From contig CAZMTL010000005.1 of the NCBI GenBank assembly GCA_964569575.1, forward strand, positions 9,053 to 73,052: a DNA stretch of 64,000 bases. Direction: 5' to 3'. Source of the stretch: an uncultured Gammaproteobacteria bacterium (lineage in GTDB: Bacteria; Patescibacteriota; Patescibacteriia; UBA9934). The translations under genes and the position numbers were made by a program. How positions within the stretch are numbered: the first letter of the stretch is position 1; the number at the start of each line of letters is the position of its first letter. This document shows, in pieces, positions 1 to 64,000 of this stretch. The notes beneath the pieces are model-generated. The model was not told where the DNA came from. It was given only the letters and a program-made list of their open reading frames with translations, and made no database searches.

Positions 1-7
1 GAATAAA

Positions 8-38
8 AAGATCCGGCAACTTGCCGGATCTTTTTTTG
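8..38. terminator. Bidirectional rho-independent terminator: GATCCGGCAA/TTGCCGGATC stem flanked by an A-run and a T-run
   Basis: Perfect 10-bp inverted repeat with A5 upstream and T7 downstream, read directly from the sequence. Confidence 0.6.
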
Positions 39-112
39 TTCGATTGTTTCCACAGCTTGTCGATTTTAAATTGAGTAACTGTGATAAAATAGATGCATCA
101 CTAACCGTCATC

Positions 113-1915
113 ATGCTTGGACGACGTTTGTTTTATCGGATCGGATGCGCACTTACATTCATTGCTGCGGTAGCAATGGTCTTTTTTGTTCCCGATGTTT
201 TTGCGCAGACCGGAATTGAAGAAGTTGGGAATGCTGCGGGCATTAATACAGGTCGAGATTTATTTTCGATTATTGGGACGGTGATCAATGTCTTCTTTAG
301 CATTCTTGGAATCATCTTTTTGTTACTTGTGTTGTACGCGGGATTCCTTTGGATGACGGCTGCAGGTAATCCAGATTCGGTCGACAAGGCGAAGCGTGTG
401 TTGATTCAGGCGGTTGTTGGGCTGGTTATTACATTGAGTGCATTCGCGATTACGACGTTTATTTTAGGAGTGCTGAACCGAGCTGGATTGATTGGAGGAG
501 ATGGCAACGGTTTGAATAATGGCATTGAGTCGCTTTCTGGTTCGCTTGGTGCTGGCGCGATTCGTGATCACTATCCTCCTCGGTTTGGAATCGATATTCC
601 TCGTAACACGAAGATATTTGTTACGTTTAAGGAAGCGATGGATATTGCTTCCTTTATAGAAGGGTACAGTACAGCCGGTACGCCATTGGATGTTTCGGAC
701 GATTCTTTGGAAACAGCGTTGAATGTAGATAATATTCTTATTTATGTTACAGCGGATGGGGAGGGTGAGGCGCTCGAAACTAGTGAAGTGACAGTTGCAT
801 TTACCGAAGATTTGAAAACATTTGTCTTTGATCCTCCTGTGCTTGGTTCGCCGAATCAGGATGTGAATTATACGGTCTACTTGTCAGATTCGATTCGAAC
901 AGCGAATGGTGACGCTCCGATTAACTTGGGTGGCTATCAATGGACGTTTACGGTTGGAACTGAATTGGATGTGACTCCACCTGTCGTGACATCAGTGACG
1001 CCGTTTCCTGCTGGAACGTATGATCGTAACATTGTCGTTCAAGTTGATTTTTCGGAAGCGATTGATCCGACAGCTTCAACCGGAACGACGGCGCAAGGAT
1101 TTGAAAATATTCAAGCCCTTTCGCAGGGCACCCCTGTTGCTGGAAGTTACTTGATTAGTAATGGGTATCGAACGATTACATTCCAGAGTTCCTCGGTCTG
1201 CGGAACAAATTCGTGCGGTGAAACATTGTACTGCTTGCCGGGTAATGCGGATATCGAAACGATTGTGTATGCAGCTACTCCGGGAACCGAACCTCCTCAG
1301 GCCGTTTCGTTCCCGTATGACGGTATTGTTGATGTGGTTGGAAATTCGCTTGATGGAGACGGTGACTGGGGACAGGAGGGTGGAGAAGTTGGGGATGATT
1401 ACGCGTGGCAATTTTCGACCACAAATGACATTAATTTGTCTGCGCCCGAGATTGAAACTGTTTTACCAAGCGTACTGCAGGAAGATATTGCGCTCGATGC
1501 CCCTGTGGAAGCGATTTTTGGATGTAGCGAGAGTTCGAATCCAAATACCTGTGACTCTGTTTTGATGAGTTCGACTGTTTCTTCTGAATTTATCTCGCTG
1601 AGTTCCGGTTCGGATCACGAGCTGTGGTACAGGGTTACGCGCGAAAATTTGGATGCAGATGGCGTGCCGGTGAATTCGACAACGATTCCTTCGAAAACGC
1701 GCGTGGTTGTTCCGCATGGAATTTTCCTTGAATCGGTTGATGACGACAATCAGCTTTATCAGCTTACGATGACTGAACAGCTAAAAAATCAATACCAAAA
1801 TTGTTTTGCGCCGGCAGAAGGACCGAATGCTGTTGGTGGTCGGTGTGGTACGACCGAAAGTCAACCATATTGCTGCAATGGTATTGCTAGCGCTAATGAA
1901 TGTGCTCAGATCTAA
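113..1915 (+). CDS. Surface protein with N-terminal VirB2/TrbC-like two-TM pilin hairpin (LYAGFLWMTAAGNPDSVDKAKR) fused to SbsA-type Ig-like (Big_5) domains and a Cys-rich C-terminus
   Basis: ORF track 44..1915 trimmed to the first ATG (113) preceding a signal/TM segment; hydrophobic-loop-hydrophobic hairpin matching the T4SS pilin-like family abundant in CPR genomes; repeated 'P..g.t.v..n..i.v.Fse.id' motifs. Confidence 0.75.
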   Translation: MLGRRLFYRIGCALTFIAAVAMVFFVPDVFAQTGIEEVGNAAGINTGRDLFSIIGTVINVFFSILGIIFLLLVLYAGFLWMTAAGNPDSVDKAKRVLIQAVVGLVITLSAFAITTFILGVLNRAGLIGGDGNGLNNGIESLSGSLGAGAIRDHYPPRFGIDIPRNTKIFVTFKEAMDIASFIEGYSTAGTPLDVSDDSLETALNVDNILIYVTADGEGEALETSEVTVAFTEDLKTFVFDPPVLGSPNQDVNYTVYLSDSIRTANGDAPINLGGYQWTFTVGTELDVTPPVVTSVTPFPAGTYDRNIVVQVDFSEAIDPTASTGTTAQGFENIQALSQGTPVAGSYLISNGYRTITFQSSSVCGTNSCGETLYCLPGNADIETIVYAATPGTEPPQAVSFPYDGIVDVVGNSLDGDGDWGQEGGEVGDDYAWQFSTTNDINLSAPEIETVLPSVLQEDIALDAPVEAIFGCSESSNPNTCDSVLMSSTVSSEFISLSSGSDHELWYRVTRENLDADGVPVNSTTIPSKTRVVVPHGIFLESVDDDNQLYQLTMTEQLKNQYQNCFAPAEGPNAVGGRCGTTESQPYCCNGIASANECAQI

Positions 1916-1916
1916 C

Positions 1917-4900
1917 ATGTCTTCTTTCTTCCGCTCAATTTTTACCCTCTTATTTTCCGCCATCTTGTTTGGTGGATTTTGGGTTTTACCGGTGAATGCG
2001 CAGGTCGCTGATCAGGTGAATGATAGTTTGACGGTGGTGGGTGAGGGTTCGGGGCTTTCGAATCAGGATTTGCCTACAACGATTGCGAAGATTATTAATG
2101 TTGTTATTTCGTTGTCCGGAATTATTTTACTAGTGCTAGTGATTTATGCTGGCTTTTTGTGGATGACGGCGGCGGGTAATTCGGAGCAGGTCGATAAAGC
2201 GAAGCGCATTTTGGTGCAGGCGGTGATTGGATTGATTATTGTGTTTGCTTCGTTTGCTATTACTCAATTCGTGATTAGTTCGCTTTCGAACGCGACTGGA
2301 TTGCAGGACGGTGGTTCAGGTGGCGATGATGACGATGACGGAGGTGGACTTGGAGGAAGTGGTTCTACTTCGTTCACTGTTGCCGGTGTTGTGCCTCAGG
2401 GCGAAGTGTTGATTCGCAATATTGTCGTTCAAGCAACGTTTTCGCGAGTTGTGGATGAGTCGAGCGTGAATAACAACTCATTCCAAGTTGTGCGTGTTTC
2501 GGATCAGGAGGAAGTAGATGGAGATCTTATAGTGCTTGGAAATCGTATCAGTTTTACTCCAGATCAAACATGTCCAGATCCAAACGGTGACCGATTCTGT
2601 TTTGATGAAAATACCGCTTACGAAATTCGATTAACGGGTGATCTTGAGAGTACGAATGGACGTAATTTAACGACGTGTGCGAATGGGTGTTCGTATTTGT
2701 TTACCTCGGGTTCAGTTGTAGATGTAGAAAATCCGACGGTTCGATTTACCGTCCCAGCTGCGAATGAACGTGTTTCGGTGAACGAAGTTGTTCCGGTTCA
2801 AGTCTTTGCGACAGATGATTACGCGGTTGCTGGTTCGGATTTTGCCGTTGATCAAGCATTTTTTGATTCGGTAGGTGTTCCTGGAGTGCAGACGGAGGTG
2901 GCGATCGACAGTGCTTGGGATACAACGACTCCGGTCGCGACGGTCGAGAATACTTCTTATACCTTGCTTTCGCAGGTGCGTGATTTGGCTGGGAACACGG
3001 CTACGGCGCAGCGATCTGTTCGTGCAACGCCTGCGCATTGTTTTAATGGTGTTGTGGATAGTGGAGCAACTCCGCCGGAAGAGGGTCTGGATTGTGGTGG
3101 TGTTTGTGGGGCGTGTAATGGTGGGGCGTGTACCGAGAACGATCAGTGTAGTAGTGGGGCTTGTTTGAATGGAACGTGTCAGTCTATTCCGGTTATTTCG
3201 GATGTTTCGCCTCGTGATGGTGCGCCTGGTACGTATGTGACGGTGACTGGAAGTGGTTTTGAATCTGTTGCCGGAATTGTCTATTTTTCAGATGGATCCG
3301 GCGGGTTGGTTCCTTCTGCGGTTACAGCGTGTGGAGAAGGATGGTCTGCGACCGAGATTATTGTGGCAGTTCCTGAAGGAGCGGTTGATGGGCCACTTAC
3401 ATTGCAGACAAATAGTGGACTGGAAGATACGACGAATAATGATACAGGAGCGTTTATTGAAGATTTCGACGTGAATACGCTTGAACGACCGAGCATTTGT
3501 CGTCTTGCTCCAAATTCTTCCCCTTCTGGTTCTTTTGTTGATGTGATTGGTGTGAACTTTGGCACAACAGAAGCAGCTGTTCTTTTTGAAGGTGCGCAGA
3601 CTGTGGAGGCTCGAACATATGCTTCTTGGAGTGATTCCGAAATTGAGCTAACTGTTCCGTCTGTTCGTGTTGGCTTGCATGATGTGTTTGTGCGCGTAGG
3701 AGGAATTGAATCGAATAAGGTGCAGTTTAATGCGAGTGAGATTCTTTCTAATGCGCCTGTTCTTGCAACTGTTGCCCCTGCTTCTGGTGGAGCGGGTCAG
3801 TATGTGACGTTTTCTGGTTCAAATTTTGGAACGGCGACAGGATTGGTTTATTTTGAAAATGTTCTTACGGGAGTAAAGACAATTGCGGATACAAATTTTC
3901 CGGCTGTGTGCGCGGAAGGATTTTGGCGCGCAGATGAAGTGGTTGTGAAGGTGCCGGATGTGGACGAAGGTGCGTATTTCGTGTCTGTTGAGCGTGGAAC
4001 GGATGGGGCGGATTCGAATACCCTTGATTTCTTGGTAACGAATGCCGCGCCAACGCCAGGTATCTGTTCTGTTTCGCCCGCGAGGGGATTGGAGGGTGCG
4101 GACGTGGTTATTTCTGGTGAAAATTTTGGAAGTCAGCAAGGACGAGCCTTGTTTTATAATGAAGTTTCGGCCATCAATCCTGTTTGGGGTACAAGTCAAA
4201 TTAGTGTGACGGTTCCAGACGGAACATCTACTGGTCCACTGGTGATCGAGAATGCTGCTGGAGTTCAAGGAAATTCGGTATTGTTTGAACTTGGTGAGAC
4301 GGATGGAGATGTTGATGATGCTGGGGCTGTTGCGCAGTATTCTTGGACGTTTTCGACAGGACAGATTCCAATTGCGCCTTCGGTTGTGCAGGCATGTAAT
4401 GAAAATACCATTAGTGCCGTGCCGAATGCGGTGTTTTCTCAAAATGTGTGCGTGAACGCGTTGGTGGTTGCCGAATTTGATACATTAATGCGTCATCAAA
4501 CGATTACAAATCAAACGATTTTACTCGAACGTTGTGATAGCGCCTCTTGTGCAAGCGCATCTGCTGTTGGTGCGACCGTTTCTGCTTCTTCTTCGGCGGA
4601 TCGTACGGCTTTTTCTTTGCAGATTAATCAAGGAAATGGTCGGCTTTCGCCTTCTACCACGTATCGTGTCACGGTGAGTGATTTAGTACAGTCTCTTGAC
4701 GGCACGCCGATGAATCAACCTTTCTCTTGGACCTTTACCACATCTACTTCTTCAGAAGATTGTGATGTTGAAGAAGTTCGAGTTTCGCCTACACGTCAAA
4801 CTTTGTCAGTGCTCGATCAGCAGGCGGAGTACCGTGCATTGCCAGTTTTTGGTGATTGTCAGGTGTTGGTTGCGGAAGATTATTCGTGGCAGTGGTCAGT

Positions 4901-7900
4901 AGATGAATCAGTTGCGAGCATTGATGATACGTGTGACGAGATTTTGGACGGATCGTGCGCGACAGTATCTGCGTTAGCGGAAGGAGAGGCGGTTGTGACG
5001 GCAAGTTCGATTGATTCTGGCATTTCTGGAACGGGTGATTTGGTTGTTCAGTTTACGGATCCGTTTGTTCAAAGTTTTTGGCCAGCGTGTTCTCTTGCCT
5101 GTGTAAACGCGCAGGTTGGGGCTTCGTTTAACATTCCTGTACTCGCGGCGACAGTTGAGCGAAGTGGAGCGGTGGCGCTGTATGAATGTTCAAACGAATT
5201 TTGTACGGACTTAACGCTTGTCAGCGAAAATGCGGATTGTGTAGATGGAAGTGATGGTTGTGAAGGGTTTACTGTTCGAGTTAATCAGCTTCTGCGTACG
5301 TCTACGTATTACCGTGTCGTTGTTTCGGGAGATGTGCAGTCGCAAAGCGGTGTTCCGCTTACGCGATTGAATTACGGAGAAGATTATTCTTGGACATTTT
5401 TGACGCGCGCGGATGCGCAAGAATGTGCCGTTGCTCGAGTTGATCTTTCACCGGGTAATGCACAGGTGGAGGTTGTTGGAGCGACTCAGCGATTTACTGC
5501 TACGCCATTTGGTGAAGCGGATGCTTGTTCTGTTGCGGGACAGCGTTTAAATGCGTACGGATACAGTTGGGACTGGACCAATCCGATTGATTCCAGCTCT
5601 CAGTCTGACGACAATATCGCTTCGTGGGTAACGCTTGGTGGTGAATTGTTTGATGCAAATCCTTCTTCTATTCCTGCCGGTTGCAGTAGCGCTTGTACGG
5701 CAGTTGGAAGCTTCCCATTGTTTGCTATTTGTGGAAATAACGTTGTTGAAACGGGTGAGGATTGTGATGACGGAAACACGACTGGAGGCGATGGATGTTC
5801 TTCGATGTGTTTAAACGAGGGTGTTGTTGGTGGTGTTTGCGGAAATACCGTTTTGGATGCAGGTGAAGAATGTGATGATGGAAATTCAACGAATGGTGAC
5901 GGATGTTCGGATATGTGTTTGCGTGAAGGGTCGCAGGCAAGTGGTTTAACGTGTGGTGATGGAATTGTTTCGCGAGATACGCGTTATGGAGGAGAGGATT
6001 GTGATGATGGAAACAAGAAGGGTGGAGACGGCTGTTCGGCTGTTTGTTTGAACGAAGGATCGCAGAGCATTTCGACCGTTGCAGCTGCTTGTGGGAATGG
6101 TGTTGTGGAGACTCCGTACGAAACTTGCGATGACGGAAACGGTGTAAGCGGTGACGGCTGTTCGAATCGTTGTTTGCGTGAAGGTATTTCGGCGACCGTT
6201 GCGACTGGATTTATTTGTGGGAATGGTGTGACTGAACGATTGCCAAGCGGCGGAGGAGAGGATTGTGATGGTGGCGAAGGATGTTCGGTGACGTGTCGAT
6301 TTGAAGGTTCGAGTACCGACTACTCTACTCCTTCAGTGTGTGGAGATGGAATTGCTGGAATCGGTGAGTTGGCAATGTGTGAAGCTGGATATTCTGGTGA
6401 TGGATTTGATGACCCTGTTCAGCTTGCGGTGATTGACGGTGATGCGGCTCAGTTTGTGGACGAAAGCGGTTTAGCTACGCAGTCTATCGAGGTAACTCTT
6501 GCGCCTGTTACGGCAACGGCGAATTTGCAGCTTTCTTGTTCGGCGAATAGTGATGCGGATTGTCCTGTTGGATTTGGAGCGGATCAAAATGGCTGCTGCA
6601 GCGAACGCCCGACTATTACCGCGTTCCCTAATGGAGCAAATGCTTGTTTAAACTCGGCTATTTACGTTACGTCGAATCGTGAAATGGATTTGGCTAGTTT
6701 TGATGACGCAGCGTATGTTGTGTACGAAGGGGCAAGTTGTCCTCAGAATCATACAACGCTAGCACTTTATCGCGCGGTGCATAAGAATTGGTTTGCTCGT
6801 GCTTGGATTTCAATTCAAACGTTCTTTGTTCGGGGGGCGAATGCTCAAGTTTCGGGTGATTGTGTTGTTCCGGTTGAGCGATTTGTGCAATCGAAGGTGA
6901 GTGATACCGAATATCGTATTTCGTTTATTACGAATACGCTTCTTGAAGCTGGTGCTCCGTACGCGATTGTGTTAGAGGCTGGAGCCGAAGGTGTGACTAC
7001 GTCCACAGGAGTAGCGCTTGCGAATGAAGTGCGTCAGAGTTTTTCTACAGGAAGTGAAATTTGTCGGTTGAGTCAGGTGGAGATTGTGGATGAAACGGGT
7101 GTTGTTCCTGGATTATTCCGCTCGCTTAGCGAAACGCACGACATGATTGCATTGCCTTATGCTGTATTGAATGGTGTGCGAAGCGAAATTCAGCCGGTTC
7201 AAGGTGTCTATTCTTGGAACTGGTTGCCATGGCAAGAAGATTCTGGCGCGACGCTATTCTCTGTGCAAAATCAAACGACTACTCCAGACCGAGCGAGTGT
7301 TTCGACGCTTGGAGAAAATGGAGAAGCGACTTTAGTGGCCCAGGCTCAGATTATTGAAAATTCGGCTCCGACGGGTGTTGTGGTTGATGACACGCTGCGA
7401 TTACGCGCGTTGCTTTGTGAAAATCCGTGGCCATCTGCTGATTTGTTCCCGTTCGAAGATTCGCAGGCTGGGTTTGATCGTGGCATTCCAAATCTTCTTC
7501 AAACACCGGACTGGATGAACTTTGAAACGTATTACTGTCGAGATACGTCGACAGAAGGTGCGTTATTGCCTTCGTTGAACATTGTTTCTTCGACAGACAC
7601 GACAAGCGCAGGTGTGATTAAAGAATACTTCTTTGCTGTTGGAGCTTCGCGTGATGTGATTGGTATTCGTGTGGTAGCGAATCCTCAATATTTGAGCCCG
7701 TCTGATTGGTACACAGCGCAAGGATTTACTGGAACGGCTTCTGAAGAGCAGGTGGATGGATTTGAAGCGGTTCGAAGCGGTCGAACTATTTATGTGGCTG
7801 CACCGAATGTGTCGAATGTAGGGACGGCGATGTATTCAAATATTTACGCTATTTCGTACAACGAAGATGCTTCTGCTCAAACACAACAAATTTTTGAGCA

Positions 7901-10900
7901 ATTACTCGACAACTGGAATTTCGCTATTGCGCTCGAAGATGTTCGATTGTGTCAGGAGGGTGGAGTGTATACTTCTACCGTGTGTTCTGCTGATGTTGAG
8001 TGTTCAGCGACTGCTGGAGCCGTTTGTGGTTCGGAGAAGGCAAAAATTACTCGTGATACGAAGCGGTTGGCAGATATTACAACGATTAGTCGTCAGTTGA
8101 GTGCTTATGCGGTGCAGAATCGGTTCTGTTCTCAGACGACCGGTTTGAGTTGTCTTTCGAATGCGGATTGTCCTGGAACGGAATTGTGTGTTGATACCTA
8201 CCCACAGTTAGACGCGGGAACATTTGTGCGTTCGATTGATTCGAGTGCTTGGCCAAGTTGGAACGAAGTTTTGGGAACGCAAATTGGAGCCATTCCTTCC
8301 GATCCGTTAAATCGCTACAACGCTTGTGGTGAAGGAACTGCGTACGGTGATCACGATGCGGCCACTTGTGTAAATCAAACAACCGGCGTGTATTTGTGTC
8401 CAGAGAATTCGTATGCATACCATTACCGATCTGTTGGCGCGAATGCATTCGAGCTTAGCGCGGAACTTGAGTATGTAGGTACAGGTGCCCAGGCTTGGGT
8501 GAATGCGATTGATCCGGTAGCAGGTGATCAGCGTACGATTCGTGTTGGAAACGCGAATCCGAATTCGGGAGCAGGATTTTCTTCTGCTCAAGCGTTTTGT
8601 TCGAATGCGAGCTACGGTGGGTCGGATATTTGTGGTGATGGAATTGTTGGTCCGAATGAAGTGTGTGAAGTTGGCCAGGCTGGAGCGATGAATACGTGTG
8701 ATTTGAACGGGGATGGCGCTGCTGATTCGGTGCGTCCTACGGTCTGTAATGCAAGTTGTACTGGATTTGTGGAAACGGCCGGAGCAGATGCGGACGTATG
8801 TGCGTCATTTGCTTGTGGTAATGGAGTTATTGAACAGGGTGAAGCATGTGACGATGGCGCGTTGAATGGTCAGTATGGTTACTGTAGTTCGACGTGTTCA
8901 GGTGCTGGATTTTTCTGTGGAGATGGTCGAATTGCTGGCGGTGAATCGTGCGATTGCGGTCTTGATGGAAGTGGGGTGAGTGCGAGTGGTGGCGCGTGCA
9001 GCTCGCCAAATGGTGTGTACGGTTCAAATTTGAATAATACGTGTGCATGGGATTGTGGTGGTTCTGCGGCATTCTGCGGAGATTCGATTATTCAGGCAGG
9101 CGAACAATGTGATGGAAATGTTGAAACATGGGCAGGTGCTGTGTGTCGAACAGGTGCGAATATGGGTGATGCGTGTACAACGGATGCGGATTGTGGTGGC
9201 GGAGTTTGTGGAGGGTCGCGTCCAACGAATGCGTGTCCGACAAGTCGCGTGTGTTTAGATGGTCCGCAAGAAGGGTATGGATGTACGGCAGATGTCCAGT
9301 GTCCAGGAAGTACGTGCTCTGTGTTTACTGTTCAGACGGCGCGAACCAAGACTTGTGCTGATAACGGATTGGCAGGTGATAGCTGTTCGTGGGTTGGCGG
9401 AGATACGTTTATTGGTAAGGATTGTCGTGCGGCGGTTTCGTGCGGAAATGGCGTGGTTGATGCAGGAGAACAGTGTGATGATGGAAATGATGTAAATACA
9501 GATGCGTGTACAAATAGTTGTATCGCAAACGTGTGTGGAGATGGAATCGTTCAGGCTGGTGTTGAGCAGTGTGATTTGGGTACTCAAAACGGTCAGCAGT
9601 GTTCTTCGGCTTATCAGTCTTCGTGTAACTATTGTTCACCGACTTGTACATTATTGGCTTCTTCTGGGGCATTTTGTGGCGACGGTGTGCGCAACGGTGG
9701 TGAATTCTGTGATGCAGGAGATTTGCAGTATTACTGGTATTCCGCGTCTACGCGTACCGTTCGAAATGATGTCGCGACGTGTTTGGCGACTCAGGTTGGT
9801 CAAACGGTTACTGTTGCCGGTGTTCAATACGCGTGTACAAATATTGGAGCGTGTAATGGTGGAGTGAATAATGCGGATTTGTGTTCTTCGAATGCTCAGT
9901 GTGGTGGTGGAGGTTCGTGTGTGTTCCCGCAATGTGATTTGTCTTGTGGAAGTTCGTGTCCGTTAACGCTTACACCCGCTTCAGTGCAGTTCCTCGATAA
10001 TCAAGTTGGCGCAGTTCGTTCAGGTACGGTTGATTTGTTGAGCGCTTCTGAAACTTTGGATGCGGTTCTTCTGGGCGATCCAAATGCAGCAACGGCATAT
10101 ATTCCGGCTTGTCGAGTGGCAGATGATTTCATTATCGATATTTCTGGAACGAATCGAAGTTATCCGGATGTGGAGGTGATGTTCGTGCTGGATGAATCTC
10201 GCTCTATGACTTCGTCGCTTGGCGGTCAGCCTCGATTACAAGTCTTAAATGATGCGGTGAACGATGCAATCGATGCGTTATTCGACGGTTACTTGGGCCG
10301 TTCAGCGACGATGAGTATTGGTCTTTCTAGCTTTGGAGGAAGTCACTTTGTTCCAAATACAAATCGTACAGAGGTTCGGGATATGTTGGTTCTTTCTACG
10401 CGCGATGCCGCTTCTCGTAATCGTGCAGAGGTGAAGGCTGCGGCAAATCTTGTCTTAACCCAGGCGATTATGAATCCCGAAGGAACTCCTCTTTACGAAG
10501 CTATTCGTGATGCTCGAGACGGATTCACCGATGATCCGGACAGTCACAAAATTATCGTCATCTTCAGTGACGGGAATGTATATAACCCACAGGCTGAATA
10601 TGCATCGTTCCAGTCACATCTTGCAACTCCGTATGATCAGGGTGGTACGATGGACGCGCCAAAATATATGGCAGAGGTCTCGGATTTGATTGATCTGTAT
10701 AAGAGCCCAGCGGGTGGTGATATTGAAGTCTTTACCGCTATTTTGTCGAGTGGAGCTTGTAATGCTCAGCAAATGCAGCGTTGGTCTAGCATGACTTGTA
10801 CGGCTCAGCCTCGAGGATGTGCGCCTATTTCTGCGGAAGGAAATCATTCCTGCGTTGTTCCTCCAAATGGTGTGAATTATGCCTACCAAGCTTCTACCGC

Positions 10901-11150
10901 GGAAGAGTTGCGTGACATGTATGAATCGATTGTGAATTCAATCTTGAATATCACTGTTTCACTTACACATCAGGGAGAAACGATGTCAGTGACTCTGCCT
11001 GCGGGGTCGAATACACAGTTGGCGATTCCGGGAGCGTTTGCGTGTAATGGATTAACTGAACAGTCGATGACAATTAAAGCGTCCTTTGTTGATACGGGTG
11101 AAGGAACGGTTCAGTTGAGTGGTGGAGAAATTGATATGTGTCGTCCTTAA
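1917..11150 (+). CDS. Giant (about 3077 aa) pilin-domain fusion adhesin. Domain order: signal/TM, VirB2/TrbC-like hairpin (VIYAGFLWMTAAGNSEQVDKAKR), Gly/Asp linker, Big_5 Ig-like domains, IPT/TIG repeats (about nt 3190-4300), a Cys-rich repeat array (5731-6300), a second Cys-rich region (8620-9980), and a C-terminal von Willebrand factor A domain with MIDAS DESRS (about 10160-10760)
   Basis: ORF track 1806..11150; ATG at 1917 directly precedes the signal peptide MSSFFRSIFTLLFSAILFGGFWVLPVNAQ, 1 nt after the upstream stop; motifs read from the translation (GxYVTVTGSGF repeats, CGNGVVExGEDCDDGNxxxGDGCSxxC repeats, DESRSM...IIVIFSDGN). Confidence 0.85.
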   Translation: MSSFFRSIFTLLFSAILFGGFWVLPVNAQVADQVNDSLTVVGEGSGLSNQDLPTTIAKIINVVISLSGIILLVLVIYAGFLWMTAAGNSEQVDKAKRILVQAVIGLIIVFASFAITQFVISSLSNATGLQDGGSGGDDDDDGGGLGGSGSTSFTVAGVVPQGEVLIRNIVVQATFSRVVDESSVNNNSFQVVRVSDQEEVDGDLIVLGNRISFTPDQTCPDPNGDRFCFDENTAYEIRLTGDLESTNGRNLTTCANGCSYLFTSGSVVDVENPTVRFTVPAANERVSVNEVVPVQVFATDDYAVAGSDFAVDQAFFDSVGVPGVQTEVAIDSAWDTTTPVATVENTSYTLLSQVRDLAGNTATAQRSVRATPAHCFNGVVDSGATPPEEGLDCGGVCGACNGGACTENDQCSSGACLNGTCQSIPVISDVSPRDGAPGTYVTVTGSGFESVAGIVYFSDGSGGLVPSAVTACGEGWSATEIIVAVPEGAVDGPLTLQTNSGLEDTTNNDTGAFIEDFDVNTLERPSICRLAPNSSPSGSFVDVIGVNFGTTEAAVLFEGAQTVEARTYASWSDSEIELTVPSVRVGLHDVFVRVGGIESNKVQFNASEILSNAPVLATVAPASGGAGQYVTFSGSNFGTATGLVYFENVLTGVKTIADTNFPAVCAEGFWRADEVVVKVPDVDEGAYFVSVERGTDGADSNTLDFLVTNAAPTPGICSVSPARGLEGADVVISGENFGSQQGRALFYNEVSAINPVWGTSQISVTVPDGTSTGPLVIENAAGVQGNSVLFELGETDGDVDDAGAVAQYSWTFSTGQIPIAPSVVQACNENTISAVPNAVFSQNVCVNALVVAEFDTLMRHQTITNQTILLERCDSASCASASAVGATVSASSSADRTAFSLQINQGNGRLSPSTTYRVTVSDLVQSLDGTPMNQPFSWTFTTSTSSEDCDVEEVRVSPTRQTLSVLDQQAEYRALPVFGDCQVLVAEDYSWQWSVDESVASIDDTCDEILDGSCATVSALAEGEAVVTASSIDSGISGTGDLVVQFTDPFVQSFWPACSLACVNAQVGASFNIPVLAATVERSGAVALYECSNEFCTDLTLVSENADCVDGSDGCEGFTVRVNQLLRTSTYYRVVVSGDVQSQSGVPLTRLNYGEDYSWTFLTRADAQECAVARVDLSPGNAQVEVVGATQRFTATPFGEADACSVAGQRLNAYGYSWDWTNPIDSSSQSDDNIASWVTLGGELFDANPSSIPAGCSSACTAVGSFPLFAICGNNVVETGEDCDDGNTTGGDGCSSMCLNEGVVGGVCGNTVLDAGEECDDGNSTNGDGCSDMCLREGSQASGLTCGDGIVSRDTRYGGEDCDDGNKKGGDGCSAVCLNEGSQSISTVAAACGNGVVETPYETCDDGNGVSGDGCSNRCLREGISATVATGFICGNGVTERLPSGGGEDCDGGEGCSVTCRFEGSSTDYSTPSVCGDGIAGIGELAMCEAGYSGDGFDDPVQLAVIDGDAAQFVDESGLATQSIEVTLAPVTATANLQLSCSANSDADCPVGFGADQNGCCSERPTITAFPNGANACLNSAIYVTSNREMDLASFDDAAYVVYEGASCPQNHTTLALYRAVHKNWFARAWISIQTFFVRGANAQVSGDCVVPVERFVQSKVSDTEYRISFITNTLLEAGAPYAIVLEAGAEGVTTSTGVALANEVRQSFSTGSEICRLSQVEIVDETGVVPGLFRSLSETHDMIALPYAVLNGVRSEIQPVQGVYSWNWLPWQEDSGATLFSVQNQTTTPDRASVSTLGENGEATLVAQAQIIENSAPTGVVVDDTLRLRALLCENPWPSADLFPFEDSQAGFDRGIPNLLQTPDWMNFETYYCRDTSTEGALLPSLNIVSSTDTTSAGVIKEYFFAVGASRDVIGIRVVANPQYLSPSDWYTAQGFTGTASEEQVDGFEAVRSGRTIYVAAPNVSNVGTAMYSNIYAISYNEDASAQTQQIFEQLLDNWNFAIALEDVRLCQEGGVYTSTVCSADVECSATAGAVCGSEKAKITRDTKRLADITTISRQLSAYAVQNRFCSQTTGLSCLSNADCPGTELCVDTYPQLDAGTFVRSIDSSAWPSWNEVLGTQIGAIPSDPLNRYNACGEGTAYGDHDAATCVNQTTGVYLCPENSYAYHYRSVGANAFELSAELEYVGTGAQAWVNAIDPVAGDQRTIRVGNANPNSGAGFSSAQAFCSNASYGGSDICGDGIVGPNEVCEVGQAGAMNTCDLNGDGAADSVRPTVCNASCTGFVETAGADADVCASFACGNGVIEQGEACDDGALNGQYGYCSSTCSGAGFFCGDGRIAGGESCDCGLDGSGVSASGGACSSPNGVYGSNLNNTCAWDCGGSAAFCGDSIIQAGEQCDGNVETWAGAVCRTGANMGDACTTDADCGGGVCGGSRPTNACPTSRVCLDGPQEGYGCTADVQCPGSTCSVFTVQTARTKTCADNGLAGDSCSWVGGDTFIGKDCRAAVSCGNGVVDAGEQCDDGNDVNTDACTNSCIANVCGDGIVQAGVEQCDLGTQNGQQCSSAYQSSCNYCSPTCTLLASSGAFCGDGVRNGGEFCDAGDLQYYWYSASTRTVRNDVATCLATQVGQTVTVAGVQYACTNIGACNGGVNNADLCSSNAQCGGGGSCVFPQCDLSCGSSCPLTLTPASVQFLDNQVGAVRSGTVDLLSASETLDAVLLGDPNAATAYIPACRVADDFIIDISGTNRSYPDVEVMFVLDESRSMTSSLGGQPRLQVLNDAVNDAIDALFDGYLGRSATMSIGLSSFGGSHFVPNTNRTEVRDMLVLSTRDAASRNRAEVKAAANLVLTQAIMNPEGTPLYEAIRDARDGFTDDPDSHKIIVIFSDGNVYNPQAEYASFQSHLATPYDQGGTMDAPKYMAEVSDLIDLYKSPAGGDIEVFTAILSSGACNAQQMQRWSSMTCTAQPRGCAPISAEGNHSCVVPPNGVNYAYQASTAEELRDMYESIVNSILNITVSLTHQGETMSVTLPAGSNTQLAIPGAFACNGLTEQSMTIKASFVDTGEGTVQLSGGEIDMCRP
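5731..6300 (+). repeat. In-frame tandem DNA repeats (about 96-108 nt period, 5-6 copies) encoding myxo-type cysteine-rich repeats (C-G-N/D-G-x-V-E-x-G-E-x-C-D-D-G-N-x3-G-D-G-C-S-x2-C)
   Basis: Recurring 'gaggattgtgatgatggaaa...ggtgacggctgttcg...tgtttg' units visible at nucleotide level. Confidence 0.8.
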
Positions 11151-11151
11151 T

Positions 11152-12036
11152 ATGCAAGATTCGCAAGAACAACTACAGCCGGTGGAGTGGGTTGAGGTAA
11201 ATCCAAATCCTCAACCCAAGCCCAAGGCTCCAAAAGAACTTTCACCTGCGCTCCGTATTGTTATTTTTGTTGTTGGATTGATTGTGTGTTTGGGATTGGT
11301 TGCGCTATTGGTTGTTTCGATCGTGCGAACGGTTTTTGAAACAGATAATCGACAAACACAAGAGCAGATGCGCCAAGATGTTGCCGAGGCGGTGTTGATT
11401 TGTGATGACGCAGAAGATCGTGAGGGATGCGTGGAGCAGGTGAGTGTGCAGCTTGCGCAAGAACGAGGAGACGTTTCGTATTGTTTTTTGCTCGACCAGG
11501 GATTGCGAGACGACTGTGTTTTGAATGCTGCTATCTCGCTGAATGATCGCGGGATGTGTTCGCAGATGCAGGATGAAGCTCGTCGAGAACGGTGTGAAGA
11601 CGGATTATTTGTAAGTGCATTCGGATCGGATGCGCCGATCGAGATGTGTGATCGCTATCATGCTTCTGAACTGCGCGATAGTTGTATTGCTGTTCGAGTT
11701 CAGAATGCATTGCTTGCGGGCGAGTGTCCGGAACAAGCGACCGAAAGTGATTGCGCTGACTACGAGGTGATTCGCCGTGCGATTGCTGCTCGAGATGAAT
11801 CGATGTGTTTTGCGTTAGTGACGGATTCGTCGGAAGAAATGTGTCTTGGTCTTGTGAGTGAAGCTGTGTATCAATTTGAATTATCTGCCGAAGAAGGGAC
11901 TGTGGATACGGATGGGGATGGATTAACTGACGCCGAAGAGCGTTTACTTGGAACGAATCCGGCGTTGGTTGATACTGATGGTGATGGATTTAGTGATGGC
12001 GAAGAAGTTCGGAATGGCTTCGATCCTCTAAATTAG
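11152..12036 (+). CDS. Single-pass membrane protein with paired-Cys repeats and C-terminal thrombospondin type-3-like Ca-binding repeats (DTDGDGLTDAEE...DTDGDGFSDGEE)
   Basis: ORF track 11119..12036 trimmed to the ATG at 11152 (1 nt after the giant gene's stop); TM helix ALRIVIFVVGLIVCLGLVALLVVSIV; D-x-D-x-D-G-x-x-D-x-x-E motifs. Confidence 0.75.
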   Translation: MQDSQEQLQPVEWVEVNPNPQPKPKAPKELSPALRIVIFVVGLIVCLGLVALLVVSIVRTVFETDNRQTQEQMRQDVAEAVLICDDAEDREGCVEQVSVQLAQERGDVSYCFLLDQGLRDDCVLNAAISLNDRGMCSQMQDEARRERCEDGLFVSAFGSDAPIEMCDRYHASELRDSCIAVRVQNALLAGECPEQATESDCADYEVIRRAIAARDESMCFALVTDSSEEMCLGLVSEAVYQFELSAEEGTVDTDGDGLTDAEERLLGTNPALVDTDGDGFSDGEEVRNGFDPLN

Positions 12037-12080
12037 GTATCATATGAATAAATAGGATAGCTTCAATTACTTACGTTTCT

Positions 12081-12839
12081 ATGTTTGACGATCAACAATC
12101 ACAACCAACTCCAAAACCCCCAACGCCTCAGCAGCCTGTCGAGGATATGTTTGCTTCAACGGATGCTGTTGCTTCGGCTCCGGCGATGACCGCTTCGGTA
12201 GAGCAGGGCGGTGCCCCGATGAATTTACCAACCGCTCCTCCGGTAGAAGAACGTCAGATGCCTGTTCAGGCTCCAGTTACGCCTATGGCTCCTATGCCTG
12301 CGCCGGTTATGCCTTCGGACCGCATGAAGCCTCAGCCGACGATGGCGCCACCTTCGGCTGCTCGAACTCGACCTCCGGGTTCACGCGGGGGCGCGTTTAA
12401 AGTGATTTTTATTATTCTTGTTTCGCTCATTATTATTGCTATTGCTCTTTTCCTTGCCTACGCATTGGTGGTGGCGCCGAAGAGCGGTGACGTTGTGGAT
12501 TCGCTCGAGGATGATTCGTTGGTTGAAGATGATGTTGTCGTCGAGGACGAACCTGAGGTTCCGGTTATTGAAGAGGACCCAGTTGTAGTAGCGCCAATCG
12601 ATACAGACGGAGATGGATTAACAGATGCGGAAGAAGCTGCGGCGGGCACGTCGCCGTTGCGAGCGGATACGGATAGTGATGGATTGGGTGATCGAGAAGA
12701 AGTGAAAGTGTACGGAACAGACCCACTTGACGCAGATACGGATAAGGATGGGTATACGGATGGTGAAGAGGTGAGTTCGGGATATAACCCAAATGGACCA
12801 GGAAAGCTATTTGAAGTTCCGCAGGATATTAAAGAATAG
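12081..12839 (+). CDS. Pro-rich single-pass membrane protein with C-terminal TSP3-like Ca-binding repeats (paralog of the previous gene)
   Basis: TM helix FKVIFIILVSLIIIAIALFLAYALVVA; DTDGDGLTDAEE / DTDSDGLGDREE / DTDKDGYTDGEE. Confidence 0.75.
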   Translation: MFDDQQSQPTPKPPTPQQPVEDMFASTDAVASAPAMTASVEQGGAPMNLPTAPPVEERQMPVQAPVTPMAPMPAPVMPSDRMKPQPTMAPPSAARTRPPGSRGGAFKVIFIILVSLIIIAIALFLAYALVVAPKSGDVVDSLEDDSLVEDDVVVEDEPEVPVIEEDPVVVAPIDTDGDGLTDAEEAAAGTSPLRADTDSDGLGDREEVKVYGTDPLDADTDKDGYTDGEEVSSGYNPNGPGKLFEVPQDIKE

Positions 12840-12844
12840 TTGGT

Positions 12845-13813
12845 ATGGCACGTCGGAAGGAGGAGCGAAATTCGGCAAAGGTAACACAAAAGGAGTCAGA
12901 TTCTTTTGATTCTGTTGTATTTAAAGTGATGCCGAAGGAATTTTTAGGTGAAGGCGTTGAGCGTGTAGCGCCAGTTGAGGCGAAGTCTGTCCCGAAGCCT
13001 GTTCCTGCGCCTGTTGTTGTACCGCCCGCGCCAGTGCAGCCGACGATCACGAAGCCGGTTGCTATAAAGAAAAACAAGCGACGAGGTCCTGTTTTGTTAA
13101 TTGTATTCGGGCTACTCTTTCTGCTTGGACTTTCTGCGGCAGCGGTAGTATTACTTACTATTCTTTCGGAAGAAGATCCTGAGCCAATTGTGCCGGTTGT
13201 AGAAGACCCTGTTGTTATTCCTCCTGTGATTGAAGATCCTGTCGAGGAAGAGCCTTCGATTACGCAGGGAATCGATACGGATAGTGATGGTTTAACGGAT
13301 AGGGAAGAGGCATTGTACGGTACGGATGCACGCAATCCTGATACGGATGGTGATACATTTTTGGATGGAAATGAAGTGTTTCATCGGTATGATCCGCTTG
13401 GGTTTGCTCCATCTACGTTGCTTGATACGGGAAGTGTGGTTGAATATCGATCGGAAGTTGGCGGATACGCGCTTACCTATCCTCGCCAATGGAGCCTGAC
13501 GAGCACGGAAGGTGCTGGTATTACTTTGCGGGCGCAGACGGGTGCTACGATTGGGGTGATTGATTATGGTAAATCAGCCGAACAAGCGTTTTCTGCCTGG
13601 CTGGGTGAGGTCTATCCACAGATAGTATCGACGGACTTAAAGCAGGGGCTGACAAAGGCGGGATATGTTAGTTACACTACTGACGACCAGCGAACGGCTT
13701 TTCTGGTATTTGATTCGCGTGTTGTTGTGTTTACGTATACGCTTGGGAATAGTTTGGTGATAGACTATCTACAGACGTTCCAGATGATGGTGAATAGCTT
13801 CTTTTTAGAATAA
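12845..13813 (+). CDS. Single-pass membrane protein with central TSP3-like Ca-binding repeats and a C-terminal globular domain (third paralog)
   Basis: TM helix VLLIVFGLLFLLGLSAAAVVLLTIL; DTDSDGLTDREE...DTDGDTFLDGNE. Confidence 0.75.
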   Translation: MARRKEERNSAKVTQKESDSFDSVVFKVMPKEFLGEGVERVAPVEAKSVPKPVPAPVVVPPAPVQPTITKPVAIKKNKRRGPVLLIVFGLLFLLGLSAAAVVLLTILSEEDPEPIVPVVEDPVVIPPVIEDPVEEEPSITQGIDTDSDGLTDREEALYGTDARNPDTDGDTFLDGNEVFHRYDPLGFAPSTLLDTGSVVEYRSEVGGYALTYPRQWSLTSTEGAGITLRAQTGATIGVIDYGKSAEQAFSAWLGEVYPQIVSTDLKQGLTKAGYVSYTTDDQRTAFLVFDSRVVVFTYTLGNSLVIDYLQTFQMMVNSFFLE

Positions 13814-13817
13814 GTGC

Positions 13818-14243
13818 ATGATTACCCTCGATGTTGATCAATCCGGACTCCCTGCAGACTCTGTTCTTTCAGATACGCTTTTGGCGTTGGTGGCAAAAGA
13901 ACTAAACGCTCGTATTCCTTCAGTGCCAGAGGGGTTGGTTGCGGTTGGGTTTATTTCGGATACGGAAATGCAGGAGCTCAACTTAAAGTATCGCAATAAG
14001 GATAAGACGACGGATGTGTTGTCGTTTTCGTATATGGACGATGAGCGGTCGGAGACATTGGGCGATGTGGTGATTTCGTTTGAGCAGGTAAAGAGACAGC
14101 AGGAAGATGGAGTTGAACAGGAGATTGTGATGTTGATTATTCACGGGGTGCTTCATGTGATTGGGTACGATCACGAAGAAGACGCTGATGCAAAGGAAAT
14201 GTTTCCACTGCAAGACGGAATTTATGACGCTGTATATGAATAG
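13818..14243 (+). CDS. ybeY: Endoribonuclease YbeY (rRNA maturation factor)
   Basis: Conserved HGVLHVIGYDHEED zinc-binding motif (H-x3-H-x-x-G-x-D-H); size 141 aa. Confidence 0.9.
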   Translation: MITLDVDQSGLPADSVLSDTLLALVAKELNARIPSVPEGLVAVGFISDTEMQELNLKYRNKDKTTDVLSFSYMDDERSETLGDVVISFEQVKRQQEDGVEQEIVMLIIHGVLHVIGYDHEEDADAKEMFPLQDGIYDAVYE

Positions 14244-14622
14244 ACATCAATCGTTTTTTTCTAGTTTTAAACATGCGTTTCGTGGGTTGAAGTTAGTCGC
14301 AGTGCACGAGCGTAACTTTCGTATTCAGCTGTTTGTTGGTGCAGTAATTTTTGTGTTCATGACTATTTTGCCCTTGGCGCACTGGGAACGAATTTTGTTA
14401 GTGTTGTTGATTTCTGCGGTATTAGTGCTCGAGATTTTGAACACGTCCATTGAGCGGATTTCGGATTTACTTAAGCCTCGGTTGCATTCGGTGGTGAAGG
14501 ACGTAAAGGATATGACCGCAGGGGCAGTGTTGATTATGGCGATCACCTCAGTGGTTGTTGCTGTGATGATTTTTCGGACGTATGTGGTGGATTTATTCAC
14601 TTCAAATTTTCCAGGACTCTAA
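14224..14622 (+). CDS. dgkA: Diacylglycerol / undecaprenol kinase family protein (DgkA)
   Basis: Three TM helices and the E-I-L-N-T-S-I-E motif; start ambiguous (ATG at 14224 or 14236, both overlap the ybeY end); typical ybeY-dgkA synteny. Confidence 0.75.
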   Translation: MTLYMNRHQSFFSSFKHAFRGLKLVAVHERNFRIQLFVGAVIFVFMTILPLAHWERILLVLLISAVLVLEILNTSIERISDLLKPRLHSVVKDVKDMTAGAVLIMAITSVVVAVMIFRTYVVDLFTSNFPGL

Positions 14623-14625
14623 TCT

Positions 14626-14631
14626 TTCGGT
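14626..14631 (+). promoter_or_regulatory. Candidate -10 hexamer TATAAT 16 nt upstream of the ftsA start (TTTCCA -35 at 17-nt spacing)
   Basis: Sequence 'tttccaggactctaatctttcggtataatagg' immediately upstream of ftsA. Confidence 0.35.
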
Positions 14632-14646
14632 ATAATAGGATTACGT

Positions 14647-15900
14647 ATGGCAGAAGAAATAATCACAGGTCTGGATGTTGGTTCCTCGCATGTGCGGGTT
14701 GTCGTCGGTCAGGCAATGCCTTCCGAAGACGGGAAGCCAAAATTGCATGTTATCGGTGCTGTCGAGTCGCCTTCAGAAGGCATCCACAAGGGTGCTATTT
14801 CGAGCATGGATGATGCTGTTTCTTCGATTTCAAAAGCACTCGAAAAGGCGGAGCGCATGACAGGCGTTGCCGTAAATGCAGCCTGGGCTTCGATTGCTGG
14901 TCAAAATATTTTGGTTCAAGAAAGTAGGGGGGTAGTTGGAGCAAGTAAGCCGGACGGTGAGATTACGGAAGATGATGTTAATCGTGCGATTGAAGCGGCG
15001 CGTACGGTTGCTACTCCTTCAAATTACGAAGTTCTCCATGTATTGCCGAAAAGTTTTACGGTAGATGGTCAAAAAGGAATCAAGGATCCTGTTGGAATGA
15101 ATGGGATTCGTTTGGAAGTGGATGCCGTGATCATTCAAACGCTTTCTTCGCAGGTGAAGAATTTAACCAAAAGTATTTATCGTACAGGGCTTGATATAGA
15201 AGATTTGGTTTTTTCTCCTCTTGCAACGGCGGAAGCGGTGCTGACTCAACGTCAGAAAGAGTTGGGTGTGTGCGTGATTGATATTGGCGCGACCACGACA
15301 ACGATGGCTGTGTTTGAAGAAGGGGATATTTTGCACGTTGCTGTACTGCCAATTGGTGGGGATCATGTAACGAGCGATGTCGCGATTGCGCTTCGGACTT
15401 CCCTCGAAGTGGCGGAACAGGTGAAGTTACTTGTGGGTAATGCCGTCCCTGATCAGATTGATCGCAAGAATCCTTATTCGTTAAAAGAGTTTGGAGGCAG
15501 TGAGGATGAGCCTGTGAAGCCAAAGTTTATTGCCGAAGTGATCGAAGCTCGGGCCGAAGAGTTGTTCGAAACGATCGATGACGAGCTGCGCAAAATTGAT
15601 CGCTCGGGTATGTTGCCGGTTGGTGTTGTGTTGACCGGTGGAGGAGTGAAGTTACCGGGAATGTTGGAGGTAGCGAAGCGAGTGCTTCGATTGCCTGCAA
15701 CCATTGGTTCAGCCGAAACAGTAAGTAGTGTAGTGGACGAAGCGCGTGATCCTTCTTTTGCTACGGCTGTTGGATTAGCACTATGGGGGTTTACCGTGAG
15801 TGCGAATGTGCAGAAAAAATTCAGTTTCAATATTAAGTTTAAAGGGGTCGATCAGATTACGGATCAGCTAAGGAAGTTTATCAAGTCGATCATTCCGTAA
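14647..15900 (+). CDS. ftsA: Cell division protein FtsA (actin-like ATPase)
   Basis: Actin-fold motifs (ITGLDVGSSHVRVVVGQ; VIDIGATTTTMAVF); directly upstream of ftsZ. Confidence 0.9.
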   Translation: MAEEIITGLDVGSSHVRVVVGQAMPSEDGKPKLHVIGAVESPSEGIHKGAISSMDDAVSSISKALEKAERMTGVAVNAAWASIAGQNILVQESRGVVGASKPDGEITEDDVNRAIEAARTVATPSNYEVLHVLPKSFTVDGQKGIKDPVGMNGIRLEVDAVIIQTLSSQVKNLTKSIYRTGLDIEDLVFSPLATAEAVLTQRQKELGVCVIDIGATTTTMAVFEEGDILHVAVLPIGGDHVTSDVAIALRTSLEVAEQVKLLVGNAVPDQIDRKNPYSLKEFGGSEDEPVKPKFIAEVIEARAEELFETIDDELRKIDRSGMLPVGVVLTGGGVKLPGMLEVAKRVLRLPATIGSAETVSSVVDEARDPSFATAVGLALWGFTVSANVQKKFSFNIKFKGVDQITDQLRKFIKSIIP

Positions 15901-15914
15901 GTCGATAAAATAGT

Positions 15915-15950
15915 TCTAAAAAAACCGTTCGCCAAGGCTAGCGGTTTTTT
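15915..15950. terminator. Bidirectional terminator after ftsA (A7 - AACCG...CGGTT stem - T7)
   Basis: aaaaaaaccgttcgccaaggctagcggttttttc. Confidence 0.5.
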
Positions 15951-16032
15951 CTTTTTATACACAAGCGTTTTTTGACTTACCACCTCCGTGTGATAAGTTA
16001 TGAACAGAATTTTTGTTTAATATTAGCGAAAT

Positions 16033-16051
16033 TGAACAACAAAGTTGTTCA
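16033..16051. promoter_or_regulatory. Perfect 8-bp inverted repeat TGAACAAC-AAA-GTTGTTCA about 40 nt upstream of ftsZ; candidate operator
   Basis: Read directly from the sequence; shares a GAACA...TGTTC core with the palindrome upstream of lexA. Confidence 0.4.
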
Positions 16052-16089
16052 TGACTGAGTGCTAATCCTAAAATCCGTGTTCACGTTGT

Positions 16090-17385
16090 ATGGCTCAAAT
16101 CAAACCCGAAATCGAAACGTTTGCGAAGATCAAAGTATTGGGAGTTGGAGGAGGTGGTGGCTCTGCTCTTATTCGCATGATCAACGAAAAATTGCGGGGT
16201 ATTGATTTTGTGGCGGTAAATACCGATGTGCAGGCATTGCATCAGAACTTGGCCGAACACAAGATTTCGATCGGGAAGACGGTTACTCGAGGATTGGGTG
16301 CTGGAATGAATCCAGAACTTGGTCGCCGGGCGGCGGAAGAAAGTGCGAACGATATTCGTAACGCGATTGCCGGTGCGGACATGGTTTTTTTGACAGGTGG
16401 ATTAGGTGGAGGAACTGGAAGCGGAGCCTTGCCTGAAATTGCGAAAATCGCTCGCGAATCTGGTTGTTTAACAGTTGCGGTCGTAACAAAACCATTTTCT
16501 TTCGAAGGCGCACAGCGAAAGCGTATTGCAGAAGAAGCATTCGCGGAACTTTCGAGTCATGTGGATACTATTATCACAATTCCAAACGACCGAGTTCTTC
16601 AGATTATTGATAAAAAAACATCACTTCTCGATGCGTTTCAGATTGTGGATGACGTACTTCGGCAGGGTGTTCAGGGAATTTCAGAAATTATTACTTTGCC
16701 AGGGTTGATCAACGTTGACTTTGCCGACGTAAAAGCGATTATGCAGAACGCGGGTTCGGCGTTGATGGGAATTGGTTCTGCTTCGGGCGAAAATCGTGCG
16801 GTAGATGCGGCTAAGATGGCGATCGCGAGTCCATTGTTGGAGCTTGCGATTGATGGCGCGAAAGGAATTTTGTTTACTGTAACTGGAAGTGCGGATTTAG
16901 CGATGTATGAAGTGGCGGAAGCTGCGAAGGTGATTACTGGTTCGGCGGATGACGACGCGAAAGTGATCTTTGGTGCAAATATTGATGAAAATTTGAGCGA
17001 TGAGGTGCGTATTACGGTGGTTGCTACTGGATTTGAAGGGCGCGAACGTCGTTCTGCTCCGGGATTGGCTGGAGATATGGAAATTAATTCTTCTGGAAGT
17101 TGGAGTCGGCCTGTGCGAAAAGAGCAGCCAGGATTTTCGGCAAATCCAATGCGGTCTGAACGCATGGATTCGCGACCGGAACGGATGGACTCGCGAGAAG
17201 AATCACCTTTCGAGCAGCGACGCGTGAGCGCAATGGATTCGTATCGCGATCGCGAAGATCGTCACCAGTCTGCGCCACAGGCTCCACAAGCGCCTCAGCA
17301 GCCGCCGCAGGTGCAAAAGCCGTCTAAGCAGGATGATGACGACGATCTAGGTATTCCTGCCTTTATTCGACGAAAAATGATGTAA
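16090..17385 (+). CDS. ftsZ: Cell division GTPase FtsZ with a long disordered C-terminal linker (SERMDSRPERMDSRE repeats) and a conserved C-terminal peptide DDDLGIPAFIRRKMM
   Basis: Tubulin signature GGGTGSG; VGGGGG Walker-like N-terminus. Confidence 0.95.
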   Translation: MAQIKPEIETFAKIKVLGVGGGGGSALIRMINEKLRGIDFVAVNTDVQALHQNLAEHKISIGKTVTRGLGAGMNPELGRRAAEESANDIRNAIAGADMVFLTGGLGGGTGSGALPEIAKIARESGCLTVAVVTKPFSFEGAQRKRIAEEAFAELSSHVDTIITIPNDRVLQIIDKKTSLLDAFQIVDDVLRQGVQGISEIITLPGLINVDFADVKAIMQNAGSALMGIGSASGENRAVDAAKMAIASPLLELAIDGAKGILFTVTGSADLAMYEVAEAAKVITGSADDDAKVIFGANIDENLSDEVRITVVATGFEGRERRSAPGLAGDMEINSSGSWSRPVRKEQPGFSANPMRSERMDSRPERMDSREESPFEQRRVSAMDSYRDREDRHQSAPQAPQAPQQPPQVQKPSKQDDDDDLGIPAFIRRKMM

Positions 17386-17416
17386 AAAAGTGCGCTCGTT
17401 GGAGCGCGCTTTTTTC
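17386..17416 (+). terminator. Rho-independent terminator after ftsZ (GCGCTC-GTTG-GAGCGCGC followed by T6)
   Basis: aaaaaagtgcgctcgttggagcgcgctttttt. Confidence 0.6.
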
Positions 17417-17440
17417 GATAAATCCCTGTATACTAGTTGT

Positions 17441-17914
17441 ATGAGATGCCCAATTTGTAACAATAAATCTACGCGCGTGGTTGATTCGCGCCTTGCTCAG
17501 GATGGGGCAAGTGTTCGGCGGCGACGTGAATGTGAAAAAACGCGTTGCGCGTATCGATTTTCGACGGCCGAAGAAGTGGAATTGCTCGATGTTTCGATTG
17601 TGAAACGCGACGGGAAACGTGAGCCGTATCGACGCGATAAGCTGGTTGCTGGATTGAAGCGCGCGCTCGAAAAACGTCCGTATACCGATGATCAATTTCG
17701 TTCACTTGTACAAAAAATTGAACGCGATGTTCAAAAAAGACGAAGTGGCGAAGTTACAAGCGATGTCATGGGCGATATTGTGATGAAAAAATTGAAGCAA
17801 TTCGACAAGGTGGCGTACATTCGTTTTGCATCTGTGTATTATTCATTTGAAGATTTGGAGAAATTTGAAGAAGAACTTCAGAAGTTGGGTCGGTTGAAAA
17901 AGAAGCGCGTGTAA
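17441..17914 (+). CDS. nrdR: Transcriptional repressor NrdR (zinc ribbon plus ATP cone)
   Basis: MRCPICNNKSTRVVDSR...C-x-x-C zinc ribbon; ORF track 17390..17914 trimmed to the conserved start. Confidence 0.9.
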   Translation: MRCPICNNKSTRVVDSRLAQDGASVRRRRECEKTRCAYRFSTAEEVELLDVSIVKRDGKREPYRRDKLVAGLKRALEKRPYTDDQFRSLVQKIERDVQKRRSGEVTSDVMGDIVMKKLKQFDKVAYIRFASVYYSFEDLEKFEEELQKLGRLKKKRV

Positions 17915-17917
17915 CTG

Positions 17918-17926
17918 TGTTATAAT
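17918..17926 (+). promoter_or_regulatory. Extended -10 promoter TGtTATAAT ending 9 nt before the pyk ATG (probable leaderless mRNA)
   Basis: 'ctgtgttataattttgctatATGgag': no room for a 5' UTR or SD. Confidence 0.5.
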
Positions 17927-17934
17927 TTTGCTAT

Positions 17935-19353
17935 ATGGAGGCGAAGCGAACGAAAATTGTTTGCACTATTGGTCCGGCATCCAGCTCTGTTTCGATGCTT
18001 ACTCGAATGATCCGTCATGGGATGAATGTCGCTCGTTTGAATTTTTCGCACGGAACGCATGCCGAACATCAGCAGCTTTTGCGTCACATTCGCAAAGCGG
18101 CGAAGGATGTTGGGACTCATGTTGCTATTTTGCAAGATCTGCAAGGTCCGAAGATTCGTGTCGGTGTTCTTCCGGCCGAAGGAGTTGTGTTGCGAAAATC
18201 ACAGAAGATTCAGTTTACGACCGCTACGGACGTGTTTCATCCGGGGAAGCCGCTTCCAGTTACGTATAAGCAACTTCATCTTGATGTAAAAAAAGATCAT
18301 CGTATTTTGCTCGATGATGGGCGAATGGAGGTTGTGGTTCAGTCTGTTCGAGGGAAGGTGGTGACGGGGAAGGTGGTGTTTGGTGGAGTGTTGACGTCGC
18401 ATAAAGGCATGAACTTGCCCGATTCTACGGTTTCTGCCGCCGCGTTTACGGCAAAGGATCGCGAAGATGCATTGTTTGGATTGTCGCAAGAAGTTGATTG
18501 GGTAGCTCTTTCGTTCGTGACGAGCGCGAAGGTGGTGCGAGAAGTGCGACGGTTTTTGCAGGAACATGCTCGTATTGCGGGTGTTGCTGTTCCGAAAATT
18601 ATTGTCAAAATTGAGCGAAAGGAAGGTGTTCAGGATTTTGTAGATATTTTGAGTGAGGCGGATGGGATTATGATTGCGCGTGGTGATTTAGGTGTCGAAA
18701 TTCCGCTGGAAGAAGTGCCTGTGTTACAGAAGGAATTTGTCGAGATCTGTCGACAGGCAGGGAAGCCGGTGATTGTGGCGACGCAGATGTTGGATTCGAT
18801 GTCGCACAGTCCTCGACCAACGCGCGCCGAGGCTTCGGATGTCGCGAATGCGGTGATGGATCATGCGGATGCTCTAATGTTGTCACAGGAAACTGCTACG
18901 GGTGAATTCCCGGACGAAGCGGTTGAGGTGATGACTGCGATTATTTGCGAAGCAGAGAAATCGAGAATGGATGATATCGGGTTTTATCAAATTCATTCGA
19001 TGGAAGATGCTCCTACGGCAATTGCGCATACGGTTCATATATTGGCCGAAAATGATCAAATTGATGCGATTGTGACTTCGGCCGAATATGGACGTGCGGC
19101 TTTTTTGTTGAATGTCTTTCGACCAAATGTGCCTATTTTTATGGCGTGTCGTGATGATGTTTCGTTGCGTCAAAGTATTTTGCGAGCAGGTATTGAGCCA
19201 TTTGTTGAAAAATCTGATGCAGGTTCGTTTATTCAACGTAGTCGGAATGCATTGATTCGCAAAAAGAAAATCCGATCGACTGATCGGATCGCTTTTGTGG
19301 TTGTTGGAACGAATGCTTCACTATCCCTCACCATCGTGCCGTACGCTAGCTAG
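17935..19353 (+). CDS. pyk: Pyruvate kinase
   Basis: N-terminus MEAKRTKIVCTIGPAS and conserved PK motifs (MIARGDLGVEIP). Confidence 0.95.
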   Translation: MEAKRTKIVCTIGPASSSVSMLTRMIRHGMNVARLNFSHGTHAEHQQLLRHIRKAAKDVGTHVAILQDLQGPKIRVGVLPAEGVVLRKSQKIQFTTATDVFHPGKPLPVTYKQLHLDVKKDHRILLDDGRMEVVVQSVRGKVVTGKVVFGGVLTSHKGMNLPDSTVSAAAFTAKDREDALFGLSQEVDWVALSFVTSAKVVREVRRFLQEHARIAGVAVPKIIVKIERKEGVQDFVDILSEADGIMIARGDLGVEIPLEEVPVLQKEFVEICRQAGKPVIVATQMLDSMSHSPRPTRAEASDVANAVMDHADALMLSQETATGEFPDEAVEVMTAIICEAEKSRMDDIGFYQIHSMEDAPTAIAHTVHILAENDQIDAIVTSAEYGRAAFLLNVFRPNVPIFMACRDDVSLRQSILRAGIEPFVEKSDAGSFIQRSRNALIRKKKIRSTDRIAFVVVGTNASLSLTIVPYAS

Positions 19354-19664
19354 AATTGAAATCGTTCGGTCACAATTCTTGAGACGCTTTTTTCTAGTTG
19401 TGTAACTAGCCAGTTTTGAAATCCTTCAGAGCGTATAAATGCTTGCCCTGCGTAAAGTAGTACGGCTGTAATGACAAGTGTTCCGATTACGACGCCAACT
19501 GCGTTTAAAAGACCGCTCATGATCCCATTAGTAATTCGGTTTTTTCGATGTTTTCGTTGAGTGCGATCGATTAAATCATATAAATCTTCGACTTGCGTAT
19601 TGAGCGATTTTAGTTCGTCCAAAATTTCAGATGTTTTAGTTGTTGGTTTTGCTTGTGGAGGCAT
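19350..19664 (-). CDS. Hypothetical small membrane protein (coiled coil plus one TM helix)
   Basis: ORF only; TM segment GLLNAVGVVIGTLVITAVLLYAG; 4-nt overlap with the convergent pyk stop. Confidence 0.4.
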   Translation of the reverse strand: MPPQAKPTTKTSEILDELKSLNTQVEDLYDLIDRTQRKHRKNRITNGIMSGLLNAVGVVIGTLVITAVLLYAGQAFIRSEGFQNWLVTQLEKSVSRIVTERFQF

Positions 19665-20388
19665 ATTTTCGGAGTTGTTTACGTTTTTCTTTAAAGAGTG
19701 CTTTTGTCGTTTTTTCCCATTTTTCTGTTGCGGCTGTGAAGGCGATGGGCGAAAGTTGGTCTAGGTGTTGTTGAATGAACGCGCCTGTTTCTTTCGGGTA
19801 GAGATTGCCGCATTCTCGCAGTGTCCAGCCGACGGCTTTTTGTACGTATACGTCGGGGTCGTTGAGAAGATTTTGTACGAGTGGGAGAATTTTTCTTGAT
19901 TTTGTTGGAGATGTTTTTCTGCTATTACTGTAATACAGCAGGCTAGTAAGAGAGAGTCTACGAAGCCAGGGATTTTTTGAGCGGTTCCAGAGGTGAAGGG
20001 TTGGTTCTATTTTTTCTGGATGATGTTCGTGAAGATGTGCGTAAATTCCACTCAATCCGTCTGAATGTGCCCAGTTGTCGATTTTCGCTGACCATTTCTT
20101 TAGCATCGGCCAGTCCTGAATACGTACGCGTTTTTGTTTTGGTTCAAAATAGAGAATTGCGATTGTGAGTACTTCGTGATTTGTTGATTCGTGCCACAGT
20201 GCGTCGACTCGCTTTTTTATGTTTTGCTGTTCTTGCTGATAAAACTCGTTTGCGATTTTTCGTACCGATGGAATGGAGCAGCCCAAGCTTTTGAAGTGCG
20301 ATTTAATATAGCCTTCATCGTGCTTCGCGCGATCTTTGTTTGCGTGTTGTTTTAGTTGTTTGAGCAGCGTTCGTTCGTCGGTGTTCAT
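19636..20388 (-). CDS. DNA alkylation repair enzyme family protein (AlkD-like HEAT-repeat glycosylase fold)
   Basis: ORF 19636..20718 trimmed to MNTDERTLL at 20388 (ATGA overlap with the upstream gene's stop); W/K-rich HEAT-like repeats, WLRRLSLTSLL, VQKAVGWTLRE. Confidence 0.65.
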   Translation of the reverse strand: MNTDERTLLKQLKQHANKDRAKHDEGYIKSHFKSLGCSIPSVRKIANEFYQQEQQNIKKRVDALWHESTNHEVLTIAILYFEPKQKRVRIQDWPMLKKWSAKIDNWAHSDGLSGIYAHLHEHHPEKIEPTLHLWNRSKNPWLRRLSLTSLLYYSNSRKTSPTKSRKILPLVQNLLNDPDVYVQKAVGWTLRECGNLYPKETGAFIQQHLDQLSPIAFTAATEKWEKTTKALFKEKRKQLRKYASTSKTNN

Positions 20389-20825
20389 AGGTTTGCGAAA
20401 TACTGGCTGATCAGTACAAGTGCTGCCCACCATCCGATCAGTGAAATGATAAAGCTTACGAACGTTGCCCGTTGCAGTGATTGCGGAAGAAGTTGTGTTT
20501 GCTTGCCTGCGCGTTCGCGTTGTAGAAGAATGGGGCTGACGTAGAATGTGAGAAATGAGCCGTTCGCGATAAGGATGATTGCTGTGACTGCGAGTGTGAG
20601 CTGGAGGGTTGGTTGGGAGTTTTGAAATGTGATGATGCCACCTGCGATAGCAAGAAATGTCCCAAGCCAAATAAGGGGTTTGGTGATTTTGTGTGATCGC
20701 GTTGTCGCTTCGGTCCAATATCCAGACGTGCGACCTAGAAATGCGTGAACATCAATAACGGTGACAGCCCCGTGTCCGATCACGAATCCTGCAAGTAGAA
20801 GAAAAATGCCGATAAAGTCAGTCAT
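20385..20825 (-). CDS. Hypothetical 4-TM membrane protein
   Basis: Four hydrophobic helices; start/stop coupling with the downstream AlkD-like gene. Confidence 0.6.
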   Translation of the reverse strand: MTDFIGIFLLLAGFVIGHGAVTVIDVHAFLGRTSGYWTEATTRSHKITKPLIWLGTFLAIAGGIITFQNSQPTLQLTLAVTAIILIANGSFLTFYVSPILLQRERAGKQTQLLPQSLQRATFVSFIISLIGWWAALVLISQYFANL

Positions 20826-20861
20826 GCTAGTAGTATAGCATTTCTTCGCATTAAACGATTG

Positions 20862-20888
20862 CGCCCCGGACCTTGTGGGTCCGGGGCG
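20862..20888 (-). terminator. GC-rich hairpin (11-bp stem CGCCCCGGACC/GGTCCGGGGCG) downstream of the high-GC gene 20894..21181
   Basis: Perfect inverted repeat read from the sequence. Confidence 0.5.
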
Positions 20889-20893
20889 AGAGG

Positions 20894-21181
20894 CTACTTG
20901 ATGATCAGGTCGATCTGGGTAGCTGGGATGTAGACTTCGATGGTCTCTTCCTTGCAGTGCACGGTGAGGTGATCAGGGTTGTGGCGATGGATGGTGACGA
21001 TGGCTTGTTCTCCTTTGCAGGGCTGGAACTCAGCCTTGTCGATGCTCTCCATGTAGTTGACTACTCCGGGCGTATTTCGAATCTGCTCGATGCGATCCGA
21101 TTCACTTTGTCCGCAGCGCCAGAGGGCGGCACAGCAGAGTGTCAGTACGAGGCTTCCGTTGATCAGGGCGCGACGCTTCAA
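20894..21181 (-). CDS. Small secreted Cys-containing hypothetical protein in a high-GC island (TTG start, GGAG SD)
   Basis: Signal-peptide-like N-terminus; GC3 about 75% by hand count, against about 40% for flanking genes; GGAG 7 nt upstream of the TTG. Confidence 0.55.
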   Translation of the reverse strand: MKRRALINGSLVLTLCCAALWRCGQSESDRIEQIRNTPGVVNYMESIDKAEFQPCKGEQAIVTIHRHNPDHLTVHCKEETIEVYIPATQIDLIIK

Positions 21182-21319
21182 GCTTGCTCCGGTCCTTCGC
21201 GTGCTCGCAAAGAGACATTTGATTTAACCACTTTGTTGGCTAAAAGTCAATTATTCTGCGGTTTTGTTGACGGTTGTAGATAAAGTAGGGGAAGATGAAT
21301 GGGTACAAAGGAGGTTCGG

Positions 21320-21781
21320 ATGTCTGTTCGTGTGATTAAGGCGCTTGTTCCATCGGTTCGCTTCATTGATCGTCCCGAGGTGCGGTTATTGCTTGAACGG
21401 GTGTTCATGGCTCGGCGGTTTGTTTGGGACGGCGTTTCCATGCGGCTCGACGCACGTGGCGAGCTGTATACTGTCGACGTTGACGAGGTTGATGTTCATG
21501 CGAAGGCTTGGAACACTGTCGAGATTCCAGGAACGCATGTGTATCGACCTGAGAAGGTGTACGACCATGTTACGTTTCATTTGATTCCCCGGGGTGGTCG
21601 ACGGGATTATTGCAAGGTCACGTACGTTGAAGTTGTCGCTCAGCTTCCGTCTAGCGTGCTGCGTTCGCATCCGGATTATCGATTGGTTTGCGAAGTTACG
21701 CCCGAAGACAACGTGCTGATCTCGTGTGGCGGTCGATTGTTTCATCGCGCGATTACGACGGTATTTCGTGCGACGATCTAG
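21320..21781 (+). CDS. Hypothetical protein (154 aa) in a high-GC island
   Basis: ORF track 21299..21781 trimmed to the ATG at 21320, which has a strong AAGGAGG SD 5 nt upstream. Confidence 0.55.
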   Translation: MSVRVIKALVPSVRFIDRPEVRLLLERVFMARRFVWDGVSMRLDARGELYTVDVDEVDVHAKAWNTVEIPGTHVYRPEKVYDHVTFHLIPRGGRRDYCKVTYVEVVAQLPSSVLRSHPDYRLVCEVTPEDNVLISCGGRLFHRAITTVFRATI

Positions 21782-21796
21782 GCCGCAGAACGCATA

Positions 21797-21821
21797 CGCC
21801 CCGCGAGTTGATCGCGGGGCG
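21797..21821 (+). terminator. GC-rich hairpin (10-bp stem CGCCCCGCGA/TCGCGGGGCG, 5-nt loop) then CTTCTATT
   Basis: Perfect inverted repeat 16 nt after the stop of 21320..21781. Confidence 0.55.
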
Positions 21822-21827
21822 CTTCTA

Positions 21828-22370
21828 TTAGAACGTAAAGTTGAATTGTGCGAGCGGGTCGATGAATGTCACGTTTGTTGGTGCTTCGAACATCGAATCG
21901 TTTACATTTTCTCGAGAGCAATTTACATCAACGTCAGGTTGGTAGTTTGTACCGCTTCCGTTGTTTGATGAATCTGTTGTTGTTCCTTCGCTTTCATAGT
22001 CTTGCAAGGCGTCACTCAATCCGCAGAGTTTCATTCCTTCACTTCCGCCTTCTTCCCATGTGTAGGTACATTCTCCGTCCGAGATCACTCGGCCAGTTCT
22101 TCCATCAACATCCGCTTCAATAGCGAATTTGTCGTTTTTGATGTAGCTGGTACCTGTTCCGTATTCCCCGGACCAGGTGCATTTGAGTGATTCGCCACGT
22201 TGTAGGGCGGCTGCGAAAGAACCGGTGAATGTAGAATCGTTGTTTGATTCTACCGATGTTTTGGTGTCGGTTGTTTCCATTCCGTTGTTATTGACGGTGT
22301 TATTGGTTGCACAACCAGCTCCTAGAAGGAGAATGACGGCCAAGGCGGTGAAGGTGAGTGATGTTTTCAT
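21828..22370 (-). CDS. Putative lipoprotein (signal peptide with LLGAGC lipobox-like cysteine), Asn/Thr/Gly-rich
   Basis: MKTSLTFTALAVILLLGAGCATNN...; normal (low) GC. Confidence 0.65.
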   Translation of the reverse strand: MKTSLTFTALAVILLLGAGCATNNTVNNNGMETTDTKTSVESNNDSTFTGSFAAALQRGESLKCTWSGEYGTGTSYIKNDKFAIEADVDGRTGRVISDGECTYTWEEGGSEGMKLCGLSDALQDYESEGTTTDSSNNGSGTNYQPDVDVNCSRENVNDSMFEAPTNVTFIDPLAQFNFTF

Positions 22371-22381
22371 AGGGTCAATTT

Positions 22382-24370
22382 CTATTTTTCAAACTTGTTA
22401 AACAGGGTTGGGTCGATGTCCATTACTTTTGTGGCCCAGTCATTTCCGAAGCGTTGTCGAGCAACTTCTTCGGATGGAATATATTCTAACGCTTCACGCA
22501 CGTTTCCGGCAATAACTAGATACGTTTCTGGTTTGCTTTGAATTTTTACGAGCGTTCCTGCTTTTGGTAGCACGGGCATTCCGAGCGGGATCGTTGGAAG
22601 TGTTGCGTCGGTAACGATTTTGATATTGTCGAAGTTTGCGAATCGAGTGAAGTAAATGGCTTCGTTCATGAATGGCCGACGCGTTCCGTTTTCGATTAGG
22701 TAGACGGTGTCGTAGTTTTGGCCTCGAATCAACTGTGCGCCCGTGATGTCGGTGATTAGCTCGATGTTTCCTGTGAACGGTGATGGTCCTGTTGTAGGTG
22801 ATTCGGTTGATTCCTCTTCGTCCACTTCTTCTTCGATCACTTCGTTTTCACATTCAAACGACAGTTGTTCGCTTGCACTTGTTGAGGTGATTGATCCGCT
22901 TGTGTTTCGCAGGGCGAGGTAGACCGTTGTAGTGGATTGTTTGATCTGAAAATTCCACGACTTTGTGATACTTTCTGCCGTTAATTCTTGCCATGTCGCA
23001 TTTGAAAAATCTGCATTGTTCGAAAGAATGTATTCAGTTGCCCCGGCTGATTGAATGTTTACTTCACCTGTCAGGCTTCCAGAATCGCACGAATAGGCGA
23101 GGGAGTGGATTGAGAGAGAGGCTGTCGTGATCGGTGTTGCACTTGTTTCGGAAGACGAACTTCGTTTTACCGAGAAATTCCAGGTGGTTTCGTTGTTGAT
23201 TCCTGGGAATATTCCACCGCCGTCAACAGCGAATGCTCCGCTGTCGATTTGAATGTAGACATCTTCGCCGTTTGGTAATTGGCCTGGCTCGATGGTGATG
23301 GTTTCGGTTCCTGATCCGCTTACGCGATTGCTTTCAACATCGATTGTTGAAAAAAGTACGTCGTTGTTTGTGCGGTAGATGTAGATGTTTCCGGTTCCTG
23401 TGATGACGTCCTGGTCGAAGGTGATTTCTAGATCTGCACTTCGTAGTACGTCAACTTCGTTATCTGTTGGAGAGAGAGTTACGATTTCTGGTGCTTCGAA
23501 TGCGGTGAGGGAGAATTCTGCTCCAGCAGTTTCGGGCATATCTCCGTCTGCTCCGAACTCGACGACGTATCCAGGAAGCATACTTGTAGCACAGCCGAGG
23601 TCATTCCATTCGCCGCTTTGTAATCCACCCGAGAGGAACTGCGCGCAGTCTTCGCTGCTACTGCTGTCGTTTGGTTCGTTTTCGTTCCAGTTTTCGTATT
23701 CCCCAGGCACAACAGCTCCAAATTGATCACCTACCCAGAATAGGTCACCTGTTTCTGGTCCGGTCACCCAGCGCCATTCGTCTTCCACGGCGGCGTCGCT
23801 TGCACCCATCCATCCAGCTCCGCCAAGTCGAGCGGCGACGAAGTCATTTTCTTCCTGTGAAGTGATGGTGGTGAGATATCCTGTGGCTCCATAGCGTTCA
23901 AGTCCTGCCGCGGCGATCTGAGCATTGTTCCAGTTGATGTTTCCTGGCACGGAAATATATTCGTACAAATGTCCATTTCCGGAAAAGAATACTTCGCCTT
24001 CTTCTACGAGCGATACTTCTAATGTGTCGGCGCCGGTTGAGTCGGCTGTGTAGAGAAGTGTTGCGAGTGCTGCGTTTACATCTTCGACATCGCCTGAAAA
24101 GTAGAGTTCTGCTCCAGTTTCTGGACCGGTAAACGTGAGTCCGGTTGTTGTTGTCATTTCGAGCGTTCCGTTGCTTACGAGTAATTTTACCGGAATGACT
24201 CCTACGGCATTAAGAACTTCGATGCCTGTTAAAAGGATAGGTAGGTCGACTGTTGCTGTTTGGTTGTCGTCGCCGATGACTTCTAATTCACCGTCAGCAT
24301 AAGTTGGCTGAATGTGCAGCAGGGAAGTTGCAAGCACGCTGATTAATAACGCGCCAAGAATCTTTTTCAT
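22382..24370 (-). CDS. Secreted C-type lectin domain protein (CTLD with EPN and WND motifs) plus a C-terminal domain shared with the 1679-aa protein
   Basis: ORF 22382..24397 trimmed to MKKILGALLISVLATSLLHIQPTYA (signal peptide); CTLD motifs WNNAQ...C, ITSQEENDFV, GWMGASD...EDEWRWV, WNENEPN, EDCAQF, GEWNDLGC. Confidence 0.85.
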   Translation of the reverse strand: MKKILGALLISVLATSLLHIQPTYADGELEVIGDDNQTATVDLPILLTGIEVLNAVGVIPVKLLVSNGTLEMTTTTGLTFTGPETGAELYFSGDVEDVNAALATLLYTADSTGADTLEVSLVEEGEVFFSGNGHLYEYISVPGNINWNNAQIAAAGLERYGATGYLTTITSQEENDFVAARLGGAGWMGASDAAVEDEWRWVTGPETGDLFWVGDQFGAVVPGEYENWNENEPNDSSSSEDCAQFLSGGLQSGEWNDLGCATSMLPGYVVEFGADGDMPETAGAEFSLTAFEAPEIVTLSPTDNEVDVLRSADLEITFDQDVITGTGNIYIYRTNNDVLFSTIDVESNRVSGSGTETITIEPGQLPNGEDVYIQIDSGAFAVDGGGIFPGINNETTWNFSVKRSSSSETSATPITTASLSIHSLAYSCDSGSLTGEVNIQSAGATEYILSNNADFSNATWQELTAESITKSWNFQIKQSTTTVYLALRNTSGSITSTSASEQLSFECENEVIEEEVDEEESTESPTTGPSPFTGNIELITDITGAQLIRGQNYDTVYLIENGTRRPFMNEAIYFTRFANFDNIKIVTDATLPTIPLGMPVLPKAGTLVKIQSKPETYLVIAGNVREALEYIPSEEVARQRFGNDWATKVMDIDPTLFNKFEK

Positions 24371-24480
24371 ACGAAAAATAAAGTAATATTGGCTCAATTA
24401 TAACACGGACGCACGGATTATTTTTTGTTTGGAAGTGTGGGTGTTGATAGGTTTTGTGGGGAGGGTTGAAAATGAAAAAA

Positions 24481-24505
24481 CCACAGCCGAAGCTGTGATT
24501 TTTTC
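24481..24505. terminator. Bidirectional terminator CACAGC-CGAA-GCTGTG flanked by A/T runs, just 3' of tRNA-Asp
   Basis: aaaaaaccacagccgaagctgtgattttttc. Confidence 0.6.
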
Positions 24506-24581
24506 TGGCGGGCTGGACGGGACTCGAACCCGCAACTTCCGCCGTGACAGGGCGGTGCTCTAACCATTGAACTACCAGCCC
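24506..24581 (-). tRNA. tRNA-Asp (anticodon GUC), CCA encoded
   Basis: Minus-strand read GGGCUGG-UA-GUUC-AAUGGUUA-GAGC-A-CCGCC-CU-GUC-AC-GGCGG-AAGUU-GCGGG-UUCGAGU-CCCGU-CCAGCCC-G-CCA folds as a cloverleaf. Confidence 0.9.
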
Positions 24582-24668
24582 ATTTGTGTGACACAGACGC
24601 GTGTCAGTAAATGGTGGCGAAATGGTATCAAATCATCTTTTTTTTGGCAAGAAACGGTTATAAACAAG

Positions 24669-24703
24669 AGAGCCCCCTTTCAGCGAGTGCTGTAGGGGGC
24701 TCG
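24669..24703 (-). terminator. GC-rich hairpin (9-bp stem GAGCCCCCT/AGGGGGCTC) 3' of the island gene 24729..25964
   Basis: Perfect inverted repeat with a 16-nt loop. Confidence 0.5.
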
Positions 24704-24728
24704 AGAGAACTGGCGCAGTGGCGCTGGT

Positions 24729-25964
24729 TCAGAAGGTGGTGAACGTCGGGCAGTTGGCGCCGGACGGGAAGCAGGCCTTGGTGAGAGCGATGTTGTCGCT
24801 TCCGTTCACCCAGGTGCAGCTTCCGTCATCGTTGCGGTTGAACGTGCCGTGGAGCTGGTAGACCGTGCCGGTCTTCAGTGCCGTTTCGTTTGGAACCGTG
24901 ATGGTGAGCGAGTCGTGCACAATGATTGCGGACAGGTCCTCGACGGTGCACTTGACCGGTTCGCTGTTCGCTGTCGCCGTATCTGACTGCGGCATCGTTC
25001 CCGTTTGCGTCATTGCGATGGTTGTCGGTTGACTGGTTGTTGCGACCGTCGGTTCCTGCGGTGGCATGGTGACAGTGCGCTTGGGCATGATTCCTTCAAT
25101 AGGAAGCTCTGCCCGGACTACGCGTTGCGCAGTTGGCCGGATTTCGCTTTCGCCCACGTTCCAGTTCGAGATCATCACCACCGTCATGGTGAGAGCCAGA
25201 ATTCCGCTCATCGTGAAGAGTGCCGCGAGTACGCTTGCGATTCCGATCGTTGGGATGAACCAGCCGCGCAGTTGCGTTCGCTCGGTTTCTTCTTCGTCCT
25301 CTTCCGTTTCCTGAGAGGCCCTGAAGAACTCGTCCTCGAAGTCCTTGGTCGTCAGTGGCTCTCCTCGTGCGTCGGTCGGTGCCGTGTTTGTAGTAGCGCC
25401 TTCCTTGGCTTTTTCGAACCACGGAGTTTCGGTGACTTCGTTGAACGGGTCGCCGGTGTCTTCGGCGGGCTTCTTCTTGAAGAGGGTTGTCGCAGGCACG
25501 CCCTCTTCTACCACCAGCCCTGCGAGAGGGTCTCCCTCGTCGAAGCTGTCGAGATCGCCTGGAGGGAGATCGGGCAGGCCTTCATCGTTGAAGGTAGTGG
25601 CAGCGTGGTCGCGAAGACGCATGATGCCAGTATCCCCTTCTTTGAACGTGAGGTAGCCGTCCTCGGGAACGATGGTGTCGGCGCTGTCCCTCGTGCGTCC
25701 ATTGCCGGAGCTGAGTACACGGGTGGCTGCACCTGGGTGGGTAGAGAGCTCCGCAGCCGCTTCTTTGGCCGGAGCCGTTGTTGCCGCTTCCGCTGCCTTG
25801 GCTTCCCCCGCTGTCTTTGCCGCTGCGCGCTCTTTCATGTTCTTGAGGTGTTCTTCTGCGGTCGGTCGCTCTCCTTCGATTTCTTTGCAGGCCGCGACGA
25901 GATTCTTGAAGTCCTCGCAGGACTGGTCGATGCGGGCCGAGCTGTCTGGCGTGTCCTTACCCAT
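24729..25964 (-). CDS. Hypothetical single-pass membrane protein (acidic, Ala/Glu-rich cytoplasmic N-domain; extracytoplasmic Cys-containing C-domain) in a high-GC island
   Basis: ORF 24729..26267 trimmed to the ATG at 25964 with a GGAG SD; GC3 about 85% over the first 13 codons; TM helix GWFIPTIGIASVLAALFTMSGILALTMTVV. Confidence 0.6.
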   Translation of the reverse strand: MGKDTPDSSARIDQSCEDFKNLVAACKEIEGERPTAEEHLKNMKERAAAKTAGEAKAAEAATTAPAKEAAAELSTHPGAATRVLSSGNGRTRDSADTIVPEDGYLTFKEGDTGIMRLRDHAATTFNDEGLPDLPPGDLDSFDEGDPLAGLVVEEGVPATTLFKKKPAEDTGDPFNEVTETPWFEKAKEGATTNTAPTDARGEPLTTKDFEDEFFRASQETEEDEEETERTQLRGWFIPTIGIASVLAALFTMSGILALTMTVVMISNWNVGESEIRPTAQRVVRAELPIEGIMPKRTVTMPPQEPTVATTSQPTTIAMTQTGTMPQSDTATANSEPVKCTVEDLSAIIVHDSLTITVPNETALKTGTVYQLHGTFNRNDDGSCTWVNGSDNIALTKACFPSGANCPTFTTF

Positions 25965-26124
25965 GCTGTCTCCAGATGCTGATTGGTGAAAGATCGAGGT
26001 TGAATATTTCAAACATAGATGTCTGAACTGACGGATAGTACAGGAAATACCAAGAATGTCAATAAATACAAAGCGATCCCCAGCGCCGAAGCGGTGGGGA
26101 TCTCGATTTCGCCTGGCGCTGCGC

Positions 26125-26718
26125 TTATCGCGCGGCCAGGCAGGTGTTGGGCATGTCGCCCGTCTCGCCCGGGGTGGGCTGACGAGCGACATTGCACCAA
26201 CGCGCGGGGCACTGGTCGGTGGCCCCGAAGATGCGCGTGAAGCCCTCGTGGGCCAGCGCACCTTCACCGATGGTCTTGAGGTCGAGGCAGTTGGCCTCGA
26301 CCGCCTTCTTGATCGTGGATGGCTTGCCGTCCACGGTGGGGGTGAAGTGCATCTCGCCGTTGGCGGAGCACTCCACGTCGCGGAGGCTCCAAGCCTGTCC
26401 GCTCCAGGTGAAGGCCACGACGCCGTTGACGGGCATCGTGGCGGGGGCGAGGCAGCTGATGAGCTGCTCGTTCTCGTTCGGCGTCACCGTCTCCCCGACC
26501 ACCTGGGTGGTGGTCGGGGAGACGGCAGGGGGCCACATCATCCACGCAGCGCTCGTGAGAGCGAGGAGGATGAGGCCGATGCCCAGCAGGCTGAGGAGGC
26601 TGATGCCCCCGCACCCGATGGTCGTCGGCCACCACGAGCGCGTCGCGCGTCGCGGGGGCGGCGTGGGGCGACCCGGGAAGGGGGCGTCCGTGGGGTCCTG
26701 GTTGGGTTCGATCGCCAT
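26125..26718 (-). CDS. Hypothetical single-pass membrane protein (Pro-rich cytoplasmic N-terminus, TM helix, Cys-containing ectodomain) in a high-GC island
   Basis: ATG at 26718 with a GGAG SD; high GC3; a perfect TTGACA -35 at 26812-26817 on the minus strand. Confidence 0.6.
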   Translation of the reverse strand: MAIEPNQDPTDAPFPGRPTPPPRRATRSWWPTTIGCGGISLLSLLGIGLILLALTSAAWMMWPPAVSPTTTQVVGETVTPNENEQLISCLAPATMPVNGVVAFTWSGQAWSLRDVECSANGEMHFTPTVDGKPSTIKKAVEANCLDLKTIGEGALAHEGFTRIFGATDQCPARWCNVARQPTPGETGDMPNTCLAAR

Positions 26719-26852
26719 GGATTACTCCGTGCCAGCTCTTGCTGGCGGGTGTGAGGTAAGGGGGCCGACTTACTGAAGTCGACTGATTAAACTATCACAA
26801 AATAGTCTTTTTGTCAAGGAATATATAGTTATTTCTCCTAAAACCAAAAACC

Positions 26853-26878
26853 AGCCGGATTGGCTGGTTTTTGTGAAA
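26853..26878. terminator. Bidirectional terminator CCAGCC-GGAT-TGGCTGG with A/T flanks, 3' of rplT
   Basis: aaaaaccagccggattggctggtttttgtg. Confidence 0.65.
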
Positions 26879-26882
26879 TAAG

Positions 26883-27230
26883 CTATTTCTTTGCTGTTTC
26901 TACGATCTTTTTGAAGACGTTTGGATAGTGTTCTGCAATTTGAGCTAGAACTTTTCGGTCTAGTTCGATTCCTGCGATCTTTAATCCGTTGATCAACTGT
27001 GAGTAGGTTGTTCCGTTTGCACGGGCTCCTGCGTTGATCTTTACGCTCCAAAGACGTCGGAAGACGCGCTTTTTTGCTCGGCGATCTCGGAAGGCGTTTA
27101 CTCCAGCTTTTAGGAAGGCTGGACGTGCCAATCGAATTTTATTTTTTCGGCCCCATCGGTACCCTTTTACTTTCGCAAATAGGCTGTTTCGTCGTTTTAC
27201 GTGTTGGACCCCTCGTTTTACTCGTGCCAT
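26883..27230 (-). CDS. rplT: 50S ribosomal protein L20
   Basis: MARVKRGVQHVKRRNSLFAKVKGYRWGRKN... Confidence 0.95.
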   Translation of the reverse strand: MARVKRGVQHVKRRNSLFAKVKGYRWGRKNKIRLARPAFLKAGVNAFRDRRAKKRVFRRLWSVKINAGARANGTTYSQLINGLKIAGIELDRKVLAQIAEHYPNVFKKIVETAKK

Positions 27231-27231
27231 A

Positions 27232-27429
27232 TTATGAGTTGTAAGGCATTAGTGTTTGCAAGGCTGTTTTCTTCGTGCTCGGCACCTTTACGTCAGAACG
27301 CTTGTTTCGGCGTGTGTTTCCGTTTTCACGAGAGTTAAAATGACCTTGACCAGCTTTTCGTTTAATCACTTTGCCGGTTTTTGTGATCTTCATGCGCTTC
27401 GAAAGCGCTTTGTGCGTTTTTTGCTTCAT
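27232..27429 (-). CDS. rpmI: 50S ribosomal protein L35
   Basis: MKQKTHKALSKRMKITKTGKVIKRKAGQGHFN...; no infC upstream. Confidence 0.9.
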   Translation of the reverse strand: MKQKTHKALSKRMKITKTGKVIKRKAGQGHFNSRENGNTRRNKRSDVKVPSTKKTALQTLMPYNS

Positions 27430-27690
27430 ATCACTTTTATTGACGCTTGTTGTGGCCGATCTTAATTGATCGTTGAAGCCAAATACAATGCGAGAATGAA
27501 CGGTGGGAGTATACGGGAAGAAGCGGATTTCGTCAAGATTTTGATCATTTCGTCCTAACCTTGACCAAAAACGGATTTTTCTTTATACTTCCGGCCATAA
27601 ATCAACTAATTTTCAGACCTGAAAACCCTTTTTGATCATCCTCCCGATTCGCTCGGGCGATCGAAAAGCAGGTCGACGTACAAGGAATTT

Positions 27691-28533
27691 ATGAAAACTA
27701 TTCCAACATTGGAAGAATTGCTAAAAGCCGGAGTTCACTTCGGACATCGTACATCTCGATGGCACCCTAAGATGGGACCGTATATTTTTGGCGTTCGAAG
27801 TGGTATTCACATTATCGATATCGCTCAGACACAAAAGTATCTTCAAGAAGCTGGTGAGTATATCAAAACAGTTGTTGGCCGAGGCGGTACTATTTTGTTC
27901 GTTGGAACAAAGAACCAAATTACCGATGCGGTAGAAAAATCAGCAAAAGCGTGTTCAATGCCTTACATCAATAACCGATGGCTTGGTGGAACATTTACGA
28001 ATTTCACAGAAATTCAAAAGTTGATTCGAGAATATCTTGATTTGCAAGATAAGCGTTCGAAGGGTGATTTGAAGAAGTACACAAAACTTGAACAGTTGCA
28101 GTTCGATCGCAAGATTGACGAATTGGATGAAAAGATTGGTGGTATTTCTACATTGACTCGTCTTCCAGATGCGATTTTTGTCTTCGATGTACGAACAGAA
28201 AAGACAGCGATTGCGGAAGCTCGAAAGCGTGGAGTAAAGGTGATTGCGATTTGCGATACAAACGTAAATCCAACTGACATTGATTACGTTATTCCAGCAA
28301 ACGATGATTCTATCCGAGGAACTGAATTGATCGGAAAGGTGATTGCGGAAATGGTGAACGAAGGAAAGAAGTTGGTTGGAAAATCAGCGGATCAATCTAA
28401 AGCTCCTGCAAAGAAAGTACAGAAAGAAGAAGAGGTTGATGTAACAAGTGCTTCAAAAGAAACGGTTGAAGACTTGGATGATGAAATCAAAGAGAAGCTC
28501 GCGAAAGAACGAGAAGAAACTCTTAAAAAATAG
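27691..28533 (+). CDS. rpsB: 30S ribosomal protein S2
   Basis: LLKAGVHFGHRTSRWHPKM...; AAGGAA SD. Confidence 0.95.
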   Translation: MKTIPTLEELLKAGVHFGHRTSRWHPKMGPYIFGVRSGIHIIDIAQTQKYLQEAGEYIKTVVGRGGTILFVGTKNQITDAVEKSAKACSMPYINNRWLGGTFTNFTEIQKLIREYLDLQDKRSKGDLKKYTKLEQLQFDRKIDELDEKIGGISTLTRLPDAIFVFDVRTEKTAIAEARKRGVKVIAICDTNVNPTDIDYVIPANDDSIRGTELIGKVIAEMVNEGKKLVGKSADQSKAPAKKVQKEEEVDVTSASKETVEDLDDEIKEKLAKEREETLKK

Positions 28534-28559
28534 TCGGTAATAAAATTAAAGCAACGTGT

Positions 28560-29153
28560 ATGGACATTAAAGCAAGTGATGTCGCGAAGTTGCGTTCAAT
28601 GACCAATGTCGGAATGATGGAGGCAAAGAGCGCATTGACAGAAGCGGCTGGGGATTTTGATCAGGCGGTAGAAATTCTTCGAAAGAAAGGTTCTGCAAAG
28701 GCTGCGAAGAAAGCTGATCGTGAAACATCGGAAGGACGAGCGCATTGCTACATGCATTCGAACGGAAAGATTGGTGTGGTGGTAGAAGTGTTGTGCGAAA
28801 CAGACTTTGTGGCGCGCAACGAGGCATTTGTGGAATTGTGTAACGATATCGCGCTTCACATTACGGCGATGCTTCCACTTTACACTTCACGCGCAGATGT
28901 TCCTGAAGAAATGGTTGCAAAGGAAAAGGAATTGATGAAAGAGCAGTTGGCGGCAGAAGGGAAACCTGCAGATATGCTTGATAAGATTGTTGAAGGAAAG
29001 ATGAATAAGTTTTATGAAGATATGGTGCTTCTAGAGCAGAAATTTATCAAAGACGAAGATTTGACGATTCAACAGTTGTTGGATGCAAAAATTCAATCAC
29101 TTGGAGAAAATATCCAAATTAAACGATTTGCTCGATTGGCGATCGGAGAATAG
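28560..29153 (+). CDS. tsf: Elongation factor Ts (short form)
   Basis: VAKLRSMTNVGMMEAKSALTEAAGDFDQAVEILRKKG. Confidence 0.9.
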   Translation: MDIKASDVAKLRSMTNVGMMEAKSALTEAAGDFDQAVEILRKKGSAKAAKKADRETSEGRAHCYMHSNGKIGVVVEVLCETDFVARNEAFVELCNDIALHITAMLPLYTSRADVPEEMVAKEKELMKEQLAAEGKPADMLDKIVEGKMNKFYEDMVLLEQKFIKDEDLTIQQLLDAKIQSLGENIQIKRFARLAIGE

Positions 29154-29158
29154 TGAAA

Positions 29159-29190
29159 AAACAGACTTCTTTACGAGGTCTGTTTTTTTA
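29159..29190 (+). terminator. Rho-independent terminator after tsf (ACAGAC...GTCTGT then T8)
   Basis: aaaaaacagacttctttacgaggtctgtttttttatttt. Confidence 0.65.
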
Positions 29191-29249
29191 TTTTCGTTTT
29201 GGATTCGTGCTATACTGTAAATAGTTGTTCTATTTTTTTGAATTTTTTT

Positions 29250-30260
29250 ATGTCACGAATTGCAATCAATGGGTTTGGTCGAATTGGACGTTGTACCTTG
29301 CGTGCAGCATGGGGTAAGGCGGGGTTTTCGGTGGTAGCAATTAACGATTTAACCGACCCGGCGACATTGGCACACCTTCTTAAGTACGACACTAATTATG
29401 GTGTTTGGTCGGAAGAGGTGAAGGCAGGGAAGGATTATCTTCAGATTGGGAAGGAGAAGATTCCTGTATACGGCATGCGAAATCCAGAGGAGCTTCCGTG
29501 GAAAGATTTGCAGGTGGATGTGGTGATTGAATCGACAGGAGTCTTTTTGACAAAAGAATTGGCTGAAAAACACATTACAGCCGGTGCACGACATGTGGTT
29601 ATTTCGGCTCCGGCAAAGGGAGGAGATGTTCCTACGTACGTACTTGGTGCGAATGAAAAAGGGGCTTCGACTGAAAAATCGAAAGTGATTAACAATGCTT
29701 CTTGTACGACCAATTGCACGGCGCCGGTTGTGGCTATTTTGGATGCGGCGTTTGGTGTGAAGAAGGCGATGTTGACTACGGTTCATGGTTATACAGCGGA
29801 TCAAAGTTTGGTAGATGGTCCGCACAAGGATTTGCGACGTGCACGTGCGGCGGCGATGAATATTATTCCTACATCAACCGGTGCCGCTCAAGCGACGGCG
29901 GAAACACTTCCTTCACTTAAGAATAAGTTTGACGGGCTGGCTATTCGTGTTCCGGTTTCGACGGTTTCGTTGTCAGATATTACTTTTGTTTTGAAGAAGA
30001 AGGTGACGGTTGAGCAGGTGAATGAGGCATTGAAAAAAGCAGCGAAGTCGCCACGTTGGAAGGGCATTGTTGGCTTTGAAACAGCGCCCCTTGTTTCGAG
30101 TGATTTTAAAGGATCGCCCTATTCTTCTATTGTCGACGCGGGTTTGACGCGTGTTGTTGATGGTGATTTGGTGAAGGTGGTGGCTTGGTATGATAATGAA
30201 TGGGGGTATGCGAACCGGTTAGCGGAGATGGCGGTCTTCTTTGGAAAACGTAAAAAGTAA
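29250..30260 (+). CDS. gap: Glyceraldehyde-3-phosphate dehydrogenase
   Basis: ORF 29199..30260 trimmed to MSRIAINGFGRIGR; active-site SCTTNC. Confidence 0.95.
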   Translation: MSRIAINGFGRIGRCTLRAAWGKAGFSVVAINDLTDPATLAHLLKYDTNYGVWSEEVKAGKDYLQIGKEKIPVYGMRNPEELPWKDLQVDVVIESTGVFLTKELAEKHITAGARHVVISAPAKGGDVPTYVLGANEKGASTEKSKVINNASCTTNCTAPVVAILDAAFGVKKAMLTTVHGYTADQSLVDGPHKDLRRARAAAMNIIPTSTGAAQATAETLPSLKNKFDGLAIRVPVSTVSLSDITFVLKKKVTVEQVNEALKKAAKSPRWKGIVGFETAPLVSSDFKGSPYSSIVDAGLTRVVDGDLVKVVAWYDNEWGYANRLAEMAVFFGKRKK

Positions 30261-30261
30261 T

Positions 30262-30756
30262 ATGCGTAGCGTTACTTCTTTTCAGCGATTTGAGCAAGAG
30301 GTGCACAAGCCTTCGTTTGCGGTTTTATTTGTTGTTTTGCGAGTTTTGATTGGGTTGCAATTTTTGCTCGCCGGGATAGCTAAACTAGGAGATTGGTCGG
30401 CAGAAGGGTATTTGCTTGCAGCAACTGGTCCGTTTGCGAATGTGTTTCATTCGATGGCGGGAAATGGTTTTGTTGATGTGTTGAATGTTGCTGGTCAAAT
30501 TGCCGTTGGCGCGGCGCTTATACTAGGACTGTGCGTTCGACCAGCGTCGTTTTTTGGTGCGATCATGATTCTGCTGTATTACTTTGCTCATTTTGAACAA
30601 AACACAGTGAATGGCTTGGTTGAATATCATCTTATCTATTTTGTGCTATTTTGCCTGTTCCTTGCAGGAGGTGCTGGTCGGTTGTTTGGTCTTGATGGTA
30701 TTGCTGCAAGACTGTTTAAGCGGCGAAAAAACGTCGTGGCGATCTTGTTTGGATAA
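30262..30756 (+). CDS. DoxX-family membrane protein
   Basis: 4 TM helices; LRVLIGLQFLLAGIAKL motif; start ATG 2 nt after the gap stop. Confidence 0.55.
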   Translation: MRSVTSFQRFEQEVHKPSFAVLFVVLRVLIGLQFLLAGIAKLGDWSAEGYLLAATGPFANVFHSMAGNGFVDVLNVAGQIAVGAALILGLCVRPASFFGAIMILLYYFAHFEQNTVNGLVEYHLIYFVLFCLFLAGGAGRLFGLDGIAARLFKRRKNVVAILFG

Positions 30757-30758
30757 CT

Positions 30759-32051
30759 ATGGCATACGCTGAGCGAATCGTTATCGTGGGTGCAGGATTT
30801 GGCGGCTTGGCAACAGCGTTATTCCTTGCTCGAATGGCTCCTGAAAAGGAAGTTGTTTTGATTGATCGTTCAGAATTTCATTTTTATACTCCTTGGTTAT
30901 ACGAAGTTGCGTCGGCTTTTTTAGGTCACTCGTCTTTAGAGTTGCGTTTACGAACATTGTCTACTATTCCGTTGAAGAAGATTGTTCAGTTGGCTCGTTT
31001 GAGTAATCTTCGATTCAAGCATCAAGAAGTTGGTTCTATTGATTTTTCGCAGAAAACGATTTCATTTTTGAATGAGCAAACGATTGTATACGATCGTCTA
31101 GTTCTGTCGCTTGGGCTTGAAACATTTTATGGTGGTGTAGAGGGAGCGGATCAGTACGCCTATTCTTTTTATTTACTTAATGACGTGATGGAGCTGCGTA
31201 AACGCATGAAAGATTTGCTTACGCGAAAGGAAGCGTTTTCGCTTTCAGTTATTGGCGGAGGTGCGGTGGGTGTTGAATATATTTGTGAACTTGCCTGCGC
31301 GTTCCGGAAAGCTGGTTTGCAGGAGAGGGTTTCGCTTCGGTTGATTGATCTTTTCCCTGAAGTGCTTTTTCGTTTCCCGACTCGCATGAGGCGTCGCGCT
31401 ACTGCTCGACTGCGTTCGCTTGGAGTTGAGTTGTGTATGGATACAGCGGTTCATAAGGTTTCGAGAGAAGCGATTGTTCTTGGTCCTCGTCCACGACAGC
31501 CTGACGAGCTCACGCTTACTAGTCCGTTTAAGGAGGATGTCGAGCTTTCTTCTTCGCTGGTTGTTTGGGCCGCCGGTGCGCGTCCGAATTCGCTTTTGAG
31601 TGCCATGAATCTTCCACTTGACGACAAGGGTCGTCTGAAGGTGTTGCCTCAGTTGCAGGTAGAGGGTCACCCGGATGTGTTTGCATTAGGAGACAGTATT
31701 TCAATTTTGTCTGAAGCGCGTCCTCGTGTTCATCAAGCGAGTGCGTGGATTGCTTTGCGTCAGGCTCGTTATTTGGCTCGCTATTTATCTGGAAAACGTT
31801 CTGGTGTTTTTCTCTCTGCAAAATCCGCTCCAGCCATTGTTACGTTGGGTGCTATGCATGGAACTTCCACATTTTTTGGTCGTTCGTTTTCGGGATTTGG
31901 TATATTTATCTTGAGGCGTTTTGTTGACTTAAATTATCTTCGAAAAATCCTTCCGTTTTTTGAAGCGTTCAAATTGTGGGTTGAGGCAGTGAGGTTATTT
32001 TCTAAAAACGATTTTTATGGAATTAAAGCAACTACAACTAAAGAGCGTTAA
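30759..32051 (+). CDS. FAD/NAD(P)-binding pyridine nucleotide-disulfide oxidoreductase (type-II NADH dehydrogenase / SQR-like)
   Basis: Two Rossmann motifs (IVIVGAGFGG; VIGGGAVGVE); 3' end overlaps the pgk start by 35 nt. Confidence 0.7.
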   Translation: MAYAERIVIVGAGFGGLATALFLARMAPEKEVVLIDRSEFHFYTPWLYEVASAFLGHSSLELRLRTLSTIPLKKIVQLARLSNLRFKHQEVGSIDFSQKTISFLNEQTIVYDRLVLSLGLETFYGGVEGADQYAYSFYLLNDVMELRKRMKDLLTRKEAFSLSVIGGGAVGVEYICELACAFRKAGLQERVSLRLIDLFPEVLFRFPTRMRRRATARLRSLGVELCMDTAVHKVSREAIVLGPRPRQPDELTLTSPFKEDVELSSSLVVWAAGARPNSLLSAMNLPLDDKGRLKVLPQLQVEGHPDVFALGDSISILSEARPRVHQASAWIALRQARYLARYLSGKRSGVFLSAKSAPAIVTLGAMHGTSTFFGRSFSGFGIFILRRFVDLNYLRKILPFFEAFKLWVEAVRLFSKNDFYGIKATTTKER

Positions 32052-33192
32052 AAAGGGGATGCGTGTATTGATGCGTATCGATGCGAATGTTCCGTTGAAA
32101 AACGGTAAAGTTGATACGGCGCAGGATTTTCGTTTGCGAGCCGTTGTCGATGATATTGAGCGTCTTTGTAAGAAAGGTGCTGTGGTTATTTTGATGACGC
32201 ATTTGGGTCGACCAAGTTCTAAACGAGAGGCTGAATATTCTACTCAACCTGTGGCTAAGCGTTTAAGCGTCTTGCTTTCGAGAAAGGTGCGTTTTGTGCC
32301 AAGTGTTGTTGGTTCGAATGTGGCCGAACTTGTTGTTCGTGCGAAGGGTGGTGACGTGTTTATGCTCGAAAATTTGCGGTTTGAGCTGGGGGAGGAGGAG
32401 AATTCTGTTGAATTTGCACGTCAACTTTCTGCGCTAGGGGAATTATATGTGAATAATGCTTTTGGTGTTTCGCATCGTGCTCACGCTTCCGTTCATGCGA
32501 TTACGCAGTTCCTGCCTTCGTTCGCGGGTTCATTATTGTGTAACGAGGTTTCTTCGCTGTCCGGATCCTTCTCTCGTCCGGCAGCGGTTATTTTGGGAGG
32601 TTTGAAGTTGGAAACAAAGATTCCGTTGATCGATCGTATGGCAGATAGAACAGATGCTTTTTTTATTGGCGGAGGTTCGGGAGTTGCATGTGTATCTGCG
32701 CAGAAGGGCAAGCGATTACGCTTAGCGCATGCGCTTATTTCGAAGGAAGAGATTGATCTCGCTCATGATTTATTGAAGCGGCATGGATCCAAATTGTATT
32801 TTCCTGTTGATTTTATTGTGAAGCACAAAGGTTCGGTTAAGCCCTCTGTTTGCTTAGCTGATGATTTAAAGGTAAGTGATCGCATTTATGATATTGGTCC
32901 AGGTACTTGTGTGCTTTTTGAGCGTTTAATGAAGGGAGTGAAATCTGTTTTTTGGAACGGGCCAATGGGTGCGGTTGAGCAAGTGTTTGCTCAGAAGGGA
33001 ACTCTATCTCTTGTTCGATCACTCGATTCTCTTCCTCGTGCTCGTAAGATTTTGGGAGGCGGTGATACGGTTGGATTTTTGGAGAAAAAGAAGATGCTGG
33101 ATTCTTTTTCGTTTGTTTCTACGGGCGGTGGTGCCATGATGGCTCTGCTTTCCGGGGAATCTTTACCAGGTTTAGAGGTATTACAAAAATAA
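32017..33192 (+). CDS. pgk: Phosphoglycerate kinase
   Basis: MRVLMRIDANVPL, NGPMGAVE, GGGDT, STGGGAMM. Confidence 0.95.
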   Translation: MELKQLQLKSVKKGMRVLMRIDANVPLKNGKVDTAQDFRLRAVVDDIERLCKKGAVVILMTHLGRPSSKREAEYSTQPVAKRLSVLLSRKVRFVPSVVGSNVAELVVRAKGGDVFMLENLRFELGEEENSVEFARQLSALGELYVNNAFGVSHRAHASVHAITQFLPSFAGSLLCNEVSSLSGSFSRPAAVILGGLKLETKIPLIDRMADRTDAFFIGGGSGVACVSAQKGKRLRLAHALISKEEIDLAHDLLKRHGSKLYFPVDFIVKHKGSVKPSVCLADDLKVSDRIYDIGPGTCVLFERLMKGVKSVFWNGPMGAVEQVFAQKGTLSLVRSLDSLPRARKILGGGDTVGFLEKKKMLDSFSFVSTGGGAMMALLSGESLPGLEVLQK

Positions 33193-33202
33193 TTTTCGTT
33201 TT

Positions 33203-34471
33203 ATGAAGGAGAAGATTGATGTTATTCATGCGCACGAAATTCTTGATTCGCGCGGCAACCCTACGCTTAACGTAACGGTGATGTTGAAGAATGGTGTTCG
33301 GGGTTCGGCTTCGGTGCCTTCCGGTGCATCTACGGGAATTCACGAGGTATTAGAGTTGCGTGATGGTGATAAGAGTCGTTATCGCGGTATGGGTGTTTTG
33401 AAGGCGGTAAAGAATGTGAATCAAATTATTGCCAAACAAATGCGAGGGCATGATGTGTATGATTTGATTGGATTAGATAATGGAATGAGAATTTTGGATG
33501 GAACGGTCAATAAGCATAAGTTAGGAGCAAATGCGATTTTAGGTGTTTCGATGGCGGCTGCTCATGCAGGGGCGCGTGCAAGTAGGAGGCATTTGTACGA
33601 GTATTTGCGTGAATTGTATTCTGTTCCTGAAACGAAATTTCGTTTACCTGTGCCGCTTATGAATGTGTTTAATGGCGGTTCGCATGCGGATACGAATTTA
33701 GATATGCAGGAATTCATTGTTGTTCCGCATGCGTTTAAAACCTTTTCTCGAAAGTTGCAGGCAGGAAGTGAAATTTTTCATGCGCTTGGAGATATTTTAA
33801 AAGCTGATGGACTTGATACCGACGTTGGGAACGAAGGCGGTTATGCACCCGATGTTGGAAAGACTGAACAGGCATTGGAGTATTTAATGAAGGCGATTAA
33901 GAAGGCGAAGTATAAGCCTGGCAAACAGGTTGGTTTAGGTATTGATGTGGCTGCGAGTGAATTTTTTGATGCAAAGACGGGAAAATATTTACTTAAGACG
34001 GATCGCCGGAAGCTTTCGGCAAAGGACATGACTGATTTGATTTATGGCTGGTCGAAGAAATATCCGTTTGTTTCGATTGAAGATCCTTTGGATCAGGATG
34101 CTTGGGAGGATTGGGTGTTGTTTACCGAGCGTTTGGGTAAGAAGTTGTTAGTTATTGGAGATGATTTTTACGTCACTAATCCCGAGCGTATTCAGAAGGG
34201 AATTGATATGAAGGCGGCGAATGCTATCTTGATCAAGATGAATCAAATAGGAACAATGTCCGAAACGATGGAAGCGATATTACTCGGAAAGAAATATAAG
34301 CAGAAGATTGTGATTTCTCATCGGTCTGGAGAGACTTCGGATACAACGATTGCGGATTTGGCAGTTGCGGTGAACGCCGAATATATCAAGACGGGTGCTC
34401 CTTCGCGTTCTGAACGTTTGGTGAAATATAATCGCTTACTCGAAATCGAAGAGGAATTATTGAGAAGTTAG
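33203..34471 (+). CDS. eno: Enolase
   Basis: IHAHEILDSRGNPTLNV...SHRSGETSDTTIADLAVA. Confidence 0.95.
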   Translation: MKEKIDVIHAHEILDSRGNPTLNVTVMLKNGVRGSASVPSGASTGIHEVLELRDGDKSRYRGMGVLKAVKNVNQIIAKQMRGHDVYDLIGLDNGMRILDGTVNKHKLGANAILGVSMAAAHAGARASRRHLYEYLRELYSVPETKFRLPVPLMNVFNGGSHADTNLDMQEFIVVPHAFKTFSRKLQAGSEIFHALGDILKADGLDTDVGNEGGYAPDVGKTEQALEYLMKAIKKAKYKPGKQVGLGIDVAASEFFDAKTGKYLLKTDRRKLSAKDMTDLIYGWSKKYPFVSIEDPLDQDAWEDWVLFTERLGKKLLVIGDDFYVTNPERIQKGIDMKAANAILIKMNQIGTMSETMEAILLGKKYKQKIVISHRSGETSDTTIADLAVAVNAEYIKTGAPSRSERLVKYNRLLEIEEELLRS

Positions 34472-34493
34472 ATGATCGAGCGTTTCTAAGATT

Positions 34494-35765
34494 TTATAGC
34501 TCGTGATCGTAATGCCAGCCGCTTGTGCGCATTTTGAAATGTGTTCCAAGCGTTGCTGCGCGTTGCCAGATTCCTGCTCCGTGCTTTGCCTGTAGTGTGT
34601 CGAGTGCTTGTAGAGTTTCGCGCACTTTTCTAGGTTTTACGAACAGGGATTCGGGTGATGGTATTTTTTGTAAATCAGAAGTACTGATACCGAGTAGTCT
34701 AATTCCATTCATTTCATTCACCTGATCTTTTAGAAGAGACCATGCGATTTGAAATATTTCTAAGCCGTCTTCTGTTGAATGAGGGAGGACTTTTTGCATT
34801 CCGAAGCCGCCGAAATTGTTATATCGGGCATAGACTGATATTTGTTTTGCGGTGAAGGATTTTTTTCTTAGCCTTGAAGCTACTTTGTCGCAGAGTGCGA
34901 GAAGATTTTTTTTGATTTCTTGTTCCGAGAATAGTTCGTAGGGGAAGGTGTACGAGTGACTGATAGATTTTTGTTCTTCTTCGAGGGAAGAAACTTCATC
35001 ACTTCCTATGCCGTTTGCGGCGAGATGCAGAAAGTGTCCGTAGCTTTTGAATTCACTTACAAGTACAGAAAGTGGAGTTTTCTGAAGGCTTTCGATCGAT
35101 GTGATTCCGATTTTGTGTAGGTGTTCTTCTGTTTGTTTTCCGATCCCGCAAATTGCCTGTAGTTCGTGATTACGCATGAACGAAGCGAGCTCGTGTGGCT
35201 GTACGACGGTGAGCCCATTTGGCTTGATCGATTCACCTGCGAGTTTTGCGATTAATTTATTCGGTCCTATGCCGATTGATGCTGTGCAAGCGATGCCGAT
35301 CTCTTTTTTGATGTCGTGACGAATTTTTTCGGCGAGAAATACGGCGGAAAAATAATCACCTGCTGCAATTGTCACGTCTGCGAATGCTTCGTCTGTACTG
35401 AATTGTTCTACGCTGTCGCTGTAACGTTTTAGAATTTCTAAAAAATGAGCTGTTACTTTACTGTATTTTTGAGGATCGCCTGGAATGATAATGAGTTCGG
35501 GACAAAGGCGCTTTGCCTGTGTCGAGCTCATGGCGGTTTTGACGCCTCGGGCTTTTGCTTCTTTTGATGCTGTTGTTATGACTGTTCTGTGGTGCTTTAA
35601 TGAGCTTAAAGAAACACTAGAGGTAGATCTGTTTGCGTAGAGGTCAATTGATTGTTTTCCTTTGCCTGCTACGGCGATGGCTTTTCCTCGTAGGAAGGGA
35701 TTAGCTTGTTGTTCGACAGAGGCAAAAAACGAATTGAAATCAAGGTGAAGGATGATTTTGTTCAT
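34494..35765 (-). CDS. dinB: DNA polymerase IV (Y-family)
   Basis: ILHLDFNSFFASVE...; Y-family palm/finger motifs. Confidence 0.9.
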   Translation of the reverse strand: MNKIILHLDFNSFFASVEQQANPFLRGKAIAVAGKGKQSIDLYANRSTSSVSLSSLKHHRTVITTASKEAKARGVKTAMSSTQAKRLCPELIIIPGDPQKYSKVTAHFLEILKRYSDSVEQFSTDEAFADVTIAAGDYFSAVFLAEKIRHDIKKEIGIACTASIGIGPNKLIAKLAGESIKPNGLTVVQPHELASFMRNHELQAICGIGKQTEEHLHKIGITSIESLQKTPLSVLVSEFKSYGHFLHLAANGIGSDEVSSLEEEQKSISHSYTFPYELFSEQEIKKNLLALCDKVASRLRKKSFTAKQISVYARYNNFGGFGMQKVLPHSTEDGLEIFQIAWSLLKDQVNEMNGIRLLGISTSDLQKIPSPESLFVKPRKVRETLQALDTLQAKHGAGIWQRAATLGTHFKMRTSGWHYDHEL

Positions 35766-35803
35766 AAGAGCAGCGTATTGAATATTGGATAAATATTGGT
35801 AAG

Positions 35804-36496
35804 ATGATAGATATGGCAGTTTTGAAACACATCGCTTTTATTCCTGATGGAAACAGACGTTGGGCGAAGGAACGCCATGTCTCTGCGCTGGAAGGGCATA
35901 GACGGGGTTTTCGTGTTATGAAAGATGTGGTGAAGTGGTCTTTTGAAGCGGGTGTGCAGGAAGTGACTTTTTGGGGTTTTTCGACGGAGAATTGGAAGCG
36001 CTCGGAGGAAGAAGTGAGTTATTTGCTTGAACTCTTTTCTTTTTTCTTAAAAAAGGAGATTGCTTCGTTGAAGAAGGATGGAATTCGTTTTTGTTTTATT
36101 GGTTCGTTTGAAGGGTTGAGTGATGCTTTGCGAGATTTGGTTCAACGAGCTGAGGCTGAAACTGAAGCTGGTACGAGAGGGGTGGTAAATATGTGCTTTA
36201 ACTACGGAGGTAAAGAGGAGATTGTAGATGTTGTTCGTAAAGCGATTGAAAAAGGGTATTCAGCTGATCAGATTGATGCTTCGTTGGTGGATTCGCTTAT
36301 TCGTTCTGCTCGAATGACGGATATTGATCTTATCGTTCGTACTTCTGGAGAACAGCGGCTTTCGGGTTTTCAGCCTTGGAAAGGGGCTTATAGCGAGCTG
36401 GTGTTTGCGAGCGAGCACTGGCCAAGTTTTGATAAAGATGTTTTTGATCGTGTTGTTGAAGAGTTTTCTAGACGACAGAGGCGTTTTGGTGGCTAG
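35804..36496 (+). CDS. uppS: Isoprenyl transferase (undecaprenyl-diphosphate synthase)
   Basis: HIAFIPDGNRRWA, FSTENWKR, RTSGEQRLSGF; start may be the second ATG at 35813. Confidence 0.9.
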   Translation: MIDMAVLKHIAFIPDGNRRWAKERHVSALEGHRRGFRVMKDVVKWSFEAGVQEVTFWGFSTENWKRSEEEVSYLLELFSFFLKKEIASLKKDGIRFCFIGSFEGLSDALRDLVQRAEAETEAGTRGVVNMCFNYGGKEEIVDVVRKAIEKGYSADQIDASLVDSLIRSARMTDIDLIVRTSGEQRLSGFQPWKGAYSELVFASEHWPSFDKDVFDRVVEEFSRRQRRFGG

Positions 36497-36498
36497 GG

Positions 36499-36747
36499 CT
36501 AGTCTGTATAGTATTCGACAAGGAACCATTGAAGGGATTCTGTATCGAATTTTAATTTCATGAAAATTTCCTTGTTCGATACTGAGAAGTAGATAGATCG
36601 TTTTACTCCTACTTTTTCGGTATGAATAAAATTAACTGTTTCTATTTTGTAATTTGTGTTTTTCCACTGAACTTGTTGCGGCTTTGGGGCTGTATTTTTT
36701 GGAAAGTGTACAGTGACGTGTACGGGTTCGTAGACAAGCTCGTGCAT
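36499..36747 (-). CDS. Hypothetical 82-aa protein
   Basis: ORF only. An unlisted 54-aa basic ORF (36751..36915, minus) abuts it. Confidence 0.3.
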   Translation of the reverse strand: MHELVYEPVHVTVHFPKNTAPKPQQVQWKNTNYKIETVNFIHTEKVGVKRSIYFSVSNKEIFMKLKFDTESLQWFLVEYYTD

Positions 36748-36954
36748 AGGTTAATTGGTTTGAAGTTTTGAGAGTGCTGTTCTGATTCCTTGTTTGAATT
36801 TTCGGCGGCTGAGCTGTAGCTTGAAACGTTTTTTCATTTCTTTAATTTTTCGGTGACGTTCAGTGGTGCTGTAGGCGAGTGTTGTGTTGTAGTGGCGGAT
36901 GGTAGTGATTGACATAGGTTTTTTTGTTGATCGTTTTAAAATTTTGAGAGTTTT

Positions 36955-37000
36955 AAAACAGCACCGATCCAGGAGGAGGGGTTCGATGCTGTTTTTTAAA
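36955..37000. terminator. Imperfect hairpin AACAGCAcCGA...TCGATGCTGTT with A/T flanks, 3' of lexA
   Basis: ttaaaacagcaccgatccaggaggaggggttcgatgctgttttttaaatt. Confidence 0.45.
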
Positions 37001-37120
37001 TTGTAGGAACATTTTGTTCCGAAACGATTGTATCGTTTTGTTTCTGAGAAAGGGTCGGATCCCTTCGACTCTTTCTCAGAGTAAGCACTGGGATCTGTTT
37101 GTGCGTGCTCTGAGAAAGAG

Positions 37121-37750
37121 TTATGCGTGCGTAAATTTTCGAATAACTGCTTTTACGATTCCTTGGATATTGATGTCTCCTCGAATGATGATAGGGCTCA
37201 TGGTGCTATTCGCTGGCTGTAGTCTGATGTGGTCGCTTTCTCGGTAGAATCGTTTAAGTGTCGCGTAGGCATTGTCGAGTAGAGCTACGACTATGTCCCC
37301 ATTTCTTGGAGAGTGGTTTCGTTCGATGACGACGTAGTCACCGTCGAAAATGCCGTCTTCGATCATTGAGCGTCCTTTTACTTTTAGTACGTATGAGTTT
37401 TCTGGGTCTAGGACGAAGTCAGAAGGCACCGCGAACGCGTCCTGGTCTTCGATGGCTTCTATCGGCTCACCGGCGGTGATCACACCTACGAGAGGGAGGG
37501 CGATGCTCATTGGGGAAAGGTTTTCCGTTTCGATCAGTTCTATCGATCGCGCACTTCCGTCCTCGGCCGTGTTGATGACTCCTTTTTCACAGAGCGCTTG
37601 AATGTGCTGGTGAACCGTTGAAGGGGAGGCGTAGCCTAGTTTTTCTGCGATTTCACGGTATGAGGGCGTGTAGCCGTTTGCTTGAATGAAGGATTCGATG
37701 CAATCGAGTACTTGCTTTTGTTTCTTTGTAAGTGGGGGGAGTTGGTTCAT
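37121..37750 (-). CDS. lexA: LexA repressor (S24 peptidase)
   Basis: ORF 37121..37855 trimmed to MNQLPPLTKKQKQVLDCI; wHTH N-domain; Ser (KGRSM) and Lys (ATLKRF) catalytic dyad. Confidence 0.9.
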   Translation of the reverse strand: MNQLPPLTKKQKQVLDCIESFIQANGYTPSYREIAEKLGYASPSTVHQHIQALCEKGVINTAEDGSARSIELIETENLSPMSIALPLVGVITAGEPIEAIEDQDAFAVPSDFVLDPENSYVLKVKGRSMIEDGIFDGDYVVIERNHSPRNGDIVVALLDNAYATLKRFYRESDHIRLQPANSTMSPIIIRGDINIQGIVKAVIRKFTHA

Positions 37751-37785
37751 AGATTCTTGTTCGCTTTCTGTTCTTATTTTAATAC

Positions 37786-37812
37786 GAACAAAAAACGAAC
37801 ACAATTTTGTTC
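37786..37812. promoter_or_regulatory. Candidate SOS operator(s) in the lexA promoter: direct repeat GAAC-N7-GAAC (37786-37800) overlapping the imperfect palindrome GAACAcAATTTTGTTC (37797-37812)
   Basis: Read directly from the sequence, 36-62 nt upstream of the lexA start codon; GAAC/GTTC half-sites are shared by several described LexA box classes. Confidence 0.4.
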
Positions 37813-37873
37813 TGTGGATAACTTCGACTTTGCCTGTAAATACAAGAGAAAACATCCCGAAGGATGTTTTTCT

Positions 37874-40800
37874 TTAAAGGAGTTTTCGAAGAGACTGGAT
37901 TACGAGCGTTGCTGCGCCTGTGCTTGCTGTTTCTTGAATTGTTTCGATCGCTGCTCGTGTGAATTCTTTCAATCGATTGAAGAATTCGCTTGTGATTCCT
38001 CTATCTTCTTCGCTCGAAGACCGTTCGTTGAGTAGTTCTCGTTTTCGCGCTTCCGAAAACTCTATTCCGTCATTGAGAATGTCTTCTTCCGACATGTATG
38101 GAGCTTCGAAAACGAATTGATTTGTCAGCGTTGGGTTTAGGTCCAGTACATAGTCCGCCCAATTTTCACCTGCGATAAATGTTGCCAGCTCTTCTGTTTG
38201 CACCCAGCGTAGCTTTCCTGTCGTTGGATCGTTTGGATCTTGATGGAAGTAGTACACTTCATCCCGACTTTGGAATTTTACAAATGCTACGTGTTCACGT
38301 GGAAGCATTGGTTCTTGTATTGAGAATTCGCGTAATGTTTCGTCTGAAACCCATTTCACGTTTTCGAATGACCGTGCATGTGTAAAATAGCTGGTTTCGT
38401 CTACGAATGGTCGACGCGAAAGATCGCGGTCGATGCAGTAGACGGTTTCGAAGTTTTTGGAACGAATGTAGTCGCCTGGGAAGATTTTATCAACCGGTAC
38501 CAAGTCGCCCGACGTTGGCGAAACTCCGAGTTGGTAGCGAGCGCGATCGGCGGATGAAAGAGGAGTCATGAAGATGCTTTCGCATCCGAGAACAGGCTCT
38601 GTCTCAGGTTCGGAATTGTCACATTGTGTTGCTTCGTCAATATTGATATCGAAGACGAATGTTCCTGTTTGTTGCGCTCCGTTTCGGAATCGGATATAGA
38701 GCGTGTGTAGCCCGTCGTTGTTTGTTCCTACGAATGACGTTGTCATCGTTTGAGTGGTGAGCGCTTCTGTTCCTTGGTCTGGAATGTAGGATTGCCAAAG
38801 CGCACCAGCGAAGTCGATATTTTCTGCAATGATGTAGTCACTAATTTGAGATCCGCTCAATTGCAGAAGGATGGTGTTTGTTGGCGAGCATACCGGAAGG
38901 CTGACAGAGATATTTGTAGGAGGGACTGGTTCTGGACCACCGCTTCCGCCACCACCGCCACCTCCTCCTGAGTCGTTGTCGATGTTTACAATGGCGACGT
39001 CCTCGCCGTCTACAGAGTCGTAGATTGGGGCAGTTGTTTCTGCAACGTCAATGACTACTTGTGCGAGATAGGCAATGTTTCCGTCGACGATTGCGTCGTC
39101 TTGACCGGTTACAGTAACCGTTTGAGGAATGTCCCAGTTTTCTGAGTCGAACCAAAGTTCGCTACCACTCGTGATGGTTCCTTCAGTTAAGTCACTCGAA
39201 CTAATATCGAAATGGACCTCCGTTCCAATAGCTGGTCGAGCGGTGATTTCTACGGTAAATGTTCCTGTTACTCCTGCTTCGGTTGTGTTGTTCGAAATTG
39301 TCGATACGATTATTCCAGAAACGTCGTCGTCAATGTTAGTGACTGCTACTTGCTCGCTTGCGATCACATCGTATTCGTCTGCAAGTGTAAGATCTTGATC
39401 GATGGTGACATCTATATTGTAATCAATGTCTCCGTCATCGAAGTCGTCATCTTGTCCAGTAATGGTTACTGTTTGCGGGATGGCCCAGTCTTCTGTTGTG
39501 AATGTGAGTATGGAACCAGTTGTTACAATTCCTTCGTCTGTATTGTCGGACGCTGTATTGATGATGACTGTGTTTGTCGGTTCGGTTAAGAGGACAACGG
39601 TAAACGTAGCTGTTATGCCAGCTTCGGTCGTATCATTTGATATTTCTGAAACAAGAATTCCGGGTTCATTATCAGTTTCTGCGTTGAAGAGAAGGCTATC
39701 TACTTGGGGATTTTCGTGTGTGTCGTTTGAGAAGAAGGTTGCTGAACTATAAACGTCATCCACGTTGGTATCCCATCCGTTTACAGCGGTTAAATCTGCT
39801 TCGTCGAGTAGTTCGAGGGCGGTGCCGGTCATTCGGTTGTTCGGCCCGTCTGCAATGGATTCCGAAATGGCGGTTGCTGCTTCGCTTACGCTTGCGACTG
39901 CCCATGTTCCGCCGTTTTCTCGGTAATACCAGGTTCCGTCAACGTTTCCGTGAACGAGCGTATCGTTTGAGGCGATGGGTCGTAGGTCTGCGTTGATTCG
40001 ATACGTAGCTCCTTCATCGAACGAAAGGGCGTAGTAGATGGACTGGTTATTGAGGGTTTCTGCTACATCGATGTCACTGAGCGTGAGAAGGGCGCTTGTG
40101 TCGGCTGCTGCTGTTAGTTCGGTGACAATGGTGTAGTACGTGTTTTCTTCTACGCCGTAAACTACTTCGTGTAGGAAGTTTTCAGATCCTTCTTCGAATA
40201 TTTCTTCTGCATCGAGTGACCACAGGTCTCCTTGGCTGTCGATGGCCGCTGCGTTTATTGAACTACTTTCTGTTGCGATGTCTTCGAGGAAGTTGTCGCT
40301 TTCTAAGTCGTATCTGGACCAATTAGCTATTCCTAGGTAGAGAATATTTCTTGTGGGTTCGATAACCATGTCCTGAACTTGTCCGGTTGGTTTGTAGAAC
40401 TCTACGGCGAGTGTCGCGCTATCGATGGCGATCAGGAAATTATTTGCAATCAGGATGCGTTCATTCAGGTTGTCGTAGAGCATGGTTGTAGGTGTTCCTT
40501 GCGATAGACTTGGTGTGGAGTGCAATTGTACGCTGCTGTTTTCGAAGGTACCGTTGTAGTACGCGCCTGTTGCGGCGTTTATTTTTACTGCAAGATCTTT
40601 TACTGAGGTGGTGATGACCGCCCAGATTGCATCTTCGTTTGAATCATAAGCAAGATCAAGTATTTGGTCATTTTCTTCCAAAATACTGCCGTTGATCGTG
40701 TAGGAGCTGTTAGCAATGTTGCCGTTCGCAAATGCGCCCGTGACTGCGTTTATTTTTACAATGTTTGGAATGCCTTGGTCGTCTTCGTCCGCGACCCAAA

Positions 40801-42913
40801 TAATATCGTTGCTTGCGTCTACGTCATTTCGATTATCGAATACGATAGCAGAGGGTGCATCTGCGAAATCGGTTGCTCCATTGAGGGTGACTTCAATAAA
40901 AACTGTACCGTTGTCGTTTAAGGCGGTGATGCTCGGTCCTCCGTTATTGTTCGATTCTGTGACCCACAGCCGATTGCGAGTTGGTTCTTCGTCGAGCACC
41001 ATGTCGTATGCTTGTCCGTCGAGTACTATGAATTCGTTTAGGATGGTTGTGTCAATTTCGTATTCAATAACAGATCCGTTCGCGTTAAAATACCAAAGAC
41101 TATTATTTATTTCATCATAAACAAGAGGGGAGGTAGAGGGTTCGTACTCCGCTCCCTCGTCAGTTAGATTTCGTTCCGTATTTAGGTAATAGAACTCTTC
41201 GAGGCTACCGATCGAATTTTCTATTTGCGTTCGGGTCGTGTCTTCTTCTTGATACTGATCCGGATCCTCGAAATCGGTAAGGGCAACGGGCTGATCGTTA
41301 TCCAGGTTTGTTCCTGTAATCACCGAACCTGCAAGGCCGTTGAAAAGCGGGTCTGTTGAACTTGATGACCCGATCGTGATTGTGTAATCGATGGACCCGT
41401 CATTTAGTCCGTCGTCTTGGCCGGTCACTGTGATTGTTTGCACGTCTTCCCAGTTAGCGTTTGTGAATGTAAGACTGGCTGATGAGACAGTTCCTTCGGA
41501 TGTGTCCGAACTCTCCACCGGGATGGTGACGTCGTTTGTTGGTTGTTGATTTAGAGCGACTTCGATGGTGAATGTATCGCCGCTTTCACTCGTAATGCGG
41601 TCACTGGTTTCAAAAATAAGTATTCGTTCGTTAAAGTCGATATTTGTGTTATTTCCTGCGTTGATACATTGGTCATAGCATGCGGCTTCGGTTCCGACCC
41701 AGGTAATGTCTTGAATTTCAAGCGAATCTAGCTGTGCGAATGTTCCGTCGAAATCTATGGTAGCCGCGTTGCCCGGTGAAGAGCTTTGCAGGAGCCCGCC
41801 GCTTACGTAGAATGATTCGTTTATTGTGATCGTTTCGCTAGCTTCGAGTACCAGAGTGCTCGCGCGTAGGATGTTGAATGTGGGTGATCCGATGATGCTT
41901 TGTTCGCCTGGGAAATTTACAAAGCGCACGCTTCCATTTCCTGCATTGAATATTCCGTTTGTTTCGGAGAAAAATTCACCCGTGAATAATATTGCCGTTG
42001 CATCACCGTCGAGTAATCCTTCGTCTAGAAATACACTTCCTCCAAAGAAGAATTGATCAGTTAGCATGTTTCCTGGCAGGATTACTTCTGCACCAGCATT
42101 GCTGATTCGAAGTCCAGGAAACCATCCGCCGTCGAACGCGTTTACGGTGATCGCTGATTGAATATCAATTTCGCCGTTTCCAAGTTGTGAAGAAGATGAA
42201 CATGTTCCCGTATGGGTCATCGTTCCTTGTACTTCGATTGTTCCTTCGTTGAAGGTGCAGCCCGCACCAAGATTGAATTCTCCCTCCACTGCAATCACTT
42301 CCCCTGGCGTCATGTTGAGCGTTCGTATGTCGCTTGCAAAATTGAGTGTAAAATCGAAGAAGGTGATACCTGTGTCTACTGCGGCTGTTATATTACGACC
42401 CTCGAGTGCCACTTCTCCGTTGTTGTGGCTGAATGTAGCTGCGGCATTATAAGTAAAGTTGTGATCCACGAAATCGTTTTCAAAACTCATTTTCCCCGAT
42501 GTTGCAGTAAAGGTTCCTCCGGTTAATTCGAAATCGCCGTTTATTATGATCGCTTGCGATCCCCCGGCGAATGTTCCTCCCGCCATTGTGAAGTCGTTTA
42601 CGGTAATGCTGCCGGCTTGTGTGATCGTTCCTGCGTAATCGTTTTGAATTTCGATAGCGACGACCGAAATGGCTACGTTTACAATCGCGCTGTCGTTCGA
42701 AATAGCTCCGTCGAATACCGCGATGTCGGTTACGGTTGGGCAGATGTTTGTTGACCAGTTATCGCAATCGTTCCAGTTATCGCTTATCCCGCCACCATCC
42801 CAGGTGTAGGTGGCACTTTGTGTTGAAAGGATGTGCCAAATGGCGATAAAACCTGTTGCAACAAAAAGGCTAACGAGCAAAATCGTTAATCGTTTCAGGG
42901 AAAGAATTTTCAT
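37874..42913 (-). CDS. Giant secreted protein (1679 aa): signal peptide, parallel beta-helix-like GG(T/A)F repeats, beta-propeller-like region, three Calx-beta/cadherin-like repeats, (Gly)12 linker, conserved about 120-aa domain shared with the CTLD protein, and an acidic coiled-coil tail
   Basis: ORF track; signal peptide MKILSLKRLTILLVSLFVATGFIAIWHILS; repeats 'SSDTSEGTV..LTFT..NW..PQTVTVTGQDD...DG.I.Y' x3; DSGGGGGGGGSGGPEP. Confidence 0.85.
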   Translation of the reverse strand: MKILSLKRLTILLVSLFVATGFIAIWHILSTQSATYTWDGGGISDNWNDCDNWSTNICPTVTDIAVFDGAISNDSAIVNVAISVVAIEIQNDYAGTITQAGSITVNDFTMAGGTFAGGSQAIIINGDFELTGGTFTATSGKMSFENDFVDHNFTYNAAATFSHNNGEVALEGRNITAAVDTGITFFDFTLNFASDIRTLNMTPGEVIAVEGEFNLGAGCTFNEGTIEVQGTMTHTGTCSSSSQLGNGEIDIQSAITVNAFDGGWFPGLRISNAGAEVILPGNMLTDQFFFGGSVFLDEGLLDGDATAILFTGEFFSETNGIFNAGNGSVRFVNFPGEQSIIGSPTFNILRASTLVLEASETITINESFYVSGGLLQSSSPGNAATIDFDGTFAQLDSLEIQDITWVGTEAACYDQCINAGNNTNIDFNERILIFETSDRITSESGDTFTIEVALNQQPTNDVTIPVESSDTSEGTVSSASLTFTNANWEDVQTITVTGQDDGLNDGSIDYTITIGSSSSTDPLFNGLAGSVITGTNLDNDQPVALTDFEDPDQYQEEDTTRTQIENSIGSLEEFYYLNTERNLTDEGAEYEPSTSPLVYDEINNSLWYFNANGSVIEYEIDTTILNEFIVLDGQAYDMVLDEEPTRNRLWVTESNNNGGPSITALNDNGTVFIEVTLNGATDFADAPSAIVFDNRNDVDASNDIIWVADEDDQGIPNIVKINAVTGAFANGNIANSSYTINGSILEENDQILDLAYDSNEDAIWAVITTSVKDLAVKINAATGAYYNGTFENSSVQLHSTPSLSQGTPTTMLYDNLNERILIANNFLIAIDSATLAVEFYKPTGQVQDMVIEPTRNILYLGIANWSRYDLESDNFLEDIATESSSINAAAIDSQGDLWSLDAEEIFEEGSENFLHEVVYGVEENTYYTIVTELTAAADTSALLTLSDIDVAETLNNQSIYYALSFDEGATYRINADLRPIASNDTLVHGNVDGTWYYRENGGTWAVASVSEAATAISESIADGPNNRMTGTALELLDEADLTAVNGWDTNVDDVYSSATFFSNDTHENPQVDSLLFNAETDNEPGILVSEISNDTTEAGITATFTVVLLTEPTNTVIINTASDNTDEGIVTTGSILTFTTEDWAIPQTVTITGQDDDFDDGDIDYNIDVTIDQDLTLADEYDVIASEQVAVTNIDDDVSGIIVSTISNNTTEAGVTGTFTVEITARPAIGTEVHFDISSSDLTEGTITSGSELWFDSENWDIPQTVTVTGQDDAIVDGNIAYLAQVVIDVAETTAPIYDSVDGEDVAIVNIDNDSGGGGGGGGSGGPEPVPPTNISVSLPVCSPTNTILLQLSGSQISDYIIAENIDFAGALWQSYIPDQGTEALTTQTMTTSFVGTNNDGLHTLYIRFRNGAQQTGTFVFDINIDEATQCDNSEPETEPVLGCESIFMTPLSSADRARYQLGVSPTSGDLVPVDKIFPGDYIRSKNFETVYCIDRDLSRRPFVDETSYFTHARSFENVKWVSDETLREFSIQEPMLPREHVAFVKFQSRDEVYYFHQDPNDPTTGKLRWVQTEELATFIAGENWADYVLDLNPTLTNQFVFEAPYMSEEDILNDGIEFSEARKRELLNERSSSEEDRGITSEFFNRLKEFTRAAIETIQETASTGAATLVIQSLRKLL

Positions 42914-42930
42914 AATTCATGACAAGCGAG

Positions 42931-42945
42931 TATACTTTTAGTATA
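42931..42945. promoter_or_regulatory. Perfect palindrome TATACT-TTT-AGTATA in the 51-bp divergent intergenic region: two back-to-back overlapping -10 hexamers, one per strand
   Basis: Read directly from the sequence. Confidence 0.4.
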
Positions 42946-42964
42946 TCAAATTTTTATCCTATTT

Positions 42965-44017
42965 GTGCGGAATTTTGCATTAGTTATCCTCATTTTTATT
43001 GTGTTAGGTGCAGGTTGTGCTGATGCCGATGTTGTGGTTGAAAATTTGTCTGACGATGAGGCGTTGACTGAGTCTGTGATCGAAGGTGGTGTTGATCTTG
43101 TTTTGCCTGTTGATGGGTATGCCGAGCGTTTGCGCGTGAAGGCGTTTGGAGAGTTTATTCAGGATCGATTTAGCGGATTTCATGTAGGCGATGATATTGA
43201 GTTTACGGATGTTGAGGGCGAGGTACTGGTGTATGCGATTGCGGATGGAGTTGTGAAAAGAGCTGAATTTGTGAGCGGATACGGTGGTTTGGTGATTGTA
43301 GAGCATGTTGTTGGCGAGCAGGTGTATACAGCGTTGTATGGTCATTTGGATCCAGCTGATTTGCCGCCGGTAGAACGTGTGGTTGAGATGGGGCAGATAT
43401 TGGGGCGTTTGGGAGAAGGGGAGTCGATTGAGACGGATTGGGAGCGAAAGCATCTTCATTTTGGTTTGTATCTGGGCGCAGGCAGTCGATTGCAGGGTTA
43501 CGAGGCCACTGAGGCTGGGTTGGGGCAGTGGGTGAATCCATCTTCATTCTTTATCGATCGTGGAGCGCTGTATCGCGATGAGTCTCGTGTATTTAGTGAT
43601 GAATTGGGCTCGGAGGTATTTGCTATTGATTTCGAGGTGCCGGTTGGGTTGGAAGTGGAGTATATTCCTTCTATTCAATCATTGAATTTATTCAGCCTAA
43701 ACGGTGAGGGTTCGGCGCGTGATCGTTCGCAGGTGTTGATTCGGTATTTTGATGCGGCTGATTTTTTGACGCTTTCTACAGTTCAGATTTATTCGACGGA
43801 AGAAGATGTTGTTGGAGATGGATATGAAGCGCGTCGGTATAATATTGAAAAACGGGATGGGATTGCTGATTTTACCGACCAGCCCTCTTGGAGGAACGAA
43901 CGTCATATTGTGACAGATTTTCGTAAACAGGATGGATTTGGGCGCTATTATGTAGTGGCGAAGAATCCTGAGTTGAGTGAAGAGGTGTATCAGCAATTAC
44001 TTGATAGCATTCGTTAG
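42965..44017 (+). CDS. M23-family metallopeptidase lipoprotein (GTG start) with a C-terminal accessory domain
   Basis: LGAGC lipobox; HVGDD...ALYGHL...HLHFGL M23 motifs. Confidence 0.8.
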   Translation: MRNFALVILIFIVLGAGCADADVVVENLSDDEALTESVIEGGVDLVLPVDGYAERLRVKAFGEFIQDRFSGFHVGDDIEFTDVEGEVLVYAIADGVVKRAEFVSGYGGLVIVEHVVGEQVYTALYGHLDPADLPPVERVVEMGQILGRLGEGESIETDWERKHLHFGLYLGAGSRLQGYEATEAGLGQWVNPSSFFIDRGALYRDESRVFSDELGSEVFAIDFEVPVGLEVEYIPSIQSLNLFSLNGEGSARDRSQVLIRYFDAADFLTLSTVQIYSTEEDVVGDGYEARRYNIEKRDGIADFTDQPSWRNERHIVTDFRKQDGFGRYYVVAKNPELSEEVYQQLLDSIR

Positions 44018-44023
44018 TGTTGG

Positions 44024-44060
44024 CGAGATAAAAAAAAACCACGCCTTTGCAGGCGTGGTT
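44024..44060. terminator. Bidirectional terminator CCACGCC-TTTGCA-GGCGTGG with A9/T6 flanks
   Basis: aaaaaaaaaccacgcctttgcaggcgtggttttttatttt. Confidence 0.75.
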
Positions 44061-44062
44061 TT

Positions 44063-45073
44063 TTATTTTACTTCGGTTTTTGCTCCTGGTTTGTTGTCGT
44101 ACTGTTTTGACTTGTAGAACATGTAGAGTGCTACAAGTGCGATGGCGATTAAGGCGATCCACCAGGCTTTTATAAGTACTACAGCGGTGAAGATGACGAT
44201 CCAGAGAGGTACTGCGATGATGAAGGCCGCGATTGCTGTAAGCAATCCTGTTCCTCGGCTAAGAAGTGGCCCGATGATTGGGATGAGGTTGAAGTGTCCA
44301 CCAAGCCATCGAATTGGACCTAGGATCAGGAGGATTCCAACAAACAACATGACGAAGGTGACGACCCATAATGTTGTACGCGCTGCTGTGTCACGTGCTT
44401 TTAGTTTTTCGAGCGTTGTTGATTGATCGTATTGTGAAACGACGAATGTTTTTTCACCCGATGTGATTGTTGTGCCAGTTGATGTTCCTGCAACCGTTAA
44501 CATTTCCGGAAGTGGGAAGTAGTTGTAGACACTTCGGGATTCATTTCCGTTTGTGGCGTATCCTGTTTCAACTGTGGCGTCTTCTAGATCGAGGTACAGA
44601 GTGCTTTGGGTTGGTTTTACGGTGTATTGACCAACGTTTACATCGTAGATCGAGTAGAGCACGTTTTGTTCCTCCCAAGCTGATTTTTCTACGTCGTAAC
44701 ATGGTTCGCAGTTGCCTTCGCTGTCACATTCGGTTCCGTTTTGTCGGATCACTTTATATTGCGAACTGTTTTCGATGTACGACCCACACATTAGATCGGT
44801 TTTGATGACGAATTCTTGCTGGCTTTCTTTTTGGTAGATGCACGGCCCTTCAATGCAGTCCTCGCCTCCATTTACTGCCGAGAATTGAGGTGTTCCGGTT
44901 GTTTTTATGTAGCCAGTTGCTTGATCTGTGGATTCAGTAACTTCGGCACTCTTGAAGTCTTTTGCTGAATGTTGGCTTTGTGCAGACCACATTGCGAGCG
45001 GTGATCCGATGACGAGTAGAATACCGATCCCGATTCCAAGTAGGCTGCCCCCTAGATTTGATGTTCTTAACAT
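44063..45073 (-). CDS. Hypothetical membrane protein: N-terminal TM, Cys-containing extracytoplasmic domain, C-terminal 3-4 TM bundle
   Basis: Hydropathy pattern read from the translation. Confidence 0.6.
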   Translation of the reverse strand: MLRTSNLGGSLLGIGIGILLVIGSPLAMWSAQSQHSAKDFKSAEVTESTDQATGYIKTTGTPQFSAVNGGEDCIEGPCIYQKESQQEFVIKTDLMCGSYIENSSQYKVIRQNGTECDSEGNCEPCYDVEKSAWEEQNVLYSIYDVNVGQYTVKPTQSTLYLDLEDATVETGYATNGNESRSVYNYFPLPEMLTVAGTSTGTTITSGEKTFVVSQYDQSTTLEKLKARDTAARTTLWVVTFVMLFVGILLILGPIRWLGGHFNLIPIIGPLLSRGTGLLTAIAAFIIAVPLWIVIFTAVVLIKAWWIALIAIALVALYMFYKSKQYDNKPGAKTEVK

Positions 45074-45170
45074 AGATATTGATAAATTTGTTTTAGTATA
45101 GCAGATGTTGAGCGGAATGCGTTATATTATGCCGATAAAAAAACAGCCGAGCGTATGCCCGGGTGTTTTT

Positions 45171-45572
45171 TTATTCTGTTTCTTGCAAGCCTTCTTGAAG
45201 GGCTGCGCGTTGTTCTTCCATGAATTGAACTTGATATTCGTTCAATGATCCCGAGCTGATTTGTTCAGCAAGGAAGTTGAGATATTCTTCCATGGATTCG
45301 ATGGTGACTGATGCTTCCTGGTGTCCTTGGTTGGCAAGGATGTGTACTTTTCCTGCATCGTTTACCGAAACCGAACCTTGTCGAATAACGAATTTTTCTT
45401 CTGTCGCACCGCTTCGGATGAATACTTTTGAATAGAGTATTGTTCCGACGATTGTGGTGTGATTCGGAAGAATTTCCATGCGTCCCAAGTCTGTTTTTAG
45501 CCGCACAACTTCCGCTTCTCCAGAAAACAGGACTTCGGTTGGCGTACGCAGTGTGACGTTTAAGACGTTCAT
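45171..45572 (-). CDS. atpC: ATP synthase F1 epsilon subunit
   Basis: Operon position after atpD; 133 aa. Confidence 0.85.
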   Translation of the reverse strand: MNVLNVTLRTPTEVLFSGEAEVVRLKTDLGRMEILPNHTTIVGTILYSKVFIRSGATEEKFVIRQGSVSVNDAGKVHILANQGHQEASVTIESMEEYLNFLAEQISSGSLNEYQVQFMEEQRAALQEGLQETE

Positions 45573-45573
45573 A

Positions 45574-47872
<2,299 letters not shown>

Positions 47873-47873
47873 G

Positions 47874-49385
47874 TTATGCGTTCTTTACAGCTAAAGCGAT
47901 GACTTCGTTCATTTGTTGATCGATTGTTTCGGTCAATTTCTTTTCCGCTTCGATAGCTTTGATTAGATCGGTGTGCTGCGTTTCGATGGTTCGAAGAATG
48001 TGTTGAAGCGTTGCTTTTACATTCTTTGTTTCCGTTGTGTCGAGGAATCCACCTGTTGCTGCGCGCAAGATGATAACTTCTTGCCATAGCTTCCATGGGA
48101 ATCCGTTCTTTTGCTTCATTGCTTCTACCACACGTTCACCTCGAGTAAGCTGTTTCTTTGTAGCTTCATCTAATTCGCTTGCGAATTGTGTGAAGGCGGC
48201 GAGTTCATAAAACTGTGCCAAGTCGAGCTTTGCGCTTCCGGCTACTTTTTTCATGATTCCTGTTTGAGCAGCTCCTCCTACACGCGAAACCGAAATACCA
48301 ATGTTGATCGCTGGTCGGATTCCGCTGTAGAACAAGTCTGATTCGAGGAAGATTTGTCCGTCAGTGATTGAAATTACGTTTGTTGGAATGTAGGCAGACA
48401 CGTCGTTTGCTTGTGTTTCAACAATTGGAAGGGCGGTAATACTTCCTCCGCCGTGTTCTTTGTTCAATCGTGCGGCTCGTTCGAGTAGACGAGAGTGGAG
48501 GTAGAATACGTCTCCAGGGTACGCTTCGCGTCCTGGTGGTCGGCGAAGAAGAAGTGAAAGTTCACGGTATGCTACGGCATGTTTAGAGAGATCGTCGTAA
48601 ATAACGAGTACGTCTTTTCCGTGACTCATGAAGTATTCAGCGATCGCTGCTCCTGTGTAAGGGGCGAGGTACTGCATAACGGCAGGGCTCGCTGCGCCTG
48701 CACTCACTACTACGGTGTATTTCATTGCACCGTTTTCTTCGAGGGTTCGTACGACGTTAGCTGTATTTGATTCACGCTGTCCGCAGGCAACGTAGACACA
48801 GATCATGTTTTGATCTTTTTGGTTGATAATTGTGTCGATCGCAACGGTTGTTTTTCCTGTTTGACGATCACCGATGATTAATTCGCGCTGACCACGCCCA
48901 ACTGGAATCATCGAATCGATCGCAAGAATTCCTGTTTGAAGAGGTTCCGAAACTGGTTCGCGTGTCATCACGCCTGGCGCAACGCGTTCGAGTGGCATGA
49001 ATGTTCCTTCTGCAATATCGCCTCGTTCATCGATTGCTTTTCCTAGAGAGTCAACGACGCGTCCTAAAATTGCATCGCTTACGTTCGTTCCAAGGAAGCG
49101 TCCTGTTGTTACAACGCTTTGTCCTTCGGCAACGTCTAGACTGCTTTGTAGCTGAACTGCATAGGCGTTTCGGCCTTCGAGCTGCATTACGAGTGCGTCG
49201 ATGTTGCTTTCTTCAACATGAATCACTTCTCCCATTCGTAGTCCGAGAAGTCCGTATACGTGAATAACTCCGTCTTTTGCTGAACGGACAATTCCTGCTG
49301 ATTGTTCTTCGGTTGTTTCTTTTTGCACGGACTGAAGCGCTGTGTCGAAAGAAGAGAAGAATTGTTGTAGAGATTTTTTACTCAT
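47874..49385 (-). CDS. atpA: ATP synthase F1 alpha subunit
   Basis: GDRQTGKT P-loop. Confidence 0.95.
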   Translation of the reverse strand: MSKKSLQQFFSSFDTALQSVQKETTEEQSAGIVRSAKDGVIHVYGLLGLRMGEVIHVEESNIDALVMQLEGRNAYAVQLQSSLDVAEGQSVVTTGRFLGTNVSDAILGRVVDSLGKAIDERGDIAEGTFMPLERVAPGVMTREPVSEPLQTGILAIDSMIPVGRGQRELIIGDRQTGKTTVAIDTIINQKDQNMICVYVACGQRESNTANVVRTLEENGAMKYTVVVSAGAASPAVMQYLAPYTGAAIAEYFMSHGKDVLVIYDDLSKHAVAYRELSLLLRRPPGREAYPGDVFYLHSRLLERAARLNKEHGGGSITALPIVETQANDVSAYIPTNVISITDGQIFLESDLFYSGIRPAINIGISVSRVGGAAQTGIMKKVAGSAKLDLAQFYELAAFTQFASELDEATKKQLTRGERVVEAMKQKNGFPWKLWQEVIILRAATGGFLDTTETKNVKATLQHILRTIETQHTDLIKAIEAEKKLTETIDQQMNEVIALAVKNA

Positions 49386-49388
49386 AAC

Positions 49389-49997
49389 TTATTTGATCGT
49401 TGCTTGTAGAACCTGTATTAATCGTGCTTTCCAACTGTGATCTTTTACTTTTCCGTTGTAGAAAAGGCGACTTCCTCCAAGGAGACTTTTTTGAACGGTG
49501 ATCGACGGAATGCCTTGAAGTGAACTGGTGTCGATTGGTGCATCCGTTGCCAGTTGAATGATTGGTGAATCTTGGTCAACGGCTACAAGAAGAAGTGTTT
49601 GCAGTTCTCGTTCCAGCGTTCGTTGTGTCGTTTTGTCTGCTGCCTGGATTCGATGCATGGTGATTCCTAGCTTTGTCGTTCGAGCCTTGTAGACAAGGAT
49701 TTCGCGCAATGAAGAAAGGATTGTTTTAAGAAAGAGGTTTTTTTCGCGTACAAGTCGTTTTGATTCTGGAATCGCTGACTGTCCACCGCTTAAAAATGGA
49801 AGAAGTGAAGTGAAGTCTTGTTCAAACGTCGCTTCTTTTACTGATGCGATGTAATCCTGAAGTAATTCTGGGTATTTTTCGTCGAGCGTTTTTTGTACCA
49901 GCTTCTTTCGTTCTGTTGTAGGCGTACTGAAAAAATCTTCTTGTCGCGTTACGCAAAGAGCGTCATAGGCAATGGCTCGAATAATTTCGGTAACCAT
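49389..49997 (-). CDS. atpH: ATP synthase F1 delta (OSCP) subunit
   Basis: Operon position; start uncertain (49997 or 50033). Confidence 0.7.
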   Translation of the reverse strand: MVTEIIRAIAYDALCVTRQEDFFSTPTTERKKLVQKTLDEKYPELLQDYIASVKEATFEQDFTSLLPFLSGGQSAIPESKRLVREKNLFLKTILSSLREILVYKARTTKLGITMHRIQAADKTTQRTLERELQTLLLVAVDQDSPIIQLATDAPIDTSSLQGIPSITVQKSLLGGSRLFYNGKVKDHSWKARLIQVLQATIK

Positions 49998-49999
49998 AG

Positions 50000-50509
50000 T
50001 TATGACGCTTTTGATTTCGAGATTGTTTTCCAACTGTCCTGAACACTTTTTCGAACAGTTGTTTCAGATACGGTGTCTTGTAATACATGCATAGCAACCG
50101 CTTGAATGCGCTGTAGAATTTCGTTTTCTGCCCCAGCGATTGTTTTTTCGATTGTTTGATTCGCTGTTTCGGTTGCTTGCGCAAGAATTGAATCACGCTG
50201 CGTTCCCGCGTCCGCAAGAAGGCGTTTTGCTTCTTCGCGCGCTATTTTTTTCGCATCTTTTACGCGATCATCTAGATCGTTTAGGCGATCTTGGCGTTCT
50301 TTTGCTTCTTTTGCGCGTTCTTGAATAAGCTGTTCGCGCATCAAGTTTGCTTGTTCAACGTCTTCTCTGATTCGATTGCGACGTTCGTCCAAAAACTTAA
50401 CCAACGGCTTGTAGACAAACCGTTGCATTAAAATGAGGAGAACTCCGAAGTTGATCAAGTAGAGCAGGATACCCCATCCATCAATTCCTAATTTTGCGAG
50501 GGCGTCCAT
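50000..50509 (-). CDS. atpF: ATP synthase Fo b subunit
   Basis: N-terminal TM then a long charged helix. Confidence 0.85.
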   Translation of the reverse strand: MDALAKLGIDGWGILLYLINFGVLLILMQRFVYKPLVKFLDERRNRIREDVEQANLMREQLIQERAKEAKERQDRLNDLDDRVKDAKKIAREEAKRLLADAGTQRDSILAQATETANQTIEKTIAGAENEILQRIQAVAMHVLQDTVSETTVRKSVQDSWKTISKSKAS

Positions 50510-50515
50510 AGAATA

Positions 50516-50746
50516 TTAAACAACGAACAAGATGATCAAAGAGATAACAAGCGAGTAGATACCAGTTGATTCAGTGATCGCCATTGCTACTACCATGTTT
50601 GGAATAAGTTTTCCTGCGATTGACGGATTTCGTCCAATTGCTTCCATTGTTTTTCCTCCGATGTATCCTTCACCAAGCGCTGCTCCGATTGAACCGATTC
50701 CCATACAAAGACCTGCTGCGATAAGACGTGCTGCTTCCAATTCCAT
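50516..50746 (-). CDS. atpE: ATP synthase Fo c subunit
   Basis: Two-helix hairpin with carboxylate in AMAITESTGIYSLVI. Confidence 0.9.
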   Translation of the reverse strand: MELEAARLIAAGLCMGIGSIGAALGEGYIGGKTMEAIGRNPSIAGKLIPNMVVAMAITESTGIYSLVISLIILFVV

Positions 50747-50821
50747 AAACGTAAGATAAATATTATTTAATTCGCCAAGATGATACTTGACTGTGGAAAA
50801 AAATTCAAGATCACTTTTCCA

Positions 50822-51613
50822 CTATGTGGTCACTTCAGCTTCTTTTGGTGCTGGTTGTGCTCCTTGAATGGTAAGTGCGGTAAATTGAATTCCAAGAATC
50901 ATGAATACAAAGGCCTGCACAAATCCTGAAAAGACCGACAGAATAAGGAACGGGATTGGGATGAGGAACTGTGTAAACGCTGCAAGACTCATGATGACGG
51001 CTACCATTACGTTTCCGGCGAAAATGTTTCCGAATAATCGGCACGAAAGCGAGATTACTTTTGCGATTTCACCGATGATGTTTAACACACCGATGAATAC
51101 CTCGATCAAGCCATTGAATACGGCTCCTGGCGTTCTAGCCATCAGTAACGGCTTAATATTAATGAAGTTTGAAAGATGTTTGATTGGGGAAATTTTTAAC
51201 GCAAGAATATTTGCTATTCCAAAGATCATGATTGCGAGCGCGAGTGGCTGCGATAGGTCGGATGTTGATTGTCGGAATACATCTTTTCCTTCGTAGGTGA
51301 TCTCGAAGATAAATGGCATCAATGCGATTTGATTTGCAGCTGCGACGAATAAAACAAGTGTGACGAAAAACGGAAGAAATGATTCTGCCTGTTTTCTGCT
51401 TCCGAAGGCGTTTTCGAGCTGGTCTAGAATGTATTCAATGATTATTTCCATGAGCAACTGAATTCGTGTGGGGATTAGGCGAAATTTACGCGTTGCTAAG
51501 AAGAAAAAGGTTAAAATACCAACAGTTACAATTACAGCGCCTAAGAATGCATCGGTTATTGGAACTGGCCCTATGGAAAAGAGCACGTGTGCTGGAAGTG
51601 AGATTTCTGTCAT
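50822..51613 (-). CDS. atpB: ATP synthase Fo a subunit
   Basis: Conserved Arg in LSCRLFGNIFAGN. Confidence 0.9.
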   Translation of the reverse strand: MTEISLPAHVLFSIGPVPITDAFLGAVIVTVGILTFFFLATRKFRLIPTRIQLLMEIIIEYILDQLENAFGSRKQAESFLPFFVTLVLFVAAANQIALMPFIFEITYEGKDVFRQSTSDLSQPLALAIMIFGIANILALKISPIKHLSNFINIKPLLMARTPGAVFNGLIEVFIGVLNIIGEIAKVISLSCRLFGNIFAGNVMVAVIMSLAAFTQFLIPIPFLILSVFSGFVQAFVFMILGIQFTALTIQGAQPAPKEAEVTT

Positions 51614-51614
51614 A

Positions 51615-51836
51615 TTATTCTTGATTATCCTTTGATTCGGTTCCGTAGAGTTTTTGAATACTTTTTACTACCGCGAATTGTGTAAATGGGTACGAAAGCA
51701 GTGCGCCGACAACGATCCCGATTTTCCAATTTCCTGTTGCTCGTCCAATGAAATATCCCATTCCGCAGAAGAGGAGAATGGGTCCAAGTGTTGCGAGTAG
51801 AACGACGATTCGCTGTTTCCAGGTAAAAATTTTCAT
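51615..51836 (-). CDS. Small 2-TM protein upstream of atpB (AtpZ/AtpI-like)
   Basis: ORF 51615..51983 trimmed to MKIFTWKQRIVVLLATLGPILLFCGMGYFIGR; position typical of atpI/atpZ. Confidence 0.5.
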   Translation of the reverse strand: MKIFTWKQRIVVLLATLGPILLFCGMGYFIGRATGNWKIGIVVGALLSYPFTQFAVVKSIQKLYGTESKDNQE

Positions 51837-52250
51837 AAAATCGCTGAAATTATGGACGAGAAGGGGGCTTTTGTCAATGTAAGATGTGGGTAGGTTTTTG
51901 GGTTTTTGATGAAAAATTGGTTTTTTGTTGACGAATTGAGCTTTGTTGATCGAAATAATTGCTTTTTTGGCTTTTTCTCGCAATTTTTCTTGAACGATTA
52001 TGTATTCGGTTAATGAGAAAAAGCCGTAAGAGTGACGATCGTTACTCTTGCTGGCTTTTTGTGATCGAATTACTGCTCTTTCTCTATGTTCTCATTTTTG
52101 TACTGCATCGTCATTTAATTGACAAAGATCAAAAAATGCGCTAGTATTCCGACGTAATTTATCCTCTAGTATTCGTTACTGGGGTGACTCGAACCTCTTC
52201 GCGTAAAACAATGATGCGACCTGAAGGAATCGGGTCGTATCATTTATTTT

Positions 52251-53921
52251 ATGACAAAGACAGATATGTTGCCGGAAGAGCGTCCTTTTTCGGCTTTCGG
52301 ACTTTCAAAGGCCTTGTTGGGACAATTGGAAAAGTTAGGTTTTACTCAAGCGACTCCTATTCAGTGGCGAGCTATTCCGCTTGCACTTGAAAAGAAAGAC
52401 GTGATCGGAATCGCGCAAACAGGAACAGGGAAGACATTAGCATTCTCACTTCCTGCTATTCAGCATTTGGCTGACGGCGCTGGAATCGGTTTGGTGTTGC
52501 TTCCAACTCGCGAATTGGCGTTGCAGGTAGAAGAAGAAATGGCCAAGATTGGTCGATATTTCGGTATGAAAACTGCGGTGTTGATCGGCGGAGCAAGCAT
52601 GTATACACAGGAAAAAATGCTTCGACGTGATCCAAGTGTGATCATTGCGACTCCTGGTCGTTTGATCGATCATTTGCAGCGTGGAACAGTGAAGCTTCAT
52701 GATGTGCAGGTGTTGATTTTGGACGAAGCGGATCGCATGCTCGACATGGGATTTGAACCTCAGATTCGTACTATTTTGAACGAAGTTCCAAAAGAACGTC
52801 ACACGATGTTGTTCTCGGCAACAATGCCGGCAACCATTCGTGAAATGGTGAAGAAGTACATGAATAATCCTTTGCAAATTGAAGTGGCTCCTCAGGGAAC
52901 AACGGCTTCACGTATTGAGCAAGAAGGATTGATCGTTCAGAAAAATGACAAATTGAAAACGCTTTATTCGTTGTTGCAAGATGTGACTGGTCCGACAATC
53001 GTATTTAGTCGTACAAAGCACGGAGCAAAGAAGATTACGGAAGATTTGCGAGATATTGGTGTTGGAGCTGCAGAAATTCACTCGAATCGTTCGTTGAATC
53101 AACGAAAAGAAGCGCTTGCTGGATTTAAATCTGGAAAGTACAAGGTGTTGATTGCGACCGACATTGCGGCGCGTGGAATTGACGTGAACGATATTGAATT
53201 GGTTGTAAACTTCGATTTGCACGATGCGAGCGAAGATTATGTTCACCGAATTGGTCGAACAGGTCGAGCTGGAAAAGGCGGACGAGCGGTTTCGTTTGTT
53301 GAGCCTCGACAGCGACGTGACTGGAAGCATATCGAACGATTGGTTCGAAAGACGGTTCCTTTGCGAAATCCTGGAAACCTTGTTGAACTTCCTGAACGTG
53401 GGTCTGTGACTCCGTTCCGCGAAGAGCGTGGTGGTGGAAGTCGATTTGGTGGCGGTGGTGGAGGAGGTCGTGGACGATTCGGACGATCTTCGGGTGGTGA
53501 TCGTCGTTCTGGTGGATTTAGCGGTGGACGTGGCGGCTTTGGCCGAAAGCGTGATGACCGTTCTGAACGACCTCGCCCTGCGGCACGAAAAGATGATTTT
53601 GGATTTTTTGAAGATGGTGGGCAAGAACGAAAGCCTGCATTTAACCGAGGTGGACGAAGTGCCTTTGGAGATCGATCTGAACGCCGACCTGCGTTTGGTC
53701 AGCGACGAAGTGCTGGTTCGCGTTTTGAAGGTGAAGAACGATCGGCTGGAGATGAACGACCAAAGCGACGATTTGGCGCGCCTCGAGCAGGAGCGCACAA
53801 ACCTCGAGCTCGACGTTCGAAGGGTGGTGGCGGTGGCGGATTCTTCGGAGGACGCACAGCTGGACGTGGAGAAGCTGGTGGTGCTGGCGGACGCAAGAAG
53901 CGATTTGCTCGTGAACGATAG
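52251..53921 (+). CDS. DEAD-box ATP-dependent RNA helicase with an Arg/Gly-rich C-terminal tail
   Basis: AQTGTGKT, DEAD, SAT, HRIGRTGRAG motifs. Confidence 0.95.
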   Translation: MTKTDMLPEERPFSAFGLSKALLGQLEKLGFTQATPIQWRAIPLALEKKDVIGIAQTGTGKTLAFSLPAIQHLADGAGIGLVLLPTRELALQVEEEMAKIGRYFGMKTAVLIGGASMYTQEKMLRRDPSVIIATPGRLIDHLQRGTVKLHDVQVLILDEADRMLDMGFEPQIRTILNEVPKERHTMLFSATMPATIREMVKKYMNNPLQIEVAPQGTTASRIEQEGLIVQKNDKLKTLYSLLQDVTGPTIVFSRTKHGAKKITEDLRDIGVGAAEIHSNRSLNQRKEALAGFKSGKYKVLIATDIAARGIDVNDIELVVNFDLHDASEDYVHRIGRTGRAGKGGRAVSFVEPRQRRDWKHIERLVRKTVPLRNPGNLVELPERGSVTPFREERGGGSRFGGGGGGGRGRFGRSSGGDRRSGGFSGGRGGFGRKRDDRSERPRPAARKDDFGFFEDGGQERKPAFNRGGRSAFGDRSERRPAFGQRRSAGSRFEGEERSAGDERPKRRFGAPRAGAHKPRARRSKGGGGGGFFGGRTAGRGEAGGAGGRKKRFARER

Positions 53922-53926
53922 ATTAT

Positions 53927-53962
53927 TTAAAGCAAAGAAGGGCCGTAAGGCTCTTTTTTGTT
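53927..53962 (+). terminator. Terminator after the helicase (AGGGCC-GTAA-GGCTCT then T6)
   Basis: aaagaagggccgtaaggctcttttttgtttg. Confidence 0.5.
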
Positions 53963-54023
53963 TGTTTAGCGGAGGTTGTCGTTCGTTTACAGAACTTCTT
54001 TTTTCGATTATGATGCACGTATT

Positions 54024-55070
54024 ATGGCGACTGTTTTTGCTCACATTCTTACCTGGAACGATCATCGTTACTTGCCCGATCTTTTCGAATCAATCGAAGC
54101 TCAAACCTACAAAGGCTTGAATGTCCGTATTTTAGATAATGGCAGTACCGATAAGACGGTTGATTATTTGCAGGAACATTATCCTCACTATATTGTTGGA
54201 CGAAATGCTCGCAACAATGGATTTGCCGGAGGACATAACCAGCTGTTTCGGTTTACGGTGGATCATTTGAATGGAGAAGATCCTGATCGTACGTTTATTT
54301 TAGTTGCAAATTCGGACATGATTTGGAAGCCAGATGTGGTGGATCGTCTTGTGCGCGCGCTTGAAGCAAATGATCAGCTCGCGGCTGTTCAGCCAAAGAT
54401 TTATCGCGCATTTGCTGATCATCATCCCGATGATACGCTTACTGAAGTGGTCCTTTCCGATATTTTGGATACGACTGGGTTGAGCGTGAAAAAAGGCTGG
54501 CGCATGAGCGATCGCGGAGCTGGAGAATTGGATGAAGGGCAGTACGATGAAATGAATTTGATATTTTGCGCTACGGGTACGATGTCGTTGTTTCGACTTT
54601 CGGCGCTGCAGTCTGTGTTAACCGAAGGAGAATTATTTGATCCAGATTTTTTTGCTTATCGTGAAGATTGCGATTTGGCGTGGCGATTGGCTCGTGCGGG
54701 ATGGAAGAGTGAATTTGTTCCACTTGCGGTCGCTCATCACTATCGTGGAATGTTTGGCGCTGAAAAGCAGTCGCTTTGGCAGAGGTTCAAAAATCGTCGT
54801 GGACAACGTCCGTTTTTTGCGGCGCTTTCGACGCGAAATCAGTTGTTGTTGTTGATTAAAAATCTTTCGTTTATTGATGCGCTTTTGTCTGCGCCTTGGA
54901 TTTTGGTAGGAGAAAGTATTCGTGTTGCGTATGGATTTTTCTTCGAACCAATGACGCGCAAGCGATTGCTTGAAATTCCTCGTTTACTTCCTTCGATGTT
55001 ACGAAGACGAAAAGAGATTTTTTCTCGTGAACAAATTGATGGATCTATTTTAAGAGCGTATGTCGAGTAA
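54024..55070 (+). CDS. Glycosyltransferase family 2
   Basis: ORF 53976..55070 trimmed to MATVFAHILTWND; ILDNGSTD motif. Confidence 0.8.
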   Translation: MATVFAHILTWNDHRYLPDLFESIEAQTYKGLNVRILDNGSTDKTVDYLQEHYPHYIVGRNARNNGFAGGHNQLFRFTVDHLNGEDPDRTFILVANSDMIWKPDVVDRLVRALEANDQLAAVQPKIYRAFADHHPDDTLTEVVLSDILDTTGLSVKKGWRMSDRGAGELDEGQYDEMNLIFCATGTMSLFRLSALQSVLTEGELFDPDFFAYREDCDLAWRLARAGWKSEFVPLAVAHHYRGMFGAEKQSLWQRFKNRRGQRPFFAALSTRNQLLLLIKNLSFIDALLSAPWILVGESIRVAYGFFFEPMTRKRLLEIPRLLPSMLRRRKEIFSREQIDGSILRAYVE

Positions 55071-55920
55071 AAAAGTAACAAAACAACCGGATGTTTCGAT
55101 TATTATTGTACATACGTTTGAAAAAGAAATGATTCGACAAACCTTGCGAAGCATTCGGCGTGCAGCGCCCAAGGTTTCGTATGAAATTTTGTTGGTAGAC
55201 AATAATCCACGTGCGGGAATGAAAGATGTGTTAGATGTTGAGTTTTCTGAAGTTCGGTATTTCAAAAATCAAAAAAATCTTGGATTTGGTTCTGCGATGA
55301 ATGTTGGGGCGCGCGAAGCGAAGGGTCGATATATTTTCATTTTCAATCCAGATATCGTGGTGCCGGAAGGTTCGATTGAAGGTTTGGTGACATACATGGA
55401 TACGCATAAGGACGTTGGCATGTGTGGGCCGCGTTTGATTAATCCAGACGGTGGTTTGCAGTTTTCTTCGTATCGACTGCCGAATTTGTGGATTCCTGTG
55501 TATCGTCGTACGCCGCTTGGTCGTTTTCCGTTTGCGAAGAAAGCGGTAGCGAATTATTTAATGTACGATTTTGATCATGCACACGAACAGCCTGTGGATG
55601 CATTGATTGGTGCGGCCATGTTTTGTCGAGCAGAGATGTTGCGCGATGTAGGATTGTTCGACGAAGACTTTTTCTTGTATTATGAAGACAATGATTTGTG
55701 TCGTCGTTTTTGGGAGAAGGGGTACAGAGTGATGTATTTCCCTGGAGTAAGCATGACACATTATCATCGTCGCGCTACGGCGGATGGTGGTTTGTTGAAG
55801 CAGTTGATGAATCGTATGACTTGGATTCAAATTCATAGCGCGCTTAAGTACGCCAAAAAATATCGAGGAAAATCAAATCCCCGAGAAGATTATTTTGCCA
55901 CACATGCAGATTCAAAATGA
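55060..55920 (+). CDS. Glycosyltransferase family 2
   Basis: SIIIVHTFEKE...LVDNNPRAG...NLGFGSAMNVG; 11-nt overlap with the upstream GT2. Confidence 0.8.
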   Translation: MSSKKVTKQPDVSIIIVHTFEKEMIRQTLRSIRRAAPKVSYEILLVDNNPRAGMKDVLDVEFSEVRYFKNQKNLGFGSAMNVGAREAKGRYIFIFNPDIVVPEGSIEGLVTYMDTHKDVGMCGPRLINPDGGLQFSSYRLPNLWIPVYRRTPLGRFPFAKKAVANYLMYDFDHAHEQPVDALIGAAMFCRAEMLRDVGLFDEDFFLYYEDNDLCRRFWEKGYRVMYFPGVSMTHYHRRATADGGLLKQLMNRMTWIQIHSALKYAKKYRGKSNPREDYFATHADSK

Positions 55921-55969
55921 ATTTACACAGGATGATCCGCGCGAGACCGAAGTGATTACGTATCCTCGC

Positions 55970-57925
55970 ATGACATTTCGAAAAAGGAGGAGGAAGATGA
56001 TTCCGCTACTTTTTTTGGCGGTTCTTTTTTTTGCGGTAATTGTGGTGGAAGTTGTGGCGGCGACGCGAGTGTATAATGCAGTGAAGCGTGTTGAGAGCGA
56101 GTTGCGTTTGGCCGAGGCGCGTGTTGTTGATTTTGAATTTACACAAGCGTTGCAGCATGTTGATGTGGCGCAGGTGCAGATTAGTAAGGCGCGTGGAGGA
56201 TTGGTGTTTTTTGCTTGGGCAAAGCCGTTGCCATGGGCGGGGGATCAGGTGAAGGCGGCGACAGCGGTGTTGAATGCGGGCGAGGAATCGTTGCTTGCGC
56301 TCGAGAGTGCCGTGTTGATCGCCGAAGATGTGTACGGTGCGCTTGCTGAGGCGGAGGAATTGCTCGACGCGCACCAGGTTCCGGAAGAAGCGCGTAATTT
56401 TCGAGATTTGCCCGACGATGTACGTGTAAGTTTGTTGCGTTCGCTGCATCGGAGTGGGGCTCGGATGGAATCAGCAAAGGTAAATTTGGAATTGGCGCAG
56501 GATGATTTGGAGGCGCTTGATCAGCTAGCTGTGCTGCCGGCTGTTACGGACGCGATCGCACCGTTTCGCGAAACGATTCCTCAGTTGATTTCTGGGTTAG
56601 AGGTATTAATTCCGGTCGCGGCTTCGATTGAAGAGATTGCTGGTGTTGGAGTCGACAAGCAATGGTTACTGTTGTTTATGAACGACATGGAGATGCGTCC
56701 AGCTGGAGGGTTTTTGGGCGTGTATGGATTGGCTGTTGTGCGTGATGGGGAATTGGTGAATGTCGAGATTGCGGATACCTATTCGGTTGATGTGAAGGTT
56801 CAGGGAGATGATTCGTATCAAATTCCGCCGCCTGCTGCTTTGCAAGAATTTGTTGGTGTCACAAAATGGTATTTCCGCGATGCTAATTGGTCGCCAGATT
56901 TTCCAACGGCAGCACGTGATGCAACTCAATTGTTGCGACAAGAAATTGGTCATGTAGGAGAACCGGTTCCCGAAATTCATGGCGTATTTGGATTTACACC
57001 AACGTTTGGTTCGCGTTTACTCGAGATTACTGGTCCGATTACGGTTCAGGGTGAAACGTTTACGGCGGAGAATTTGGCAATGAAGTTGGAGTTTGAAGTG
57101 GAGTACGGATATGTCGAGGAAGGTATTGATTTTACAGAACGAAAAGCGATCGTCGGGGAGTTGGTAGATGCGTTAGTTGATCGTTTGATGCACTTGCCCT
57201 TGAGCGAGTACGCTGTTTTATTTAGTGCGTTCGAAGAGGGGTTTGAGCAGAAGGAATTGGCTTTGTATTCGATGGATGTTCAAACTCAAGCTGTTTTTGC
57301 GGATGCTGGGTGGGCTGCGAGTGTTGCGAATCCGCCGAAGGAAGATGTGTTGCTTGTGGTCGATGCGAACATGGCTGCACTTAAATCAGATCCGGCGGTT
57401 GATCGGTCGATTGCCTATTCTGTTGAAAAAATTAATGGAGAATACATTGCAACGACTGCAATTACGTATACACATAACGGAGTGTTTGATCAGTTTACGA
57501 CACGATACCGAACGTACACACGTGTGTACGCGCCACTCGGTAGTCGATTTATTTCGCTTGATGGATCGATGCAGAACGATCGGTTGAGTAATCCGTCGTT
57601 ACTTCCGGACGAAGTCACGATTGCGGATGATTTAGGAATGACTAGTTTTGGTGCGTTTATTTCTATCGAACCAGGTGCTCAAGGAACGCTTACGTTTAGT
57701 TATGCGTTGCCGGATTCGGTGGTGGAGTTGATCGAGTCTCGGGCTTATGTTTTGCGCGTGTTTAAGCAGCTTGGAGCTAAAAATCATACGTTGACATTGG
57801 ACCTAAATTTTGATAAAAATATTAGAACAGCGACACCTCCCGAAGACCGATCTCAGTTTGGGGATGATCGGTATGTGAAGACGATTGAACTTGATAGCGA
57901 CGAACGGGTGATCGTTTCCTTTTAA
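55970..57925 (+). CDS. DUF4012-like membrane-anchored protein
   Basis: N-terminal TM helix; MNDMEMRPAGGFLGVYG motif characteristic of DUF4012; start chosen at MTFRKRRRKMIPLL. Confidence 0.6.
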   Translation: MTFRKRRRKMIPLLFLAVLFFAVIVVEVVAATRVYNAVKRVESELRLAEARVVDFEFTQALQHVDVAQVQISKARGGLVFFAWAKPLPWAGDQVKAATAVLNAGEESLLALESAVLIAEDVYGALAEAEELLDAHQVPEEARNFRDLPDDVRVSLLRSLHRSGARMESAKVNLELAQDDLEALDQLAVLPAVTDAIAPFRETIPQLISGLEVLIPVAASIEEIAGVGVDKQWLLLFMNDMEMRPAGGFLGVYGLAVVRDGELVNVEIADTYSVDVKVQGDDSYQIPPPAALQEFVGVTKWYFRDANWSPDFPTAARDATQLLRQEIGHVGEPVPEIHGVFGFTPTFGSRLLEITGPITVQGETFTAENLAMKLEFEVEYGYVEEGIDFTERKAIVGELVDALVDRLMHLPLSEYAVLFSAFEEGFEQKELALYSMDVQTQAVFADAGWAASVANPPKEDVLLVVDANMAALKSDPAVDRSIAYSVEKINGEYIATTAITYTHNGVFDQFTTRYRTYTRVYAPLGSRFISLDGSMQNDRLSNPSLLPDEVTIADDLGMTSFGAFISIEPGAQGTLTFSYALPDSVVELIESRAYVLRVFKQLGAKNHTLTLDLNFDKNIRTATPPEDRSQFGDDRYVKTIELDSDERVIVSF

Positions 57926-57949
57926 CTGATTTGGTAGTAACGCGCGTGT

Positions 57950-58954
57950 ATGTTTTCAAAGAAGATCGGTATTGATCTTGGTACGACAACAGTTTTGGTG
58001 TATTTGCCGAAGCGAGGCATTGTGATTCACGAACCTTCGGTGGTGGCTATTTCGAAAATTGATAAAAAAGTATTGGCGGTTGGAAAAGAAGCGAAGGACA
58101 TGCTTGGTCGAACGCCAGATACTATTATTGCGCAGCGTCCATTGAAGGATGGGGTGATTGCCGACTATAAAACAACCGAAGCGATGCTTCGTTATTTTAT
58201 TAACAAAGCACTTGGAGGGATGCGTCTTTTTCGTCCAGAAGTGATGGTGGCGGTTCCTGGTGGAATTACTTCTACAGAACGACGCGCGGTTATCGATGCG
58301 ACGCTTTCGGCGGGTGCAAAGGCAGCATACATCGTGAAGCAGCCCTTAGTTGCGGCGATTGGGGCGAATATTCCGATTGGAAGTCCTTCGGGGCACATGA
58401 TTGTGGAGATTGGCGGAGGAACGACCGAAATGGCTGTTATTTCGCTTGGAGGAATCGTGGCGAGTGATTCTGTTCGAATCGGTGGCGTAAAGTTTGACGC
58501 AGCGATTATGGAGCACATTCGTCGTACCTATAACCTGGCGATTGGTGAGCGAACTGCAGAAGAAATCAAGATTCAGGTGGGAAGCGCGATGTATTTGGAA
58601 GATAAGTTGAGTATGGAAGTGAAGGGTCGCGACATGATTACTGGGTTGCCGAAAATTATTGAGGTGACGTCGGACGATGTGACTGAGGCAATTCATTCGT
58701 TGCTCGAAGGAATGATTGCGACATTGAAAGAAGTTTTGTACAAGACGCCGCCTGAACTTTCGGCGGATGTTATGGATAAGGGAATTGTGATTTCTGGTGG
58801 AAGCAGTCAGTTGCGTAATTTGGATCGGTTGATTTCGGAAGCGACGGGAGTGCCAACGTATTTGGCAGAAGAACCGCAAATGGCCGTTGCGCGTGGAACA
58901 GGGTTGGCGCTCGAAAATTTGGAGGCTTACAAGCGAAGTGTGTTTACAAAATAA
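57950..58954 (+). CDS. mreB: Rod-shape-determining protein MreB
   Basis: KKIGIDLGTTTVLVY...; actin-fold phosphate motifs. Confidence 0.95.
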   Translation: MFSKKIGIDLGTTTVLVYLPKRGIVIHEPSVVAISKIDKKVLAVGKEAKDMLGRTPDTIIAQRPLKDGVIADYKTTEAMLRYFINKALGGMRLFRPEVMVAVPGGITSTERRAVIDATLSAGAKAAYIVKQPLVAAIGANIPIGSPSGHMIVEIGGGTTEMAVISLGGIVASDSVRIGGVKFDAAIMEHIRRTYNLAIGERTAEEIKIQVGSAMYLEDKLSMEVKGRDMITGLPKIIEVTSDDVTEAIHSLLEGMIATLKEVLYKTPPELSADVMDKGIVISGGSSQLRNLDRLISEATGVPTYLAEEPQMAVARGTGLALENLEAYKRSVFTK

Positions 58955-58955
58955 T

Positions 58956-60065
58956 ATGCGCGTGTACGGAATTGATGCGAATGCGCTTACACTTCCACGC
59001 TGGACCGGAACAGAGCGTTATGTTTTTGAGTTGTTAAAAGAGTTGATGAAGTTGCCACTTGCGGTTGATGAACGTATTCGATTGTATGCGGCGCGTGAAT
59101 TACCTGAATTAGGAGTGTTGCCTTCGGGATGGGAATTGAAGGTGGTGCAATGGCCGCTTGGAAAGGGATGGACACATGGCGGGTTGAGTGCGGAATTAGT
59201 TTTGCATCCGCCTGATGTGTTTTTTTCGCCTGCGCACGAAATTCCTGTCCTTCAGCGTGCGGGGCGTATTGTCGCGACTGTTCACGATGTAGCATTTCGC
59301 CGTTTGGCTGAGGTGTACGACCAGGGAAATGTGCGTCGACAAGAATGGGCGATCGGTCGTGTTGCGCGTGTAGCGGATGCCGTCATTGCCGTGTCGCAGA
59401 TGACGGCAGATGATTTGCAGGAGTTGTATTTGATTGATTCGGTGCGTATCTCGGTAGTGCATCATGGTGTGCATCCGGTTTCTGAGCTTGTTGATTTGTC
59501 ATCGGTTTTGAGTGAATTCGGACTTCAGCCTAGGAATTATTTTTTGTTTATTGGACGATTAGAGAAGAAGAAAAACGTGGCTACGTTGGTGCGTGCATTT
59601 GATGCGTGGAAGCAGGCAAGTGGTGCGGATACGAAATTAGTTTTATGTGGTGCGTTTGGATTTGGTGAAGAAGAAATTCGTAGCGCGATTGATCAGTCAG
59701 CATTTGCTTCTGATGTGTTGTTGCCTGGATTTATTTCTGAAGAGCAAAAATATGCATTGCTCTCGCAGGCGCTTGCGTATACGTTGCCGAGTTATTATGA
59801 AGGTTTTGGTATGCCGGTGCTCGAGGCGATGGTTGTTGGTGCGCCAGTGATTGCTTCCGATATTCCTGTCATGCATGAAGTCTGTGATGATGCGGCCTTG
59901 TACGCGGATCCGAATTTGGTAGATGCATGGGTTCGGGCGTTTGATGTAGTGAAGAGTGATTTGGATGTGCGTGAGAAGTTGGTGCATGACGGATTTGCTC
60001 GGGCAAAACAATTTACGTGGAATTCTACGGCAAAGAAAACATTGGAAGTGTTAAGGCATGTGTAG
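58956..60065 (+). CDS. Glycosyltransferase family 4 (GT-B fold)
   Basis: ORF 58887..60065 trimmed to the ATG at 58956, 1 nt after the mreB stop; EGFGMPVLEAM E-x7-E motif. Confidence 0.8.
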   Translation: MRVYGIDANALTLPRWTGTERYVFELLKELMKLPLAVDERIRLYAARELPELGVLPSGWELKVVQWPLGKGWTHGGLSAELVLHPPDVFFSPAHEIPVLQRAGRIVATVHDVAFRRLAEVYDQGNVRRQEWAIGRVARVADAVIAVSQMTADDLQELYLIDSVRISVVHHGVHPVSELVDLSSVLSEFGLQPRNYFLFIGRLEKKKNVATLVRAFDAWKQASGADTKLVLCGAFGFGEEEIRSAIDQSAFASDVLLPGFISEEQKYALLSQALAYTLPSYYEGFGMPVLEAMVVGAPVIASDIPVMHEVCDDAALYADPNLVDAWVRAFDVVKSDLDVREKLVHDGFARAKQFTWNSTAKKTLEVLRHV

Positions 60066-60068
60066 TGT

Positions 60069-60848
60069 ATGGAGATTTTGAAGAAGGATTTGGTTAAAGT
60101 TGGATTCTCGGAAAATGAAGCAGAGGTGTATTTGGCGTTGCTCGAGCGTTCGGATGTGACGGCGGGAGAAGTTTCGCGTGTGGTGAGCTGTCCTCGCGCG
60201 ACGGTGTATACGGTGCTTGAACAGCTTGGGAAGAAAGGCGTTGTTTTGCGATTGCGACGAGGGGAGGAGCGGGTGTATCGAGCGGAACATCCTTCCTACA
60301 TTCACAACTTGCTCGAAGTGCAACGGTTGGATTTGGAAGGGAAGATGGATTTTGCTCAACGGTTGATTCCTCGCTTAACGCCATTCTTTAACGATCGTGG
60401 AGAAAAGCCGAGTGTGCGTTATTTTGAAGGGTTGAAAGGATTACGTGCGCTGCAACAAGAGCACGCGCAATTTACTGGCGATATTATTCAAATTGTTGCG
60501 TATGATTTGTTTTCGCTGCTTCATGATCCGCAAATGACAAAGGAGTATACACAGCATCTTGTTGAAGAGCGTCAGCAGATTCGTGCGATTATTTTGACGG
60601 AGAAAAAGTGTGACGAAGATTTTGTGAAGCAGTTTGGTCTCGGAATGCAGGCGGTTTGTCTTTCGAAGGATGTGTTGAATTTTGAAGGAGAGATGACGGT
60701 GGTGGGGGAAGATAAGTTGGTGTTGTTTTCGTATTCCACCAGCATCATGGCGGTGGAAATTACTTCAAAATCTGTTGCTGGAACCGCGCGCGCCGTTTTG
60801 GAGCTTGCTTGGCGCGAAGCGAATCGTTTAGCGGGGAAGGCGTTATAG
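60069..60848 (+). CDS. TrmB-family transcriptional regulator
   Basis: N-terminal wHTH GFSENEAEVYLALLERSDVTAGEVSRVVSCPRATVYTVLEQL. Confidence 0.75.
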   Translation: MEILKKDLVKVGFSENEAEVYLALLERSDVTAGEVSRVVSCPRATVYTVLEQLGKKGVVLRLRRGEERVYRAEHPSYIHNLLEVQRLDLEGKMDFAQRLIPRLTPFFNDRGEKPSVRYFEGLKGLRALQQEHAQFTGDIIQIVAYDLFSLLHDPQMTKEYTQHLVEERQQIRAIILTEKKCDEDFVKQFGLGMQAVCLSKDVLNFEGEMTVVGEDKLVLFSYSTSIMAVEITSKSVAGTARAVLELAWREANRLAGKAL

Positions 60849-60879
60849 GTTGGATAGGATTTATAACATTTCGCAAAGC

Positions 60880-60915
60880 AAAAACCGACCGTCGCCACGA
60901 TGTGACTTGGGTCGG
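60880..60915 (-). terminator. Hairpin CCGACC...GGTCGG followed on the minus strand by TTTTTGCTTT, 3' of the island gene 60954..61613
   Basis: Read from the sequence. Confidence 0.5.
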
Positions 60916-60953
60916 TTCGTCTCCGCGCGCAGTTGGCGTGCGAAGGTGTTGCG

Positions 60954-61613
60954 TTACGCTTCCGCGATCTCGGCTTTGCCGGGCGGGAGCTTGAGGTAGA
61001 AGCTGTTGTTGCTCAGATCGACTTCGTCGCCGAGCGTGAGCTTCTCGTTCTGCCCACGGTTGGTCTTCTTGGTCTCGATGACGCACTGCGACTTCGCTTC
61101 GCGCTTCACCCGCCACTCCTCTCGGAGTTCGTTCGTGAAGTGTCTTCCGAGGCCGACTCCGAAGTACCCGGTCCAGTACTCGAAGTATTCCAGTTCGGTG
61201 ATGAGCTCCTTGCGCTGCCTCGCCGTCTGGACCAGGAGGTGGTGGATCCGCGTCACGCTTTCGCGTACGGTCTCCACCTGACCGGATTGTGTGAAGGTGA
61301 GCGGGGCGCAATCGCCCTTGCTCGCCTTCCGCACGGCAGCGGCGGTGCGCTCGAGCAGGCAGTTGATGCCGCCGTGCTGGTCGAGCGCGGAGCGCTCGTA
61401 GCTGCAGAGCGACGCCTGAAGGAAAGCGATCTTGCGATCGGCCTCCTTCCAGTCTTGCTCGAAGAGCTCTTCGAGCTCGTTGAGCCAGCACTTCCCTTCG
61501 AGCGAGTTGAATCGGCTGAAGGTGTTTCGGGTGAGGTCGCGCACTCGCGCCAGCTCCTCGAAGTTGAGGTTGTAGTGGTGGCCGGCGATGCGGGCGTTCT
61601 GGTTCTGGGACAT
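60954..61613 (-). CDS. Hypothetical cytoplasmic protein (219 aa) in a high-GC island
   Basis: High GC3, strong GGAGG SD 5 nt upstream, diverse amino-acid composition; alternative overlapping frames judged to be GC artefacts. Confidence 0.55.
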   Translation of the reverse strand: MSQNQNARIAGHHYNLNFEELARVRDLTRNTFSRFNSLEGKCWLNELEELFEQDWKEADRKIAFLQASLCSYERSALDQHGGINCLLERTAAAVRKASKGDCAPLTFTQSGQVETVRESVTRIHHLLVQTARQRKELITELEYFEYWTGYFGVGLGRHFTNELREEWRVKREAKSQCVIETKKTNRGQNEKLTLGDEVDLSNNSFYLKLPPGKAEIAEA

Positions 61614-61656
61614 GCGTCCTCCTATGATGGGCAGATGTTACGTGATGCAACGAATC

Positions 61657-61705
61657 GGCCCTCATCTTGTTGCTTCATAGGGAATGAAGAAATGAGATGA
61701 GGGCC
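61657..61705. promoter_or_regulatory. Extended stem-loop (11-bp stem GGCCCTCATCT/AGATGAGGGCC with a nested CTTCAT/ATGAAG hairpin) in the 5' region of the island gene
   Basis: Read directly from the sequence; lies in the leader, not a 3' terminator for this gene. Confidence 0.4.
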
Positions 61706-62258
61706 GTTTACCATCTTGCTGGAGAAGCGCCCGTTCCGGGGACCGGTGAAGTAAGTGATGACCGAGGTCATGTAACTTCGTGATGTTCGGGTATGTGCAT
61801 CGAGTCAGGCGAACCCGAGTCATTGCACTTGAACATCGTGACTTCAAGAGTCAGTAAAATTCCTCCTCTTAAAAGCGCATTCTCTCCTCCAGAAAGATGG
61901 TGTCCATCGTTAAATGAACGTTGTACAATAGCAGATTTTTGGGGTTTTGTCAAGGCAAGATGCGATAAATTTGGCTAATTTTGGATGTGAATTTAGGGTT
62001 ATGTTTTTTGGGGTTTGGGTGGATTTTGAGATAGGAAGGCGGGAGGTTGAGCGCCTTTTTTCGTCATCCCGGACTTAATCTCCGGCGCTAAAGGCCGCGC
62101 AGGCTGGGATCCATCGACTCTCGCAAGCGCTCCCCCTCCTTTTCAAGGAGGAGTTAGGGGTGGTTACGCGTGTCACATCAAATAAAAAAAAACCGCGACT
62201 CCGTCCCTACACCCTCTCCTCCTACCCCCTAATCCCACTGTGCTATCATTCATTTTGT

Positions 62259-63224
62259 ATGCAGCAGTATTTTTCGCAGATTATTGGACACGAACGGCAG
62301 GTGGGGTATTTGAAGACGTTGCTTGAAAAGCAGTCGTTTTCGCATGCGTATGTGTTTAGTGGTATGGCTGGGTTGCAGAAGCGGGAAGTGGCGGTTGAGT
62401 TTTTGAAGGCGATTTTGGGAAATGATTCCGCACTTGAAGCGCAGGCGGAAGCGGTTGTGGTCGATTTTGAGTTGGATAAAAAAACAGGCGAGTTGAAACG
62501 ATCTGTTTCTGTTGAGCAGATTCGTTCGATGCGCGAACGATTGCAGTTGAGTTCTTTTTCGGACGGTTTTCGAGTGGCGTTTATTCCGCATGCGGATCGT
62601 ATGACGACTACGGCGCAAAATGCGTTGTTGAAAACGTTGGAAGAGCCTCGTAAGAAAACGGTGATCGTACTGGTGGTGGAAGATGTGAATCGATTGTTGC
62701 CGACGATTTTGTCGCGTTCGGTGTTGGTTCGGTTTGATCGTGTGTCGCGTGCGCAGACCGAGGCGTATTTAAAAAAGCAGGGTGTGAGTGATGTTGATGC
62801 GCGGTTTTTCGCTGTGTGCGCTGAAGGGGCGCCGAAGTTGGCGTTGCAGTATGCTCAAAATTCTTCGCTTCGATTGGAGTTGGAAGATGCTGATCGATTT
62901 TTTACTCAACACTCGTTCGCTCAAGTTATGCAGGAGGTGGAGCGGGTGGCGAAGTCTGTTTCGCGCGACGAAGCGTTGCGGTATCTTTCGCTTTTGCGAA
63001 GAGCGGCGCATGATTTGTTCCTGCGGTCTGTTGGATGTGGGGATTTAGCTGCGGCTGATTCTGCTTCTACTCAACGTTCTCCGGAAAGCTATACACAAGT
63101 ACTCGAAGCGATAGAAGAATCTTTTTCTCATTTGCAGTATAATGGTTCACAAAGCCTCGCGCTTGAACATATTGCTTTTGCATCACATTCGTATGAAAAA
63201 ACATCTTCTACTTCTTTCACTTAG
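62259..63224 (+). CDS. holB: DNA polymerase III delta-prime subunit
   Basis: ORF 62160..63224 trimmed to MQQYFSQIIGHERQVGYLKTLLEKQSFSHAYVFSG (AAA+ clamp-loader fold with degenerate Walker A). Confidence 0.8.
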   Translation: MQQYFSQIIGHERQVGYLKTLLEKQSFSHAYVFSGMAGLQKREVAVEFLKAILGNDSALEAQAEAVVVDFELDKKTGELKRSVSVEQIRSMRERLQLSSFSDGFRVAFIPHADRMTTTAQNALLKTLEEPRKKTVIVLVVEDVNRLLPTILSRSVLVRFDRVSRAQTEAYLKKQGVSDVDARFFAVCAEGAPKLALQYAQNSSLRLELEDADRFFTQHSFAQVMQEVERVAKSVSRDEALRYLSLLRRAAHDLFLRSVGCGDLAAADSASTQRSPESYTQVLEAIEESFSHLQYNGSQSLALEHIAFASHSYEKTSSTSFT

Positions 63225-64000
63225 TGCCTTGGTTTTGGTTGGGCAAGGTTGTCTGCCTTTTCAAAATTCGAGTACAGCTTCAAACGATGGTGGTTTGTGG
63301 CAAACAACAAATGATGGCCGTGATTGGGCTCAACTTTCTACATTTCCCCAAGCAAGCGGTGTTGGTTCGATTGGGGGCGTGAGTGTAAATGACATCGAAA
63401 TCGATCCTCGTGATGCGAGCGTGTATTATCTTGCGACGGCGCAGAACGGATTGTTCTATACCTACGACAATGGTTCTACATGGCAGCGACCGAAGGCCGA
63501 GAATGTACGTTCTGGGGCGATTTTGGAAGTAGAGGTTGATCCGCGAAATGTGTGTATGGTGTATGCGCTTACACCAAAGACGGTGTTGAAGTCGGTTGAT
63601 TGTGCGCGTTCGTTTGAACAGGTGTTTGTGGAGGCGCGTGAAGATCAAATTTTGACGACGTTTGTTATTGATTGGTTTAATCCGGATATTTTCTGGATGG
63701 GAACTTCGGGCGGTGAAGTGTTGCGTTCGCAGGATGGAGCCCGGAACTGGACGATGATGCATGATGCGAAAAATCCAATTATCGATTTGGCGCTTGGAAA
63801 TTCGGATAGCCGTTTAGTATTGGTTGGAACAAGAACAAAAGGATTGTTGCGACGAAATCCCGAAACAGGCGAATTTGTTTCGTATGAACGCATTTTGAGT
63901 GATTATTCACAATCTCGAAACGTGCGAGGATTTGCTCAGACGGCAAATGGTTCGACTATTTTGATGAATACGGATTACGGCATTTTTTCTTCGGCAGACA
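63193..64000 (+). CDS. Lipoprotein / secreted BNR (Asp-box) repeat protein, 5' partial (runs off the window end)
   Basis: Open frame from the ATG at 63193 to the end of the window, absent from the supplied ORF track; MKKHLLLLSLSALVLVGQGC signal; Asp-box motifs TYDNGSTW, SQDGARNW, NDGRDW; overlaps holB by 32 nt. Confidence 0.65.
   Translation, partial: MKKHLLLLSLSALVLVGQGCLPFQNSSTASNDGGLWQTTNDGRDWAQLSTFPQASGVGSIGGVSVNDIEIDPRDASVYYLATAQNGLFYTYDNGSTWQRPKAENVRSGAILEVEVDPRNVCMVYALTPKTVLKSVDCARSFEQVFVEAREDQILTTFVIDWFNPDIFWMGTSGGEVLRSQDGARNWTMMHDAKNPIIDLALGNSDSRLVLVGTRTKGLLRRNPETGEFVSYERILSDYSQSRNVRGFAQTANGSTILMNTDYGIFSSAD

Follow-up and report, generated by a model that had tools for sequence, protein, structure and literature searches.

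A candidate surface lectin adhesin with an EPN-type C-type lectin domain in a Patescibacteria genome

How ultrasmall Patescibacteria recognise and hold their partner cells is the question on which this locus bears. Host binding by the Saccharibacterium TM7x falls to roughly half with soluble mannose and glucose, and the authors of that study state that the lectins behind this sugar-inhibitable binding remain to be identified (PMC11623550). In the window, by which we mean the whole 64-kb stretch of DNA that was analysed, a gene on the minus strand (22382..24370) with an ATG start encodes a protein of 662 residues followed by a stop, as given in the list of open reading frames and by an identical 662-residue database protein. 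A sequence-only reading had described the product as a secreted protein with a canonical C-type lectin domain (CTLD) of a kind uncommon in bacteria, and had proposed that it recognises host glycans. The observation was confirmed in part and its interpretation is partly supported. We know of no demonstrated host for the lineage that carries the lectin.

The full-length AF2 model of the protein has a mean pLDDT of 91.5 with clear domain boundaries, and shows, from the N- to the C-terminus, a signal peptide, an N-domain, the CTLD, Big_5 and second Ig-like domains and, beyond an acidic linker, the C-terminal domain. An extended -10-like element, TGnTATAAT, can be read at 24397..24405 (minus strand) overlapping an upstream TTG, which would argue for the ATG at 24370 as the real start; a consensus promoter scan did not report this element because it is not accompanied by a -35 match. 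Residues 1-25 (24296..24370, minus strand; MKKILGALLISVLATSLLHIQPTYA, followed by DG) resemble a signal peptide, with a helix at residues 2-18 in the model and equivalent N-termini across the sampled homologues, and the protein would thus seem likely to be secreted. The conserved, beta-rich N-domain (residues 26-124, 23999..24295, minus strand) is modelled with a pLDDT of 95-98 and joins the CTLD without a linker. It has a mean identity of 57% among orthologues, and Gly68, Asn99, Leu102, Tyr107, Gly113 and Glu118 are invariant in the homologue alignment. A profile of this domain searched against the PDB and Pfam gave a marginal HPr-like match (E 0.002) and otherwise noise, and we assign the domain to no family.

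The CTLD occupies residues 125-275 counted from the methionine (134-284 in the TTG numbering; 23546..23998, minus strand). The search with the Pfam Lectin_C model (PF00059), which had been set beforehand as a check, gave a significant match over residues 171-272, with 40.5 bits against a gathering cutoff of 22.6 (E=5.1e-10). The predicted structure has the double-loop fold, b0-b1-a1-a2-b2 followed by the long-loop region and b3-b4-b5, so that the second check, on the fold, also came out in favour of a CTLD. The EPN motif, placed earlier at 23669-23677, is indeed encoded at 23669..23677 (minus strand) as Glu232-Pro233-Asn234 (241-243 in the TTG numbering). It aligns with the EPN of langerin and CD23, is invariant in all 120 homologues and provides the predicted principal ligands for calcium and sugar. 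The second half of the principal site is Trp255-Asn256-Asp257 (WND; 23600..23608, minus strand), where the asparagine and aspartate are invariant and the tryptophan is 99% conserved in the same 120 sequences. Between them lies Glu240-Asp241-Cys242 (23645..23653, minus strand), contributing the principal-site glutamate, a putative auxiliary-site aspartate and the first cysteine of a single disulfide with Cys260 (23591-23593, minus strand); these three residues are invariant or 99% conserved. The principal sugar-binding site thus has all its residues, Glu232, Pro233, Asn234, Glu240, Asn256 and Asp257, each of them invariant in the 120 homologues. The putative acids of the auxiliary calcium site, Asp192, Glu196, Asp235 and Asp241, are at the expected places as judged by sequence alignment only; Asp192 and Glu196 are invariant, while Asp241 is conserved in 99% and Asp235 in 79%. 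These four would be the equivalents of Asp161, Glu165, Asp188 and Asp194 of MBP-A. Of all the domains, the CTLD is the best conserved, with 69% identity among orthologues versus 29-51% for the C-terminal half. The domain is a genuine long-form CTLD with the EPN...E...WND calcium and sugar signature. It would bind calcium and sugar, and under the EPN rule, which comes from animal carbohydrate-recognition domains (CRDs), its specificity would be of mannose type.

The claim that the domain follows the CTLD consensus almost motif for motif goes too far, in view of the C1-C4 disulfide, the WIGL motif and the length of the long loop. Long-form CTLDs have two conserved disulfides, C1-C4 joining a1 to b5 and C2-C3 joining b3 to the loop that follows b4. 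Compared with EPN-type CRDs of animals (mannose-binding protein, langerin, DC-SIGN, collectin-11 and SRCL; PF00059), to which it has 17-29% identity, the CTLD lacks the C1-C4 disulfide, having alanine and valine or glutamate at these positions, and has WMGA in place of WIGL. The C1 position is Ala154, an invariant alanine in the family, and b5 has no cysteine, leaving C2-C3 (Cys242 and Cys260) as the only disulfide. This is a departure within the CTLD family and does not exclude the domain from PF00059. The Cys242/Cys260 pair is found in the copies from Patescibacteria but not in nearly all other prokaryotic copies, most of which lack both disulfides. In b2 the core motif is present as the variant GWMGA, with Trp187 invariant and Gly189 97% conserved. 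The long-loop region carries a conserved insertion of 16-20 residues (with the motifs G-P-E and F-W) relative to the animal domains. The surroundings differ as well: in place of a coiled-coil neck or transmembrane stalk the protein has a bacterial N-domain, an Ig-like stalk and a putative wall-binding C-terminus.

CTLDs can also serve as scaffolds for ligands other than carbohydrate (protein, mineral or ice), as in tetranectin, the eggshell CTLDs and the type II antifreeze proteins. The EPN and WND ligands are typically lost in CTLDs that do not bind sugar. Here the calcium ligands of the sugar site are all invariant in the 120 homologues and kept in nearly all of the distant ones, which makes such a role very improbable. 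The CLec fold is moreover that of the target proteins of diversity-generating retroelements (DGRs), which are frequent in Patescibacteria (PMC11661182, PMC8144416), and the gene might on that account encode such a variable target. Within the 64-kb window no part of the gene recurs beyond chance in the manner of a template repeat, and none of its ORFs of at least 200 residues has the YxDD motif of a reverse transcriptase. The ligand-binding residues are invariant rather than hypervariable, and the fold matches the long-form calcium-binding CRDs of animals; on these grounds, and as far as the 64-kb window goes, a DGR target is effectively refuted.

Metazoan sequences dominate Pfam Lectin_C and the best structural matches are all animal proteins, so the gene might in principle be a eukaryotic contaminant or an animal lectin gene acquired recently. 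Identity to animal CRDs is, however, only 17-29%, against 45-73% to prokaryotic relatives. The gene lies in DNA with a GC content of 0.48, in line with the window, between a tRNA-Asp and bacterial housekeeping genes, and this arrangement is syntenic with a 406-kb contig from Patescibacteria. Synteny and the distribution of homologues refute an animal source. The orthologue in the syntenic metagenome-assembled genome is 59% identical, and the nearest named relatives of the ribosomal protein S2 (57-63% identity) are Candidatus Uhrbacteria or 'Patescibacteria group', which supports the assignment of the lectin gene to a Patescibacteria genome. The neighbouring genes do not form a conserved operon with it, as the lipoprotein-like downstream ORF, the 512-residue upstream ORF and a 160-residue ORF had no relatives in 82 loci.

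The view that bacterial CTLDs with the full signature are uncommon is not supported. Relatives were found in at least 473 protein clusters and, among species-representative genomes, at no fewer than 575 loci. Residue signatures were inspected in the best 80 of these at least 575 loci, and nearly all of the 80 keep D/E/EPN/E-D/WND, free-living bacteria and archaea included; about 50 of the 80 are Patescibacteria. It is therefore wrong to regard canonical EPN CTLDs as rare among prokaryotes, many of whose copies escape the animal-biased Pfam model. Patescibacteria, Bacteroidota, Proteobacteria, Cyanobacteria and methanogenic archaea all carry the EPN/WND cassette, in each case with a surface anchor typical of the lineage. 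In the other phyla it is found within proteins with T9SS sorting tails, within DUF4347/cadherin giant adhesins or with archaeal transmembrane anchors, all of them surface adhesins. If the prokaryotic EPN CTLDs are ancient and not derived from animals, the calcium/EPN mechanism of sugar binding would predate Metazoa.

Because the cassette is also present in non-symbiotic organisms, it is a general prokaryotic surface-lectin module and not a device specific to episymbiosis, which corrects a second impression; a module this common across bacteria and archaea makes a plausible attachment lectin with no claim to rarity. The protein might then be a general glycan adhesin or capture protein for exopolysaccharides, biofilm matrix or detrital and particle-bound polysaccharides, used in attachment or nutrient scavenging, which is presumably what the cassette does in free-living bacteria. 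Consistent with this, cultured free-living Halopseudomonas, Hymenobacter, Flavobacterium, Winogradskyella, Lyngbya and Methanolobus carry the cassette at 40-53% identity inside adhesin-type proteins, and even very diverse Patescibacteria share invariant binding residues and show no host-specific hypervariability. The biochemical mechanism would be the same as for binding to a partner cell, with only the target differing. The strong expansion and conservation of the family in Patescibacteria, which hold about 50 of the 80 best loci, together with the sugar-inhibitable host binding of Saccharibacteria (PMC11623550), make a partner cell at least as likely a target in this phylum, and we regard the general adhesin as a real but distinctly less probable reading.

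The reading that we favour, by a little over even chances, is of a modular, wall-tethered surface lectin adhesin that sticks the cell to glycans in a calcium-dependent manner, most plausibly to polysaccharides in the envelope of a partner (host) cell. The protein would be exported by Sec and its signal peptide cleaved, after which the C-terminal domain would hold it non-covalently to the cell wall. The two Ig-like domains and the acidic linker would form a stalk displaying the N-domain/CTLD pair at its distal tip. There a calcium ion, held by Glu232, Asn234, Glu240, Asn256 and Asp257 (EPN...E...WND), would coordinate a pair of vicinal equatorial hydroxyls, 3-OH and 4-OH, on sugars of the mannose, glucose, GlcNAc or fucose type, so that the protein would attach the cell to glycans displayed by another surface. 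Recognition of host glycans, as first proposed, is plausible by analogy, because of the architecture and because sugars are reported to inhibit the binding of Saccharibacteria to their host (PMC11623550).

The closest functional analogues are the PA14 domains of RTX adhesins, MpPA14 of Marinomonas primoryensis and MhPA14 of Marinobacter, which are calcium dependent, ligate vicinal hydroxyls of terminal fucose, GlcNAc, glucose and mannose, and mediate association of the bacterium with a partner cell (PMC8092209, PMC6650083). These have been characterised experimentally whereas the role of the CTLD is predicted, and they differ in having an unrelated fold (the PA14 beta-sandwich) and Gram-negative T1SS anchoring. 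The C-terminal domains of intimin and invasin and the DGR variable proteins Mtd and TvpA are compact, share the CTLD superfold and bind receptors at the cell or virion surface. Among Patescibacteria, the candidates for attachment are the L-type and PLL-type minor pilins PilX1 and PilX2 of TM7x, concanavalin-A-like proteins and the VCBS/FN3 envelope proteins of Southlakia (PMC11623550, PMC12911398, PMC10633639); the same glycan-mediated attachment of epibiont to host is proposed for these, but in fold and family they differ from the CTLD. None of these three papers mentions a canonical Lectin_C protein, and the Tn-seq supplements of PMC10633639 have no lectin or Lectin_C entry. Literature searches for a characterised canonical Lectin_C protein from CPR, or from any bacterium, turned up only work on DGR CLec proteins, LecB (loosely termed 'C-type') and PA14 adhesins, and in the literature searched 'C-type lectin' appeared for CPR in a DGR context only. 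The family is large and strongly conserved in Patescibacteria, and with a predicted textbook calcium site of mannose/glucose/GlcNAc type, carried at the end of a stalk that is probably tethered to the wall, it offers concrete adhesin candidates, which a domain of about 150 residues makes cheap to test.

The lower part of the protein bears on how it would be attached. The stalk consists of the Big_5 bacterial Ig-like domain (residues 283-401, 23168..23524, minus strand; Pfam E=2.9e-6, all-beta in the model) and the second Ig-like beta-sandwich (residues 416-502, 22865..23125, minus strand; pLDDT >90). The acidic, disordered linker that follows (residues 503-526, 22793..22864, minus strand, beginning EVIEEEVDEEESTES) has a pLDDT below 50 at residues 509-522 and 19% identity among orthologues. 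The C-terminal domain (residues 527-662, 22385..22792, minus strand) comprises two b-b-b-a-b repeats, belongs to an unannotated family and is the candidate wall anchor. With a signal-peptide-like N-terminus, a CTLD towards the N-terminal end, Big_5 and second Ig-like domains and a C-terminal module, the protein has the layout of a fibrillar or modular adhesin, in which the last module would act as the anchor.

C-terminal wall-binding modules are exchanged across the family. In a manual tally of precomputed Pfam annotations for the 120 CTLD homologues, 73 end in PG_binding_1 and 7 in LysM, so that 80 of the 120 have one or other of these modules where the lectin has its C-terminal domain. A C-terminal domain of the lectin's own type ends 18 of the 120. 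In the lectin itself neither PF01471 (PG_binding_1) nor PF01476 (LysM) was matched at E<=1. LysM, PG_binding_1 and the cell-wall-binding domains (CBDs) of phage lysins (PlyCB, LysIME-EF1 and Lys170) anchor surface proteins non-covalently. The C-terminal domain has small beta/alpha repeat units with a weak similarity of fold to PlyCB-like and endolysin CBDs, and many unrelated extracellular passengers have it in common; it would tether the lectin to the wall. A link between EccB1 and PlyCB has been described (PMC4769845).

The lectin might also bind glycans of its own envelope (wall polysaccharide or S-layer glycan) and act in envelope organisation or cohesion between kin cells. Either end of the protein could bind wall or glycan, through the CTLD and through a C-terminal domain replaced by PG_binding_1 or LysM in homologues, and a conserved self ligand would fit the invariance of the site across lineages. 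The CTLD is, however, distal to the anchor on a stalk and linker, as in a fibrillar adhesin, and the cassette is equally conserved in Gram-negatives, cyanobacteria and archaea, which have no envelope glycan in common, so we consider self-binding improbable.

In a profile search of protein representatives the C-terminal domain family comprised 5,510 representative clusters. It ends thousands of proteins, whose passengers include Big_5, FG-GAP, subtilase, trypsin, SpoIID and PA14 domains, and this widespread unannotated domain probably anchors many CPR surface proteins. More tentatively, wall-tethered EPN CTLDs across the phylum could be a missing sugar-inhibitable host adhesin of Patescibacteria, and the C-terminal domain could define an undescribed and very large family of wall anchors akin to PlyCB. 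Viral contigs scanned with the C-terminal domain profile gave 63 pattern matches, none of which was confirmed, a weak negative as a single degenerate pattern was used. A paralogous copy of the domain is encoded within the window at 38114..38527 (minus strand), near the C-terminus of a 1679-residue ORF (37874..42913, minus strand), with 36% identity over 142 residues (tblastn, E=2.4e-23). The same ORF shows weak similarity to the second Ig-like domain at 38681-38887.

The lectin gene lies on the minus strand, where the ORF listing gives 671 codons (window 22382..24397). The ATG at 24370 is very probably the true start, since the database gene call (P0001, 662 residues, 100% identical) starts there, the N-terminus that it gives, MKKILGALLISVLATSLLHIQPTYA/DG, lines up with the signal peptides of homologues in the alignment, and a TTG upstream is overlapped by a TGnTATAAT −10-like element, as read from the sequence. 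Residues are numbered here from this methionine; the numbering of the earlier sequence-only reading is nine higher. The whole protein was modelled with AlphaFold2 on 120 homologues (mean pLDDT 91.5). In the model a signal helix (residues 2–18) precedes a beta-rich N-domain (residues 26–124, window 23999–24295) directly fused to the C-type lectin domain (CTLD, residues 125–275). There follow a Big_5 domain (residues 283–401; Pfam E=2.9e-6), a second Ig-like sandwich (residues 416–502), a disordered acidic linker (residues about 503–526) and a C-terminal domain (residues 527–662, window 22385–22792). No family assignment was obtained for the N-domain: its profile matched HPr phosphocarrier proteins marginally, over 65 residues (E=0.002), probably by chance. 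The N-domain is highly conserved; in relatives outside the Patescibacteria the segment preceding the CTLD is annotated as Big_9/Cadherin_4.

The sequence-only reading had placed a canonical C-type lectin domain at nt 23555–23983, exactly ORF residues 139–281, and this assignment is borne out by Pfam, by matches to PDB sequences and by the order of secondary structure in the model. The Pfam Lectin_C HMM scores 40.5 bits against a gathering score of 22.6 (E=5.1e-10), while phmmer against PDB sequences found 74 C-type lectins at E<=0.01, headed by CD23, langerin, MBP and DC-SIGN, with EPN, the glutamate preceding the cysteine and WND all in register. The model shows the long-form order, long loop included (b0, b1, a1, b1', a2, b2, two short strands with the long loop, b3, b4, b5). 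The claim of an almost motif-for-motif match needs one correction: a mechanical check found six of the seven motifs verbatim, and EPN where it had been reported (nt 23669–23677, ORF residues 241–243), but W-x-x-A-x-x-x-C is missing, the sequence reading WNNAQIAA. The domain contains just two cysteines (C251 and C269 of the ORF, C242 and C260 from the methionine), and these are the canonical C2–C3 pair. Unlike the animal archetype, the domain lacks the C1–C4 disulfide (sequence check), has WMGA in place of WIGL and carries 16–20 additional residues in the long-loop region, an insertion that holds the family-invariant G204-P205-E206, F211-W212, G214 and Y225. The pLDDT falls to 79–80 near the EPN loop; our guess is that this reflects the absence of Ca2+ from the model. 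By sequence, fold and Ca2+-site signature the protein belongs to the Lectin_C family.

Searching with the full-length protein gave at least 473 clusters. The best 120 of these all have E<1e-96, virtually all are annotated with Lectin_C and Big_5, and their sources, where named, are Patescibacteria, Paceibacterota or plain ‘bacterium’. EPN is found in 120/120 homologues, and in the 120-sequence alignment the predicted principal Ca2+ ligands (E232, P233, N234, E240, N256 and D257) are all invariant, as are D192, E196 and C242/C260, with D241 99% conserved. The CTLD is the best-conserved part of the protein (mean identity 69% among 15 full-length orthologues and 62% in the wider family), ahead of the N-domain (57 and 48%) and Big_5 (47 and 38%), with the C-terminal half far lower. 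Judged from these alignments, the invariant ligands and the conservation of the domain indicate strong purifying selection on the predicted lectin site. A non-sugar ligand for the CTLD seems very improbable: CTLDs that do not bind sugar have as a rule lost the Ca2+ ligands, which are invariant here. In the CPR literature searched, ‘C-type lectin’ was found only in the context of diversity-generating retroelements. We rejected such a target here, as neither a template repeat nor a reverse transcriptase motif was found in the 64-kb window and the binding residues are invariant. In the surroundings of the predicted sugar site (window 23591–23689, minus strand) some positions do depart from the family consensus: NEPN against GEPN (Gly 82%), WNDLG against WNDLP (Pro 90%), D197 against Gly (92%), and a two-residue ‘LQ’ insertion ahead of WND that is absent in 91–94% of the family. 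These departures may be lineage-specific tuning of specificity.

Domains of this kind had been called uncommon in bacteria, a view that no longer holds. A scan of GTDB species-representative genomes gave at least 599 pattern matches and at least 575 confirmed relatives. When key positions were mapped in the best 80 loci, nearly all copies kept the D, E, EPN, E-D and WND signature; EPN is replaced by QPD in L071 (Nostoc) and by QPN in L048 (Saccharibacteria). About 50 of these 80 are labelled Patescibacteria (Saccharibacteria, Paceibacterota, Roizmanbacteria, Kaiserbacteria, Minisyncoccia). The remainder include cultured free-living bacteria (Halopseudomonas oceani, Hymenobacter monticola, Flavobacterium cellulosilyticum, Winogradskyella, Flagellimonas, Roseivirga, Lyngbya aestuarii), further bacteria (Nostoc, Rhodoferax, Nitrosomonas, Sulfurospirillum, Polyangia and Anaerolineae MAGs) and the archaea Methanolobus vulcani and a Methanosarcinales MAG, with 40–53% identity over the CTLD. 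Since it occurs in free-living organisms, the EPN/WND cassette is a general prokaryotic surface-lectin module. The relatives are surface proteins whose accompanying domains and anchors vary by lineage: CHU_C or Por_Secre_tail T9SS signals in Bacteroidota, giant cadherin-type adhesins with DUF4347 in Proteobacteria and Cyanobacteria, and, in archaea, PKD domains together with a TM helix and a basic tail at the C-terminus. Tandem pairs of CTLDs occur in L044, L050 and L054. Among the mapped loci (L003–L082) the C242/C260 pair is invariant in Patescibacteria copies and essentially confined to them; almost every copy from Proteobacteria, Bacteroidota, Cyanobacteria and archaea has it replaced, mostly by Tyr or Val at the C242 position and by varying residues at C260. 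Five full-length or N-terminal-complete relatives with the pair (L004, L014, L015, L018, L022) lie on contigs of 0.07–1.6 Mb that bear the label ‘Candidatus Kapaibacterium’ or ‘uncultured Gammaproteobacteria’; these contigs may be mislabelled, unless the family reaches beyond Patescibacteria. At E<=1e-4 Pfam Lectin_C misses the CTLD in four of six non-Patescibacteria proteins tested (from loci L046–L082, e.g. L073:3710-6130, L058:1517-7162, L053:2378-8560), and those missed keep EPN/WND and are 45–53% identical to this CTLD. Domain databases thus under-count the prokaryotic clade, which the animal-biased Lectin_C model under-detects.

The best-supported reading is that the protein is a modular surface adhesin. 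It would be exported by Sec and kept on the cell wall by its C-terminal domain, with the Ig-like stalk and acidic linker as a spacer and the N-domain and CTLD at the tip. The rule established for the CRDs of animals is that EPN prefers sugars whose 3- and 4-OH groups are equatorial (Man, Glc, GlcNAc, Fuc) and QPD prefers Gal; by analogy, a Ca2+ bound at the invariant EPN/E/WND site would be expected to ligate sugars of the former type. For a Patescibacterium, a partner-cell envelope polysaccharide is a plausible target, although we know of no demonstrated host for the Uhrbacteria-like lineage. General adhesion to glycans or particles, or capture of polysaccharide, would involve the same biochemistry and differ in target alone; we regard it as possible but rather less probable. 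Binding of the producer's own envelope glycans is unlikely, since the lectin is placed distally and is conserved in phyla whose envelopes are unrelated. In the cultivated Saccharibacterium TM7x, binding to the host is roughly halved by soluble mannose or glucose and almost eliminated by rhamnose; according to the authors of that study, the particular lectins have yet to be identified (PMC11623550). In Southlakia, envelope proteins that bear glycan-binding domains were among those that Tn-seq showed to be essential, with no Lectin_C entry in its lists (PMC10633639), and concanavalin-like lectins have been proposed as attachment factors of CPR (PMC12911398). In function the predicted lectin would resemble the sugar-binding PA14 modules found in RTX adhesins, which have a different fold (PMC8092209, PMC6650083). 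The proposed role is a reasonable hypothesis, open to direct test, for a question not yet settled in the biology of Patescibacteria.

The gene sits among housekeeping genes (FtsA, FtsZ, pyruvate kinase, a DNA alkylation repair enzyme, S2, EF-Ts and GAPDH), with a tRNA-Asp just upstream (24506–24581, minus strand). The closest named relatives of S2 are from Candidatus Uhrbacteria and ‘Patescibacteria group’ (57–63% identity). A 59%-identical orthologue in the MAG GCA_018062825.1 adjoins PK-NrdR-FtsZ-FtsA, as in the window, and the lectin gene is therefore a vertically inherited resident, neither contamination nor a recent transfer. GC near the gene (0.48) is in line with that of the window; contamination or a recent transfer from an animal was rejected on synteny, GC content and homologue distribution. 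A 180-residue lipoprotein-like ORF (21828–22370, minus strand; lipobox LGAGC, six cysteines past the lipobox Cys) lies 11 nt downstream. The two genes are probably transcribed together, and a strong hairpin, rich in GC, at 21797–21821 could be a shared terminator. Upstream, a 512-residue ORF (24729–26267, minus strand) has one TM segment, low-complexity Ala/Glu/Thr-rich regions and no Pfam match; the GTG given as its start in the ORF listing probably lies too far upstream. Relatives of these two neighbours are absent from all 82 fetched loci, so no conserved operon offers a functional clue. The 512-residue ORF lies in a GC-rich patch (~24000–28000; up to 0.55 at 24–26 kb against 0.43–0.49 elsewhere in the window) and, as this is just beyond the tRNA-Asp, an insertion there is conceivable.

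Arguably the most novel element is the large unannotated family of the C-terminal domain, for which sequence searches of Pfam and PDB gave no significant match. Modelled alone (pLDDT 87.5), it is a tandemly duplicated b-b-b-a-b unit. By manual tally of precomputed Pfam annotations, the terminal domain is PG_binding_1 in 73 of the 120 homologues and LysM in 7; another 18 have a domain of the present type there; the layout resembles that of surface proteins anchored by LysM or PG_binding. Its profile found 5,510 proteins at E<=1e-3 (3,489 at E<=1e-10) among 1.84 billion representatives, ranging from 147 to >3,000 residues, with the domain almost always C-terminal and sometimes in tandem repeats. 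Varied extracellular passengers accompany it in 73 proteins, Big_5 in 31 of them, others being Kre9_KNH, FG-GAP, DUF285, subtilase, trypsin-like peptidases, SpoIID, PA14, Laminin_G_3 and PKD. This fits a generic surface-retention module in place of PG_binding_1 or LysM; we infer that it binds the wall, and it is likely an undescribed surface-anchoring domain. Many members carry a conserved tail, ..vD.s.MKKR.eL, after the domain, which the lectin protein lacks. Close to the C-terminus of a 1679-residue ORF in the window (37874–42913, minus strand) there is a second copy (38114–38527, minus strand; 36% identity, E=2e-23). This ORF has no Pfam match whatsoever and is weakly similar also to the Ig-like domain preceding the C-terminal domain in the lectin protein. 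It is probably a further large surface protein on the same type of anchor; a LexA gene follows (37121–37855, minus strand). At the start of the window, a 3114-residue ORF (1806–11150, plus strand) with N-terminal T4SS_pilin and TIG, Big_5, DUF4215 and VWA_2 domains, and the 623-residue ORF preceding it (44–1915, plus strand), likewise with T4SS_pilin and Big_5, look like giant pilin-like surface proteins.

Follow-up and report, generated by a model that had tools for sequence, protein, structure and literature searches.

Tandem EccB-type repeats shared by secreted proteins of Candidatus Uhrbacteria: a candidate envelope-retention module

The window, that is, the whole 64,000-nucleotide stretch of DNA analysed here, encodes a ribosomal protein S2 that is closest to named Uhrbacteria proteins (57-63% identity). 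A Pfam scan of its approximately 40 largest ORFs showed these to encode housekeeping and surface proteins (FtsA/Z, glycolysis, ATP synthase, LexA, DinB, UppS, M23, glycosyltransferases), with no ESX component among them. Two genes of the window, both on the minus strand, encode proteins that share a module at or near the C-terminus. The ORF of gene 1 opens at a TTG codon, and the ATG at 24370 is the probable start. The features of the two genes are as follows.

22382-24370, minus strand: gene 1, secreted C-type-lectin / Ig-like protein (ORF list and translation; Pfam)
22382-24397, minus strand: gene 1 ORF, 671 aa, opening at TTG 24397
24296-24370, minus strand: gene 1 signal peptide MKKILGALLISVLATSLLHIQPTYA, with an A-x-A-like site between TYA and DG (read from the translation)
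23582-23887, minus strand: gene 1 Lectin_C cargo domain, residues 171-272 (Pfam PF00059, E = 5.1e-10)
23171-23497, minus strand: gene 1 Big_5 bacterial Ig-like cargo domain, residues 301-409 (Pfam PF13205, E = 2.9e-6)
22385-22792, minus strand: module copy 1, residues 536-671, hairpin + repeat 1 + repeat 2 (BLASTP, tblastn, AF2, family profile)
22757-22792, minus strand: copy 1 N-terminal predicted beta-hairpin with S-P-x-T-G loop, TGPSPFTGNIEL (AF2 strands, motif conservation)
22565-22741, minus strand: copy 1 repeat 1, residues 553-611, predicted EccB-type b-b-b-a-b-a unit (AF2, Foldseek, hhalign)
22385-22561, minus strand: copy 1 repeat 2, residues 613-671, divergent unit of the same type (AF2, hhalign)
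22382-22384, minus strand: gene 1 stop codon
37874-42913, minus strand: gene 2, 1679-aa secreted protein with N-terminal hydrophobic segment (ORF list and translation)
38099-38530, minus strand: module copy 2, residues 1462-1605, subterminal (BLASTP, tblastn)
38492-38530, minus strand: copy 2 hairpin
38300-38479, minus strand: copy 2 repeat 1
38099-38296, minus strand: copy 2 repeat 2
37877-38098, minus strand: 74-residue tail after copy 2
38024-38059, minus strand: basic motif FSEARKRELLNE in the copy 2 tail (motif conserved in the 1500-1860-aa subfamily)
37934-37987, minus strand: copy 2 tail segment EFFNRLKEFTRAAIETIQ, amphipathic if helical (hydrophobic moment)

A sequence-only reading of this DNA had proposed that two otherwise unrelated secreted proteins share a C-terminal domain. 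BLASTP aligned the two C-terminal regions with 88.2 bits and E = 7e-27 under composition-based statistics (51 of 142 positions identical, 36%; 56% positives), and the alignment reproduces the consensus string on which that proposal was based. When each copy was compared with the whole window by tblastn, the sole match was the other copy (E about 1e-20); as the next best matches had E values of 0.68 or higher, the 64 kb contain exactly two copies of the module. Both copies belong to one large family (see below), therefore their similarity reflects homology and not composition. The module is genuinely shared by two Sec-type secreted proteins that are otherwise unrelated, as had been suggested. 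The C-type lectin assignment of the gene 1 product was borne out by the Lectin_C match (E = 5e-10). The gene 2 product, which is identical in sequence to the database protein P0001, had no domain match in Pfam or NCBIfam, and its description as a beta-helix protein could not be confirmed. The proposed interval for the first copy, 22385-22760, was essentially right (the two-repeat core without the N-terminal hairpin is 22385-22732), and that for the second copy, 38234-38611, was about 110-140 nt too far upstream (the core is 38099-38470). A strictly C-terminal position holds for the lectin protein, in which copy 1 ends at the stop codon without a tail (...DPTLFNKFEK), but not for the 1679-aa protein, in which the module is subterminal and is followed by the 74-residue tail.

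No Pfam or NCBIfam model matched the module, either in the two window proteins or in the isolated modules, for which matches up to E = 10 were considered. According to the AlphaFold2 model of the whole module (pLDDT 96.5, pTM 0.85), it is predicted to begin with a beta-hairpin, whose loop has the conserved sequence SPxTG, and to continue with two alpha/beta repeats of approximately 55 aa each. In the model of copy 1 the strands of the hairpin are formed by residues 5-7 and 14-16 (pLDDT > 90), and S8, P9 and G12 vary little or not at all across the family: the motif [SN]P-x-[TDNS]-[GND] is present in 136 of 140 members, as SPVTG in 52 of the 140, with SPITG, SPLTG and SPFTG also occurring. Further along the 140-aa segment, Y35, R42, K87, E112, W123 and D129 are invariant. 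Repeat 1 was modelled with similar confidence on its own (pLDDT 94.5), and repeat 2 has its predicted secondary-structure elements ordered as in repeat 1. The relationship between the two repeats could be followed through P0097, a protein with 13 or more tandem repeats, which matches the family profile with E = 1e-33. In hhalign comparisons the P0097 repeat profile matched repeat 1 with a probability of 98.5% (E = 3e-15) and repeat 2 with a probability of 73.8% (E = 2.9e-5), whereas the direct comparison of the repeat 1 and repeat 2 profiles was weak (P = 0.003) and covered the first hairpin alone. The case for an internal duplication is thus made entirely through the intermediate P0097 repeat and the predicted structure. 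Judged from these models, the module would be a self-contained extracytoplasmic unit of approximately 140 residues, consisting of a hairpin and two diverged tandem repeats of the EccB type.

EccB is a core component of the mycobacterial ESX (type VII) secretion system, and its repeats are located in the periplasmic part of the protein. A structure search had been recommended in the sequence-only reading; Foldseek led to these repeats. The whole module matched EccB5, EccB1 and EccB3 in the PDB (E = 3.4e-4, probability 0.99). With the predicted model of repeat 1 the top 10 PDB matches were all EccB (TM 0.60-0.65, probability 0.87-1.0), the superposition with EccB1, EccB3 and EccB5 giving an rmsd of about 3 A over 53-63 columns at 15-21% identity, and all matches ranked below EccB had probabilities under 0.1. 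At the sequence level, the family profile had no match among PDB sequences at E <= 10, and hmmscan found no match to the EccB model (Pfam PF05108, T7SS_ESX1_EccB) in the window proteins, in the isolated modules (E <= 10) or in 45 family modules (E <= 10). P0097 did match PF05108 with 39.3 bits, above the curated cut-off of 27; since this protein matches the module family as well, it forms a sequence bridge from the family to EccB. Taken together, the domain was correctly suspected to be undescribed as far as Pfam and NCBIfam are concerned, but its predicted fold is a tandem of two repeats of the EccB type.

EccB and the module have in common a tandem repeat of approximately 55 aa, composed of a four-stranded sheet and two helices and located on the outer side of the cytoplasmic membrane. 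They differ in several respects. EccB has an N-terminal cytoplasmic segment, one transmembrane helix and a central beta-sheet core domain, all three of which are absent from the module, and it carries four repeats (R1-R4) around the core, whereas the module has two, located in the window proteins at or near the C-terminus. Moreover, unlike EccB, the module has an extra SPxTG hairpin and is a terminal unit on unrelated cargo. For the extracytoplasmic EccB repeats, a slight resemblance to PlyCB, a phage protein that binds the wall, has led to the proposal of wall binding, and peptidoglycan binding is there a suggestion only (PMC4769845). PlyCB was absent from the Foldseek matches of both the whole module and the single repeat, therefore its link to the module is second-hand. 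PlyCB, a subunit of the streptococcal phage lysin PlyC, is a single-domain protein forming an octameric ring, in contrast to the fused tandem of the module.

A word-index search with a single module retrieved no homologues, and with a 45-sequence profile it gave 11 matches only; an exhaustive HMMER search was needed. The HMMER profile search yielded 3318 cluster representatives at E <= 1e-3, 1236 at E <= 1e-10 and 155 at E <= 1e-30. Almost all named sources of the family members are Candidatus Uhrbacteria or Patescibacteria. A search for further proteins with the module had been advised; a genome scan, for which a 6-sequence alignment was used, revealed several copies per genome and tandem gene arrays of up to three in a row. 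The cargo, which in the family is adhesin-like or enzymatic, was diverse and of surface type in 60 members: Big_5 was present in 29 of the 60, and Kre9_KNH, FG-GAP, Laminin_G_3, Beta_helix, Peptidase_S8, Polysacc_deac_1 and DUF285 also occurred. No Pfam model covered the module in these 60 members or in the 45 family modules. The family is thus large, lacks annotation in the libraries that were searched, and occurs almost exclusively in Candidatus Uhrbacteria and Patescibacteria. Literature searches on Uhrbacteria surface proteins, EccB-like proteins and CPR wall binding brought up nothing on it, and no report of peptidoglycan- or S-layer-binding activity was found there for the module fold. 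No phage copy was detected by tblastn against 50,697 phage records or in a scan of IMG/VR. A structure search of BFVD returned uncharacterised actinophage proteins and weak lysin or CHAP matches, which were not relied on.

An N-terminal signal-like hydrophobic segment was present in 93 of 124 members that start with methionine, with an A-x-A site in 55 of these 93. As the cargo proteins have signal peptides of their own, export does not need the module. Apart from the module, the mature family proteins share no common retention device. In the 150 best members, proteins of 150 to 3000 aa, no more than about 25 residues separate the module from the C-terminus. Species-representative genomes contain 104 module-bearing ORFs; among the first 100 in the list, about 92 end no more than 10 residues after the module plus tail. 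The tail is a conserved short basic sequence, 'vDxsxMK(T/K)R xeL', which follows the module in the family and is missing from the lectin protein of the window. Other arrangements exist as well. In proteins of 900-1360 aa a two-repeat module without the SPxTG motif directly follows the signal peptide, and in some members the module is internal and is followed by PG_binding_1 (a separate domain, in two members) or TSP3 repeats.

From the homology, the range of the family, the position of the module, the signal peptides, the predicted fold and the relation to EccB, we infer that the module probably serves for non-covalent retention or docking at the cell envelope, and we put the probability of this reading at about 0.55. 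After Sec export and removal of the signal peptide, the module would keep an otherwise soluble protein on the envelope by binding non-covalently to a common component, which might be a cell-wall glycan (peptidoglycan or a wall polymer) or an envelope protein, and the N-terminal cargo (lectin, Ig-like or beta-helix) would project outward. SLH, CWB2, SH3b and LysM modules are known to retain proteins on the envelope in Firmicutes. By analogy, the recurrence near the C-terminus of diverse cargo would be the pattern of an anchoring module: as in these systems, a genome uses one module on many unrelated Sec-secreted proteins, N-terminally or C-terminally and with swappable cargo. For SLH and CWB2 anchors, such swappable use within one genome is documented in an S-layer survey (bioRxiv 10.1101/2025.04.02.646754). 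The wall-binding domain PG_binding_1 behind the module in two members and the wall binding proposed for EccB repeats also speak for this reading. The module differs from all four in its predicted fold and in the lack of a sequence match: SLH (PF00395), CWB2 (PF04122), LysM, SH3b and PG_binding_1 were not found within it in the window proteins or in the 60 and 45 family members. Together with the lack of T9SS CTD and LPXTG-type matches in Pfam and NCBIfam, this upholds the earlier statement that none of the sorting or anchoring families named there obviously matches. With a median pI of 4.3 (window copies: 5.2 and 4.7), the module is acidic, which lends no support to electrostatic binding to anionic wall polymers, and a basic polyanion-binding module was rejected on this ground. 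The protein-protein contacts made by EccB repeats in the ESX-5 complex, the absence of PlyCB from the Foldseek matches and the lack of phage copies also weigh against the retention reading.

Protein-protein assembly, in which the repeats would bind each other or a partner and build a cargo oligomer or an S-layer-like coat without contacting the wall, is in our opinion a rather unlikely alternative. In the ESX-5 complex the EccB dimer is held together by R1 and R4, R2 and R3 connect one dimer with another, and the subtilisin-like MycP5 is bound by R4; protein-protein contact is the only role of EccB repeats seen by experiment (PMC8131196). A gene pair conserved in at least six Uhrbacteria genomes points the same way: the gene for a protein of approximately 1300 aa with an N-terminal module lies directly upstream of the gene for a Peptidase_S8 subtilase with a C-terminal module. 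The acidic nature of the module, which its cargo shares, is also consistent with docking. The subtilase, however, resembles extracellular proteases of the deseasin, thermitase and AprV2 type, and no mycosin was among its best 60 PDB sequence matches, so the parallel with MycP is only generic, and a mycosin-like protease as partner was rejected. Aside from this pair, no conserved partner or accessory-machinery gene was found beside family members at 79 loci, and oligomerisation alone does not account for the retention on the cell of proteins whose signal peptide has been cleaved.

It is improbable that the module acts at a distance, binding the wall or surface of a host instead of the envelope of the producer. 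CPR bacteria are in general regarded as episymbionts, which speaks for such a role, and the N-terminal hydrophobic segments of some members, including that of the 1679-aa protein, could be uncleaved membrane anchors. The wall binding proposed for the EccB-type fold (PMC4769845) would be compatible with distal adhesion as well. Against it, cleavable signal peptides of the canonical type, with A-x-A sites, are present in many members, the module can be N-terminal, and the same host-binding tip on hundreds of different lectin, Ig-like, protease and beta-helix proteins that lack a device for retention on the producer would be unlikely.

The earlier proposal left room for a secretion-targeting domain beside an anchoring one. 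Of these, anchoring agrees with the recurrence near the C-terminus of thousands of diverse cargo proteins, and targeting has become the weaker part. A signal read and then removed by dedicated machinery, as in the T9SS, could explain the strongly C-terminal position on diverse cargo, and the conserved basic tail could be a processing site. We nevertheless regard this as quite improbable. The placement directly after the signal peptide and the long tandem arrays (at least 13 repeats) argue against a strictly C-terminal export signal, and so do the internal versions with PG_binding_1 or TSP3 behind the module; the cargo already carries Sec-type signal peptides, the lectin protein of the window has no tail, and no conserved machinery genes were seen in the neighbourhood. 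The T9SS CTD, too, is shared by many secreted cargo proteins at their C-termini, but it is a beta-sandwich cleaved by PorU in diderm Bacteroidota, whereas the module is a predicted pair of alpha/beta repeats from a CPR bacterium which can also be N-terminal or internal. Neither Por_Secre_tail (TIGR04183 / PF18962) nor any other sorting model in NCBIfam or Pfam matched.

Covalent attachment by a sortase at S-P-x-T-G, with the rest of the module as leaving group, is very unlikely. The motif is nearly invariant and is similar to (S/P)PXTG, which marks the substrates of Clostridioides difficile sortase B. It is, however, the loop of a hairpin that is confidently predicted (pLDDT > 90) to lie within the fold, and what follows is a folded module of approximately 130 aa without the hydrophobic (transmembrane) segment and basic tail of a sortase signal; on these grounds a sortase signal at SPxTG was rejected. 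In addition, the motif is absent where the module is N-terminal, the recurrent neighbours included no sortase-like family, and NCBIfam gave no LPXTG-anchor match. An enzymatic function, for example that of an ATPase, is hardly credible: Zhang et al. 2015, as cited by Wagner et al. (PMC4769845), reported that the periplasmic part of EccB1 has ATPase activity, but no enzyme family matched the module, its two small repeats lack the central domain of EccB, and ATP is not expected at its extracytoplasmic location.

Returning to envelope retention, a broader reading, to which we give somewhat less than even odds, is that Candidatus Uhrbacteria use the two-repeat EccB-type module as a general surface-display anchor, a new anchoring or docking class serving lectins, Ig-like adhesins, beta-helix proteins and the conserved subtilase with its giant S-layer-like partner. 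If true, this would for the first time place the EccB repeat in a functional context other than type VII secretion and would offer a handle on how uncultivated episymbionts build their cell surface. CPR bacteria (Patescibacteria) account for much of the diversity of bacteria, and the majority of their surface proteins lack annotation. With more than 3000 protein clusters, the module would mark the envelope-associated proteome of one CPR lineage and could serve as an annotation key, a protein carrying it being predicted to be at the cell surface; it also suggests how lectin- and adhesin-like proteins may be displayed towards the host. The EccB repeats of the mycobacterial ESX systems are linked in this way to a wider extracytoplasmic repeat family, which may help to settle the ligands of the repeats. 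No concept is overturned by these results: terminal anchoring modules are well known, and the function of this one is something that we infer.

Two smaller observations concern the surroundings of the module. Glycosyltransferase and sugar-nucleotide genes were each found near family members at about 10 of the 79 loci, a weak signal counted without a background control. In the tail of copy 2, the hydrophobic moment was 0.60 compared with a mean of 0.42 for shuffled sequences (p = 0.03), and 9 of 12 tails in the 1500-1860-aa subfamily had p values below 0.05.

The C-terminal regions of two secreted proteins encoded in the window had been proposed to share a module, and this was borne out: aligned by BLASTP with compositional adjustment, they matched over 142 columns at 36% identity (88.2 bits, E = 7e-27). 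When the whole window was searched by tblastn, each copy retrieved the other at E about 1e-20, and nothing else was found below E = 0.68. The ORFs (from translation), the copies (from tblastn and alignment) and their SPxTG hairpins are as follows.

22382..24397, minus strand: gene 1, ORF of 671 aa, probable ATG start at 24370
22385-22792, minus strand: module copy 1, reaching the stop codon
22757-22792, minus strand: SPxTG hairpin of copy 1 (motif and predicted hairpin)
37874..42913, minus strand: gene 2, ORF of 1679 aa
38099-38530, minus strand: module copy 2, residues 1462-1605 of 1679
38492-38530, minus strand: SPxTG hairpin of copy 2 (motif)

The interval first assigned to copy 2 (38234-38611) was thus off by about 110-140 nt. 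C-terminal placement, also part of the sequence-only reading, holds for copy 1, as the stop codon follows it directly; copy 2, a subterminal one, is followed by a 74-residue tail (37877-38098, minus strand) with FSEARKRELLNE as a basic motif and a stretch that would be amphipathic if helical. This tail could be an in-plane membrane anchor. The 671-aa protein begins with a classical signal peptide (MKKILGALLISVLATSLLHIQPTYA/DG), and Pfam assigns it two domains, a C-type lectin one (PF00059, E = 5e-10) and an Ig-like one, Big_5. The 1679-aa protein starts with a hydrophobic segment and had no match at all in Pfam or NCBIfam, so that its earlier label 'beta-helix' is left unconfirmed. The two genes are scattered among housekeeping genes of the window, with no dedicated locus.

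No Pfam or NCBIfam model matched either window module, even at E <= 10, in agreement with the earlier remark that known anchoring and sorting families do not fit. The same was found for 45 family modules scanned singly, and no model covered the module region in 60 full-length members. A profile search of PDB sequences with the module was empty, and a single-sequence query in a word-index search retrieved no homologue. Exhaustive HMMER search of 1.84 billion cluster representatives with a two-sequence profile retrieved 3318 proteins with E <= 1e-3, of which 1236 reached <= 1e-10 and 155 reached <= 1e-30. The family is real, large and missing from the Pfam and NCBIfam copies searched, and no paper describing it was found in a literature search.

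From the lectin protein a segment of 140 residues was modelled with AlphaFold2, using a 45-sequence alignment (whole module: pLDDT 96.5, pTM 0.85). The model consists of a beta-hairpin (residues 5-16) with S-P-x-T-G as its loop, and of two b-b-b-a-b-a units, repeat 1 (residues 25-71) and repeat 2 (residues 85-135). In a Foldseek search of the PDB with the whole model the only high-probability matches were EccB5, EccB1 and EccB3 (E = 3.4e-4, probability 0.99), EccB being a core component of mycobacterial ESX/type VII secretion; the global TM was low (0.34) because the mutual orientation of the repeats differs. With repeat 1 modelled separately (pLDDT 94.5), the top 10 matches were EccB chains only (TM 0.60-0.65, rmsd 2.8-3.1 A over 53-63 columns, 15-21% identity), and every probability below them was < 0.1. 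PlyCB was not retrieved from the PDB with either model. Sequence evidence came from family member P0097, in which the single repeat occurs at least 13 times in tandem. With the repeats summed, it exceeded the curated cut-off of PF05108 T7SS_ESX1_EccB (39.3 vs 27 bits, E = 4e-10), and its repeat profile matched family repeat 1 (probability 98.5%, E = 3e-15) and repeat 2 (73.8%, E = 3e-5); compared directly, repeats 1 and 2 matched weakly. Because the Foldseek and P0097 results agree, the module, as modelled, is taken to combine a hairpin with two EccB-type repeats that have diverged, and in this respect the supposedly undescribed domain is not without relatives. The family's building block is an already known repeat fold, and the role proposed below is a well-known principle. 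By architecture, model match and context the module-bearing protein is not an EccB protein.

P0097 itself (1423 aa, on an NCBI metagenome contig of 19.6 kb) has at least 13 tandem repeats of ~58 aa ('FRDGTLIKGSSATVYVIENGQKRGI...'), followed by a Cys/His-rich C-terminal region in which 'HEWGHWWYDLGDEY' looks like a metalloprotease motif.

A signal-like N-terminal hydrophobic segment was present in 93 of 124 Met-start members, with an A-x-A motif in 55 of the 93; the remaining Met-start members look like truncated gene calls. The best 150 members are about 150 to 3000 aa long, and in nearly all of these some 20-25 residues separate the end of the module from the C-terminus. Cargo in 60 members included Big_5 (29), Kre9_KNH (8) and CopC (5), besides FG-GAP, Laminin_G_3, Beta_helix, Peptidase_S8, Polysacc_deac_1, DUF285 and others. 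Among 79 related loci there were 104 module-bearing ORFs, often in tandem (three consecutive in locus L044); of the first 100 listed, about 92 have no more than 10 residues beyond module and tail. The residues that follow the module form a conserved tail in about 100 of 140 members (vD-x-s-x-M-K-(T/K)-R-x-e-L), which is absent from the subfamily of the window lectin protein (P0026, P0118, P0128). The 1500-1860-aa subfamily, which includes the 1679-aa protein, has F-R-K-R-E-L-L-N-E and 40-70 further residues; their hydrophobic moment (0.41-0.77) exceeds that of shuffles at p < 0.05 in 9 of 12, and judged from sequence they would form an amphipathic helix. Some members carry TSP3-type repeats or a PG_binding_1 domain downstream of the module. 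The module is not confined to the C-terminus: in L014, L029, L041, L068 and L070 (900-1360 aa), and likewise in the 269-aa L045, the two repeats directly follow the signal peptide, and hairpin and tail are then missing.

Our preferred reading, with a probability of about 0.55, is envelope retention: the module would keep a Sec-exported protein on the cell envelope after signal-peptide cleavage. It is preferred because the signal-peptide-cleaved members have no other common means of staying on the cell. The pattern is anchor-like, as the module is common to very many unrelated Sec-exported proteins per genome. As a rule it sits at a terminus, it may be placed at either end, and now and then it is multiplied or joined with a known peptidoglycan-binding domain, a distribution like that of the non-covalent envelope anchors SLH, CWB2 and SH3b (for a general framework see bioRxiv 10.1101/2025.04.02.646754). 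Wall binding by EccB-type repeats is a hypothesis; the acidity of the module (median pI 4.3) and the lack of phage proteins carrying it do not help this version. Recurrent neighbours, in about 10 of the 79 loci each, encode GT2 and GT4 glycosyltransferases, an NAD-dependent epimerase/dehydratase, UDP-glucose dehydrogenase, a transferase like WecA/MraY and a small membrane protein like DUF2304. They may point to wall glycans, but the enrichment of the sugar-metabolism genes is weak, has no background control and does not help the wall-binding version either.

In the main alternative, which we consider rather improbable, the repeats would serve to dock one protein to another. The demonstrated role of EccB repeats is protein-protein contact, since in the ESX-5 cryo-EM structure R1 and R4 mediate EccB-EccB dimerisation, R2 and R3 join dimers, and R4 binds the subtilisin-like mycosin MycP5 (PMC8131196). 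Docking would fit a gene pair conserved in related Uhrbacteria genomes (1-4080 and 4930-6468 in L068; also in L070, L029, L041, L014, L038 and L049), in which the gene for a ~1300-aa protein, with no Pfam match and with the module right after its signal peptide, directly precedes the gene for a ~530-aa Peptidase_S8 subtilase whose C-terminus carries the module. This subtilase is not mycosin-like, however, and belongs to the deseasin/thermitase type. The pair may represent an S-layer-like protein and its processing protease.

Sortase processing at SPxTG is less likely. The loop, about 15 residues N-terminal to repeat 1, is nearly invariant (SPVTG in 52 of 140 members; SPITG, SPLTG, SPFTG and others) and resembles (S/P)PXTG, the sortase-B motif known from C. 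difficile, but it lies inside a confidently predicted hairpin and is followed by no transmembrane segment or basic tail. A cleaved export signal is also less likely: of the two roles offered earlier anchoring is plausible, whereas secretion targeting is unlikely for a module that also occurs N-terminally and in arrays. Host adhesion and catalysis are likewise less likely than envelope retention.

Scanning one genome for each GTDB species gave 117 relatives, from which the 79 loci were retrieved. Informative record titles named Candidatus Uhrbacteria or 'Patescibacteria group', and named cluster members were 'hypothetical protein [Candidatus Uhrbacteria bacterium]'. The closest named proteins to the window's ribosomal protein S2 were from Uhrbacteria and Patescibacteria (57-63% identity). 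Many 'uncultured Gammaproteobacteria bacterium' records (L007, L014, L017-L020, L030 and others) hold Uhrbacteria-type genes. The S2 protein on one contig so titled (CAZKGL010000001.1, 838,942 bp) is named Candidatus Uhrbacteria by NCBI, and such titles are apparently placeholders. Mislabelling or mis-binning may also apply to L057 ('Candidatus Kapaibacterium', 509 kb) and L011 ('Deltaproteobacteria', 5 kb). For the surface proteome of Uhrbacteria the module is a useful marker and, as far as an inferred function allows, it is a possible clue to what EccB repeats do.

The window also encodes FtsA/FtsZ, MreB, glycolysis enzymes, ATP synthase, S2, UppS, LexA, DinB, an M23 peptidase and glycosyltransferases. 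Individual features are:

44-1915, plus strand: 623-aa protein with T4SS_pilin-like N-terminus
1806-11150, plus strand: 3114-aa protein with T4SS_pilin-like N-terminus, also TIG, Big_5, DUF4215 and VWA
11119-13813: two TSP3_bac-repeat proteins, after the preceding genes
24506-24581: tRNA-Asp
34494-35765, minus strand: DinB-type translesion polymerase, some 2 kb downstream of gene 2
37121-37855, minus strand: LexA repressor, immediately downstream of the 1679-aa gene

The 623-aa and 3114-aa products, encoded by adjacent genes, are giant proteins of a kind typical of CPR, linked to the surface or to pili; giant proteins with T4SS_pilin-like N-termini are a CPR hallmark in the window. DinB and LexA make up a small SOS-type pair in a CPR genome. 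Positions 24729-26776 have a GC content of 0.53 (0.44-0.49 elsewhere) and long ORFs overlapping on both strands, with no rRNA or other Rfam family. A 512-aa minus-strand ORF there, without a Pfam match, is predicted to have one transmembrane helix and contains Ala/Glu/Thr-rich stretches of low complexity.

Follow-up and report, generated by a model that had tools for sequence, protein, structure and literature searches.

The window, by which is meant the whole stretch of 64,000 nucleotides analysed here, contains two adjacent genes, A and B, located on the minus strand between rplT and the gene for tRNA-Asp. The interval between these two flanks is referred to as the slot. The neighbours of the island formed by the two genes are rplT, rpmI, rpsB, tsf, GAPDH and tRNA-Asp. 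The features considered in this work are:

24506..24581, minus strand: tRNA-Asp(GTC), conserved flank of the slot
24670..24702, minus strand: terminator-like hairpin of gene B (GAGCCCCCT, 15-nt loop, AGGGGGCTC, T-rich tail)
24729..25964, minus strand: gene B, 411-aa single-pass membrane protein, orphan
25965..26062, minus strand: promoter-like site and AT-rich leader of gene B (10/12 consensus matches)
26062..26102, minus strand: terminator-like hairpin of gene A, an inverted repeat with a T-rich tail
26125..26718, minus strand: gene A, 197-aa single-pass membrane protein, orphan
26487..26525, minus strand: hairpin inside the gene A coding sequence, perfect 17 bp, 5-nt loop
26719..26817, minus strand: promoter-like site and leader of gene A, as read from the letters
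26883..27230, minus strand: rplT (ribosomal protein L20), the other conserved flank of the slot
60954..61613, minus strand: gene C, soluble 219-aa protein, GC3-rich orphan

The region spanning 24582-26760 is 60.9% GC compared with 46.5% for the remaining window, giving a z of about 6 against 1150 other 2179-bp windows (GC mean 0.466, sd 0.023, maximum 0.534). The GC and GC3 anomaly described in the earlier note is therefore real, with A and B standing apart from native genes in GC, GC3 and codon choice alike. Gene A has a GC of 0.695 with GC1/2/3 = 0.60/0.58/0.91, and gene B a GC of 0.598 with GC1/2/3 = 0.59/0.50/0.70. Relative to the 44 native ORFs, which have a GC3 of 0.436 +/- 0.055 and a maximum of 0.55, the GC3 z is 8.6 for gene A and 4.8 for gene B. 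The earlier estimate of about 68% GC consequently describes gene A (69.5%) but overstates gene B (about 60%). Similarly, third positions that are almost all G or C are found in gene A, whereas the GC3 of gene B reaches only 0.70. The tetranucleotide deviation is present but mild: once base composition is normalised, the region is an outlier with a z of only about 2.4. The edges of the anomaly are sharp: GC returns to 42-48% in the spacer of 161 nt that separates the two genes, and it drops at both outer edges too.

Gene A is a genuine protein-coding gene on the minus strand. The public annotation at this position is an antisense ORF, 26056..26754 on the plus strand, whose GC1/2/3 of 0.85/0.59/0.60 is a wrong-frame signature. 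The gene A protein has a short Pro/Arg-rich N-tail, followed by a TM helix and a 140-aa ectodomain with 6 Cys. The TM helix corresponds to the one strong hydrophobic segment, at about residues 32-60 (hydropathy maximum 2.37), and is the sole confident part of a single-sequence AlphaFold2 model with a pLDDT of 44. Directly past the TM-coding segment sits the perfect 17-bp hairpin, which has a folding energy of -45 kcal/mol (z = -5.6). About 1.5e-5 such hairpins are expected per window by chance, and a counterpart was not found in relatives.

Gene B is also a genuine protein-coding gene. The N-terminal part of its product comprises a helical hairpin and then about 150 disordered acidic residues with a net charge of -27. 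This is followed by one strong hydrophobic segment, the TM helix at about residues 234-262, and, C-terminal to it, by a Thr/Pro-rich linker and a small domain with 4 Cys. The single-sequence AlphaFold2 model (pLDDT 44) is confident only at the TM helix and the N-terminal helical hairpin. Hydropathy and Cys positions thus agree with the earlier description of both products as single-pass membrane proteins with Cys-containing C-terminal parts. The suggestion that A and B are paralogous fared less well. In its favour, a single alignment of 51 residues covers the juxtamembrane and TM segment (E = 0.002 for the single pair); the likeness is limited to this stretch. The profile tests were mixed: leave-one-out juxtamembrane-motif profiles placed gene B and the slot gene of one relative (L003) at the top among non-training ORFs, with E about 0.03, but not gene A and that of another (L001). 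The case for paralogy is, in sum, weak, and the same mixed outcome applies to a possible homology with the slot proteins of L001 and L003 through the juxtamembrane motif.

Each of the two genes is predicted to be a cassette of its own, with an AT-rich sigma-70-like promoter, a GGAG, an ORF and a hairpin terminator. The promoter-like site of gene A has a -35 TTGACA (26817..26812), a 17-nt spacer and TAGTTT (26794..26789), and leads into a GC-rich leader with small hairpins and a GGAG (26728..26725) 6 nt 5' of the ATG. On this side of the island the rise in GC begins only inside the leader. The promoter itself is probably native, because the stretch is similar to the post-rplT promoter in a low-GC relative, L002. 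The terminator-like hairpin of gene A has 12-nt arms (26102..26091 and 26086..26075) that are 92% complementary, with the T-rich tail next to them. Gene B is preceded by TTGACA (26062..26057), a 16-nt spacer and TACTAT (26040..26035); its GGAG (25973..25970) is 5 nt 5' of the ATG, and GC drops to 0.42-0.43 at its promoter and leader. Its terminator-like hairpin (24702..24670) was read directly from the letters, as the scan tool skipped loops longer than 8 nt. The hairpin caps, the TTGACA and the leader hairpins described previously were consequently all found. So were the strong GGAG SDs said to be mostly absent from native genes: GGAG or GAGG occurs near any candidate start in only 8/47 native ORFs. 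Together, the outlier composition and the SD sites fit DNA that evolved outside the usual regime of this genome.

The GC-rich island is not alone in the window, as gene C (61613..60954) is a third GC3-rich orphan. Its GC is 0.618 with GC1/2/3 = 0.60/0.39/0.86, such that GC2 is native-like, and its locus is unrelated to the rplT slot. Gene C has its own promoter (TTGACA at 61953..61948), an AGGAGG site, a terminator and a leader of about 300 nt, in which a hairpin lies at 61709..61653. An independent Logan contig, L071, is identical across 60665-62650 and covers both gene C junctions.

Homology searches found no relative of these genes. For gene A, there was no homologue in a word-indexed search of 5.8 billion clusters, none by full phmmer on 1.84 billion representatives, and no match in JGI metagenome contigs. 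In the 5.8-billion-cluster search, genes B and C each matched only themselves. Genes A and B had no match in phages (INPHARED) or plasmids by tblastn and pattern scans, and A and C none in IMG/VR. The sole weak IMG/VR match to gene B is an artefact, caused by the 8-residue NDDGSCTW in a repeat of a phage protein of 35% GC. Searches of Pfam, PHROGs, PADLOC and NCBIfam gave nothing significant for A or B, and PDB sequences were of no help either. Here, a match to 7ona (E = 1.5e-4) was rejected, as it sums five 4-bit matches over the identical blades of a designed repeat protein. Finally, none of the fetched loci contains a homologue of A, B, C or the two GC-rich genes in the slot of L001.

The organisation of the genes invites comparison with the morons of lambdoid phages, which are single genes that carry a promoter and a terminator of their own and differ in composition from their surroundings. 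A and B are similarly predicted to be autonomous transcription units of deviant composition. Unlike morons, they lie outside any prophage, among core housekeeping genes. The genes could be moron-like cassettes derived from phages or mobile elements of Patescibacteria, the element itself being gone. Each of A, B and C has a promoter, an SD and a terminator along with deviant composition, their orphan status is typical for phage gene pools, and CPR phages are poorly sampled. Against such an origin, the neighbourhood, with rplT, rpsB, tsf and tRNA-Asp as flanks, is free of phage genes, and PHROGs, INPHARED and IMG/VR returned nothing meaningful. We regard it as improbable.

The tRNA-Asp gene is located as previously reported, at 24506-24581; it is on the minus strand and has a GTC anticodon. 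Its promoter-like site (24650..24622) lies between it and gene B, and the island sits upstream of the tRNA 5' end, beyond this site. At the opposite border, the last 30 codons of rplT have a GC3 of 0.30, which is native composition up to the stop codon, and the rplT terminator follows at 26873..26845. The insertion at the tRNA envisaged by the earlier note is not borne out by this arrangement: the island is on the tRNA 5' side with the tRNA promoter in between, a tRNA-derived repeat was not found in 24300-27100 (seed 8), the distal border included, and there is no integrase. The interval from rplT to tRNA-Asp holds only two ORFs, with no significant match in Pfam, NCBIfam or PHROGs. The locus resembles tRNA-associated integrative islands in its adjoining tRNA, deviant GC and genes without assigned function. 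It differs from them in the missing integrase and tRNA 3'-end repeat, in lying 5' of the tRNA and in the tRNA promoter that intervenes. As judged from the sequence, tRNA-Asp is a conserved flank and not an attachment site.

Information on the organism comes from ribosomal protein L20. The top matches in genome and metagenome collections are Uhrbacteria and other Patescibacteria, at an identity of 72% or less, and the source genome is accordingly an Uhrbacteria-like member of the Patescibacteria. This does not agree with an episymbiont of the Saccharibacteria type, and to our knowledge no host is known for Uhrbacteria.

The arrangement of the slot is not peculiar to the window. Of the relatives scanned, 13/30 have tRNA-Asp on the strand of rplT and 0.13-3.1 kb downstream of it. 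The closest relative on the flanking genes is L003, a genome of 64% GC. The flanking blocks are syntenic with it at 54-72% amino-acid identity, and tRNA-Asp plus terminator has 91% DNA identity. In relatives, the slot encodes membrane proteins or lipoproteins that are single-pass and either Pro-rich or Cys-containing, that have no Pfam family and that are unrelated in sequence between genomes. A pseudouridine-synthase gene, present in the slot of several relatives, is not in the window.

In all related genomes examined, the post-rplT gene or genes encode envelope proteins and have a GC above that of their own genome. Three independent assemblies stand out by an extreme excess. In L001, whose genome is at about 46-49% GC, GC3 is 0.79 in one slot gene and 0.90 in the other, again with sharp edges. 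In L004/L075 (two assemblies), the slot gene has GC 0.72 and GC3 0.83 in a genome of 48% GC. In L003, the slot GC3 is 0.99 compared with 0.83-0.89 in native genes. For the remaining relatives the excess is +0.04 to +0.14. The deviation is upward in every case, including the GC-rich L003.

A conserved N-domain family occupies the slot of at least 10 genomes (L002b, L004, L005, L009-L011, L016, L025, L026 and L085). Its architecture is an N-terminal domain of about 115 aa, a Pro-rich linker, a TM and a short tail that often ends in a Cys pair. In the fetched loci, hmmsearch detected 13 distinct members, with none in the window, L001 or L003. Genes A and B share with this family an equal genomic position and a GC above the genome mean, and gene B resembles it in architecture, with an N-domain, linker, TM, Thr/Pro-rich segment and C-terminal Cys pair. 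Unlike its members, A and B have no match to the family profile (hhalign probability 4% or less); the family itself is without a Pfam model. Because the family occurs in so many genomes and is absent from the window, L001 and L003, the slot contents appear to have been replaced and not merely to have diverged. A diversity-generating retroelement was also considered, and a repeat search across the 64-kb window spoke against the island as its target: there are no DGR-like direct repeats that involve the island and no suitable pair of template and variable repeats.

The order of rplT, variable genes and tRNA-Asp in relatives, and the GC enrichment of their post-rplT genes, do not agree with a one-off event. 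The earlier note had suggested a high-GC donor, for example an actinobacterial host, and expected actinobacterial BLASTP matches in that case; no homologue of any origin was found in the collections searched. Were the island a recent arrival at tRNA-Asp from an unrelated donor of high GC, this would explain the high GC and GC3, the Pro-rich N-tail of gene A and the SD sites, and uptake of foreign DNA is assumed for Patescibacteria. However, Actinobacteria are densely sampled and yielded no homologue, an integrase and an att-like repeat are lacking, the island is 5' of the tRNA beyond its promoter, the organism is Uhrbacteria-like, and the slot is variable and GC-rich also in relatives from other habitats. 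Codon choice adds to this, as the preference of CTC over CTG for leucine is that of the clade: it is common to native window genes, L003, L001, L013 and genes A, B and C, whereas sampled high-GC loci from outside the Patescibacteria mostly have CTG equal to or above CTC. Such a donor is scarcely probable. The slot is best read as a recurrent variable surface locus and not as a single import from an actinobacterial host.

The GC-rich interval might instead be an assembly chimera that switches to a co-occurring high-GC relative at tRNA-Asp and back near rplT. Both flanks are conserved and common to related genomes, and high-GC relatives with an equal locus layout, such as L003, do exist. An independent Logan contig (L152, the rpsB contig) ends at the junction, at 26820, 2 nt from the gene A -35 box. 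No Logan contig with A or B was found, and exact-protein look-ups via A, B, L20, L35 and the lectin protein returned no independent contigs across the island. Against this, the Logan contigs, at just about 2 kb each, break inside native genes too. Two precise switches would be needed, while rplT keeps its native GC3 to the stop codon and the promoter 3' of it is similar to that of the low-GC L002. Moreover, the rplT-terminator/promoter region differs between the window and L003, leaving no common k-mers for a switch. Chimerism is unlikely, and its chances appear slim, because GC-rich post-rplT genes in low-GC genomes recur in independent assemblies (L001, L004/L075) and the contig of an independent assembler confirms both junctions of gene C.

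The reading that we prefer, with a probability of about 0.5, is a replacement-type flexible surface locus that is filled with envelope cassettes from a GC-rich gene pool. A and B would be lineage-specific envelope-protein genes in a conserved variable slot that extends from rplT to tRNA-Asp. In Uhrbacteria-like Patescibacteria, one or two such genes, fast-evolving and coding for lipoproteins or membrane-anchored products, would invariably fill it. The slot would then be akin to a small replacement-type flexible genomic island, with rplT plus its terminator and promoter as one conserved flank, tRNA-Asp as the other, and cassettes that are unrelated between genomes although all code for exposed or membrane-anchored proteins. 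From their composition, the cassettes in the window may have been acquired through recombination from the GC-rich pool. Since GC returns to 42-48% in the spacer between the two genes, discrete cassettes fit, and each would be expressed as a separate unit of promoter, SD, ORF and terminator. The proteins are expected to have their N-terminus inside and a Cys-stabilised C-terminal domain outside, and could function in cell-surface interaction or surface identity, that is, in recognition of host, partner or phage. The likeliest donors would be GC-rich representatives of this radiation, or mobile elements belonging to them, and the CTC preference that genes A, B and C share with the clade is in keeping with such a source. 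In a survey of 125 aquifer Patescibacteria genomes, gene transfers were mostly among Patescibacteria (PMC12455944). The native GC1/2/3 of L003 equals that of genes A and C, and by codon-usage likelihood L003 as a candidate high-GC Patescibacteria donor and an Acidobacteria locus are not separable.

Replacement-type flexible genomic islands are surface-identity loci of Alteromonas, Haloquadratum and Salinibacter (PMC4898812). The slot is like them in its fixed position between conserved flanks, in the tRNA gene at one border, in deviant composition and in contents that lack sequence similarity; equivalence of their exposed or envelope products would extend the parallel. It is unlike them in being tiny (1-2 genes, 0.7-2.3 kb) and in encoding single membrane proteins instead of glycan-synthesis clusters. 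In addition, the comparison here is across genera and families, not strains, and the deviation is always to higher GC, with GC3 up to 0.9-1.0.

The main competitor to this replacement-type locus is GC enrichment in place. Here, the slot genes would be native and fast-evolving under a locus-specific GC-driving process, with no foreign donor, synonymous sites near saturation and amino acids shifted to Ala, Gly, Pro and Thr. Such a process could be biased gene conversion in favour of GC at a recombination hotspot, or selection on synonymous sites. This explanation is favoured by the universal, upward GC excess of post-rplT genes among relatives, L003 included, by the failure of any search to find donor homologues, and by the CTC-over-CTG preference that A and B share with native genes. 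Further support comes from the slot gene of L004, which is a clear member of the N-domain family and has a proteome shift to Ala/Gly/Pro. The other family members known so far have a GC of 0.49-0.57 and reside in low-GC genomes, so that L004 favours a rise of GC in situ no less than import. A precedent is the mouse gene Fxy, in which a gene-scale GC3 burst and accelerated protein change occurred at a recombination hotspot. The slot genes are like Fxy in the sharp, gene-limited rise of GC3 to saturation and the rapid protein change to amino acids with GC-rich codons. They are unlike it in that Fxy is eukaryotic and meiotic, while the case here is read from composition. On the other side, regional conversion bias should blur the sharp GC edges seen at the 161-nt spacer and the outer borders, although the spacer may be under constraint as a promoter. 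Gene C, with native-like GC2, has an equally high GC3 (0.86) elsewhere in the window, at a locus unrelated to the slot, and SD sites are found on A, B and C and on few native genes. Furthermore, the reported effect of biased gene conversion in bacteria is a few percent of GC3, not a change from 0.44 to 0.91. We consider enrichment in place unlikely, though not negligible.

A bolder form of the same idea is that the slot, and perhaps other envelope genes of the subclade, are under a locus-specific, strongly GC-biased diversification, perhaps by biased gene conversion at a hotspot of recombination, that would drive GC3 to 0.8-1.0 at any genome GC and erase recognisable homology among relatives. 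This is more doubtful still; if true, it would be a prokaryotic counterpart of the gene-scale GC bursts at eukaryotic recombination hotspots.

Two further observations speak against import. The argument for transfer is a compositional one, and the databases searched hold no donor homologue of A, B or C. Secondly, simple two-way exchange between lineages does not predict a slot GC that always deviates upward.

Patescibacteria rely on cell contact, and their surface proteins are almost wholly uncharacterised. As a constant and easily found site of rapidly replaced envelope-protein genes, the slot after rplT and before tRNA-Asp would be a handle for candidate host- or phage-recognition proteins, and could serve to follow strain-level surface variation in metagenomes. 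The upward deviation of GC even in a GC-rich relative is unlike ordinary islands; what it could reveal is a concealed pool of GC-rich genes shared within the radiation, or else a mechanism that drives GC up locally. Finally, annotation errors like that at gene A, where the antisense ORF was called, are likely also for GC-rich orphans in other metagenome-assembled genomes of intermediate GC.

The GC content of the island at 24582-26760, which holds two orphan membrane-protein genes (A and B, both on the minus strand), is 60.9% compared with 46.5% in the remaining window. Other windows of the same length (2179 bp) have a mean GC of 0.466 with a standard deviation of 0.023, and none exceeds 53.4%. 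Gene A (GC 69.5%) has GC1/2/3 of 0.60/0.58/0.91 and gene B (GC 59.8%) of 0.59/0.50/0.70. Relative to the native ORFs (n=44, GC3 0.436 +/- 0.055, maximum 0.55), these third positions correspond to z-scores of 8.6 and 4.8, respectively. GC is back down to 0.42-0.48 in the A-B spacer as well as at the two outer edges, and the last 30 codons of rplT have a GC3 of 0.30, which is the native level. When base composition is corrected for, tetranucleotide usage is a mild outlier only (z about 2.4). In addition, the ATG of A, of B and of a third GC3-rich orphan elsewhere in the window, gene C, is preceded at 5-6 nt by GGAG or AGGAGG, and among 47 native ORFs no more than 8 show GGAG or GAGG close to any candidate start. 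Both the GC/GC3 anomaly and the Shine-Dalgarno (SD) sites, scarce in native genes, that the earlier note described are therefore confirmed, and the composition of the island is foreign-like.

The island occupies the interval between rplT and tRNA-Asp, here called the slot, which is laid out as follows.

Features of the slot, in the direction of transcription
27230..26883, minus strand: rplT, the upstream border of the slot
26873..26845, minus strand: rplT terminator hairpin
26817..26812 (TTGACA) and 26794..26789 (TAGTTT), minus strand: gene A promoter-like site
26728..26725, minus strand: GGAG in the GC-rich gene A leader
26718..26125, minus strand: gene A, 197 aa
26102..26075, minus strand: gene A terminator-like hairpin
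26062..26057 (TTGACA) and 26040..26035 (TACTAT), minus strand: strong gene B promoter-like site inside the AT-rich spacer
25973..25970, minus strand: gene B SD site, GGAG
25964..24729, minus strand: gene B, 411 aa
24702..24670, minus strand: hairpin 3' of gene B
24650..24622, minus strand: promoter-like site of the tRNA, followed by tRNA-Asp and its terminator
24506-24581, minus strand: tRNA-Asp(GTC), the single tRNA found by ARAGORN and Rfam

The public record, an 83-kb NCBI contig, is without gene A and has an antisense ORF of 232 aa at 26056..26754 on the plus strand. This ORF has GC1/2/3 of 0.85/0.59/0.60 and a Gly/Arg/Ala-rich product, a pattern which is the wrong-frame signature in GC-rich DNA. 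On the minus strand, the GC3 of gene A exceeds GC1 and GC2, as expected for a coding frame, and the gene further has a ribosome-binding site ahead of its ATG, a promoter-like site, a terminator-like hairpin and a clear transmembrane (TM) segment. The public protein for gene B is exactly as bounded here.

Protein A consists of a Pro/Arg-rich N-tail of 31 residues, one TM helix and a C-terminal part of 140 residues with six Cys. AlphaFold2 models the TM helix (pLDDT 76-83) as the sole confident region. Protein B begins with a helical hairpin (residues 8-57) and a disordered, acidic stretch of about 150 residues (net charge -27), followed further on by a single TM helix, a linker rich in Thr and Pro and, at the C-terminus, a small domain with four Cys. 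The Cys-rich C-terminal parts, together with the positive-inside rule for A, suggest an N-in/C-out topology for both, and by their architecture the proteins may have a role in surface interaction or in the envelope. Alignment of A to B is confined to the juxtamembrane and TM region (RSWWPTTIG versus RGWFIPTIG; E = 0.002, one pair). A similar juxtamembrane motif is present in the slot proteins of two relatives, L001 and L003, and leave-one-out profile tests of the shared motif had a mixed outcome. As the similarity is limited to this region and the profile tests are mixed, paralogy of A and B is unproven. The coding sequence of gene A also contains a perfect hairpin (26487-26525; 17-bp stem, 5-nt loop, folding energy -45 kcal/mol), for which the chance expectation is about 1.5e-5 per window; it has no counterpart in the slot genes of relatives.

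The earlier note took the composition as that expected of DNA recently acquired from a high-GC donor, for example an actinobacterial host if the organism is an episymbiont. Gene A has no match among 5.8 billion clusters (word-indexed search), 1.84 billion representatives (full phmmer search) or JGI metagenome contigs, and gene B matched only itself. Pfam, PHROGs, PADLOC and NCBIfam returned nothing significant for either protein, as did tblastn against phages and plasmids, and gene A had no hit in a scan of IMG/VR. The one IMG/VR match of gene B was dismissed as a motif artefact and a PDB sequence match as a repeat artefact. With A lacking matches, B matching itself only and the other matches being artefacts, no search provides evidence for an actinobacterial source.

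Relatives were compared through their loci around rplT. The L20 protein matches Uhrbacteria, Magasanikbacteria and other Patescibacteria at identities of up to 72%, none being closer in the collections searched. Downstream of rplT, tRNA-Asp follows on the same strand within 0.13-3.1 kb in 13 of the 30 relatives scanned. By flanking genes, the nearest relative is L003 (839-kb contig, 64% GC), with four syntenic genes at 54-72% amino-acid identity and a tRNA-Asp and terminator 91% identical to those of the window. Its layout matches that of the window: rplT, terminator, promoter, a leader of ~60 nt, GGAGG and a single-pass, Cys-containing membrane protein. The records of L001 (CAYJQH010000002.1) and L003 (CAZKGL010000001.1) are both titled 'uncultured Gammaproteobacteria bacterium'; L001 shares with this Patescibacteria window the post-rplT slot layout and rplT at 68% identity. 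These taxonomic labels look wrong.

What follows rplT first in Uhrbacteria-like relatives is always a gene, or genes, for single-pass, Pro-rich or Cys-containing membrane proteins or lipoproteins, and the slot proteins of relatives belong to no Pfam family. One family with a conserved N-domain occupies the slot in at least 10 genomes; it was not found in the window, L001 or L003, where unrelated genes are in the slot. Several relatives have a pseudouridine synthase in the slot, which the window lacks. None of the six window genes at 19350-24397 has a counterpart among the fetched loci, so the variable zone is larger than the island; from the end of the conserved block (19353) to rplT it spans about 7.5 kb. 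Among their products are a DNA-alkylation-repair protein and a protein of 662-671 aa that is secreted and has C-type lectin and Big_5 domains.

In every relative examined, GC is higher in the slot genes than in the genome that carries them.

GC of slot genes in relatives
L001, genome about 46-49% GC: two tandem slot genes, 10584-12030, GC3 0.79 and 0.90, sharp edges
L004 5721-6563 and L075 4081-4923, genome 48% GC: slot gene GC 0.72, GC3 0.83
L003 10494-11111, genome 64% GC: slot gene GC3 0.99, native genes 0.83-0.89
Slot-family members in other low-GC genomes, 43-46% GC: GC excess +0.05 to +0.14

Of the two L001 products, one has a tail anchor and a disordered, Pro-rich N-domain, and the other is a lipoprotein rich in Cys. 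The L004/L075 gene, recovered in two separate assemblies from Hainich aquifer groundwater, clearly belongs to the conserved slot family, and Ala, Gly and Pro are extremely abundant in its product. This recurrence of the GC excess does not fit the single recent import that had been proposed. Targeting of tRNA-Asp fares no better, as the island has neither an integrase nor an att repeat and its genes lie on the 5' side of the tRNA, the wrong one for such an insertion. Of the original reading, the foreign-like composition stands; the actinobacterial donor, the tRNA targeting and the one-off event do not.

Recurrence also bears on an assembly chimera, in which the island would belong to another genome. 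Here, a Logan contig (L152, 26820-28928, run SRR15237806) stops at 26820, at the rplT-side junction and 2 nt from the -35 box of gene A, although this break could come from lower coverage of GC-rich DNA or from a graph branch between alternative slot alleles. A chimera is unlikely because it requires two precise switches, the rplT-proximal promoter is like that of the low-GC relative L002, the same pattern is seen again in independent assemblies and the junctions of gene C are confirmed by an independent contig. The latter, Logan contig L071 from the same run, is 100% identical over 60665-62650 and crosses both junctions. Gene C (61613..60954, minus strand; GC3 0.86) encodes a soluble orphan of 219 aa in a cassette like those of A and B (60954-61953), with a TTGACA promoter-like site, a leader of ~300 nt, AGGAGG and a terminator. 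A leader hairpin (61653-61709; 26-nt arms, 85% complementary), about 40 nt upstream of the start codon, may be regulatory; Rfam at gathering threshold returned nothing there.

The slot is best read as a small flexible locus of the replacement type that encodes envelope proteins. Replacement-type flexible islands have an equivalent position, unrelated contents and exposed products (PMC4898812). The slot would be such a variable surface locus, or a compositional islet, and its unusual property is a recurrent, strictly upward GC deviation. We know of no earlier report of such a deviation at a conserved Patescibacteria slot.

In a replacement-type locus, the window cassettes would be drawn from a GC-rich gene pool. 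Plausible donors are high-GC members of this radiation, since the GC1/2/3 of L003 native genes is that of genes A and C, a leucine preference for CTC over CTG is common to native window genes, L003, L001, a further relative (L013) and genes A, B and C, and most transfers in a survey of aquifer Patescibacteria were within the phylum (PMC12455944). The main rival is a GC-driving process that may operate on the slot in situ. This would account for a deviation that is always upward, even in L003, and for the GC-rich gene of L004, whose family is otherwise found only at moderate GC, in low-GC genomes. The sharp AT-rich spacers speak against a regional process, but promoter function could maintain them.

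Other loci carry similar genes. A second GC-rich block in L001 (184-2698) has secreted or lipoprotein ORFs with GC3 of 0.81-0.93, and GC3-rich ORFs (0.68-0.87) for secreted or membrane proteins are present in loci of related mid-GC Patescibacteria (L074 149-1483, L089 5400-6233 and L020 8182-9941). Envelope genes of high GC may be common in this group. Elsewhere in the window, 37874-42913 (minus strand) encodes a 1679-aa protein with no Pfam match at E <= 0.001, and 1806-11150 a 3114-aa protein in which Cys-rich modules are repeated (CGNxxxExGExCDDGN-like; DNA repeat families D1 and D2). Three tandem genes at 11119-13813 have repeated DTDGDGLxDxEE motifs, which by their sequence look like thrombospondin type 3 calcium-binding repeats.
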